Below are positions 1 to 33,001 of a stretch of DNA of 33,001 bases, piece after piece; position 1 is the first letter of the stretch, and each line of letters starts with the position of its first letter. Below the pieces are notes generated by a model. That model was not told where the DNA came from. It saw only the letters and a program-made list of their open reading frames with translations, and ran no database searches. This stretch comes from a virus (lineage: Duplodnaviria > Caudoviricetes), in IMG/VR virus record IMGVR_UViG_3300032229_000638, positions 1 to 33,001 of that record. One strand, written 5' to 3'. Made by a program: the position numbers and the translations under genes.

Positions 1-2
1 AC

Positions 3-30
3 TTGACAAGTCTGTGTTCTCGACTAGATT
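3..30 (+). promoter_or_regulatory. sigma70-type promoter (TTGACA-16 bp-TAGATT)
   Basis: Perfect -35 TTGACA at 3-8 and -10-like TAGATT at 25-30, upstream of ORF 76..264. Confidence 0.6.
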
Positions 31-75
31 ATACATGTATCGAGATCTCGATACACATACACACATCTAGACGCC

Positions 76-264
76 ATGGAAACCGCATTCGTCACTCCCA
101 AAAGCCGTAAGGCGCACAATCGCTTTGCAAACCTGATGGATCATGATGACATGTGCATCATTGAGCAACATGCAGGCACACGTGTATTCCTAACATCATC
201 TAACGGTCGGAATCACTTCTGGGTTGATACAATTAGTGATCCAGACTGGGACATCGACTTCTAG
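76..264 (+). CDS. Small hypothetical phage protein (62 aa)
   Basis: ATG start, promoter upstream, terminator downstream; V-x-P-K-S-x-K-A-x-N-R-F-x-N-x-M...FWV...D-x-D-W pattern reminiscent of small cyanophage proteins. Confidence 0.8.
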   Translation: METAFVTPKSRKAHNRFANLMDHDDMCIIEQHAGTRVFLTSSNGRNHFWVDTISDPDWDIDF

Positions 265-281
265 GATACCACAAACAAAAC

Positions 282-308
282 AAAAGCGGGATTAATCCCG
301 CTTTTTTT
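282..308. terminator. Bidirectional intrinsic terminator
   Basis: Perfect 24-bp palindrome AAAAGCGGGATTAATCCCGCTTTT (282-305), T-run on the right, A-rich run on the left. Confidence 0.85.
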
Positions 309-333
309 CATATCTTTTTATAATTATTTTTAA

Positions 334-385
334 GCAGGTTCGGTGGCGATGTATTGTCGTCCGCAGGGATACCTCTCCCCTCATT
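334..385. ncRNA. Putative structured non-coding element, copy A
   Basis: Block-conserved with 2388-2438 (GCAGG, GGTGGCGA, CGTC, GGG, ACC, CCCCTCATT), compensatory stem changes, leftward -10 at 397-402. Confidence 0.5.
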
Positions 386-430
386 TGATTTCTTATAAAA
401 TAGCACAAATCCGGTCAGAATCCAGGACCG

Positions 431-491
431 TGTGCCAGTTCTTCTAGTGGCACAAAGCCCCTGGCGGTGGTCGGTTCTGGGGTGCCATCAT
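431..491 (+). promoter_or_regulatory. Early-type promoter: 24-bp palindrome 1 plus -10 (possibly also fires leftward)
   Basis: TGTGCCAGTTCTTCTAGTGGCACA (431-454); TG-c-CATCAT with -10 at 486-491, 31 bp downstream; minus-strand TG-c-TATTTT at 402-397, 28 bp away. Confidence 0.7.
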
Positions 492-534
492 TCCGTCAAC
501 GGCGCACCACCGACGCCGCAACCACCCCAGACCG

Positions 535-1008
535 ATGATCACTGCAACTTTCGACCAACTGGTTTCTGAAGCCATCGCTCGCCAAGTTGAGTCGTTTCTG
601 AGTGCACAAACCAGCGCCTACAATTTGTTCATGAAAGAACAACAACAGGAGCGCGATTATTTCATCGAACAAACCAAGATTGCAACTCCATTTAATCTCT
701 TCATGGTGTTGACTCTCACTGAAACTTTCGGTAAGGAAACTTCTCATGAGATTGTTTCTCTGCTGGATGAATGTCGGCAAATGGGTGATTATCACTATTT
801 TGTTGGTGCATACCAACTGATTGATCGTAACAATGTTGAGCATCGCCAACTGTTGCTCACTGCGAGTAAAGTTTACCGCTACAAATTTGGCAGCGGTAGC
901 AATCAAAACTCTCTGAAGTCTGAGATTAAATATGCTACAATGTGCCCCCATTGTGGTTCTCTCGCTTCTAAGATGGTCGATCGCCTGAAAGCAGAGGGTC
1001 TCTGGTGA
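535..1008 (+). CDS. Hypothetical early protein with C-terminal CPHC motif (157 aa)
   Basis: ORF directly behind palindrome promoter 1 and an ACCACCCC leader; stop codon lies inside palindrome 2. Confidence 0.8.
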   Translation: MITATFDQLVSEAIARQVESFLSAQTSAYNLFMKEQQQERDYFIEQTKIATPFNLFMVLTLTETFGKETSHEIVSLLDECRQMGDYHYFVGAYQLIDRNNVEHRQLLLTASKVYRYKFGSGSNQNSLKSEIKYATMCPHCGSLASKMVDRLKAEGLW

Positions 1009-1064
1009 CAATTTGTTAAGTGTCCACTGTGGGGGTGGCACGTGCCATCCCCATGCCCTATACT
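1004..1064 (+). promoter_or_regulatory. Early-type promoter: palindrome 2 plus -10 TATACT
   Basis: GGTGACAATTTGTTAAGTGTCCAC (1004-1027); TATACT at 1059-1064, 31 bp downstream. Confidence 0.75.
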
Positions 1065-1099
1065 ATGGGAGTCGTCAGGGGATCACCCCACACCACACC

Positions 1100-1843
1100 A
1101 TGCTGAACCTTTCCAACGGCAACGGCAAACTCGCCAACGACACTCTGATCTTTAATCTGCCGGCCGGCAAAACCTGCCCCGGTGCAATGTATTGCAAGTC
1201 TTTTGCTGTCGTTGATGATAACGGCAAGCGTAAGATTCAGGATGGAGAGTATACTGAATTCCGTTGTTTTGCTGCATCGTCTGAAGTACAATATGATGCA
1301 GTTTATAACAACCGTGCTCACAATCTGCAACTGATTGTTGATGCTCTGAAGAATGGATCTGCTGCTGATTTGATTCATGATTCCATCCAACACAATCGGA
1401 CTCGCAAGACTTCTAAAGTTCGCATTCATGAGTCTGGTGACTTCTTTTCTGGCGCTTATCTTGACGCTTGGATTGAAGTTGCAAACCGCAATCCTGATCT
1501 GAAGTTCTACTGCTATTCTAAGAGTTTGCAGTTCTTCTATCTTCTCAAGTTGCCTGCAAACTTCTACATGACCGCATCTTATGGTGGCAAGTTTGATTAT
1601 ATGATCGATGAAGGTTACTTCCCCCGTTATAGCAAAGTCGTCATGAATGAGGAGGATGCTGCTAACTTGGGTCTGGAAGTTGATCATGATGATTCACACT
1701 GTTTCGGTGAAAAACCGTTTGCACTGTTAGTGCACGGGACGCAACCTAAAGGTTCACTCTGGGGTGCGGCAATTCGTATCCGTCGCGCTGCAAACAAGTT
1801 CGGCGGATATAACAAAAAGAACCGCCAGACTGTGACAGTCTGA
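1100..1843 (+). CDS. GP88-family (radical-SAM-like, Cys-rich) protein, 247 aa
   Basis: Motifs FNLPAGKTCPGAMYC, FRCFAA, VRIHESGDFFS, YLDAW, FYCYSK match my recollection of phage GP88-domain proteins. Start moved from 1013 to ATG 1100 because the promoter lies inside the longer ORF. Confidence 0.75.
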   Translation: MLNLSNGNGKLANDTLIFNLPAGKTCPGAMYCKSFAVVDDNGKRKIQDGEYTEFRCFAASSEVQYDAVYNNRAHNLQLIVDALKNGSAADLIHDSIQHNRTRKTSKVRIHESGDFFSGAYLDAWIEVANRNPDLKFYCYSKSLQFFYLLKLPANFYMTASYGGKFDYMIDEGYFPRYSKVVMNEEDAANLGLEVDHDDSHCFGEKPFALLVHGTQPKGSLWGAAIRIRRAANKFGGYNKKNRQTVTV

Positions 1844-1891
1844 TAAGTGGCACAGGGGGGACTTCCATCCCCCCTTCCTGGCCTCTATACT
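1831..1891 (+). promoter_or_regulatory. Early-type promoter: palindrome 3 plus -10 TATACT
   Basis: TGTGACAGTCTGATAAGTGGCACA (1831-1854); TATACT at 1886-1891, 31 bp downstream. Confidence 0.75.
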
Positions 1892-1915
1892 GATCTCAGT
1901 TCACCACACCACCCG

Positions 1916-2176
1916 ATGAACTTCTCTGCTCTCACCCGTGCCGCCGTCCGCGCCACCCTGATTCAGAACGGTCCCCAAACCTGCTCCGCCATTGTGCGCG
2001 GCATGGGATTGGATCCTAAGCGTCACAAGGGCACCATTCACGCTATCATGGTAGACATGGAGCGGGACGGGATCCTAGATGCTACCCGATCCGATAATGG
2101 CAAGCGGGATGAATGGTTCATCCTGCCAGAGGCAATCCGTAAGCGTGACCGCCTGATCGCTGCCCTGATCGGATGA
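1916..2176 (+). CDS. Winged helix-turn-helix DNA-binding protein (FaeA/Z-alpha-like fold), 86 aa
   Basis: Helix-GPQT-helix-GL-helix-xExDGIL-beta wing ending in W; start moved to ATG 1916 behind the promoter and a CACCACACCAC leader. Confidence 0.7.
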   Translation: MNFSALTRAAVRATLIQNGPQTCSAIVRGMGLDPKRHKGTIHAIMVDMERDGILDATRSDNGKRDEWFILPEAIRKRDRLIAALIG

Positions 2177-2183
2177 TACAATC

Positions 2184-2212
2184 GGGGGGAGCATTCTCCC
2201 CCCTTTCTTTTT
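2184..2212 (+). terminator. Intrinsic terminator
   Basis: GGGGGGAG-CATT-CTCCCCCC followed by TTTCTTTTT. Confidence 0.85.
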
Positions 2213-2385
2213 AATCTAGTCTAGATTAATCTCGACTAGATTATTCGCATCATTCACACATTCATTCTATCAATCTAGTCTAGATCACACACATATCATA
2301 TAATCTAGTCTAGATCATATTATAATATCATATATTCATATTATCATATAACACTAGTGTTATATCATCTAGTTCATATAATTAC
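2213..2385. repeat. AT-rich tract with repeated CTAG palindromes
   Basis: AATCTAGTCTAGAT at 2213, 2272 and 2302; variant AATCTCGACTAGATT at 2228; perfect palindrome ATATAACACTAGTGTTATAT at 2346-2365. Confidence 0.8.
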
Positions 2386-2387
2386 GC

Positions 2388-2438
2388 GCAGGGTGGGTGG
2401 CGACCGTTTGCGTCAACGGGGCGACCCTGCCCCTCATT
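2388..2438. ncRNA. Putative structured non-coding element, copy B
   Basis: Homologous to 334-385; lies just downstream of the leftward promoter (TATAAT at 2457-2452). Confidence 0.5.
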
Positions 2439-2451
2439 CGCTTGTGTCCGT

Positions 2452-2511
2452 ATTATACGCATTGGAAATCCTGCAAAACCCGCATTGGTGGACAGTTTGC
2501 AAACTGGCACA
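2452..2511 (-). promoter_or_regulatory. Inverted early-type promoter: palindrome 4 plus -10 TATAAT
   Basis: Minus strand TGTGCCAGTTTGCAAACTGTCCAC (2511-2488) and consensus TATAAT 30 bp downstream (2457-2452). Confidence 0.7.
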
Positions 2512-2612
2512 AGACCGAATCGAACGCATCTGCCATCCTAGCACGTCCCCCGTCCCCTGCACAATCCCCCCTGCCCATAAGATTCCCTGATCGTTTCTTA
2601 AGATTTTCTTCC

Positions 2613-2670
2613 TGGCATTTGGCGCCGGTGTGCGCCACACTTGCCGCAGGTTCGATCCCTGCCATGCCTG
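2613..2670 (+). other. tRNA-like element (T-arm plus partial acceptor stem, only one further hairpin)
   Basis: GCAGG-TTCGATC-CCTGC at 2646-2662; GGCAT (2614-2618) pairs with ATGCC (2664-2668); GGCGC-CGGTGT-GCGCC hairpin at 2621-2636; too short for a canonical tRNA. Confidence 0.35.
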
Positions 2671-2773
2671 CCCTGCTGCTGATGCCCGATCCCGTCGCAT
2701 CTGAGAATCAATCCGAATGTGAAGCAAACCTAAAGGGTCGCCTGCCCGATTCTCATGAGATCGCCACTGAGAC

Positions 2774-2832
2774 TGTGCCAGTTTCTGAACTGTCCATTCA
2801 GACACGCTGGCGGGGTCGATCCCTGGCAGACT
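2774..2832 (+). promoter_or_regulatory. Early-type promoter: palindrome 5 plus extended -10
   Basis: TGTGCCAGTTTCTGAACTGTCCAT (2774-2797); TG-g-CAGACT with -10 at 2827-2832, 29 bp downstream. Confidence 0.65.
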
Positions 2833-2885
2833 GAGCACAGCGAAGGGGAGAGATCCCTGACGCAATCCAAACCACACCTAAGATC

Positions 2886-3182
2886 ATGACCGTCACCTAT
2901 CACGTTCCGACCGCAGATCAGTTCCGTCTGTTGAGCGTTGCGGTTGATTCCAGTGCTATAGCCCGTCTGGCAATTGTGCTGGATAATGATAACATCCCCC
3001 ATCTGTTGGTGATGTTTAACAGCAACCCAGATAAAGTTTACCGTTATATTTTTGAGGATGAGGGTGCTGCTCATCGTTGGCACGAATTGCTGAACGATGA
3101 TGATGCAAAGGCAGCAACATCATGGGGGTATGAGTTTAATCGTGCACTGAAGCATGGTGACATCGAAACGATCGACGTTTGA
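2886..3182 (+). CDS. KTSC-like domain protein (98 aa)
   Basis: SSAI...L-x-V-x-F...Y-x-Y...S-x-G-x-x-FN pattern typical of KTSC domains; ACCACACC leader. Confidence 0.6.
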   Translation: MTVTYHVPTADQFRLLSVAVDSSAIARLAIVLDNDNIPHLLVMFNSNPDKVYRYIFEDEGAAHRWHELLNDDDAKAATSWGYEFNRALKHGDIETIDV

Positions 3183-3189
3183 TCACATC

Positions 3190-3217
3190 GGGGGGACAAT
3201 TCTCCCCCCCATTCTTT
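3190..3217 (+). terminator. G/C-run hairpin (weak terminator or processing/stabilising stem)
   Basis: GGGGGGA-CAATTC-TCCCCCC followed by an interrupted T tract. Confidence 0.5.
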
Positions 3218-3241
3218 CCACAAACCACACCTAATCTGATC

Positions 3242-3379
3242 ATGCTCGGCTTTACAATCCGTTTCCAATCTCCCTACAATTCTTGTGAATGGAGAACGCA
3301 AACGTTTCCTACACTTGATGAGGCAGAACGTATGGTTGCGTTCTATCTTACTTGTGGTGTTCGTGCACATTTAATCTGA
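3242..3379 (+). CDS. Small hypothetical protein (45 aa, MLGFTIRFQSPY...)
   Basis: Start reassigned from 3179 to ATG 3242, which carries the ACCACACC...TGATC-ATG leader. Confidence 0.7.
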   Translation: MLGFTIRFQSPYNSCEWRTQTFPTLDEAERMVAFYLTCGVRAHLI

Positions 3380-3415
3380 TACCAATTCTTTACACTCTCA
3401 AACCACACTTTGATC

Positions 3416-3583
3416 ATGGAAATGTATCTCACCCCTGATGAGATTCTGCAACTGGTGACAACCGGTGTTTGCACTCTCACTGATGATCTGATGATCAGAT
3501 TAACGCCTAATGTATCAGAATCTTATGAGGATTCTGATTGGTACAATGATCCAAACAATGTGATGAGTAAATATCACTATTGA
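3416..3583 (+). CDS. Small acidic hypothetical protein (55 aa, ends WYNDPNNVMSKYHY)
   Basis: Translated by hand (below the ORF-track cutoff); ACCACACT-TTGATC-ATG leader. Confidence 0.7.
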   Translation: MEMYLTPDEILQLVTTGVCTLTDDLMIRLTPNVSESYEDSDWYNDPNNVMSKYHY

Positions 3584-3588
3584 TGATC

Positions 3589-3726
3589 ATGAAACGTTAC
3601 TTTTCTCTGCTCATTGTGATGTTATCATTGTGGGCAACACTTCTCTCTCACATTGTCATTCAAGCGGAGCAGAATCTAAAACAGTATGATGCTCAGTTTG
3701 CAAAGATGGCCCGTGGTATAAAGTAA
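3589..3726 (+). CDS. Small membrane or secreted protein (45 aa)
   Basis: Translated by hand: MKRYFSLLIVMLSLWATLLSHIVIQAEQ...; basic N-terminus plus hydrophobic stretch; in-frame alternative ATG at 3583 overlaps the previous stop. Confidence 0.6.
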   Translation: MKRYFSLLIVMLSLWATLLSHIVIQAEQNLKQYDAQFAKMARGIK

Positions 3727-3731
3727 CTGAT

Positions 3732-3828
3732 GCACAGTTAGTTACACTTTACTGGGGGATCATAGGGTCGTGGTGTGGTGCCTTACTCTCTACAGATCCC
3801 CCTCTAAAGTGTAACTAACTCACTGTGC
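3732..3828 (+). ncRNA. Long hairpin, candidate antisense/regulatory RNA
   Basis: Perfect 15-bp arms AGTTAGTTACACTTT (3736-3750) / AAAGTGTAACTAACT (3806-3820); 8-bp GGGGGATC/GATCCCCC; apical GTGGTGTGGTG (3770-3780) complementary to the early-gene leaders. Confidence 0.5.
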
Positions 3829-3883
3829 CAGTCACCGGACTGTCCACCGGCCCCCTGGCATCCCGGCAATGATGCCCTATGAT
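3824..3883 (+). promoter_or_regulatory. Early-type promoter: palindrome 6, CTGGCA-17 bp-TATGAT
   Basis: TGTGCCAGTCACCGGACTGTCCAC (3824-3847); -35-like at 3855-3860; -10 at 3878-3883, 30 bp downstream. Confidence 0.75.
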
Positions 3884-3937
3884 ATGAACAAGCGGGGGGG
3901 AGAGATCCTCACCGCCAAACCACACCCGAGACCCATC

Positions 3938-4195
3938 ATGCTCACCGCTGAAACGTGTTTCAAGTCCCCTGAGTTCATCACATTTTGTGAGGAAGTAGAG
4001 CGTGAATGTGAGAAAGTATTTTCCAACAATTATGCTTCACCTTCCTACTGTTTTGATGATGGTTGGCAACTCGAATTGATTCTGGAATTGTATAACAATG
4101 GTTGTCCGATTCCTGATGCTGTGAATGAAATGTGTGAGGGTATTGAATCTGAGGCAATTGATGCCTATTTGTCTACTCCACCCTGGGATCGCTGA
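3938..4195 (+). CDS. Acidic hypothetical early protein (85 aa)
   Basis: Start reassigned from 3869 (inside the promoter) to ATG 3938 after the ACCACACC leader; very Glu/Asp-rich. Confidence 0.75.
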   Translation: MLTAETCFKSPEFITFCEEVERECEKVFSNNYASPSYCFDDGWQLELILELYNNGCPIPDAVNEMCEGIESEAIDAYLSTPPWDR

Positions 4196-4204
4196 TTCAC
4201 ATTT

Positions 4205-4232
4205 AGGGGGAGACAATCCTCCCCCTTTCTTC
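4205..4232 (+). terminator. G/C-run hairpin (weak terminator or processing/stabilising stem)
   Basis: AGGGGGAG-ACAATC-CTCCCCCT followed by TTCTTC. Confidence 0.55.
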
Positions 4233-4258
4233 ACTCTAACCACACCGCAATTCTGATC

Positions 4259-4573
4259 ATGACAACCGCAACCCTGAACGGCAATCCTACAATCAAGTGG
4301 GAGTATTCTGGTCTGGAAGATACAGTTAAGGTGCTGATGATGATCAACCGCAATGGTCACCAGAACGCCGAAACAATGGCATCCTACATTAGAACAATCG
4401 CCTACAATTATGCTTGCAAGTGTGAATGTTATGGTGAGCGTCCTTCGATGACAGGAACTGGCGGCTGGTACGTTACACTTATCGCAGATGAATCGGAGGA
4501 TTATGATTATGTTGCTGAGGTCACTCTGATGCCTTATGTTGTTGCAAAGCACCTAGGATTAAGGGAGGTTTGA
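4259..4573 (+). CDS. Hypothetical early protein (104 aa)
   Basis: ORF with ACCACACC...TGATC-ATG leader. Confidence 0.8.
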   Translation: MTTATLNGNPTIKWEYSGLEDTVKVLMMINRNGHQNAETMASYIRTIAYNYACKCECYGERPSMTGTGGWYVTLIADESEDYDYVAEVTLMPYVVAKHLGLREV

Positions 4574-4580
4574 TATACTT

Positions 4581-4615
4581 TAGGGGCGGCAGTTGTTTAT
4601 ACTCTGCCGCCCTTA
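4581..4615 (+). terminator. GC-rich hairpin closing the early region
   Basis: GGGCGGCAG (4584-4592) / CTGCCGCCC (4604-4612); poor U tail. Confidence 0.5.
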
Positions 4616-4801
4616 TATTCGTTCGTGCGTTATAGCAGTTCCCGCCGTGTTTGGGGGCGCCCGTATAAAAACCCATGACTCCCCTAACCTACAAAGTGTT
4701 ACGGACGCGATCGATCTATAAGACTCATATCATTTCAAAAAACCGGGGGCCAAAATTTATGATAAAATACCTTATGATCTAAAAAATTTTCCCAGAAAAA
4801 A

Positions 4802-5050
4802 ATGGCCCGTAGACCTCAACCAACATATCGCCCCCAGAACATGTGCTGGTCATGTTGGTACACATGGTATCCGCGTGGCAAAGATTATTCACTGAGATGT
4901 CCCAATTGTGGATCATCGAGAACTGGACCTGATATCACACTATTCATTGTACTACTTGGACTGGTCGGGATATACTTTGCAATTGCATACTGGTATATTG
5001 TAATACCTGCATGGATCTTTCTATTTTTGATTTCCAAAATTGCAAAATAA
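4802..5050 (+). CDS. Zn-ribbon plus transmembrane small protein (82 aa)
   Basis: CWSC...CPNCG then a long hydrophobic C-terminal segment. Confidence 0.7.
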   Translation: MARRPQPTYRPQNMCWSCWYTWYPRGKDYSLRCPNCGSSRTGPDITLFIVLLGLVGIYFAIAYWYIVIPAWIFLFLISKIAK

Positions 5051-5091
5051 TATATAATTTGAGAAAATCAAAATATTGTGTGTATAAACAA

Positions 5092-5259
5092 ATGAGAAAA
5101 AATGAAAATTCTTTTCAATCAGTTCAGGTAGACCCCATCACCGGCGAATACTATGTTATAATTCCTGAGTGGATCGCAAACGAACTTTCATGGTATGAAG
5201 ATACCGAAATCAAGTTTACTCTTGATGGAAATGAAGTGGTGCTATCCGAAAAAAACTAA
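5092..5259 (+). CDS. AbrB/MazE/SpoVT-family DNA-binding protein (55 aa)
   Basis: GEYYVIIPEWIANELSWYEDTEIKFTLDGNEVVLS fits the swapped-hairpin pattern (IP...L-x-W-x-x-(G/D)...I); start reassigned to ATG 5092. Confidence 0.7.
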   Translation: MRKNENSFQSVQVDPITGEYYVIIPEWIANELSWYEDTEIKFTLDGNEVVLSEKN

Positions 5260-5263
5260 CATC

Positions 5264-5292
5264 TTGACAAGGACTATATAATGAGTTATGAT
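5264..5292 (+). promoter_or_regulatory. sigma70-type promoter TTGACA-17 bp-TATGAT
   Basis: Consensus -35 at 5264-5269 and -10 at 5287-5292. Confidence 0.8.
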
Positions 5293-5314
5293 TCTGATGT
5301 AATCGCTTTCTATT

Positions 5315-6076
5315 ATGGCTAAAGGATTTACTGTTAAAGCAAAAGCACCGGTTGCACCAAAGCAACAATCTGAGGAGTGGGATTATGATTTAGCACGAGA
5401 AATGATTCGTGGTAAGTCCGTTGTATTCTGTCTTCCTGGAAGAGGTGTTTCATATACGTTTTTAAAGAGTTTTGTACAACTTTGTTTTGATCTTGTACAG
5501 AACGGAGCTAATATTCAAATCTCGCAAGATTATTCCTCGATGGTTAATTTTGCACGTTGCAAGTGCCTTGGTGCGAATGTTCTTGCAGGTCCTGATCAGA
5601 TTCCCTGGCAAGGTAAACTGGCATATGACTATCAACTCTGGATTGACTCTGACATTGTGTTCAATTCCGAGAAGTTCTTCCAACTCGTTCTGTTAGATCA
5701 AGATATTTCTGCAGGTTGGTATTGCACTGAAGATGGTCACACAACTTCTGTTGCACACTGGTTGGAAGAGGATGACTTCCGTAACAATGGTGGAGTCATG
5801 AATCATGAAACTCTGGAGAGCATTCAGAAGCGTCGTAAGCCTTTCACGGTTGACTACACTGGTTTTGGATGGCTTCTGATTAAGAAGGGTGTCTTTGAGC
5901 ATTCTGAGATGAAGTATCCTTGGTTTGCACCGAAGATGCAAGTTTTCGAATCTGGGCAAGTACAAGACATGTGTGGTGAAGACGTTTCTTTCTGTCTCGA
6001 TGCAAAAGATGCAGGATTCGAAATCTGGTGCGATCCACGCATTCGTGTTGGTCATGAGAAGACTCGCGTAATCTGA
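5315..6076 (+). CDS. GT-A fold (GT2-like) glycosyltransferase, 253 aa
   Basis: WIDSDIVF (DxD), GFGWLLIKKGVFE, GEDVSFC and IWCDPRIRVGH motifs. Confidence 0.8.
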   Translation: MAKGFTVKAKAPVAPKQQSEEWDYDLAREMIRGKSVVFCLPGRGVSYTFLKSFVQLCFDLVQNGANIQISQDYSSMVNFARCKCLGANVLAGPDQIPWQGKLAYDYQLWIDSDIVFNSEKFFQLVLLDQDISAGWYCTEDGHTTSVAHWLEEDDFRNNGGVMNHETLESIQKRRKPFTVDYTGFGWLLIKKGVFEHSEMKYPWFAPKMQVFESGQVQDMCGEDVSFCLDAKDAGFEIWCDPRIRVGHEKTRVI

Positions 6077-6231
6077 TGGCAAAATACGATATTCTTTGTA
6101 AAGGACGTAAAATTTATACAAATCTTACGGAAGAAGAATACTTCGATACAATGGAGGACCTGGCAATTGAGTATTATCAGTCAGGTTCTCCTCATCCCAA
6201 CGACCTTGAAACCGAAATTATTGGAGATTAA
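6076..6231 (+). CDS. Small acidic hypothetical protein (51 aa)
   Basis: Translated by hand: MAKYDILCKGRKIYTNLTEEEYFDTMEDLA...; TGATG overlap with the upstream stop. Confidence 0.75.
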   Translation: MAKYDILCKGRKIYTNLTEEEYFDTMEDLAIEYYQSGSPHPNDLETEIIGD

Positions 6232-6233
6232 TT

Positions 6234-6380
6234 ATGGCAGTTAAAAAATCACTGAGTGGTTCGAAGAGTAAAATTGAATCGAAACCCAAAAAGACCTTGC
6301 AGGGCATGGGTGCTCATACTAAGTATTCCGCAACGTCTCGCAATGGGGCTAAAAAACGGTACAGAGGTCAAGGGCGATGA
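6234..6380 (+). CDS. Small basic protein ending KRYRGQGR (48 aa)
   Basis: Translated by hand; GGAG SD at 6223-6226; YRGQG C-terminus recalled from many phage small basic proteins. Confidence 0.75.
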   Translation: MAVKKSLSGSKSKIESKPKKTLQGMGAHTKYSATSRNGAKKRYRGQGR

Positions 6381-6499
6381 CCACACCCAAGAAACCTAAA
6401 AAGAATCCAACTTTTGGAAATGGAGATCGACGTAAGGCCACTGGTCAGTGTCGATCCACCGCCCAAAAAAATGCATCAAACAAGAGAAAAACAAAATAA
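6377..6499 (+). CDS. Small Lys/Arg-rich protein (40 aa)
   Basis: Translated by hand: MTTPKKPKKNPTFGNGDRRKATGQCRSTAQKNASNKRKTK; ATGA overlap; followed by a terminator. Confidence 0.6.
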   Translation: MTTPKKPKKNPTFGNGDRRKATGQCRSTAQKNASNKRKTK

Positions 6500-6504
6500 T
6501 TCTC

Positions 6505-6533
6505 AAATCCCGCTCTTAGGAGTGGGATTTTTT
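6505..6533 (+). terminator. Intrinsic terminator
   Basis: AAATCCCGCTC-TTAG-GAGTGGGATTT plus T-run. Confidence 0.85.
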
Positions 6534-6565
6534 ATAAGTATTTCTAAGAATTGAAAAATATTCAT

Positions 6566-7165
6566 ATGTATTGCACAGATGTGGGAACTGAATGGAGACA
6601 CATTCATCCTGAGGATCTTTGGGTTTACAATAAGTTGATCTTAAGTACCCGTTTGGGGTATACCTGTGGTCCTGCAGGTCTTGTAGTGCCTTATCCTGGG
6701 TCTTATGTGGTGCGTCCTTGTATGAATTTACTCGGAATGGGGCGCTTTGCTCGTATCGAATTTATCTCTAGAACGACAGAACACTTACATCCAGCTGAAT
6801 TTTGGTGTGAAAAGTTTTTTGGTGAACACATCAGTGTTGATTTCCACAAAAAGAAAGCAGATTTAGTTGTTAAAGGAACAAAAGATGTTCAAAATCCTCT
6901 TTATAAGTGGGAGAAGTGGGAAAAAATTGATAAAAATGTGAATTTTCCTGAAATTTTGCAAAATTTAGTCGGTAACTATGAATGGATTAACTGTGAATTT
7001 ATTGAAAATAGTCTAATTGAAGTTCACTTTCGCAGAAATCCTGATTTCCGACACGGAAATTCTGTCGCACTACCAGTTTGGGATGATGAAAATTTAGAAA
7101 ATGCTGACAATTACTCTTATATTAATGACCCGGACTACAAGAGAAAAGGATTTTTTGTAAAATAA
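6566..7165 (+). CDS. Phage protein with ATP-grasp-like motifs (~199 aa)
   Basis: YVVRPCMNLLGMG, WCEKFFGEHISVD and INCEF...IEVHFR resemble ATP-grasp motifs; ATG 6566 preferred over TTG 6551; late-like TATAAGTA at 6533-6540. Confidence 0.6.
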   Translation: MYCTDVGTEWRHIHPEDLWVYNKLILSTRLGYTCGPAGLVVPYPGSYVVRPCMNLLGMGRFARIEFISRTTEHLHPAEFWCEKFFGEHISVDFHKKKADLVVKGTKDVQNPLYKWEKWEKIDKNVNFPEILQNLVGNYEWINCEFIENSLIEVHFRRNPDFRHGNSVALPVWDDENLENADNYSYINDPDYKRKGFFVK

Positions 7166-7200
7166 ATAACAAGTTAATAAAATTCAAAGGGTATGAGGAA

Positions 7201-7542
7201 TTGGAAAGGTTTTCAATGGGAAATCACCTCTTGTTAGAGGTTTATGACGTAAAACATTGCCTATTAAATGATGGCAATACACTAGTCGAAGTCATGAAAA
7301 GGGGAATAGAACGTGCCCAGATGACCATTTTAAACGTGTTTAAACACGAATTTGAACCACAAGGCGTAACCATAGTTATCGCCCTATCAGAGAGTCATGT
7401 ATCGTGCCACACATGGCCTGAAGAAGGATCCATTGCTATAGACGTATACACCTGCGGTGCAGGAAAACCAAAATTAGTTGCACTAGAACTTTTAAAATAC
7501 TTGGAATCAGACAACTATAAAATTCGTCATTTAGATCGTTAA
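7201..7542 (+). CDS. speD: S-adenosylmethionine decarboxylase proenzyme (pyruvoyl-dependent, class 1B)
   Basis: GNHLLLE, FEPQGVT, LSESHVSCHTWPE (E-S self-cleavage site) and DVYTCG motifs; start is TTG 7201 or ATG 7216. Confidence 0.93.
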   Translation: MERFSMGNHLLLEVYDVKHCLLNDGNTLVEVMKRGIERAQMTILNVFKHEFEPQGVTIVIALSESHVSCHTWPEEGSIAIDVYTCGAGKPKLVALELLKYLESDNYKIRHLDR

Positions 7543-7550
7543 ATAGTAAT

Positions 7551-7606
7551 AAGGAGATAGCAACCTCCTTTATAAAAGTTCTGTTTTTAATTTAAAAACA
7601 GGAGCT
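7551..7606 (+). promoter_or_regulatory. Tandem hairpins occluding the SD of ORF 7610
   Basis: AAGGAG/CTCCTT stem (7551-7570) and CTGTTTTTA-ATT-TAAAAACAG stem (7581-7601) overlapping AGGAG at 7600-7604. Confidence 0.55.
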
Positions 7607-7609
7607 AAC

Positions 7610-7858
7610 ATGTCTAACGGCAAAGTTGATAGAAATCGTGAATACATGAGACAAATGTGGGGGACCACAAGTCTTGTAACAGACTATACACCTCAGCATG
7701 ATTCGTCACAAAGAGTTATTCAAGAAATTATGCACGATTATGCACCAAAGCATGATCTAAAAAAACAAACTGATCTTCATGAAAAAATTCGCAATGATCA
7801 AGACTATGATGATTGGGAATATGGAACTGAACCATCTTATGGATCTGCCTGGAAATAG
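7610..7858 (+). CDS. Hypothetical protein (82 aa)
   Basis: ORF with AGGAG SD; sits directly upstream of gp25. Confidence 0.8.
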   Translation: MSNGKVDRNREYMRQMWGTTSLVTDYTPQHDSSQRVIQEIMHDYAPKHDLKKQTDLHEKIRNDQDYDDWEYGTEPSYGSAWK

Positions 7859-7859
7859 G

Positions 7860-7867
7860 CATAAATA
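7860..7867 (+). promoter_or_regulatory. T4-type late promoter (CATAAATA)
   Basis: Near-match to TATAAATA 20 bp upstream of gp25; similar ATAAATA boxes at 7162, 10109 and 23754. Confidence 0.65.
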
Positions 7868-7887
7868 ACTGAAGAATTTTATGTAAA

Positions 7888-8289
7888 ATGGCAGTCGAAA
7901 GGATATCTAGATCATTTAAAGATATTAGTTTATCCTTTGTACCGCATCCCGTAACAAAGGATCTACCGGTGCTGCTTAATGAAAATGCAATTATAAGATC
8001 GGTTCGTAATCTTGTAGAGACGATCCCTGGAGAAAGATTCTTTAATCCATTTTTAGGATCTAAAGTGAGATCGTCTCTATTTGATTTTGTAGATTATGGT
8101 ACAGCATCTGTTATTCAAACAGAAATACTTGATACTATTTCAAACTTTGAACCACGAGTACAAAATGTAACTGTAATTGTGAATCCGGAACCGGATTTAA
8201 ATTCCTTTGAAGTTACAGTTAAGTTTGAAATTATTGGTCAACCAGTGCCAGCACAACAATTTACATTTTTACTAGAGGCAACAAGATAA
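7888..8289 (+). CDS. gp25: Baseplate wedge subunit gp25
   Basis: AIIRSVRNLVETIPGERFFNPFLGS...FEPRV motifs of GPW/gp25; synteny. Confidence 0.95.
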   Translation: MAVERISRSFKDISLSFVPHPVTKDLPVLLNENAIIRSVRNLVETIPGERFFNPFLGSKVRSSLFDFVDYGTASVIQTEILDTISNFEPRVQNVTVIVNPEPDLNSFEVTVKFEIIGQPVPAQQFTFLLEATR

Positions 8290-8290
8290 A

Positions 8291-10219
8291 ATGCCTTTTA
8301 CTAAGTTTACAAATCTAGACTTTGATCAAATAAAAACATCCATCAAGGATTATCTCCGTGCGAACCCTACATTCACGGACTTTGATTTTGATGGATCGAA
8401 TTTTTCTGTCTTAATAGACACACTAGCATACAATACATATATTACTGCATTCAATTCGAACATGGTTGTCAATGAATCCTTTTTGGATTCAGCAACTCTT
8501 CGTGAAAATGTTGTTTCTCTTGCAAGAACGATTGGTTATGTACCACAGTCCAGAAGATCTGCAAAAGCAACAATTAGTTTTAGTGTACCATTTGATCAGG
8601 AAGTTTCTACTAAAACAGCAAGTGCAATACTAAAAGCAGGTCTGGTGTGCACTGGCGCTGTAGCAGAATCAACATATGTATTTTCAATTCCGGCAGATAT
8701 TACAAGACCAATTGAAAATAATGTTGCAGTATTTGATCAAATTGAAATTCATGAAGGAACATATCTAACAAAACAGTTTGTATATAATGGATCTCTTGAT
8801 CAAAAATTTATTTTAGATAATCCATATATCGATACTAGTACAATTACAGTTTATGTAAAAGGTGCCGCTGATAGTGGTCTTGGATTAAAATACTCCCTTG
8901 TAGATAATGTTGTAAACATTACAAAATCATCTCAGATCTATTTGATTCAAGAAATCCAAGATGAAAAATATGAATTAATTTTTGGAGATGGTGTTTTTGG
9001 AAAGAAACTTGAAAATGGAGCAGTAATTACAGTCTCTTATATTGTAAGCACTGGACTTGCTGGAAATGGTGCAAAAGTTTTTAATTTTTCAGGAAGTTTT
9101 AGAGGATCACTAGATCAAATTATTGTTCCAAATACAGCTGTACCAGTTACAACAAATATTTCCTCTATAGGTGGTTCTGAAATAGAATCTATTGATTCAA
9201 TTAGAAATTTTGCACCAAAAGCTTATTCTGCACAAAACAGAGCGGTTACCGCTCGTGATTATGAAACCATCATTCCTACAATTTATCCAAATACAGAATC
9301 TGTTTCAATTGTTGGGGGAGAAGAATTAACTCCTCCACAATATGGTGTAGTACAGATTAGCATTAAACCTAAAAATGGATTTTTCGTTTCCGACTTTGAT
9401 AAAACACAAATTATTAGTAAGTTAAAGCAATATAGTCTTTCTGGTATTAAACAGAATATTATTGACCTTAAAATTCTTTATGTTGAAGTCGATGCATATG
9501 TTTATTATAATGCATCACAGACCAGTTCTGCGGAGTTTTTATTAAACAGAGTTAATTCATCACTGACAACATATGCAAACTCTACAGACTTGAACAAGTT
9601 TGGAGGAAGATTTAAATATAGTAAAATTTTACAAGTTATTGATAGTACAGACATTTCAATAACTTCTAATATCACTAGAGTTAAAATTAGAAGAAATTTG
9701 GCAGCCGCAATTGCAAGTTTGGCGCAATATGAACTTTGCTTTGGAAATAAATTTCATATCAATCCTGCTGGATATAATATTAAATCTACTGGGTTTAAAA
9801 TTGATGGTTTTGTAGATACTGTTTATATTACAGATATTCCAAGAAAAAATTCTAAAGGGGACTTAGATGGAAGTGGTCTTGGAATAATTTCAATTGTAAA
9901 ACCAGCAGACTCTGCTGGAGATATTAATGTTGTTGTAAAGTCTGCAGGAACTGTGGATTATAATAAAGGAGAAATTAAATTAAGTCCAGTAATTATTAGT
10001 TCTACTGATCTTGAAAATAATATTATTGAAATTCAAGCCTTTCCAGAATCAAATGATGTTGTAGGATTGAAAGATTTATACATTTATTTTGATGTTTCAA
10101 AAAGTAAAATAAATATGGTTAAAGACGTTATTACTTCTGGAGAGGATATATCTGGTGTACAATTTACGAGAGATTACTTTACTTCAAGTTATTCTAATGG
10201 CAATTTAAAGAGGATGTGA
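8291..10219 (+). CDS. gp6: Baseplate wedge subunit gp6
   Basis: LDFDQIKTSIKDYL, FTDFDFDGSNFSVLIDTLAYNT, ESFLDSATLRENVVSLA, QNRAVTARDYE. Confidence 0.95.
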   Translation: MPFTKFTNLDFDQIKTSIKDYLRANPTFTDFDFDGSNFSVLIDTLAYNTYITAFNSNMVVNESFLDSATLRENVVSLARTIGYVPQSRRSAKATISFSVPFDQEVSTKTASAILKAGLVCTGAVAESTYVFSIPADITRPIENNVAVFDQIEIHEGTYLTKQFVYNGSLDQKFILDNPYIDTSTITVYVKGAADSGLGLKYSLVDNVVNITKSSQIYLIQEIQDEKYELIFGDGVFGKKLENGAVITVSYIVSTGLAGNGAKVFNFSGSFRGSLDQIIVPNTAVPVTTNISSIGGSEIESIDSIRNFAPKAYSAQNRAVTARDYETIIPTIYPNTESVSIVGGEELTPPQYGVVQISIKPKNGFFVSDFDKTQIISKLKQYSLSGIKQNIIDLKILYVEVDAYVYYNASQTSSAEFLLNRVNSSLTTYANSTDLNKFGGRFKYSKILQVIDSTDISITSNITRVKIRRNLAAAIASLAQYELCFGNKFHINPAGYNIKSTGFKIDGFVDTVYITDIPRKNSKGDLDGSGLGIISIVKPADSAGDINVVVKSAGTVDYNKGEIKLSPVIISSTDLENNIIEIQAFPESNDVVGLKDLYIYFDVSKSKINMVKDVITSGEDISGVQFTRDYFTSSYSNGNLKRM

Positions 10220-10220
10220 T

Positions 10221-13200
10221 ATGATACAAACTGGGTTTGACACTAGAATTAAAGTACAGCAGATAATTGAGAATCAACTTCCGGAATTTATAATTGATGA
10301 AAATCCAAATGCTTCTGAATTTTTAAAGCAATATTATACTTCACAGGAGTATCCTGGAGGAACAACGGACATTGTTGAAAATTTAGATCAATATTTAAAA
10401 ATTGATGTTTTAAGTTCTGGCGTAATTGATAACACAACCAAACTATATTCTGGAATTTCTTCAACTACAACAGAAATTACTGTTGCATCAACTAAAGGAT
10501 ATCCACAAAAATATGGATTATTGAATATTGGTAATGAAATAATCACATACACTGGAATTGCAGGAAGTACTTTCACCGGATGTATTCGTGGATTTAGTGG
10601 CATTACCAGTTATCATAGTCCAAATGACCAAGAAGAATTAGTTTTTTCAACTTCTAGTAGAAATCCTCATGCTGTTGGGACAGCAGTTACAAACTTAAGT
10701 GCACTATTTTTAAAGGAATTTTATAAAAAAACTAAGTATTCTTTTGCTCCAGGATTAGAAAATGTTGACTTTATTTCACAATTAAATGTTGCTAATTTCA
10801 TAAAGAGTGCAAAGGAATTTTATCAGTCAAAAGGAACTAAAGAATCTTTTAGAATTTTATTTAATATTCTTTATGGAGTTAGTCCAACTGTATTAAACCT
10901 AGGAGAACTTCTAATTAGACCATCTGCAGCTTCTTATTTAAGAAGAGAAGAAGTTGTTGCGGAAAGAATATCTGGTGATCCTTCTAAAATTGTAGGTCAA
11001 ACAATTGTAAAATCTACCGATCCCGCAACCACAGCGTCAGTATCTCAGGTTGAAATTTTTACCGCAGATAACAAGCAATATTATAAACTTTCTTTATTCG
11101 TTGGTTATGAAGAAAGTTCTGCAATTACTGGTACTTTTACAATTCCGGGTAAAACAAAAGTTGTAGAAAAGGTTTCAATTGGATCTTCAGTTGTTACTGT
11201 AGATTCAACCATTGGTTTCCCACAATCCGGAACTTTGATTTGCAATAAAAATATTATCAATTATTCTGATAGAAGTATTAATCAGTTCTTTGGATGTTCT
11301 GGTATTACGAGTTCTATTCTTCCATCTGATGATATTCGTATTAATGAAACCGTTTATGCGTATGAAGATGGTGATCTTTCAAGAAAAGTAGAATTAAGAA
11401 TTACGGGTGTTTTATCTGGATTTGTTCAAGAAACAAATAATATTTCTATTAGCGAAAATGAAGAAATTTTTGTTAAAAACTTAGGGCAAATTATTACTAA
11501 TGCTCAAGATTCTAACAAAGACTATAAAAATATTTTTGCAAATGCTTGGATTTATAATACTAGTTCTAGATATAAAATTAGTCAAATTAGTGGTTCAACA
11601 TTTACTCTTTCTAGTAAAATTGATAAATCAAGTTTAAAAGAAGGGGACAAAATAGAAATTTTATTTAGAGGTACTGAAAATCTAGCATCTTCTATCCTAA
11701 ATGAACCATTTATTCAAAGTATAGATGCTGCAAATAATCAAGTTATCATCGGAAATAATGATGGATTTGTTTATAATCAAAATCTTGAATATGATTTGAG
11801 AAGAAAAGTAAGCACTGTAAAAAGTAGTGGAGCACCTATTGAATTTGGAAATAATCTTTTAACTTCTGATATACAAAATGTTTATGTCGATGATCAGCAA
11901 AATCAAATTTATGTGGCATCTGGAAGTCTGCCATCATATACAATAGAAAAAAATCTTTTTAAATCAATTATTCCAGAAGCCACTGGTTCAAAAAGTCAAA
12001 GTGAACAAGGAAAAGGATATTTACAAGGATTTGAAGATGAATCTCAAACATTTTCAATAATTTCATTCCCAGATCCAGTTCCATTTATTCGTGGAGATGA
12101 AGTTTTTTATATTCCAGAATCAAAAACAATACCACTTTTAGATAGTGGAGAAATTTATTATGTCGATGTAATATCATCAAACAAAATTAGACTTTATAGA
12201 TCAAGATCCTTAGTAGGATCTTCAGAATATGTAAAATTTAGATCTCTCGATGCTAAAACTGGTTCTCAAACTTTTATTTTAAATTCCCAAAGATTTCAAT
12301 TTATTTCTTCTCAAAAACTTTTAAGAAAATTTAATTTGAATCAAAATACGGAAAGTACTGGAGAAGAAACTAAATCTGGAACTGTCGGTATTTTAATTAA
12401 TGGTGTAGAAATTCAAAATTATAAGTCTGATGACAAAGTTTATTATGGTCCATTAACATCCGTTAAAGTTTTAAATGGTGGAAAAGATTATGATGTTATT
12501 AATCCTCCCGTACTAGAAGTTACTACAGGAACAGGAGTTACTGCATTAATTCAACCAGTTTTAGAAGGATCCGTAAAAAATATTTTAGTTGATCCACAAG
12601 ACTTTGATTTAAATACCGTCGTTTCTGTTGCTGTTACTGGAGGTAATGGAACAGGAGCTCTTTTACAACCTATTATTCAAAAAAGAAGAAGAGAAGTATC
12701 TTTTGATGCTAGACAAATTAGTGGTACTTCTGGTGGTTTGGATATTAACAATGACACTATTACATTCTTAACCAATCATAATTTTAATACAGGAGATTCT
12801 GTAATTTATGATTCCAATGGAAATAATCCTATAGGTATAGCAACAAATTATTCAAATACTTTTGATCAAGGCATATATCTTGCCTCTAATGGAATTTATT
12901 ACATTTCAGTAGTAAATAACAAAACTATTCAATTATTTAATTCAAAATCAAATGCCATTGCTGGTGTCAATACTGTTCCTTTTTCAGTAGCTAACAATAA
13001 TGGTATTCATAAATTCAAATCAGGAGTAATTAGAAATACTATTAGTGAAATTAAAGTAATTAATGGTGGAACTGGATATACTAATCGTAAATTAATTGTA
13101 AAACCTTCTGGTATTTCTACATTTAATCACACTGTTAATTTTATAAATCATGGATTTAATGAAAAAGATTTAATTGTTTACAATTATGAAACTAGTCAAA

Positions 13201-16200
13201 TTTCTGGGTTGTCAACATCAGTATATTATTATGTCTCTAAATTGGATGAAGATTCTTTTAGATTATACAATGCAGGATTGGGAGGAACTGATGCAACCAA
13301 CTATTCTAGAAAAAGTAATGTACTTTTTACTGGAATAGGATCAGGATATCAATATTTTAGTTATCCACCAATTACTGTTACAGCTAATATTGTTCCAGTA
13401 GGAATAGGATCTTCTACACCAACTTCATTAACAGCAACAGCATCTGTAAGGGGAAAAATTATTGATGTTTATTTGTATGAAAATGGTACTGGATATGGAT
13501 CAAATATCCTGAATCTGGAGAAAAAACCACTGATCAAAGTTAAAAAAGGATCTGATGCAAAATTTACTCCAGTTGTAATTAATGGAAGAATAGAATCGGT
13601 CAATGTTGCTTATGGTGGATATAATTATTATTCTGTTCCAGATGTTGAAGTTCAGGGAACTGGAGATGGTTGTATTGTTAGACCAGTAATTAAAAATGGA
13701 AAAATTGTAAGTGCAGTAGTGGTTAATCCCGGTTTTGGATATACTGCTAGCAATCTTAGTTTTAAAATTACACCTGCAGGGTCTGATGCGGTTTTTGAAG
13801 CATCTGTCAGATCACTGACAGTTAACTCTAATTTTAAATATGGTGATGAAGTTATTATAAAATCTCAATACAACAGAAACTTAGAATATAGTGTATCTGG
13901 TTACTTTGATAAACTTAAAACCAATTTTAATGACACTAATCAAAATAATCATTCTCCAATAATTGGATGGGCTTATGATGGAAACCCAATTTATGGACCT
14001 TTTGGGTATTCAGATCCAAAAGATACTGGATCTTCTGTAAAGATTATTAATTCTGGTTATGAATTAAATGCATCAAATATTATTGATAGACCATCTGGAT
14101 TTGATGCTGGATTCTTTGTTGAGGATTATATTTTTAGAAATAGTGGAGATCTTGATGAATCTAATGGAAGATTTACAAAAACTCCAGAATTTCCCAGCGG
14201 TGTCTATGCATATTTTGCTGGAGTTACTACTAGTGCAACAGTAAGCAACGAGTTAATAAGTCGGTTCCCTTATTTTATTGGAAATAAATTTAGATCAAAG
14301 TTTATTCAAGATAATCTTATCTTAACTCAAGAATATGATTTTAATAATTCAAATTTAATCAGAAATACTTTTCCATATAAATTAAACGATTCTAATGCTT
14401 CAAATGATTTTATTATTGAATCAGCAAAGAAAATACCTCAAAAATGCGTTGTAAAATCAGTAACTAAAGGATCAATTGAAAATCTCAGAATAATTAGTGC
14501 TGGTCAGGATTATAAAATAGGAGATTTGATTGATTTTGATAATTCATTTACTGGTGGTGGTGGATTAAGTGCAGAGGTATCAAAAATTGAAGGAAAAGAT
14601 ATCTTTAGAATTAACACAAATATACAAAACTATAATAATGCAATTGTTACTTGGGAAAATGAAAATCAAGTTAGAGTTAATATTCTTCCTGCACATAATT
14701 TAATTCAGAATGACAATGTTATAATTTCTGGATTAACTACTAATATTGGCAGTATTAATGGATTTTATAATATTGGATTTAGTTCTTATTCAACATCAAT
14801 TGCTAAAACTGTAAGTGCATCTCCATCTGCTGGACTAGTAACAGATATTTACTTCTTAAGTCTTCCACCAAAAGTTACAATTGGTAGTAGTATTTCAATT
14901 GGAGTAGGAACTGATATATTCAGAGTTTTAAATATATTTCCTGAACAAAAAGTTATTAGAACTCAAAGAATTAATGCTGGAGCAGCACTTTCTGCAACAA
15001 CATTTGCTGGATTTACACCAAATTCTTTTGTAGTTAATAAAAAAACTAATTATTTTGAATCAAAATTAAATGATGTTGTATATTTCAATCCTTTGGAAAC
15101 TGTGGGATTTGGAGTAACAACCACTGTTGGTATAACTTCAAATACTACATTTGTATTTGCTGGATTAACGACAATTAGATCAATTCCTTTAAGATCAATT
15201 TATATTGAAAATCATCCATTTGTTGATAATCAACAAGTTACAATTAGTTTGCCTGATAATTCATATTCTCCATTATCAGTATCAACTTCTTTTGGCGGAT
15301 CGGTATTTACTATTCCATCTGGTTCAATTTCAACAACAGTTTATATTGCAAATAAAACTAAAGATACAATTGGAATTAGAACTCAATTAAATTCTCCAGA
15401 AGTATTTTTCTCTCCAAATACTTCTGGAACCTTTAATAGTTATTTTTATTCTTTAACTTCGAACTTTAAACAATCTTTAGGAAAAGTACAAAAAATTCAA
15501 GCAGTAGTTTCTACAGCCACCACACATGGATTAACTGACGGTGATAGTATTGATCTATTTGTAACACCCAATCTTTCTGTTGGTATTGGAACTTCCACCT
15601 CAGTAAAAATTAGATATGATTCTTCCAGACAAAAAGTTTTAGTTAATCCTTTAACTTTTGGGAGTGCAGGTATTAATACCCTTTCAGATACTATTACTAT
15701 TAGATCTCATGGATTTGTAACTGGAGATAAAGTTGCATATGTAGGTATTTCTACCATTGCTGCACCTACAGGCATTACTACAAGTGATTATTATGTATTG
15801 AAAATTGATGATGATACTTTCCAATTGTGCCAAACCTATAATGATACCCAATCTAATCCACCATCAATAATTGATATACAAGATCAAGGGGGTGCACTAC
15901 AACAATTATCATTAATCAATCCTCAAATTTCTGTAATTAAAAATAATGATTTAGTTTTTGATGTAAGTCATCCATCTCTTAGAGGTTACAATCTTAAGTT
16001 TTACTATGATAATGCATTCAAAAATGAATTTGTATCTATTGGAAACACCACTATTTTTGCAGTCTCTGGTGTAGGTACTATCGGAGTATCAACCAATGCT
16101 CAAGTTAAATTAAGATATTCCTCTGGAATGCCAGTTTACTTGTACTATAATTTTGAAAAGTCTGGTTTTATTAGCACAGCAGATTCTGATGTTTCTAATT

Positions 16201-19200
16201 ATTCTAAGATTTTATTTGTAGATAGTTCTTATACTGGTACATATTCAATATCTGGTGTTGGAAGTACAAACACATCCTTCAATATTTCTTTACCGCAAAT
16301 TCCAGAAAAACTTTCCTATACTCCTTCAGAATGTGATGATTTATATTATAGAACTAGATCAAGAACAGCTTCTGGTTCAATTTCTTCATTAAAAATACTT
16401 TCCGGTGGAACAAATTATAAAAAAGTTCCGAATTTTAATACTGTAATCTCCGAAAAAGGAAGTGGAGCATATATTGTAGCAGAATCTAATAAAATTGGAA
16501 GAATTAATCAAGCATTAATTATAAATGAAGGATATGATTATCCTTCAGATAGCACATTGTCTCCAACGGCATTTATTCCACCATCTGTTATATTATCATC
16601 TTCAAATATAATTAAAAAAGTTGATGTTGTTAATAGTGGAAAATATTATTCGGTAGCTCCTGATTTAATTTTAATAGATTCAGATACTAATCAAAAAATT
16701 AATAGTGGACTATTAAAAGCAACTGTAAATGCCAGTGGAGTAGAAAGAGTATCTATTGTTGTACCACCAACTGGAATTCCGGATACAGTTCCAAAAGTAG
16801 TTGCTATCAACAATTCAAACGGAGTAAGTATTGATAGAGTTGTAACTTCTGGAACTGGAATTGTAACTTGTTATCTAACTACTCCAATATTAGGATTTTC
16901 AACTGTTCCATTTACAGTAGGAGATTTAGTATTTGTTGAGAATATTCAACAATACAGTAGCGGAACAAGAGGATATAACTCTACAGATAACAACTATCAA
17001 TTCTTCACAGTTACAAGATATTTAAATACTAACCCAGCTCAATTAGAATACACAATTTCAAACATTGGATCAAATCTAGGGATTGCAAAAACAGCACAAG
17101 ACTCACTCGCCTCAATTATAAAATATTCAAATTATCCACAATTTAAAATTACTCAAGAACCAGCAAAATTCCTAATAGGCGAAAAATTACTTGTTAAACC
17201 GCAAAATGAAAATTCTCTCATAGAAAGAAATCTATCAGTAAGTATTTCTGAAAATAATTTTATTAAGGTTATTGGTACATATGATCTATCGATTGGTGAT
17301 CTAATTTTTGGTAAAACAACAGGATCTACTGCTGTAGTAAATGATGTTAAATCTAATTCGGGAAAATTCACTCTAAATTATTCCGCCAGTAAAGAACTTG
17401 GATGGTCCGATAACACTGGAAAAATTTCAGAAGATTTTCAAGTTATTGCAAATAATGATTACTATCAGGATATGGCTTATACAGTTAAAAGCCCTATCCA
17501 ATTTAAAGACTTAATAACTCCTGTTAATAATCTATTACATACAAGTGGTTTGAAGAATTTTGCAGATACTGGAATTACATCTTCTTATAAAACTGCCTTA
17601 ACTGGAGTTACAACTGCTTTTGCACTAATTGATATTAAAAATTTAAATAGAGTAGATACGATTAATAACTTTGATTTAGTGGTTGACTATAATATAGTAA
17701 ATGGAAAATCTAATTTTGTAAAACTATTGAATAAAAAATTACAAAGTTTTATTCAATGTTCTACAAACAGAGTTTTAAGAATTGATGATATAAGTTCCCA
17801 ATTCTCAAGTTTAGGATTGTCAGTTTCTGATCAAAATAATATTGCTGAGATTTTATCAAATGATACTTATGATAGATTTTTAGTACAGATTATTGATACA
17901 ACTAAAAAACAGTTTCAATTTACTGAAATAGTTACATTAAATAATCTCTACGGTCAAGGTAATTTTGTAGATCTCGAAAAATCAACATTAACAAATGGAC
18001 CAAAAGTTGGAAATCTATATGCATTTACAGATGATCTAGGAAATAATTATCTAAGATTCGATCCGACAGATTCTTACAATTATGATTATGATATTAAAAT
18101 CTTAAGAAATAATTTTTCATCCGTTTTTTCTGGTATTGGTAGTACATCAGTTGGATTTGTAAATCTTCTTGCAACAAACAAAATAGTTACTTCTGGAATT
18201 ACAACTGCAATTGTATCTATTGCTACTACTGTTCCAGTCACCATTCATGCAGCATCTCAAGTCATAAATGATGTTACATCAGAAATGGATTATGTTGAAA
18301 TTTATTTAATATATGATGGATCTGATACTTATATTGCAAATTATTATTTTAATTCAAACACAAATAGATGGAATTTTTCATTCGGAAATCTAGGATCTTT
18401 CTCTGCATCATCTGATGCCAATTATGTTTATTTAAATTATCAAAATAATAGTGGTAGACAAAATACGGTTAGAACAAAAGTAGTAAGTTATGGATCGACT
18501 ACAGGATTTTCTGGAATTTCAACATATAGATTTATTAATAGTGGACAAATATCAGGATTAGAAAGATCTGCAAGATATGAATCAAACTATTCAATCGTAT
18601 CTGCAGCATCTACAATTCTATCATTTAATAGTGATGATATTTCCTGTGTTAAATCTTCAGTTCAGGTGAGTGTTGGATCAACTTCTGTTCTACATCAAGT
18701 CATGATGTTACATGACAACATTGATACCTATGTTTTGCCTTATGAGTATTTGTCAGTTAAAAATGTATCAGGAATTGGAACATTTGGTGGATCTTTAAAT
18801 GGATCAACTGCGAATTTAGAATTTTATCCAGATTCAGAATTTATTGGAAGCAATATCAACATTCAAACATTTAGTGAAATCCTTTATACTGATGTTGATA
18901 GAGAAAATACTTATCCAGATTTAAATTATGGTTCAATAATAGAATCAATATCTCCATCACAATTTTCTGGAGTTAATGGATCTAGGGTTAATAAAACAAA
19001 CTTTACTTTAAAGTATAAAGATACTCCTATTTTTGAAAAAGTATTTAATCCCACAGATAGTTCTGTTTTAGACCCATCATCTGGACTCTTTATATTTAAT
19101 GACCACTTCTTTGTCACTGGTGAAGAAATTAATTACCTCCCAACTTCAACTTTCTTAGGTGTTGGTGCAACGGCTATCGGAATTGGTTCTACATCTAATT

Positions 19201-22200
19201 TTGCAGGAATTGTAACTGATAAACTTCCACCAAAAGTTTATCCCATTAAAGTTACAAATGACACTTTTAGATTATCTACAAGAAAAGATTATGCTTTAGC
19301 AGGAATTTATGTTACATTTACTTCTTATGGATCTGGAAATGCCCATAAGTTGACAATGAATAAGAAATTGGAAAGAACTATAATTTCTATTGATGGAGTA
19401 GTTCAGTATCCAATTGCATTTAGTCCGATTAATTTTAATCTTAATAGTAATGGTGGATCTATAAGTGTTGCAACTACTTATTTTGCTTTAACGGGTATTT
19501 CATCAATTAAACCAAATGATATATTAAAAGTTGATGATGAATATATGAGGGTTATAAATGTCGGATTTAGTAGTTATTCTACTGGTCCAATTACAGGACT
19601 AGGAACTATTCCTGTAGTTAATGTTTCAAGAGCATATGTTGGATCTTCTGCAACTTCTCACTTCGATGGTGTAAATGCAAGAATTTATAGGGGATCTTTT
19701 AATATAGAAGGGGGGCAAGCTTATTTTACTTCTCCCCCATTAGGAAATATCTTAAGTAAAACTGATAAGAGTAATCTTGTTCCTGCTAAATCTACTTTTG
19801 ATGGAAGAGTATATTTGAGAAGTGATTATTCAACAAATCAAATATATGATAATATTTCTGACCAGTTTACTGGAATTGGTCAAACATATAGATTAACGGT
19901 TCAAGGTATTAATACTACAGGATTAGGAACTATTGGTGGTAATGGAATTTTATTCATTAACGATTTATTCCAAACACCATCAACAGTTAATAACACTCTC
20001 AACAATTTCTCAATTCAAGAAAATGCAAATATTGGTATCACAAGTGTCGTATTTACTGGAATAACTTCAGATAATGGTCAATTAGTTAGGTCTGATTATG
20101 ATGTAAATGCGAATCAATTACCAAGAGGTGGTGTTATTATTTCTTTAGGTTCAACTGATGGTATTGGTTATGCACCACTTGTTGGGGCAGCAATAACTGC
20201 AACCGTAGATGGTGTTGGTAGAATTACTTCTATTGGAATTGGAACAAGTGGAAGTTGGGGATCTGGTTATAATTTTTCTGGATCAATTGGAATTGGAATT
20301 TCTGATGATTATCACTCTCTGCAACCAGGATCTCTCCCGGCACTTATAACTGCAAATGTTGGTGCTGGTGGTACATTAATTTTTAATATTCTTGCTCAAG
20401 GTGATAGATATACACCTCAAGCTAGATTCCAAATTCCATCACCAAGTTATTCAAACTTACCAGTAAATATTATTTCAAGACTTTCAACGGGAACAACTAG
20501 TATTTCTGGTAGAGGTTTACTTTTAGATGTTTCTGTTGCAGCTGCAACAACTGCAGTTGGTGTTGGATCCACTTATTTCGCTGTAGAATCTTTCAAAATC
20601 GTAAGGCCTGGATATGCTTTCGAAAGAGGTGATATTTTAGAACCAGTTGGTCTAGTAACTGATAGTAGACTTGCTGCTCCATTATCTAAGTTTAGACTAA
20701 CTGTTCTTGATACATTTACAGATTCATTCTCATCATGGCAATTTGGAGATTTGGATTATATTGATTCGGTTAAAATTTACCAAGATGGTGTAAGAACTAG
20801 ATTTCCACTTTATTATAATCAACAACTTCTAAGTTTTGAAGTTGACCAAAATAATCCAGATTCATCAAAAATTGATTTAAATGCGGTTCTTCTTATTTTT
20901 ATTAATGGAGTAATTCAAGATCCAGGTGTTGCTTATGAATTCAATGGAGGTTCTTCATTTACATTTGTAAATGCTCCACAACCTCAGGACAATATATCAA
21001 TTTTCTTTTACAGAGGAACGAGAAATGTTGATAGTAAACAAGTTTCTGTTCAGGATACAGTAAAACCTGGAGATATTATACAAGTATTTAAAAATGATAC
21101 CGTCTCTGCAATTACAACAAGTCAAAATCCTAGAGTAGTTTTTGATGTTCCAGCTTCCGATAAAGTACAAACAAATGTTTATACTGAATCTGGAATTGAT
21201 ACCAAGTTGTACAAACCGATAAGTTGGACTAAACAAAAAGTTGATCAACAAATTAATGGTCAAGTTTTTTATAAAGTTAGGGATTCTATTGAATCTGAAG
21301 TATATCCAACAGCAAAAATTATTAGAGATTTATCATCTTCTGATTCAATAGTATATGTTGATGATGCTAATTTCTTCAACTATGAATATAATTCCACTTT
21401 AATTCCTATTAATAATTTTGATGGATTAATTGTATCTGGAATGGCAGATCCTGTTTCTGCCGCCTTAACTGCTACTGTTGATCCAGATACTGGATCAATC
21501 TCCACATTAACAATTAATAATATCGGTTCTGGATATACTGGTTCCAGTTTAAATCTTATTATTGGTTCCCCCATGACCATAGGAACAGGGATTGGTACAA
21601 CTGCAACAGCAATTGCAGGAATTACAAATGGATCTTTAAATGGAACTATAACCATTACTAATCCAGGTCTTGGTTATAGTTCAACCAATCCCCCAGTTGT
21701 TTTTACAGCGCCTCCTGCAACATCTTATGAAAACATTAAAGGAGTTACAAGTTTACAAGGATTCTCTGGAATTATTACTGGAATAGGAACAACTTCTGGA
21801 ACATTGGGAAATCCTTTGGCTTTAAGATTCTTCTTAAAAACATCTGCAAATACACCTTTCCCATCTGGTCTAGCAACAGGATTCCCAATTTGTATCTTTG
21901 ATACCACTATCGGTAATGGATTAACTTCTATTGATAGCAGTAACTCTACTATTGTTGGTATAGGTACATCATTCTTAAATAATATTTACAATATTCACTC
22001 GTTTGCATATCAAGGTACTACAAATGTCAATGCTGAGATTATATGTAACATTGATTCAAGAACTTCCATTGTGGGAATAGCAACAACGGGAAATAATCTT
22101 GGTAGATTCTCATGGGGTGTATTGAGAGGATTCTCTAGATCAAATTATCCAATATCAATTGCTGTAAGTGGTTATACAATTAATTCTGGTTTAACTACTT

Positions 22201-22265
22201 TCCCAACAATTCAAAGAAGAGGGTATGGTCTAAGGTTCTTAGGAGCTTTGAAAAAATCTTTGTAG
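10221..22265 (+). CDS. gp7: Giant baseplate wedge initiator gp7-like structural protein (4014 aa)
   Basis: Between gp6 and gp8; N-terminal QLPEF...FLKQYY and FYQSKGTKESFRILFNILYG; internal YYQDMAYTVKS...LLHTSGLKNF; many beta-rich repeats. Confidence 0.85.
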   Translation: MIQTGFDTRIKVQQIIENQLPEFIIDENPNASEFLKQYYTSQEYPGGTTDIVENLDQYLKIDVLSSGVIDNTTKLYSGISSTTTEITVASTKGYPQKYGLLNIGNEIITYTGIAGSTFTGCIRGFSGITSYHSPNDQEELVFSTSSRNPHAVGTAVTNLSALFLKEFYKKTKYSFAPGLENVDFISQLNVANFIKSAKEFYQSKGTKESFRILFNILYGVSPTVLNLGELLIRPSAASYLRREEVVAERISGDPSKIVGQTIVKSTDPATTASVSQVEIFTADNKQYYKLSLFVGYEESSAITGTFTIPGKTKVVEKVSIGSSVVTVDSTIGFPQSGTLICNKNIINYSDRSINQFFGCSGITSSILPSDDIRINETVYAYEDGDLSRKVELRITGVLSGFVQETNNISISENEEIFVKNLGQIITNAQDSNKDYKNIFANAWIYNTSSRYKISQISGSTFTLSSKIDKSSLKEGDKIEILFRGTENLASSILNEPFIQSIDAANNQVIIGNNDGFVYNQNLEYDLRRKVSTVKSSGAPIEFGNNLLTSDIQNVYVDDQQNQIYVASGSLPSYTIEKNLFKSIIPEATGSKSQSEQGKGYLQGFEDESQTFSIISFPDPVPFIRGDEVFYIPESKTIPLLDSGEIYYVDVISSNKIRLYRSRSLVGSSEYVKFRSLDAKTGSQTFILNSQRFQFISSQKLLRKFNLNQNTESTGEETKSGTVGILINGVEIQNYKSDDKVYYGPLTSVKVLNGGKDYDVINPPVLEVTTGTGVTALIQPVLEGSVKNILVDPQDFDLNTVVSVAVTGGNGTGALLQPIIQKRRREVSFDARQISGTSGGLDINNDTITFLTNHNFNTGDSVIYDSNGNNPIGIATNYSNTFDQGIYLASNGIYYISVVNNKTIQLFNSKSNAIAGVNTVPFSVANNNGIHKFKSGVIRNTISEIKVINGGTGYTNRKLIVKPSGISTFNHTVNFINHGFNEKDLIVYNYETSQISGLSTSVYYYVSKLDEDSFRLYNAGLGGTDATNYSRKSNVLFTGIGSGYQYFSYPPITVTANIVPVGIGSSTPTSLTATASVRGKIIDVYLYENGTGYGSNILNLEKKPLIKVKKGSDAKFTPVVINGRIESVNVAYGGYNYYSVPDVEVQGTGDGCIVRPVIKNGKIVSAVVVNPGFGYTASNLSFKITPAGSDAVFEASVRSLTVNSNFKYGDEVIIKSQYNRNLEYSVSGYFDKLKTNFNDTNQNNHSPIIGWAYDGNPIYGPFGYSDPKDTGSSVKIINSGYELNASNIIDRPSGFDAGFFVEDYIFRNSGDLDESNGRFTKTPEFPSGVYAYFAGVTTSATVSNELISRFPYFIGNKFRSKFIQDNLILTQEYDFNNSNLIRNTFPYKLNDSNASNDFIIESAKKIPQKCVVKSVTKGSIENLRIISAGQDYKIGDLIDFDNSFTGGGGLSAEVSKIEGKDIFRINTNIQNYNNAIVTWENENQVRVNILPAHNLIQNDNVIISGLTTNIGSINGFYNIGFSSYSTSIAKTVSASPSAGLVTDIYFLSLPPKVTIGSSISIGVGTDIFRVLNIFPEQKVIRTQRINAGAALSATTFAGFTPNSFVVNKKTNYFESKLNDVVYFNPLETVGFGVTTTVGITSNTTFVFAGLTTIRSIPLRSIYIENHPFVDNQQVTISLPDNSYSPLSVSTSFGGSVFTIPSGSISTTVYIANKTKDTIGIRTQLNSPEVFFSPNTSGTFNSYFYSLTSNFKQSLGKVQKIQAVVSTATTHGLTDGDSIDLFVTPNLSVGIGTSTSVKIRYDSSRQKVLVNPLTFGSAGINTLSDTITIRSHGFVTGDKVAYVGISTIAAPTGITTSDYYVLKIDDDTFQLCQTYNDTQSNPPSIIDIQDQGGALQQLSLINPQISVIKNNDLVFDVSHPSLRGYNLKFYYDNAFKNEFVSIGNTTIFAVSGVGTIGVSTNAQVKLRYSSGMPVYLYYNFEKSGFISTADSDVSNYSKILFVDSSYTGTYSISGVGSTNTSFNISLPQIPEKLSYTPSECDDLYYRTRSRTASGSISSLKILSGGTNYKKVPNFNTVISEKGSGAYIVAESNKIGRINQALIINEGYDYPSDSTLSPTAFIPPSVILSSSNIIKKVDVVNSGKYYSVAPDLILIDSDTNQKINSGLLKATVNASGVERVSIVVPPTGIPDTVPKVVAINNSNGVSIDRVVTSGTGIVTCYLTTPILGFSTVPFTVGDLVFVENIQQYSSGTRGYNSTDNNYQFFTVTRYLNTNPAQLEYTISNIGSNLGIAKTAQDSLASIIKYSNYPQFKITQEPAKFLIGEKLLVKPQNENSLIERNLSVSISENNFIKVIGTYDLSIGDLIFGKTTGSTAVVNDVKSNSGKFTLNYSASKELGWSDNTGKISEDFQVIANNDYYQDMAYTVKSPIQFKDLITPVNNLLHTSGLKNFADTGITSSYKTALTGVTTAFALIDIKNLNRVDTINNFDLVVDYNIVNGKSNFVKLLNKKLQSFIQCSTNRVLRIDDISSQFSSLGLSVSDQNNIAEILSNDTYDRFLVQIIDTTKKQFQFTEIVTLNNLYGQGNFVDLEKSTLTNGPKVGNLYAFTDDLGNNYLRFDPTDSYNYDYDIKILRNNFSSVFSGIGSTSVGFVNLLATNKIVTSGITTAIVSIATTVPVTIHAASQVINDVTSEMDYVEIYLIYDGSDTYIANYYFNSNTNRWNFSFGNLGSFSASSDANYVYLNYQNNSGRQNTVRTKVVSYGSTTGFSGISTYRFINSGQISGLERSARYESNYSIVSAASTILSFNSDDISCVKSSVQVSVGSTSVLHQVMMLHDNIDTYVLPYEYLSVKNVSGIGTFGGSLNGSTANLEFYPDSEFIGSNINIQTFSEILYTDVDRENTYPDLNYGSIIESISPSQFSGVNGSRVNKTNFTLKYKDTPIFEKVFNPTDSSVLDPSSGLFIFNDHFFVTGEEINYLPTSTFLGVGATAIGIGSTSNFAGIVTDKLPPKVYPIKVTNDTFRLSTRKDYALAGIYVTFTSYGSGNAHKLTMNKKLERTIISIDGVVQYPIAFSPINFNLNSNGGSISVATTYFALTGISSIKPNDILKVDDEYMRVINVGFSSYSTGPITGLGTIPVVNVSRAYVGSSATSHFDGVNARIYRGSFNIEGGQAYFTSPPLGNILSKTDKSNLVPAKSTFDGRVYLRSDYSTNQIYDNISDQFTGIGQTYRLTVQGINTTGLGTIGGNGILFINDLFQTPSTVNNTLNNFSIQENANIGITSVVFTGITSDNGQLVRSDYDVNANQLPRGGVIISLGSTDGIGYAPLVGAAITATVDGVGRITSIGIGTSGSWGSGYNFSGSIGIGISDDYHSLQPGSLPALITANVGAGGTLIFNILAQGDRYTPQARFQIPSPSYSNLPVNIISRLSTGTTSISGRGLLLDVSVAAATTAVGVGSTYFAVESFKIVRPGYAFERGDILEPVGLVTDSRLAAPLSKFRLTVLDTFTDSFSSWQFGDLDYIDSVKIYQDGVRTRFPLYYNQQLLSFEVDQNNPDSSKIDLNAVLLIFINGVIQDPGVAYEFNGGSSFTFVNAPQPQDNISIFFYRGTRNVDSKQVSVQDTVKPGDIIQVFKNDTVSAITTSQNPRVVFDVPASDKVQTNVYTESGIDTKLYKPISWTKQKVDQQINGQVFYKVRDSIESEVYPTAKIIRDLSSSDSIVYVDDANFFNYEYNSTLIPINNFDGLIVSGMADPVSAALTATVDPDTGSISTLTINNIGSGYTGSSLNLIIGSPMTIGTGIGTTATAIAGITNGSLNGTITITNPGLGYSSTNPPVVFTAPPATSYENIKGVTSLQGFSGIITGIGTTSGTLGNPLALRFFLKTSANTPFPSGLATGFPICIFDTTIGNGLTSIDSSNSTIVGIGTSFLNNIYNIHSFAYQGTTNVNAEIICNIDSRTSIVGIATTGNNLGRFSWGVLRGFSRSNYPISIAVSGYTINSGLTTFPTIQRRGYGLRFLGALKKSL

Positions 22266-22282
22266 TATCTTAATTAACTCAA

Positions 22283-22290
22283 TATAAATA
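22283..22290 (+). promoter_or_regulatory. T4-type late promoter TATAAATA
   Basis: Exact consensus 17 bp upstream of gp8. Confidence 0.85.
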
Positions 22291-22307
22291 TAGAAAAAAC
22301 TATTAAT

Positions 22308-23855
22308 ATGGCAGCAATTGTAACGGATCAATTTAGAATATCAAATGCCACTAATTTTGTTAACTCTGTAGGAGATCCATCTAATTCTTATTACGTTTTT
22401 GTATCTCTACCAAATCCTTCACAAGTTGGATTTGGTAGAGTTGCCAATTGGGATAGTAATATTCCTAGTCCAGTTGATAGTTTTGACTATATGGACCATT
22501 ATCATGATACTATGATATTTGGTAGATTAATCAATAAATCTAATGTAAGAAGATTAATTAGAAGAATTGATTGGACTATTGGGACAAAATATGAAATGTA
22601 TCGTCAAGATTATAGTATTGCAAATCCTTCACCAATCACACAATCTTATAGATTATATGATGCAAATTACTATGTAATGAATTCTGATTATAGAGTTTAT
22701 ATTTGTATTGACAACGGATCTAGTGGTATTACTACAACAGGTAATGCTTCTCAAGATCAACCAACTTTTACGGATCTTGAACCATCTGCAGCTGGAGTAA
22801 GTGGTGATGGGTATATTTGGAAATATCTTTTTACTGTAAGTCCTAGTGATATTATTAAGTTCGATTCTACGGAATATATTACCGTTCCCAATGATTGGGA
22901 AAATTCTTCAGATCCATCTATCCAAGCGGTGAGACAAAATGCAGATTCTTCTGTAAATCAAAATCAAATTAAAAAAGTTTATATTGCTGATGGTGGACAG
23001 GGGTATTCTGGTGGAGTTGGTCAACAATTTAACATTTTAGGTGATGGATCTGGAGCAACAGTCCTTGTAGATGTTGTTGGTGGTTCAATTGTAAAAACAA
23101 CGGTTACTTCTGGTGGTTCTGGATATACTTATGGGGTGGTTGATACTGGATCAATTAGTGCTAATGCTTCACGAGCAGCAAAATTAATTCCAGTCATCCC
23201 TCCTTCAAAAGGTCATGGATTTGATTTATATAAAGAATTAGGTACAGATAAAGTTTTAGTATATGCACGATTTGATGATTCTACAAAAGATTTTCCAATT
23301 GACACAAAATTTGCTCAAGTAGGAATTGTAAAAAACCCAACTTCTTTTGGGTCAACTTCTAATTTTACTGATACTCAATACTCATCTCTATACGGAATTA
23401 AGTTTTCTTCTTATAGTGGAACAATTAGTGTCGGTGATGTTATTAAACAATCCGTTTCTGGAGGAACAGCTCTTGGTTATGTAGCTTCATTTGATACACA
23501 AACAAATGTTTTAAAATATTTTAGAGATAGATCTCTTTATTATAATCCAACAACTCAAGATCAGACAGATTATATTGGAATTTCTACTGGCGGTAAAGTT
23601 TTAAATTTTGAATCTACATCAAATGCAGTTTTCACCTCTGGTGGATTCCAAGCAGCAGTTGATGTTAATTTTACAGGAATTACTACAAATCCAACCGGAA
23701 ATGCTGTAATTTCTTTAGGGATGAATTTCACAAGGGGGATTGCCAGTCCAGACATAAATAAATCATCTGGAGAAATCATCTATATTGATAATAGACCTTT
23801 GATTTCTAGAAACTCTAGGCAAAAAGAAGACATTAAAATTATCCTGGAATTCTAA
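22308..23855 (+). CDS. gp8: Baseplate wedge subunit gp8
   Basis: YYVMNSDYRVYICIDNG, DGYIWKYLFT and SGEIIYIDNRPLISRNSRQKEDIKIILEF are typical of T4-like gp8. Confidence 0.92.
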   Translation: MAAIVTDQFRISNATNFVNSVGDPSNSYYVFVSLPNPSQVGFGRVANWDSNIPSPVDSFDYMDHYHDTMIFGRLINKSNVRRLIRRIDWTIGTKYEMYRQDYSIANPSPITQSYRLYDANYYVMNSDYRVYICIDNGSSGITTTGNASQDQPTFTDLEPSAAGVSGDGYIWKYLFTVSPSDIIKFDSTEYITVPNDWENSSDPSIQAVRQNADSSVNQNQIKKVYIADGGQGYSGGVGQQFNILGDGSGATVLVDVVGGSIVKTTVTSGGSGYTYGVVDTGSISANASRAAKLIPVIPPSKGHGFDLYKELGTDKVLVYARFDDSTKDFPIDTKFAQVGIVKNPTSFGSTSNFTDTQYSSLYGIKFSSYSGTISVGDVIKQSVSGGTALGYVASFDTQTNVLKYFRDRSLYYNPTTQDQTDYIGISTGGKVLNFESTSNAVFTSGGFQAAVDVNFTGITTNPTGNAVISLGMNFTRGIASPDINKSSGEIIYIDNRPLISRNSRQKEDIKIILEF

Positions 23856-23858
23856 AAA

Positions 23859-26800
23859 ATGGCCCAAAAAACAAATTTAAATATTAGTCCATATTATGAC
23901 GATTTTAGGTCGCAAAATAATTTTTATAAAGTCCTATTCAATCCAGGGCGTCCAATTCAGGCTAGAGAATTAACGACATTACAATCAATTCTTCAAGATC
24001 AGATTGAAAAATTTGGTAGTAATATATTTAAAAACGGTGCTTGTGTAGTTCCAGGTAACGTTACATACGACTCAAATTTTTATGCAGTTAAAATTAACCC
24101 AACTTTATTTGGTGTTGATATTAACTTATATGTCGATAAACTTGTAGGAAAGAAATTAACGGGTCAAACATCAGGAATTATAGCAACAGTTCAATTAGTA
24201 GCAAAACCTGATGGGGACGAAGTAGAATATACTACACTATATGTAAAGTATAACAGTGCGGATAGTAATAATCAAATTTCATCATTTATAGATGGTGAGT
24301 TACTAGTTGCAGAAAACGACAACATCGTTTATGGTGGAGTTACAGTTACTGCGGGAACTCCTCTTGTTGGATTAATTGCAGCTGATGCTACAGCAACAGG
24401 ATCTTCAGCTTCAATTACAGAAGGAGTATATTTTATCAGAGGATATTTTGTATCTGTACCAAAACAAACAATCATCCTAGACTATTATACAAATACACCA
24501 TCATATAGAGTTGGATTAAAAATTACTGAAGAACTTATAACTTCATATGATGATTCATCTTTGTATGATAATGCTAAAGGTTTTACAAACTATGCAGCTC
24601 CTGGCGCTGATAGATTAAAAATTACATTAACGTTAACTAAAAAAGCAAGAACAGATTATAATGATACTGATTTTATTGAAATTTTAAGAACGCAACAGGG
24701 ATCAGTACAACCAATTCAACCAAAAAATGATTACTCTTTAATAAAGGATTATTTAGCTCAAAGAACATATGATGAATCTGGTGATTATACAGTAACTCCA
24801 TTTAATGTATATGTACAAAATTCATTAAATGACAGACTAGGAAATGATGGTTTATATTATAACAATCAAACTACTGATCAGGGTAATACTCCAAGTGATA
24901 ATTTATTGTGTGTAAAAATATCTCCAGGTAAAGCATATGTAAGAGGATATGATATTGATAAAACGGGAGTAACTATTTTAGATGCTCCAAAACCAAGAGA
25001 TACTAAAACTGTAAATAATGTACTTGTACCTTTTCAGATTACAAATACATTAAGAATTAATAATACTAGTGGGGTGCCATCATTCGGTAAGTCAGTAGAT
25101 CTTTATGACCAAAGAAAAACATTAACCGCACCAATTGGATATAAAATTGGTGATGCAAGGGTTTATTCATTGAACCTTTTAGACCCTTCCTATAGTTCTG
25201 GAATTAGTAGTTCAACTCAATATGCACTATATCTTTATGATGTTCAAACTTATACACAATTGCAAGTTAATTTAGGATTAAATGCTACTGATTTACCAAT
25301 TTCTTCTTATGTAAGAGGTTTAAGTAGTGGAGCTAGTGGATATGCTGTTATTGCAGGAACATCCAATTTTATTTTTGGTACTGTAACACAAAACTTAATT
25401 ACTTTAAGACAAGTATCAGGAAATTTCCAAGTTGGTGAACAAATTTTAATTAATGGATTGCCATCTATACCAACAAGAACAGTAGTTGCAGTAAAATCTT
25501 ATAGCACAAAAGATATTAAATCAGTATTCCAGTCAACTTCAGTATCTGGTTTTTCATTAAATTTTGCTGCAGATGTAAGTTTAGAAAAAGTTCCATTCCC
25601 AAACTTAAATTCAACAGATCAAGTTTATATTGATAGTTCTGGAAACTTAACTTGTCCTGGCAAATTCTTCAGTGGTATTACTACTAATACAATTATTAGA
25701 TATCAAAAGTCCGGACAAACTTTAGAAACATACAATAGAGTAACTGGTATAAACACTGCCGGAACATCAATCCAATTAGCATCAATTACAAGTGTAACCG
25801 GAGTCTGTGATGGAACTCTTCCAGGTTCAACGATTCAAACTCCAGTTTCTGTTGGTGTTCCCATTATAAGAAATCAAAATAATGGAAATCTTTACACACC
25901 ACTACCAAATGAAAATATATCTTCAGTAAATCTTGGTGGATCCACTTTAACTTTTACGACTCAAATTACATCAGTAACAAGTACAGGATCTGGAAGTATT
26001 ACATTTAACTTGGCAAATGTAACTGGTATTTCAAGTGCATTCTTCTTACCGTTTAACAATCAAAGATATTCTATATTCTATTCTGATGGAACAGTAGACA
26101 CATTAACTCCGGATAAGTTTTCTTTTAGTGGAAATAATGTCACTATTAGTGGTCTTACTCCAAGTAAAACTATTACTTCTATTAATGCTACTTTACTTAA
26201 AAACGGAATTCAAAGCAAAGTTAAAACTTATAATAGAAGTGCAGTTTTAAATATTATATCTTCAAAATATCCACAGTCTGGACCTGGAGCTGGAATCAAT
26301 ACATCTGTTGGTGATGGTTTAAACTTTAATCAATATTATGGATTAAGAGTACAAGATGAAGAGATTTCTTTAAATTATCCAGATGTTGCCAATCTTCTTG
26401 CAGTTTATGAATCCTTAGATTCTGGACTTCCTGTTTTAGATAGTCTTCTTTTTAGTCCTTTATTAAATGTAACAGGTGCATCAATTATTGGTGAAAATAT
26501 AATTGGCCAAACAAGTGGGACAGTTGCAAGAATTGTAACTAAACCAGCTTCTAATACCATTGGAATTGTTTATCTAAATGCGAATAGATTTGTTCAAGCA
26601 GAAACAATCAATTTTACAGAATCCAATCTTTCTGGAACTTTATTGGGAATTAATTTAGGTAGATTCAAGGACATTACAAATAATTATTTCTTAGATAAAG
26701 GACAAAGAGATCAATATTATGATTATTCAAGAATAGTAAGAAACAAAACAATAACTGAGCCTTCTAGAAGTTTAACAATAGTTTATGATTATTACAGTGT

Positions 26801-29800
26801 ACCATCTAGTGATACTGGAGATGTTTTCACTGTATTGAGTTATGATGCAGCGAGATATAATTATGATATTCCAAACATTGGTTCTTCTCAAGTAAGAGCT
26901 TCGGATACTTTAGATTTTAGACCTTATGTATCTGCATTTTCTGGAAACTCGTCTTCACCATTTGATTTTTCATCAAGAAGTTTTGGTACAAGTTTAAGAA
27001 CTATTGTAACTCCAAATGAGGGGTCTCTTATTGGATATAGTTACTATCTGGGGAGAATTGATAAACTTTATTTAAATAAAAGAGGGCAATTTTTACTATC
27101 TCAAGGAACATCTGCGGATAATCCAAGACCACCAGAATTTAGTGATGATGTAATGGAAATTGCCACAATTTCATTACCTCCGTATCTTTATGAACCGAAA
27201 ACAACTTCTATTGCTCTAACTGATAATAGAAGATATACGATGAGAGATATTGGTACAATTGATAGGAGAGTTTCTAACTTAGAAACTGTTACTACTCTTT
27301 CTTTACTTGAAGTTAATACAAAGAGTTTGCAAATTAGAGATGCTCAAGGATTAGATAGATTTAAGAGTGGATTTTTTGTTGATGATTTTTCTTCTTCTAC
27401 ATTTGTTGATTCTACTTATTCTTCGGTAGAAGTTGATACTGATGCAAAGGAGTTAAGACCCATTGTATCTAGAAATACACTTCAAAGTCAAATTGCACCT
27501 GCTTTAACAGTTGCAGATCAAAATTTAGATCTTACTGTAGATTTTGATCTATTAGATCCAAATCTAGTTAAAAGAAAAAATGCAGTTCTTTTAAAATATA
27601 AAGAAATAGAATGGATTAAACAACCTTTAGCAACTAAAGTTGAAAATGTGAATCCATTTAATGTTGTACAATATACGGGAACTGTTAAATTAAATCCAGA
27701 AAAAGATTATTGGGTAAGAACAATTCAAACTCAAGGCAGAATAATTGAACAAGAAAGACACATTTGGCTTTTCGCTATTGGTAGAAGAGTTACTTTACGA
27801 TGGGAAACAAATATTTCTACTCAAAATGTTTTAGTATCAAGTAACAGAGAACTCTATATGAGATCTCGTAATACTGAATTTTTTGCAAGGAATATGAGAC
27901 CTTTCGTAAAGTATTATCAATTTCTTGATGGAAATAGTGGAGTAGATTTTGTACCTAAACTTCTAGAAATTGCTACTGATTCTACACTTGCAAATTATGG
28001 TTCATCAGTATCATTTACTGTTGGTGAAACTGTAGTAGGAACATATAATGGTGTTCAACTAATTAAATTTAGAGTTGCTACTCCAAATCATAAAACTGGA
28101 CCATTTAATGCTCCAATAAAAACATATAATAAAAATCCATATGTAAAGAGTGAAACTTTACCATCTTCATATAGTGCTTCGAGTAAAATTGTAAATATTG
28201 ATACCGGATCTCTTGCGGCAGAGGCCCAAGGATTATATTCTGGTTATGTGGTAAAAGGAATGGTTCTTACCGGTCAATCCAGTGGAGCTACTGCATATGT
28301 CAAGGATTTAAGGTTAGTTTCTGATGAATATGGTGATTTAATAGGAACATTTTTCTTAAGAGATCCTCTATCAAATCCACCACCTGCTGTAAGAATTCAA
28401 ACTGGATCTAAAACTTACAAACTTAGTTCAAGTCCTACTGATACCCCACCATTACCAGGAGATTTACTTCAGAATAGTGCACAAACAATATACAATTCTG
28501 AAGGTGTCCAAAATGTAATGCAAACGGTAACCACAATTACCAGAACGGAGTATTACTTAGATCCTCTCGCACAATCATTTAGTGTTGGTAGAAATATATC
28601 AGATGGTACTGCAGATTCCCCAACAGAAGATGATAATGGAGTTTTCATTACTTCAGTAGATATTTTCTTCGCAACAAAAGATCCAGAAAATGCACCATTA
28701 ACTGTAGAAATTAGAACAGTAGTTTTAGGAACTCCAACTAGTGAAATTGTTGGTGAGTCGGTAACAATTACACCAGATGAGGTTAAAACCTCAACAAATG
28801 CATCTGTTGCAACAAATATTAAATTCCCATATCCAATCTATCTTGCATCTGGAAGAGAATATGCAATCGTCTTACTCTCTCCATATAGTGATGAGTATCA
28901 AGTTTGGGTTGCAGAAATGGGTAAAACGACCGTTAACACGGCAAATTTACCAAATGCTGAAGGTGTAATCTATTCAAGGCAGTTTGCTCTCGGAAGTCTC
29001 TTCAAGTCTCAAAATGGCACAATTTGGACAGCAAATCAATATGAAGATATGATGTTCAAACTTTATAAGGCTGAATTCACATCAACGACTGGAACCGCAA
29101 TATTTTACAATCCGACTCTTGACCAAAGTAATAGTTATGTTATTAAACTTAGGAATAATGCGATTACAACATTCCCAAGAAGATTAAATGTTGGAATTGT
29201 AACTACTACAGTTGGTGGAGTAATTGGTATTTTAACGACAGGTAGAAAAGTAAGCGATAATGGTAAACCTTATAACTATGGTTATGTTATTGGTCAAGGA
29301 GGTCCGACTGGATCTGTAGGTATTACTACTGGTGGATTTGGTTATACTGGAACACTATCCAATGCTTCAACCTTTGCAATTACTGGAAGTGGTTCTGGTC
29401 TTGTACTTAGTTTAACTGCTACTCAATCAGTTATTACTGCTGCAAGTATTGTCACTGCTGGAAATGGTTACGCTATAGGTGATGTAGTTGGCATTGTTAC
29501 ATCTACTGTATCTGGTGTAGGCATTAATGCACAATTAACTATTACTTCAATTAATGGTCTCGATACTTTATACCTATCTAACGTACAAGGAAATTCATTT
29601 ACCGTTGGTGGAACATTAACCTATTATGATAATAGTGGAAACATAGTTTCACTGGCAGGAACAACAATTAGAACTTCTGCTGCAGTTGGTGGTCAAAATT
29701 CTGGATATATTATGGGTATTGATCATTTTGATCATGGCATGAACTCAACATCTAATTATGTAACTATAACTGGAGCACAATCTAACGTACCACCAGTTCT

Positions 29801-31055
29801 TACATCTACCAATCTTTCATTAACAGATACATCAATTAATGTTGCTACAGCAGACACAGCAAACTTTACATCATATGAAGGTGTATCAATTGGATCTAGT
29901 AATCCTGGTTATGTAATTGTTGATAATGAAATTATCCAGTACACTTCAATTGGTAATGGATCTCTCGGTGGATTAGTTCGTGGAATTGATGGAACTATTC
30001 CACAGCCCCACATTGTTTCTTCTCAACTTTACAAATACGAACTTAATGGTGTTTCACTAAGAAGAATCAATACGACTTTTGGAATTAACAGTCTTTATCC
30101 AACCAGTGATGGATATTTTGTACAAATTGGAGTTGGTACTGCAGGAGGAAATACAGATAGAAGTACTGACAATGGATTCCCAACACTAGCTTTTGCATCT
30201 CAAGCAAATCTTGGTGGCGAAAACATTTATGCTACTGAAAATATTCAATTCGATGCTCTAATACCAAATTATAATGTAATTACTCCAGGTGATAAAACCT
30301 CAGTTAGTGCCTCAATTAGAACTATCAGTGGAACTAGCATGGGTGGAAACGAATCTTCATTTATTGATCAAGGATTCCAAAATATACAATTAAATGCTTT
30401 AAATCGCCTTACAACGACCAGAATCGTTGCATCAAGAGTTAATGAAATAAATTATCTTTCACCTTTAGTTTTCCAAAGAAGTAAGTCTTTTACTACAAAT
30501 ATTGTATTATCAACGACAGATAAAAATCTGTCTCCTATGATATATCTGAATGAGGCATTTACAGAATTCCGTAGTAATCGTATTAATAATCCAATTCAAA
30601 ATTTCCCATTAGATCCTCGCGTAAACTCCCTAATCTACGATCCAAGTGCTGCTATCTATGTTTCTACTCCAGTTTTCTTAGATCAACCAGCAAGAGGATT
30701 AAAGATCTATCTGAGTGCATATCGTGATGTATCTGCGGATTTTAGAGTTCTTTATAGTTTAATCAGACCAAATGCTAATGGAATCATTCAAGCATTTGAA
30801 CTATTCCCAGGTTATGATAACCTTAGGGACACTACAGGTAGTGGATTTGGAGATACTATAATCAATCCCGCCAATAATAGCGGATTGCCAGATAGATATG
30901 TAAGAGGAAGTAATCTTGACGAATTCCTTGAATATGTTTATACTGCAGACAATCTTGATTTATTTACTGGATATGTAATAAAAATTGTTTTTGAAGGAAC
31001 TAATCAAGCTCTTGCTCCAAGATTAAATTCAATTAGAACAATTGCAATTAGATGA
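23859..31055 (+). CDS. Large virion structural protein, VrlC/DUF4815-like (2398 aa)
   Basis: TNLNISPYYDDF, VLFNPGRPIQARELTTLQSILQ, APGADRLKI, RTYDESGDY, DRFKSGFFVDDF, DPLAQSF, GSLFKSQNGTIWTA. Confidence 0.88.
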   Translation: MAQKTNLNISPYYDDFRSQNNFYKVLFNPGRPIQARELTTLQSILQDQIEKFGSNIFKNGACVVPGNVTYDSNFYAVKINPTLFGVDINLYVDKLVGKKLTGQTSGIIATVQLVAKPDGDEVEYTTLYVKYNSADSNNQISSFIDGELLVAENDNIVYGGVTVTAGTPLVGLIAADATATGSSASITEGVYFIRGYFVSVPKQTIILDYYTNTPSYRVGLKITEELITSYDDSSLYDNAKGFTNYAAPGADRLKITLTLTKKARTDYNDTDFIEILRTQQGSVQPIQPKNDYSLIKDYLAQRTYDESGDYTVTPFNVYVQNSLNDRLGNDGLYYNNQTTDQGNTPSDNLLCVKISPGKAYVRGYDIDKTGVTILDAPKPRDTKTVNNVLVPFQITNTLRINNTSGVPSFGKSVDLYDQRKTLTAPIGYKIGDARVYSLNLLDPSYSSGISSSTQYALYLYDVQTYTQLQVNLGLNATDLPISSYVRGLSSGASGYAVIAGTSNFIFGTVTQNLITLRQVSGNFQVGEQILINGLPSIPTRTVVAVKSYSTKDIKSVFQSTSVSGFSLNFAADVSLEKVPFPNLNSTDQVYIDSSGNLTCPGKFFSGITTNTIIRYQKSGQTLETYNRVTGINTAGTSIQLASITSVTGVCDGTLPGSTIQTPVSVGVPIIRNQNNGNLYTPLPNENISSVNLGGSTLTFTTQITSVTSTGSGSITFNLANVTGISSAFFLPFNNQRYSIFYSDGTVDTLTPDKFSFSGNNVTISGLTPSKTITSINATLLKNGIQSKVKTYNRSAVLNIISSKYPQSGPGAGINTSVGDGLNFNQYYGLRVQDEEISLNYPDVANLLAVYESLDSGLPVLDSLLFSPLLNVTGASIIGENIIGQTSGTVARIVTKPASNTIGIVYLNANRFVQAETINFTESNLSGTLLGINLGRFKDITNNYFLDKGQRDQYYDYSRIVRNKTITEPSRSLTIVYDYYSVPSSDTGDVFTVLSYDAARYNYDIPNIGSSQVRASDTLDFRPYVSAFSGNSSSPFDFSSRSFGTSLRTIVTPNEGSLIGYSYYLGRIDKLYLNKRGQFLLSQGTSADNPRPPEFSDDVMEIATISLPPYLYEPKTTSIALTDNRRYTMRDIGTIDRRVSNLETVTTLSLLEVNTKSLQIRDAQGLDRFKSGFFVDDFSSSTFVDSTYSSVEVDTDAKELRPIVSRNTLQSQIAPALTVADQNLDLTVDFDLLDPNLVKRKNAVLLKYKEIEWIKQPLATKVENVNPFNVVQYTGTVKLNPEKDYWVRTIQTQGRIIEQERHIWLFAIGRRVTLRWETNISTQNVLVSSNRELYMRSRNTEFFARNMRPFVKYYQFLDGNSGVDFVPKLLEIATDSTLANYGSSVSFTVGETVVGTYNGVQLIKFRVATPNHKTGPFNAPIKTYNKNPYVKSETLPSSYSASSKIVNIDTGSLAAEAQGLYSGYVVKGMVLTGQSSGATAYVKDLRLVSDEYGDLIGTFFLRDPLSNPPPAVRIQTGSKTYKLSSSPTDTPPLPGDLLQNSAQTIYNSEGVQNVMQTVTTITRTEYYLDPLAQSFSVGRNISDGTADSPTEDDNGVFITSVDIFFATKDPENAPLTVEIRTVVLGTPTSEIVGESVTITPDEVKTSTNASVATNIKFPYPIYLASGREYAIVLLSPYSDEYQVWVAEMGKTTVNTANLPNAEGVIYSRQFALGSLFKSQNGTIWTANQYEDMMFKLYKAEFTSTTGTAIFYNPTLDQSNSYVIKLRNNAITTFPRRLNVGIVTTTVGGVIGILTTGRKVSDNGKPYNYGYVIGQGGPTGSVGITTGGFGYTGTLSNASTFAITGSGSGLVLSLTATQSVITAASIVTAGNGYAIGDVVGIVTSTVSGVGINAQLTITSINGLDTLYLSNVQGNSFTVGGTLTYYDNSGNIVSLAGTTIRTSAAVGGQNSGYIMGIDHFDHGMNSTSNYVTITGAQSNVPPVLTSTNLSLTDTSINVATADTANFTSYEGVSIGSSNPGYVIVDNEIIQYTSIGNGSLGGLVRGIDGTIPQPHIVSSQLYKYELNGVSLRRINTTFGINSLYPTSDGYFVQIGVGTAGGNTDRSTDNGFPTLAFASQANLGGENIYATENIQFDALIPNYNVITPGDKTSVSASIRTISGTSMGGNESSFIDQGFQNIQLNALNRLTTTRIVASRVNEINYLSPLVFQRSKSFTTNIVLSTTDKNLSPMIYLNEAFTEFRSNRINNPIQNFPLDPRVNSLIYDPSAAIYVSTPVFLDQPARGLKIYLSAYRDVSADFRVLYSLIRPNANGIIQAFELFPGYDNLRDTTGSGFGDTIINPANNSGLPDRYVRGSNLDEFLEYVYTADNLDLFTGYVIKIVFEGTNQALAPRLNSIRTIAIR

Positions 31056-31261
31056 GAATTCCAGTAGAAGGACATCCAAATCTGTATAGAGATGCATACA
31101 CGGGTGCTATTATTAATTGTGATGTTGAAGATTATAAAAATTATGTAAATGCTATTTCCAAAAAAGATCAGGAAAAAGCAGAAATTGAAGAAATGAAAAA
31201 TGAAGTTAAAGAGATTAAATCTCTTCTTAAGCAATTGGTGAATAAAAATGAAACCATCTGA
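31052..31261 (+). CDS. Small protein with C-terminal coiled coil (69 aa)
   Basis: ATGA overlap; VEGHPNLYRD...GAIIN followed by heptad-like helix. Confidence 0.8.
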   Translation: MRIPVEGHPNLYRDAYTGAIINCDVEDYKNYVNAISKKDQEKAEIEEMKNEVKEIKSLLKQLVNKNETI

Positions 31262-31430
31262 TATCCAATTGGAAAATCTTTCAAAATCTTTTGAATATGA
31301 AAGAATGGCTAGAGAAATTGAAAATTGCAATGATGTGGAAACTTTGAAAAATATTGCAAAATCTTATGTTAAACTCTATTTAAAGCAAGAAGAGACTATA
31401 CTTAATTTGGGTCTTAATTTTGACTTATAA
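31248..31430 (+). CDS. Small helical protein, NblA-like candidate (60 aa)
   Basis: Helix-loop-helix with L-x-x-L-S-x-x-F-(x8)-I...L-Y-x-x-Q pattern resembling NblA. Confidence 0.55.
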   Translation: MKPSDIQLENLSKSFEYERMAREIENCNDVETLKNIAKSYVKLYLKQEETILNLGLNFDL

Positions 31431-31433
31431 ATA
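31426..31433 (+). promoter_or_regulatory. T4-type late promoter TATAAATA
   Basis: Exact consensus upstream of ORF 31461. Confidence 0.85.
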
Positions 31434-31460
31434 TAGGATAGATAGATATACCTGATGTAA

Positions 31461-31802
31461 ATGGCAGCTGTATATGTCAGCAACATAGTAATTAATTCTG
31501 GTGCAGATTTTTCTCAGACTTTTCTATTGGATGATACCAATAGTAATTCTGCATTAAATCTGACTGGGTATGGTGTGAGTTGTCAAATGAGAAAGTATGC
31601 AGGAAGTGCGTCTGTATACAATTTTCAAACATCTATTCCTAGTCCAACAACTGGAACAATTCAGATTGGACTTAGTACATCTGTGACTTCCTCAATAAGA
31701 CCAGGAAGATATATTTATGACATTGTTGTTACTGCTCCAAATAACACCAAAACTAGAGTGATTGAAGGAATGGCTCTAGTTAGAGAAGGAGTCACAAGGT
31801 AA
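31461..31802 (+). CDS. Small beta-sandwich virion protein (113 aa)
   Basis: GADFSQTF, LNLTGY...QMRK, GRYIYDIVV, RVIEG; late promoter; structural context. Confidence 0.75.
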   Translation: MAAVYVSNIVINSGADFSQTFLLDDTNSNSALNLTGYGVSCQMRKYAGSASVYNFQTSIPSPTTGTIQIGLSTSVTSSIRPGRYIYDIVVTAPNNTKTRVIEGMALVREGVTR

Positions 31803-32200
31803 TGGCAGATATCAGAGTAAGAGTTGGACAACAAAATTCAATCAAGGTCATATCGGCCTTGTCTGGACAGGCAGGTTCTATATCATCAACTACAGCAAAT
31901 TATGCAGATTATGCAGAATATGCAAGAGTTGCGGGAATTGCCACTAATTTAAAACCAAATGCCAAAATTGATGTTGCAACACTAAATGTTGGTGGTATTT
32001 CAACATTTGGACAACCAATTAAATATGAAGTTGGTAATTATGATGGTCCCAATGGAATTGCATATTTTAACAATAGCGGTCAATTAATTTCAAGTTCAGA
32101 TTCAGATTCACCACAAAATAGGGTTAATGGTGTTGTTTTATCAATTAATGATTCCGGAGTTCCTGTTTGGTCTAATGTAATAGATGGAGGCTTTTACTAA
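31802..32200 (+). CDS. Putative small virion/fibre-associated protein (132 aa)
   Basis: TAATG coupling on both sides; LNVGGISTF and C-terminal IDGGFY motifs typical of cyanophage fibre proteins. Confidence 0.7.
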   Translation: MADIRVRVGQQNSIKVISALSGQAGSISSTTANYADYAEYARVAGIATNLKPNAKIDVATLNVGGISTFGQPIKYEVGNYDGPNGIAYFNNSGQLISSSDSDSPQNRVNGVVLSINDSGVPVWSNVIDGGFY

Positions 32201-33001
32201 TGGCAAAACCTGCAAGTAGACAAGAACTTATTGATTATTGTCTAAGAAGACTGGGATATCCTGTATTAGAAATCAACGTAGATGATGATCAAATAGATGA
32301 CCTTGTTGATGATGCACTTCAATATTTTTATGAAAGACACTTTGATGGTGTCGAAAGAATGTATTTAAAATATAGAATTAGTCAGGAAGATATTGATAGG
32401 GGTAGAGCAAAGGGAACTGTAGGACCAGGAATCGTAACTACAACTGGAAGACCAAGTTCTTCTGGAATTCAAACTACTTTTAATTTTTATGAAACCTCAA
32501 ATTATATTCAAATTCCGGATTCGGTAATTGGTATTGAAAAAGTTTTCAAATTTGATACCAGTGATATTTCTGGTGGTATGTTTAGTATCAAATATCAATT
32601 ATTTTTAAATGATTTATATTATTTTAATTCTGTTGAATTATTACAATATGCAATGGTTAAGACATACCTAGAAGATATCGACTTTTTATTAAAAACTGAA
32701 AAACAAATAAGATTTAATAAAAGACAGAATAGAATGTATCTTGACATTGATTGGTTACAGCAAAAACCAGATTCATTTTTAATTATTGATTGTTATAGAA
32801 TTCTTGATCCTAACGATTTTACTAATGTTTATAATGATAGTTTCTTAAAGAGATATTTGACTGCTCTTATTAAGAGACAATGGGGACAAAACTTAATTAA
32901 ATTTAGAGGAGTAAAACTTCCAGGTGGAATCGAATTAAATGGAAGAGAAATTTATGATGATGCAGAAAGAGAAATAGAAGCAATAAGAGAAAGAATGGCA
33001 A
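32200..33001 (+). CDS. gp13: Neck protein gp13 (3' end truncated by window)
   Basis: Translated by hand: MAKPASRQELIDYCLRRLGYPVLEINVDDDQIDDLVDDALQYFYERHFDG...KRQWGQNLIKFRGVKLPGGIELNG; absent from the ORF track because there is no stop in the window. Confidence 0.93.
   Translation, partial: MAKPASRQELIDYCLRRLGYPVLEINVDDDQIDDLVDDALQYFYERHFDGVERMYLKYRISQEDIDRGRAKGTVGPGIVTTTGRPSSSGIQTTFNFYETSNYIQIPDSVIGIEKVFKFDTSDISGGMFSIKYQLFLNDLYYFNSVELLQYAMVKTYLEDIDFLLKTEKQIRFNKRQNRMYLDIDWLQQKPDSFLIIDCYRILDPNDFTNVYNDSFLKRYLTALIKRQWGQNLIKFRGVKLPGGIELNGREIYDDAEREIEAIRERMA

Follow-up and report, generated by a model that had tools for sequence, protein, structure and literature searches.

A conserved hairpin RNA as candidate antisense partner of the shared leader of gene cassettes in a T4-like freshwater cyanophage

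The DNA analysed here (33,001 nt, referred to below as the window) is a fragment, about 15% of one genome, of a T4-like freshwater cyanomyovirus. The contig encodes speD, gp25, gp6 and gp8, with T4-like baseplate genes adjoining its repeat region, and its nearest isolate is Synechococcus phage S-SRM01 (65% identity for gp6, 76% for the GP88 gene). One end of the window is a GC-rich block, presumably a hyperplastic, early region, and the same step in GC content is seen in S-SRM01. Same-strand protein homologues exist in relatives for nine of the ten block ORFs, in a different gene order; in one locus (L014) the homologue of gene 3938 sits upstream of the hairpin described below. A contig from another run spans 4205–5942, and in contigs from other metagenomes (X2, X3 and X9; three runs, three studies) positions 3810–4238 are exchanged for 618 other letters, the replacement stopping exactly at the motif at 4239. 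A preliminary description of this DNA had called the block genes early; we infer this timing from sigma-70-like -10 boxes in the block and from the T4-type late box ATAAATA, which has no copies before 7162 and appears only from there on. The block and the leader motif of its genes are as follows.

1..4800, + strand: GC-rich block of small one-gene cassettes, delimited by composition (44–51% GC; remaining phage contig about 30%)
521..528, + strand: variant ACCACCCC from a motif scan, 6 nt before ATG 535
1092..1099, + strand: exact ACCACACC, abutting ATG 1100 (GP88-family gene)
1903..1910, + strand: exact ACCACACC, 5 nt before ATG 1916, preceded by -10-like TATACT (1886) and CAGTTCAC
2871..2878, + strand: exact ACCACACC, 7 nt before ATG 2886
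3224..3231, + strand: exact ACCACACC, 10 nt before ATG 3242, with a terminator-like G6/C7 stem-loop (3190–3209) 5' of the motif
3402..3409, + strand: variant ACCACACT from the motif scan, 6 nt before ATG 3416
3919..3926, + strand: exact ACCACACC, 11 nt before ATG 3938, with promoter-like site 3855–3883 upstream
4239..4246, + strand: exact ACCACACC, 12 nt before ATG 4259, with a stem-loop (4206–4224) upstream
2882..2888 (also 3238, 3412, 3585 and 4255), + strand: GATC-ATG junction of starts 2886, 3242, 3416, 3589 and 4259

Just as first described, ACCACACC or a one-base variant lies 0–12 nt before eight of the nine starts between 535 and 4573, with exact copies 0, 5, 7, 10, 11 and 12 nt from the ATG and variants at 3402 and 521. 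The enrichment holds against composition-matched shuffles: ACCAC[AC]C[CT] occurs in eight of nine leaders (-30..-1), compared with 0.35 on average and at most 4 when each leader was shuffled on its own (5000 rounds), and the exact motif in six of nine (mean 0.17, maximum 3). Over the whole window there are eight exact matches on both strands (mean 0.53, maximum 3 in 100 dinucleotide shuffles), and six + strand copies fall within 1–4800 (0.094 expected; none of 1000 shuffles reached six). All exact copies previously listed were recovered, including a seventh + strand copy at 6380, but a reverse copy at 3772–3779 had been overlooked.

None of the nine block leaders carries GGAG, GAGG, AGGA or AAGG in -20..-4; the preliminary description had noted that none has an AGGAG. 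The contrast that it implied with late genes bearing a Shine-Dalgarno is weak, since a 4-mer of this kind is present in only six of the 15 other genes examined, and the missing Shine-Dalgarno does not distinguish the block genes from the rest of the contig. The proposed unstructured, A/C-rich character of the leaders agrees with predicted folds (0 kcal/mol for the type-B leader 3210–3247, -1.7 for leader 1896–1921) and with 30 G per 270 nt across all nine. ACCACACC forms the core of these leaders, which are short, poor in G and lack both structure and a Shine-Dalgarno. With Escherichia coli 16S rRNA as a stand-in for the host's, complementarity extends over at most 6 nt in three leader types, and in the type-B leader over 8 nt, UGUGGUUU, at 950–957 (simple arithmetic gives about 0.2 such matches by chance). 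The GATC-ATG junction noted earlier at five starts is enriched (seven copies of GATCATG in 1–4800, 0.85 expected; 0/1000 shuffles), GATC alone occurring at its Markov expectation (45 versus 44.5), yet it is a lineage-specific trait, with 0–6 copies per locus in relatives.

In relatives the cassette reads, in order, TGGCACA box, polyG/polyC stem-loop, TATACT-like -10, N5, CAGTTCAC or AAGTCAAC, a C/A-rich leader of 15–25 nt and ATG. The window holds paralogous cassettes (repeat families D1 and D5–D8) with the following elements.

500..518, + strand: small leader hairpin CGGCG-CACCACCGA-CGCCG (-8.3 kcal/mol, z -2.1)
1035..1064, + strand: promoter-like site GTGGCA-N18-TATACT before the GP88 gene (9/12 positions match)
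1855..1879, + strand: polyG/polyC stem-loop, family D1
2184–2208, + strand: polyG/polyC stem-loop paralogue, family D1
3192–3216, + strand: polyG/polyC stem-loop paralogue (G6/C7), family D1, terminator-like
3855..3883, + strand: promoter-like site CTGGCA-N17-TATGAT directly 3' of the large hairpin (9/12 positions match)
4207–4231, + strand: polyG/polyC stem-loop paralogue, family D1

Three of the four stem-loops (1855, 2184, 3190 and 4206) are predicted to be terminator-like, and no promoter was predicted in the type-B cassettes (3183–3241 and 4196–4258). The motif keeps its spacing to the ATG behind a promoter or a terminator hairpin alike. This organization resembles the promoter-early stem-loop (PeSL) cassettes of the T4-type phages RB49/phi1, T4/PST and KVP40/nt-1 (PMC2839356, PMC4122927). 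As far as the available parts of those reports describe them, PeSLs are likewise repeated composite intergenic units of about 60–100 bp in a hyperplastic T4-like region (PMC2839356, PMC4122927), combining a terminator-like polyG/polyC stem-loop, a sigma-70-like promoter and start signals of small ORFans, and the genes they flank vary in presence and order among close relatives; the repeated intergenic motif of such a region is present here in families D1 and D5–D8. PeSLs are there described as ending 3' in a Shine-Dalgarno and start codon, whereas here (0/9) that place is taken by the C/A-rich, G-poor ACCACACC leader; also unlike the PeSLs so described, a TGGCAC(A) box takes the place of the -35, and the stem-loop often lies between it and the -10. 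The host, too, differs, being a cyanobacterium. No mention of a complementary hairpin RNA was found in the available parts of the PeSL literature (PMC2839356, PMC4122927).

Between these cassettes lies the structure on which our interpretation centres.

3733..3828, + strand: two-tier 96-nt hairpin, candidate anti-leader RNA (MFE -50.5 kcal/mol, z -6.7)
3772..3779, - strand: sole reverse-strand copy of ACCACACC, read on the gene strand as GGTGTGGT, at the top of the hairpin

The apical region (3761–3794) holds GUGGUGUGGUG (3770–3780). The hairpin matches model R1 at 32.9 bits, and homologous hairpins occur in 36 other distinct viral contigs and in 36 of 100 searched loci holding the 14-mer; in cultured phages none was found, and a search of 1–8000 with all Rfam 15 families (E up to 1) gave nothing near 3733–3828 and two unrelated sub-threshold hits. 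Across 15 sequences the loop stretch GTGGTGTGGT is unchanged in all, compensatory changes occur at seven of 13 stem pairs, 92.3% of 195 cells pair and the covariation score was reached by none of 500 shuffles. An alignment of 28 sequences gives 97.2% pairing in 784 cells, both-sided change at eight of 28 pairs and an 11-nt loop stretch invariant in 28/28. It also contains 33 G.U cells, which on the opposite strand would give A.C mismatches and thus fit only + strand RNA. With a loop core identical throughout, there was no variation in which compensation between loop and leaders could have shown itself. A T run lies 3' of some hairpins; in those of the L007 type, the lower stem shares sequence with the closest -10-like box, so that any 5' end given to the putative RNA would be tentative. 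None of the sequencing runs listed is recorded as RNA.

The loop is complementary to the leaders well beyond the copy of ACCACACC. In 15 loci, complements of at least 9 nt to the 16-nt loop core number 93 on the + strand and five on the - strand (6.4 with shuffled cores), and 86 of the 93 end within the 25 nt preceding an ATG or GTG whose ORF is 40 aa or longer (background 22%); these loci share descent, and the counts are not independent events. Hairpin-first selection added 14 distinct new loci of 6 kb or more, and every one has at least three same-strand sites (68 in all, versus three on the opposite strand). The number of candidate targets per locus is 3–11, and one hairpin-bearing locus (L002) has no site of at least 9 nt. 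In the window, such complements occur in only three of eight leaders, the remaining five having 8 nt; they include 10 nt at the 1092 leader (CACCACACCA) and 11 nt at the 1903 leader (CACCACACCAC). Predicted duplex energies for the nine block leaders are -17 to -30 kcal/mol (z -1.6 to -3.9), whereas most other genes give values of -10 to -14 with z about 0. The computed cost of opening the 10-nt anti-leader is 1.5–4.6 kcal/mol and the computed net energy of a 10-bp duplex -12.5 to -15.6 kcal/mol. In relatives the small hairpin at 500–518 has the loop CACCACTGA, which over 10 nt is complementary to the large hairpin's loop in its 5' half; cggcgCACCACTGACgccg is present in nine loci.

The strand bias, with the kept spacing to the ATG, bears out the earlier proposal of a shared address before the starts read at the RNA level, and it is difficult to reconcile with a DNA operator. 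On that explanation, which we regard as very improbable, a phage protein bound to duplex ACCACACC/GGTGTGGT, a little 3' of the early transcription start sites, would repress transcription, and the reverse copy in the hairpin would serve as a further operator. Both orientations would indeed equal one site on duplex DNA, the motif lies about 10–20 bp downstream of the -10 box in promoter-type cassettes, and in one locus (L019) TCAGTGGTGT recurs behind the hairpin as tandem DNA repeats, which could be DNA binding sites or extra RNA seeds. Yet the distance to the ATG is kept behind terminator hairpins without a predicted promoter, the single reverse copy is always in the hairpin loop, and the G.U cells need + strand RNA. 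The candidate binder, the 86-aa product of 1916–2176, was an unsupported reading of the sequence, and Pfam gives no DNA-binding family for it.

A rather unlikely explanation, though one with evidence of its own, is that the leader acts alone, ACCACACC being how this lineage happens to spell a generic 5' UTR that is short, C/A-rich and without a Shine-Dalgarno, kept uniform by PeSL-like copying and recombination among cassettes. The hairpin would then be a terminator, RNase III site or stability element, and the loop match would reflect descent from an inverted cassette piece or another partner. Neither the hairpin nor a sense-strand copy of the anti-leader 10-mer occurs in the whole S-SRM01 genome (240,842 nt) or in two contigs, of 224 kb and 172 kb, that are rated complete, and all three use CAGTTCAC(AC)CAC... 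leaders; as these hairpin-less relatives keep leaders of this kind, the leader works without the hairpin, and we infer an SD-independent function for it. Further in favour, the cassettes are paralogous and apparently swapped between strains, the lower stem of the window hairpin (GTTACACTTTA...GGGGG) is similar to the stem-loops of type-B cassettes, and there are the T runs behind some hairpins. An inherited inverted copy would drift, however, whereas the loop is invariant and the stems change with compensation. The loop also complements registers without any ACCACACC (CACACCACTGA and CACCACTGAC), and it is kept open, the computed opening cost of GUGGUG being 0.02–0.2 kcal/mol in the seven relatives tested (4.0 in the window). 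Sites are, moreover, about five times denser where the hairpin is present (107 in 187 kb of hairpin-bearing loci versus 62 in 577 kb of other loci).

Cyanobacteria are capable of SD-independent initiation on unstructured leaders, and CA-rich translational enhancers are known in E. coli. The block leaders are likewise unstructured, G-poor and without GGAG-type words; unlike generic leaders of this sort, they conserve a specific word of 8–13 nt and not mere composition. In T4, the operators of the translational repressor RegA and the GGAG sites of the endoribonuclease RegB occupy the initiation regions of early mRNAs, and T4-like cyanophages generally carry regA. By comparison, a signal shared by the initiation regions of the whole class would here too let one factor silence early mRNAs together; this signal is rich in C and A, in contrast to the AU-rich signal of RegA and the GGAG of RegB, and the reader proposed here is an RNA rather than a protein. 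That a RegA-type repressor, a RegB-type endoribonuclease or host S1 binds or cuts CACCAC/ACCACACC on early mRNAs, the loop being unrelated or titrating a different factor, seems to us improbable. The leaders are single-stranded and G-poor, the motif is placed like the T4 operators and the gene for such a reader could lie outside the contig. Nevertheless, a binder of ACCACACC would not bind its complement, leaving the conserved complementary loop unexplained. The RegA-like reader suggested in the preliminary description found no counterpart: the ORFs of the contig, about 15% of the genome, yielded no homologue of regA or regB, and no RNA-binding family turned up among 23 + 2 giant ORFs (Pfam) and 14 (PHROGs). 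For the KTSC-like protein also suggested there, Pfam gives no KTSC match among the scanned ORFs (E up to 10), and PHROGs gives families of unknown function only.

The antisense RNA that the preliminary description had named among possible readers fares better, since a covarying + strand hairpin carries the complement in its loop. From sequence comparison and computed pairing we consider it on balance probable that the leader of the cassettes is the pairing site of the conserved 96-nt hairpin RNA 3733–3828. Our best reading, by analogy, is that the hairpin may be an anti-leader RNA that, in the manner of P1 c4, pairs across the region where ribosomes land. In P1 the c4 loop pairs over the ribosome-binding site of icd. 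The available part of a report on P1/P7 immI states that C4 antisense RNA is required for full ant repression and binds near icd (PMC8198154). So far as that part goes, the situation here would be similar in that a hairpin-borne phage antisense, encoded on its targets' strand and inside the operon region it would regulate, is complementary to a translation-initiation region; the exposed loop is computed to complement same-strand initiation regions. There is no relationship in sequence or structure, the Rfam 15 C4 model being unmatched in 1–8000 (E up to 1). Moreover, c4 serves one operon of a temperate coliphage, in contrast to 3–11 candidate targets per locus in a lytic T4-like cyanophage.

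Our working model is that the leader would allow SD-independent initiation in the cyanobacterial host, and that the hairpin RNA would either be transcribed from a -10-like box immediately 5' of it or be processed out of a read-through transcript. Pairing would nucleate between the always-open GUGGUG apex and CACCAC/ACCACACC and the duplex extend to 8–13 bp over -1 to -15, where it may keep ribosomes from entering or lay the message open to RNases. The effect would be repression, with pairing turning the entire cassette set down together, or alternatively protection from RNase E. If this is true, one small RNA is likely to control the whole cassette gene set.

The leader motif ACCACACC, which lies 0–12 nt before the start codons of the presumably early cassette block (positions 1–4800, with nine genes between 535 and 4573), was located accurately in the preliminary description, every coordinate of which was correct, and its enrichment was borne out. 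The window contains eight exact copies, where 0.53 would be expected; on a background of the block's own composition, the six + strand copies compare with 0.094 expected and were equalled by 0 of 1000 shuffles. The degenerate motif is present in eight of the nine leaders, for which per-leader shuffling gave a mean of 0.35 of nine and a maximum of four in 5000 rounds. The only gene of the block without the motif (3589–3726) is also its sole ORF lacking a protein homologue across 77 related loci. Leaders of the window are predicted to have near-zero structure (0 to −1.7 kcal/mol), and a small 5′ hairpin, GUUCA-CACCAC-UGAAC, found in the leaders of some relatives has little stability and does not reach significance (−3.4 kcal/mol, z −1.0). 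The motif had also been said to replace a Shine–Dalgarno (SD) sequence; the contrast with the remaining genes proved weak, a four-letter SD word being present in just 6 of 15 other genes checked. SD pairing is rarely used in cyanophage hosts. A shared leader might be read by a protein, for which a KTSC or RegA-like protein had been suggested; neither was found among the window ORFs scanned, and we regard a protein reader as less likely than an RNA.

The recurrence of GATC-ATG at five starts is likewise real (GATCATG occurs seven times against 0.85 expected). We considered that UGAUC-AUG might pair with the 16S 3′ tail GAUCA (E. coli position 1530); however, GATC-ATG is mostly missing from relatives, and the idea was therefore set aside. 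Leader complementarity to 16S rRNA yielded nothing significant with the E. coli 16S as a stand-in, and of five loci obtained from a speD scan of genome contigs as a source of host 16S none was cyanobacterial. Scanning the collection for AACCACACC-N0-14-GATCATG gave at least 120 loci and was uninformative, there being a single match per locus in the 80 listed. A Dam-type role for GATC was rejected (45 GATC against a Markov expectation of 44.5).

Cassette anatomy was compared across 80 loci, each centred on a homologue of the GP88 gene. The common unit comprises, in order, a TGGCAC(A) box, a polyG/polyC stem–loop, a −10 box (TATACT, TAGGAT or TACAAT), N5, CAGTTCAC or AAGTCAAC, the leader and the ATG, with a C/A-rich stretch of 15–25 nt directly before the ATG. 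If transcription starts 6–7 nt past the −10 box, the 5′ UTR would be only ~18–25 nt. Such an order, with the leader just beyond a promoter element, might suit a DNA operator. A second cassette type consists of a stem–loop, a T-rich tail, CACAAACCACACC and 7–14 further bases, with zero predicted promoters, which argues that the position of the motif is set by the start codon and not by the promoter; an operator is accordingly the less likely reading. The repeats and boxes of the block are as follows.

448, 1036, 1848, 2505 and 3078: (A/G)NTGGCACA box, upstream of cassette stem–loops, with 4–11 copies per related locus
2213–2317: near-palindrome AATCTAGTCTAGAT(C/T)A, four copies, in ORF-free DNA
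18–32 and 2230–2244: TCTCGACTAGATTAT, two copies, in ORF-free DNA

The (A/G)NTGGCACA box forms a −35-like hexamer at 1035 and 3855; elsewhere it lies ~33 nt from the −10 box, with the stem–loop between. Relatives carry ATCTCGACGAGAT in 5–10 copies per locus, and the AATCTAGTCTAGAT(C/T)A, TCTCGACTAGATTAT and ATCTCGACGAGAT repeats have the appearance of iterons or operators, such as might serve an origin or a repressor. One related locus of 12,738 nt (L007) contains a dense short tandem repeat, with the 9-mer GGTTACGGT 39 times on one strand together with related 9-mers. The long ORFs at 2397–2834 (+) and 2434–2877 (−) gave no family match; the surrounding GC-rich region (2380–2870, ~490 nt) has short conserved pieces (GCGCAGGG..., TTGCGTCAACGG) in common with 343–534 and with relatives. 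Either a structured RNA or a degenerate gene could account for it.

Several features are signs of shuffling: cassette parts are paralogous within the window, relatives differ in the gene order of the block, and 3810–4238 (the gene 3938–4195 with its promoter) is replaced by 618 unrelated letters in matching contigs of three other runs (X2, X3 and X9). This swap is bounded on the left by a hairpin, described below, and on the right exactly by ACCACACC at 4239.

The window is linear, is a whole IMG/VR record (33,001 nt) and is ~15 % complete according to CheckV. Its GC content drops in a sharp step, from 44–51 % in the first 4.8 kb (the cassette block) to ~30 % in the structural genes of 8000–33001, and the right-hand 25 kb (~30 % GC) codes for speD and the baseplate proteins gp25, gp6 and gp8. 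The same gene neighbourhood and GC step (43–48 % versus 30–36 %) are seen in the closest isolate, the freshwater Synechococcus phage S-SRM01 (Kyanoviridae), with identities of 65 % for gp6 and 76 % for the GP88-family gene (1100–1843). One contig of an independent run spans 4205–5942, so the composition step of the window is no assembly chimera. Two giant genes make up 58 % of the contig.

10221–22265: giant structural gene, 4014 aa, with a YHYH domain; its annotation in S-SRM01 is baseplate wedge initiator
23859–31055: second giant structural gene, 2398 aa, DUF4815

T4-type late boxes (ATAAATA) begin at 7162, with none earlier in the window. No tRNA genes were found, megablast of 1–8000 against cultured phages gave zero matches, and Rfam returned for the same interval only tsr26 and L20_leader, both far below threshold.

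The sole reverse-strand copy of ACCACACC, overlooked in the preliminary description, lies at 3772–3779, where the gene strand has GGTGTGGT. It is situated at the top of a long hairpin (3733–3828; −50.5 kcal/mol, z −6.7), and in related loci where the leader occurs several times there is nearly always one reverse copy and no more, in a hairpin of the same kind. In a first alignment of 15 such hairpins the loop stretch GTGGTGTGGT was invariant and the stem sequences differed, with compensatory changes in 7 of 13 pairs, 92.3 % of cells paired and a covariation score equalled by 0 of 500 shuffles. Of 76 sources searched with the covariance model built from this alignment, 17 contain the hairpin; the score of the window was 32.9 bits. 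A hairpin-first search of the viral collection with the loop 14-mer gave at least 120 loci; the model was run on 100 of an estimated ~300 stretches and found the hairpin in 36, 22 of them new and distinct. A second alignment, made from 28 of 37 sense-strand hits (nine with stems of other lengths were left out), supported two stacked helices: pairing holds in 97.2 % of 784 cells, both partners have changed in 8 of 28 pairs, and the score was again equalled by 0 of 500 shuffles. On the opposite strand its 33 G.U cells would turn into A.C mismatches, and 18 of the 28 hairpins share one U.G pair; the hairpin is therefore an RNA-level structure of the gene strand. The covariance model (R1) revealed no variant-loop hairpins in other GP88 loci, S-SRM01 or two contigs rated complete, none of 50,697 cultured phage records matched the hairpin by blastn, and none of the 21 sequencing runs listed as holding window sequence was of RNA. 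Around the hairpin in relatives, TTCTTTATACT occurs 4–6 times per locus (e.g. L014:8800–9000 and L007:9800–10000), and its complement, AGTATAAAGAA, is the lower stem in one hairpin subfamily, so that alternative pairings are possible.

Read as its reverse complement, the loop gives AACCACACCACTGAC, of which the leaders hold differing stretches: most commonly ACCACACCAC(C/T); CACACCACTGA, as in cagttCACACCACTGAaccATG, which is without any ACCACACC; and CACCACTGAC, often found as the loop between CGGCG and CGCCG in a small hairpin ~21 nt before an ATG, a hairpin that has a near-homologue in the window at 500–518. Across 15 loci, loop-complementary sites of at least 9 nt number 93 on the same strand versus 5 on the other, with 6.4 expected from composition-matched shuffled loops, and 86 of the 93 end within the 25 nt that precede an ATG or GTG with which an ORF of 40 codons or more begins (background, 22 %). 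All 14 hairpin-ascertained loci of at least 6 kb have three or more same-strand sites (68 versus 3 on the other strand). The duplex energies predicted for pairing with the apical 34 nt are −17 to −30 kcal/mol in the case of the nine block leaders of the window, versus −10 to −14 kcal/mol for most other genes, where there is no excess over shuffled loops. By the folding predictions the hairpin apex is accessible: opening the apical GUGGUG would cost 0.02–0.2 kcal/mol in seven relatives tested and 4.0 in the window, and opening the 10-mer 1.5–4.6 kcal/mol, leaving a net −12.5 to −15.6 kcal/mol for a 10-bp duplex.

That the leader acts alone, with no role for the hairpin, is a rival explanation, and several observations call for caution. 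The hairpin and the sense-strand anti-leader 10-mer are absent from S-SRM01 and two contigs rated complete, yet CAGTTCAC(AC)CAC... leaders are kept in all three; exact CAGTGGTGTG matches in S-SRM01 are the leaders themselves and nothing else. A complement of at least 9 nt is reached by just three of eight window leaders, and one related locus (L002) has the hairpin with zero sites of this length. L002 and the window share a GUCGUGG form of the loop. The loop core is invariant across hairpins and, because it never varies, supplies no compensatory evidence in trans. Matching sites are, on the other hand, ~5 times denser where the hairpin is found (107 in 187 kb versus 62 in 577 kb without it), although the counts are not independent because the loci are relatives, and several hairpin-negative loci with three or four sites stop short of the expected hairpin place. 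This density, the invariance of the loop over compensating stems, its match to leaders without ACCACACC and its low opening cost in relatives lead us to consider a leader acting alone the less likely explanation. Directly behind the hairpin of another relative (L019:8920–9125) is a tandem array of ~40-nt units in which the 5′ half of the loop, TCAGTGGTGT, is found; these units might act as additional seeds or as binding sites on the DNA.

Our working hypothesis is that there are two layers of control. In the first, the C/A-rich, G-poor, unstructured leader would serve as the translation-start signal of the cassette genes, a role supported by its persistence without the hairpin. In the second, proposed for one subclade including this phage, a ~95-nt hairpin RNA would pair via its open loop with leader positions −1 to −15 and so co-regulate the cassette leaders, most likely by blocking initiation; the effect could be of opposite sign if pairing were to protect from RNases. 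The RNA might be transcribed from the −10-like box that in most relatives precedes the stem by 7–8 nt, or be processed from the transcript of the small preceding gene, in relatives a homologue of 3242–3379. We suggest, tentatively and with rather more doubt than conviction, that a cyanophage early regulon has this single hairpin RNA for its master switch, the GUGGUG-centred loop of the RNA pairing with SD-less leaders to shut most cassette genes off together; it would be an RNA counterpart of T4 RegA that co-evolves with mobile cassettes.

The closest known counterpart of the cassettes appears to be the promoter-early stem–loop (PeSL) cassette of T4-type coliphages and vibriophages, which, as far as the cited accounts describe it, combines an early promoter, a polyG/polyC stem–loop, an SD and an ATG and mediates gene shuffling (PMC2839356, PMC4122927); among the features so described, the SD is absent from the window cassettes. 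The proposed action of the hairpin would resemble that of c4, the antisense RNA of phage P1, as outlined in the cited source (PMC8198154). Relative to these accounts, PeSL-like cassettes without an SD, joined to a putative c4-like multi-target antisense hairpin, would be new. A full-text literature search found no leader/anti-leader pair or multi-target sRNA regulon in cyanophages.

To our knowledge, T4-like cyanophages are without the T4 middle-mode proteins, and the timing of their early genes is poorly understood. The present findings define for the early cassette genes a proposed translation signal that can be tested, together with a conserved candidate regulatory RNA that would address many mRNAs at once. 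They also link the translation signal to the mobile cassettes that move accessory genes between phages, so that a gene recombined behind the shared leader would at once come under the same control. If the hypothesis is true, a group of viruses with ecological importance would prove to have a multi-target phage sRNA regulon.

Follow-up and report, generated by a model that had tools for sequence, protein, structure and literature searches.

The small RNA GcvB depends on Hfq and is not a single long hairpin. It is reported to silence ACA translation enhancers (PMC3879156). Among phages, the c4 RNA of P1 and P7 is described as a ~77-nt molecule of three stem-loops and two loops, with a 5' end made by RNase P and a function in lysogeny and immunity (PMC5320573). 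For the repeated SAS motif of Cluster K mycobacteriophages, the paper describing it leaves open whether it is bound by RNA or by protein (PMC3203893), and Yfr2 is reported to bind the small RNA Yfr1 through a G/U-rich motif (PMC2190773, PMC6778093, PMC2662882, PMC6974561). Marine T4-like cyanophages are described as having early, middle and late gene classes without the MotA/AsiA middle system of T4 (PMC5780444), and for the phage sRNAs discussed in one review the targets are genes or sRNAs of the host, or else individual phage transcripts (PMC12197685).

Here we describe a long hairpin, in a T4-like cyanophage, whose loop carries the reverse complement of a sequence shared by the leaders of several neighbouring genes. 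The element is real, conserved, uncatalogued and RNA-like, and comparison with relatives lends good support to its predicted anti-leader role.

The hairpin locus and its leader matches

The window, that is the whole 33,001-nt stretch analysed (IMG/VR record IMGVR_UViG_3300032229_000638, positions 1 to 33,001), belongs to a T4-like cyanophage, of whose genome it is a fragment. Small genes of no assigned function form a cluster that is followed by baseplate wedge genes and an S-adenosylmethionine decarboxylase gene, and the baseplate region holds very long ORFs (10221-22265, 4014 aa; 23859-31055, 2398 aa). By the GP88-like protein encoded at 1100-1843, the nearest cultured relative is the Synechococcus phage S-SRM01 (76% identity).

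Positions 3732-3828 fold as RNA into a single unbranched hairpin, present in one copy in the window, at -49.7 kcal/mol (z -7.5; 0 of 200 shuffles equally low), and its arms (3736-3761 and 3795-3820) are the longest inverted repeat in window positions 1-5000. The first-pass annotation of this DNA had given a hairpin of ~97 nt with perfect stems of 15 and 8 bp; the length and the 8-bp stem stand, and the longer stem has 16 bp. Between the two lies a CT/TC 2x2 internal loop, the C-C mismatch of which is common to the hairpin family described below. The outer 5' arm opens with a GTTAGTTACAC repeat that is also found after the ends of S-SRM01 genes.

3589-3726 (+): ORF, the last before the hairpin; no Pfam or PHROG match
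3732-3828 (+): long hairpin, candidate RNA (from RNA fold and inverted repeat)
3736-3751 (+): outer 16-bp perfect stem, 5' arm (partner 3805-3820)
3752-3753 (+): CT/TC internal loop, 5' side (opposite 3803-3804)
3754-3761 (+): inner 8-bp perfect stem, 5' arm (partner 3795-3802)
3770-3780 (+): seed GTGGTGTGGTG (from alignment of relatives and leader complementarity)

The seed had been called only weakly G-U paired. G-U pairing alone does not describe it: a 3-bp helix holds part of it, the ensemble has G3772-G3773 paired with C3781-C3782, and 4.6 kcal/mol are needed to open 3770-3780.

The reverse complement of the seed core, ACCACACC, occurs eight times in the window against 0.53 expected, a count that none of 100 shuffles reaches. 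Seven copies are on the plus strand and one is on the minus strand; the latter, at 3772-3779, is the hairpin loop, the window's only reverse copy. Six plus-strand copies (1092, 1903, 2871, 3224, 3919 and 4239) lie 0-12 nt before a start codon, each tagging a leader, the seventh (6380) falls just within an ORF, and 3402 is a 7/8 variant. Recomputation upheld both longer matches claimed earlier for the reverse complement of the seed, 11/11 at 1902-1912 and 10/10 at 1091-1100 with the A of ATG included. The predicted targets, all on the plus strand, are as follows.

1091-1102 (+): leader and start codon of the GP88-like gene 1100-1843 (12-bp duplex, one G-U)
1902-1912 (+): leader of ORF 1916-2176 (11/11)
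2871-2878 (+): leader of ORF 2886-3182
3224-3231 (+): leader of ORF 3242-3379
3402-3409 (+): leader of ORF 3416-3583, a weaker predicted target, ACCACACT
3919-3926 (+): leader of ORF 3938-4195
4239-4248 (+): leader of ORF 4259-4573

When opening costs are counted, the seven tagged early leaders take ranks 1-7 among 26 start regions (-13.6 to -6.2 kcal/mol), and 11 of the 26 form no duplex. Three of these start regions (3586, 5095 and 7219) were set a few bases off, within a scanned range that covers the starts anyway. Raw duplex energies do not discriminate, because the G/U-rich loop pairs with any C/A-rich leader. The leaders of the tagged small genes are short and A/C-rich and carry no Shine-Dalgarno-like run; the genes themselves are presumably early, as judged by position and promoter form.

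The hairpin begins 6 nt past the stop codon of ORF 3589-3726. The operon proposed to have the element at its 3' end, 2886-3726, contains a terminator-like hairpin (3190-3209), so that transcription into the element would need read-through. The small genes are preceded by a pseudo-palindromic motif, which is followed after ~31 nt by a -10-like hexamer; a good -35 is mostly lacking.

431-454, 1004-1026, 1831-1854, 2774-2796 and 3824-3846 (+), 2489-2511 (-): copies of the pseudo-palindromic motif

This motif is probably an activator site and possibly serves two directions. The copy at 2774-2796 is likely the promoter of unit 2886-3726, which would read into the hairpin, and the copy at 3824-3846, overlapping the hairpin's 3' end, is likely a promoter element of ORF 3938-4195. 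Identity of the motif with CGRE1/GntR was considered and dropped, as the sections of PMC6191309 on it give no match and do not mention phages. A late promoter is no more than a weak lead: TATAAAGT stands at 3717, some 8 nt ahead of the hairpin, but the late-type sites of the window read TAAATA.

Other repeats accompany these promoters. On the minus side of the palindromic motif lies a repeated non-coding unit, the plus strand of which starts with GCAGG followed by GTGGCGA; it resembles a short backward-facing transcript without an ORF.

Window 335-410 and 2385-2460; L136:14247-14320 and 15798-15880; L019:9136-9215; L002:6195-6260: GCAGG/GTGGCGA unit (L numbers denote related loci)

Clusters of palindromic repeats of the TCTAGTCTAGA and TCTCGACGAGA types, iteron-like and located in the early region, lie among A/C-rich spacers in the window (15-33, 2212-2318) and in many related loci.

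A hairpin family in related phages

Related loci were collected from several directions. Among the best 80 of 89 loci retrieved by the GP88-like protein, those with several tags typically hold one reverse copy, and this copy lies within a long hairpin. Three contigs of 93-141 kb likewise have tags clustered in the early region and one reverse copy. Scanning IMG/VR with the 18-letter loop pattern RGTCAGTGGTGTGGTTWA yielded 55 loci in 35 distinct contexts, and all 55 fold with 28-42 pairs around the seed, while looser patterns rarely pass the same kind of folding test (5/44, 4/44 and 1/119).

Conservation of the seed amid covarying stems, which the first-pass annotation had asked to be checked, was found in these relatives. 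Across 26 distinct relatives, paired cells make up 98.6% of the stems and GTGGTGTGGT is invariant while the stems covary; 7 of 17 stem pairs have changed on both sides, with 53 such cells against 13 in shuffles. Kinship alone can beat shuffles, so the weight is carried by the types of pairs and by slid controls, which reach at most 42% paired. All aligned relatives of the GTGGTGTGGT type share the first 10 nt of the window seed without change.

The window copy stands at some distance from this family. A model built from the 26 relatives with the window excluded (R1) scores it at 12.6 bits (E 3.1, 11th of 16 matches), and also misses loci L178 and L067. Kinship therefore rests on the seed with its GTC flank, the 3'-arm match CTCTACA, the C-C mismatch (24 nt 3' of the seed in the window, 22-24 in the family, and itself the anchor of that family search, which 112 loci satisfied) and position: in the window as in its relatives, the hairpin belongs to the same early module and follows relatives of ORF 3242-3379 at a distance of a few hundred bases. 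We read the window copy as a diverged homologue or a re-built equivalent of the family. One near-identical copy, in L178, differs at 2 of 97 bases, which together turn one G-C pair into C-G (3758 with 3798). A strict pattern found no further copies of the window type, a looser one (44 loci) found L178 and two family members, and a metagenome scan found none in 119 loci of about 210 estimated.

In the cultured phage collection, blastn returned no match to the element, only a 41-nt piece for the 2-kb region and only short unrelated matches for the L019 hairpin. The whole S-SRM01 genome has no seed match and no hairpin, and 30-kb stretches of Sf-FR1 and B3 contain no hairpin of this kind.

Hairpin and tags occur together. 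Set one comprised 83 loci found by protein without regard to the seed (69 without duplicates, 51 with at least 4.5 kb downstream), and there at least two tagged leaders were present in 9/10 hairpin loci versus 4/41 others. Set two, the best 80 of 200 by alignment of ORF 3242-3379 relatives, left 44 loci once duplicates and short ones were removed; at least two tagged leaders occurred in 22/22 loci with the hairpin and 0/22 without it. The loci are kin, and some contigs belong to both sets. The hairpin label requires six changes on a GP88-like protein tree with 53 rows, and five independent tree pairs gave 4.4 concordant and 0 opposite contrasts with a median p of 0.125, which is not significant, rests on one mosaic early gene and comes from a number of pairs that cannot reach significance. 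There are exceptions in both directions: L002 keeps hairpin and seed with no ACCACACC leader in its 24.5-kb contig, and L012, L038, L059 and L064 have 2-3 tagged leaders with no hairpin in the stretch examined. S-SRM01 nests among hairpin carriers on the tree, lacks the hairpin and the exact tag, and has two leaders that match 11 nt of the family loop. Two strict hairpin scans miss the window's own hairpin, so diverged copies can escape detection in loci counted as having none.

One phage has a changed loop. Three hairpin scans blind to the seed found other seeds only in L364 (a one-base variant) and in L067, whose hairpin stands in the same gene neighbourhood and likewise consists of an outer stem, an internal loop (CT/CC), an inner stem and an open apex, but shows a different loop sequence. 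The plus strand of L067 has three copies of CACCACAG, all 4-6 nt ahead of an ATG, and a single reversed copy lies in the hairpin loop; the loop has a 12-nt perfect match to one leader, and its best target lies just downstream of the hairpin. Against the leaders of the window, L019 and L364 this loop matches 6.1-7.0 nt, compared with 8.1-9.4 for loops of their own type; across all seven L067 leaders the gain is slight (7.4 for the own loop, 6.9-7.1 for foreign loops). The change is known from one phage (1/44 matches). Co-variation of seed and leaders is seen in L067, where both have changed, and fails at fine scale: for the window's leaders the mean longest match is 9.1 nt with the loop of relatives and 8.1 nt with the window's own loop, and a search for base-level co-variation beside the core saw none.

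Several further features mark the surroundings of these hairpins. Repeats of TTCTTTATAC and CACTGTTTGAG flank the hairpin in tandem or inverted arrays (L019:10770-11140, L090, L098, L364:3640-3910), and TATAAAGAA/TTCTTTATA, which in part form the hairpin arms, are present in 34/34 set-two loci with a hairpin and rare in the others. In L091, L014 and other relatives, an inserted short lysine-rich ORF separates the ORF 3242-type gene from the hairpin. L003, which has no seed hairpin, carries another long hairpin (5635-5741, 40 pairs, -43 kcal/mol) with a loop unrelated to the tag.

Proposed mechanism and competing explanations

We consider the chances somewhat better than even that the element encodes a trans-acting, plus-strand antisense RNA that dampens the translation of the early genes together. 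Most of the comparisons requested in the first-pass annotation agree with its reading, which they support in part. We infer expression, processing, direction of effect and timing as follows. Read-through of transcription begun at the early promoter near 2774-2830 would give rise to the RNA, which would be trimmed or cut to a stable hairpin, its interrupted long stem perhaps serving as an RNase III substrate or as a shield. The apical zone of 20-27 nt would open cheaply and form an 8-12-bp duplex over the A/C-rich leader, once over the AUG. As the leaders are without a Shine-Dalgarno-like run, the A/C-rich tag is probably a ribosome landing site, and covering it would repress. A stable RNA accumulating from the early operon would provide delayed negative feedback and hence early-gene shut-off, so that the hairpin may act as a feedback timer. 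We know of no mechanism for the switching off of early genes in marine T4-like cyanophages. If the proposal is true, a widespread phage group would possess a new level of timing, in which a single RNA is directed at a tag shared by many early messages of the phage itself. The tag, the seed and their natural variants (L067, L002, S-SRM01) offer a ready set for compensatory tests. A bolder version, which we regard as rather doubtful, is a lock-and-key arrangement in one lineage of these phages: every early message would bear the tag, and a hairpin RNA with a swappable loop would be the master off-switch and, as loop and tag vary from lineage to lineage, also a means of excluding superinfecting kin with the same tag.

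It is unlikely that the hairpin works in cis only, processing, stabilising or terminating at the end of the early operon, with a loop that is an inverted leader copy of no trans role. Such a reading fits its start so close to a stop codon and its arms made of repeats common in such regions. Also, read on its minus strand, the window element resembles a defunct early promoter with a leader, and the apical zone of the window finds a 14/14 match in a leader of L364, which makes an origin of the seed by leader inversion plausible. Template switching can produce paired stem changes without selection, which also counts in its favour. However, a cis-only role leaves unexplained why 10 loop bases are invariant amid stem turnover, why hairpin and tag co-occur and why the loop of L067 has changed, and mismatches and wobbles persist in the stems.

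We give no better prospects to a decoy, either a minus-strand RNA or extruded single-stranded DNA, that would present ACCACACCAC in an open loop and titrate a leader-binding protein; the minus-strand form had already been raised in the first-pass annotation. The minus strand folds nearly as well as the plus strand in the window (-47.1, z -7.4) and in L019 leaves the motif in an open 27-nt loop; DNA folding of the hairpin is likewise far beyond shuffles, and the co-occurrence with tags fits a decoy equally. Moreover, 15 distinct relatives have a -35-like TTGAC(G/A) element aimed back at the hairpin from 99-444 nt downstream, so the minus strand may be transcribed too; in S-SRM01 the element precedes a minus-strand HNH gene placed where relatives carry the hairpin. 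Against this, the plus strand of 25 distinct stems has 23 G-T versus 3 A-C appositions (8 versus 2 by distinct position-type, 5 versus 0 in the inner stem), and it folds better than the minus strand in L019, L067 and L093. The window lacks the back-pointing element, its minus-strand hexamer is without the final T present in the region's -10 boxes, and the change in L067 would require a matching change of protein. Together, wobble pairs and fold modestly favour the GUGGUGUGG (plus) strand as the one that would act.

The TTGAC(G/A) element has features of its own. It is a minus-strand element with an atypical -10 (L002:7721, L019:11176, L099:2327, L364:4038, L136:17192 and others), and its plus strand often has AACCA(C/T); in L364 the element matches 10 nt of that phage's variant seed. 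A minus-strand minigene, which the window would read as tag-ATG-MIPQ-stop, was rejected, as 24/32 copies examined have no ATG there.

A host-directed function, in which the RNA would sponge Yfr1/Yfr10 or repress C/A-rich host leaders and the phage leaders would copy a host signal, seems to us improbable. It draws on the 8-nt match of CACACCAC, which adjoins the core motif in many cyanobacterial Yfr1 genes, and on L002, which keeps the seed without targets of its own. The seed nevertheless misses the ultraconserved Yfr1 core ACUCCUCACAC, the bases after the core vary in picocyanobacteria, and a count of ACCACACCAC in 31 picocyanobacterial-family genomes shows no enrichment (241 matches versus 332 for the reversed control). 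Separately, a host-family contig (L571, G029:C206) has near 171-181 a stretch resembling the AACCACAGACACC type of phage leader, with hairpins and a GGTGTGAGGAG motif next to it; this may be an sRNA of the host or the remnant of a phage.

Most improbable of all is superinfection exclusion as the main role, with the first phage's stable RNA silencing the early messages of same-tag relatives arriving later: it would account for L002 (RNA kept, tags lost) and L067 (both changed), and P1 c4 acts in immunity (PMC5320573), but an RNA made in the early region would hit its own messages first, and exclusion is in any case compatible with the dampening of early genes proposed above.

Comparison with described systems

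No Rfam family reached its gathering threshold in the window, where the lowest E over 3600-3950 was 2.7, and five related loci gave only a tRNA. No description of this element came up in the literature searched; the sole match for ACCACACC together with cyanophage concerns, by its title and the start of its abstract, UV resistance. T4-like cyanophages likewise have non-coding RNAs, namely CfrI, wcaG, manA, glnA, abiF and PhotoRC-II. None of these matched in Rfam scans of the window or the related loci, and in the sections of the two accounts that deal with them no RNA is presented as antisense to early leaders, CfrI being a cis-antisense RNA at psbA (PMC9964418, PMC12197685).

The region resembles the PeSL cassettes of T4-type phages in having modules of repeated promoter, short G/C stem-loop and leader between small variable genes; PeSL stem-loops are described as short, repeated and upstream of a sigma-70 promoter (PMC4122927), whereas the hairpin here is single-copy and ~97 nt and carries the reverse of the leader. 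The hairpin is thus no PeSL cassette, and it is the neighbouring short G/C hairpins that are PeSL-like. With Yfr2 it shares a G/U-rich seed, which matches 8 nt beside the Yfr1 core reported for some hosts. Unlike Yfr2, the phage loop is without the GAGGAG needed for the Yfr1 core, and its seed is at the hairpin apex, where Yfr2 uses a free 5' end. The element bears no unpaired motif complementary to ACUCCUCACAC at its 5' end and has no Rfam match that would place it in that family.

Closer in layout is SAS, described as a non-palindromic repeat a few bases before many starts, in one orientation, as here, with four genomes that have a single copy on the other strand, again as here (PMC3203893). 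SAS differs in being a 13-bp motif with a Shine-Dalgarno core, in phages of another host phylum, and its reverse copy is not described as a hairpin RNA in the part of that paper devoted to it (PMC3203893).

c4 resembles the proposed hairpin RNA in being encoded by a phage, presumably excised from a longer transcript, and able to pair through its loops with translation-start regions of the phage's own mRNA (PMC5320573). The loop studied here is complementary to the phage's own translation-start regions in the same manner. It has neither the three stem-loops P1-P3 of c4 nor a match to Rfam C4; the T4-like phage studied here has a single hairpin without branches, whose one seed has six to seven separate predicted targets. 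GcvB is reported to be similar in that one RNA has many targets and recognises an A/C-rich translation-enhancing sequence upstream of the start codon (PMC3879156). The G/U-rich seed complementary to several A/C-rich leaders reproduces this likeness, at the level of complementarity only, and comparison of sequence and structure through Rfam gave no homology to GcvB. GcvB is host-encoded and governs an amino-acid regulon, whereas the predicted targets of the hairpin are the phage's own early genes. The best reading is that the hairpin RNA would work like GcvB and P1 c4, yet belongs to neither.
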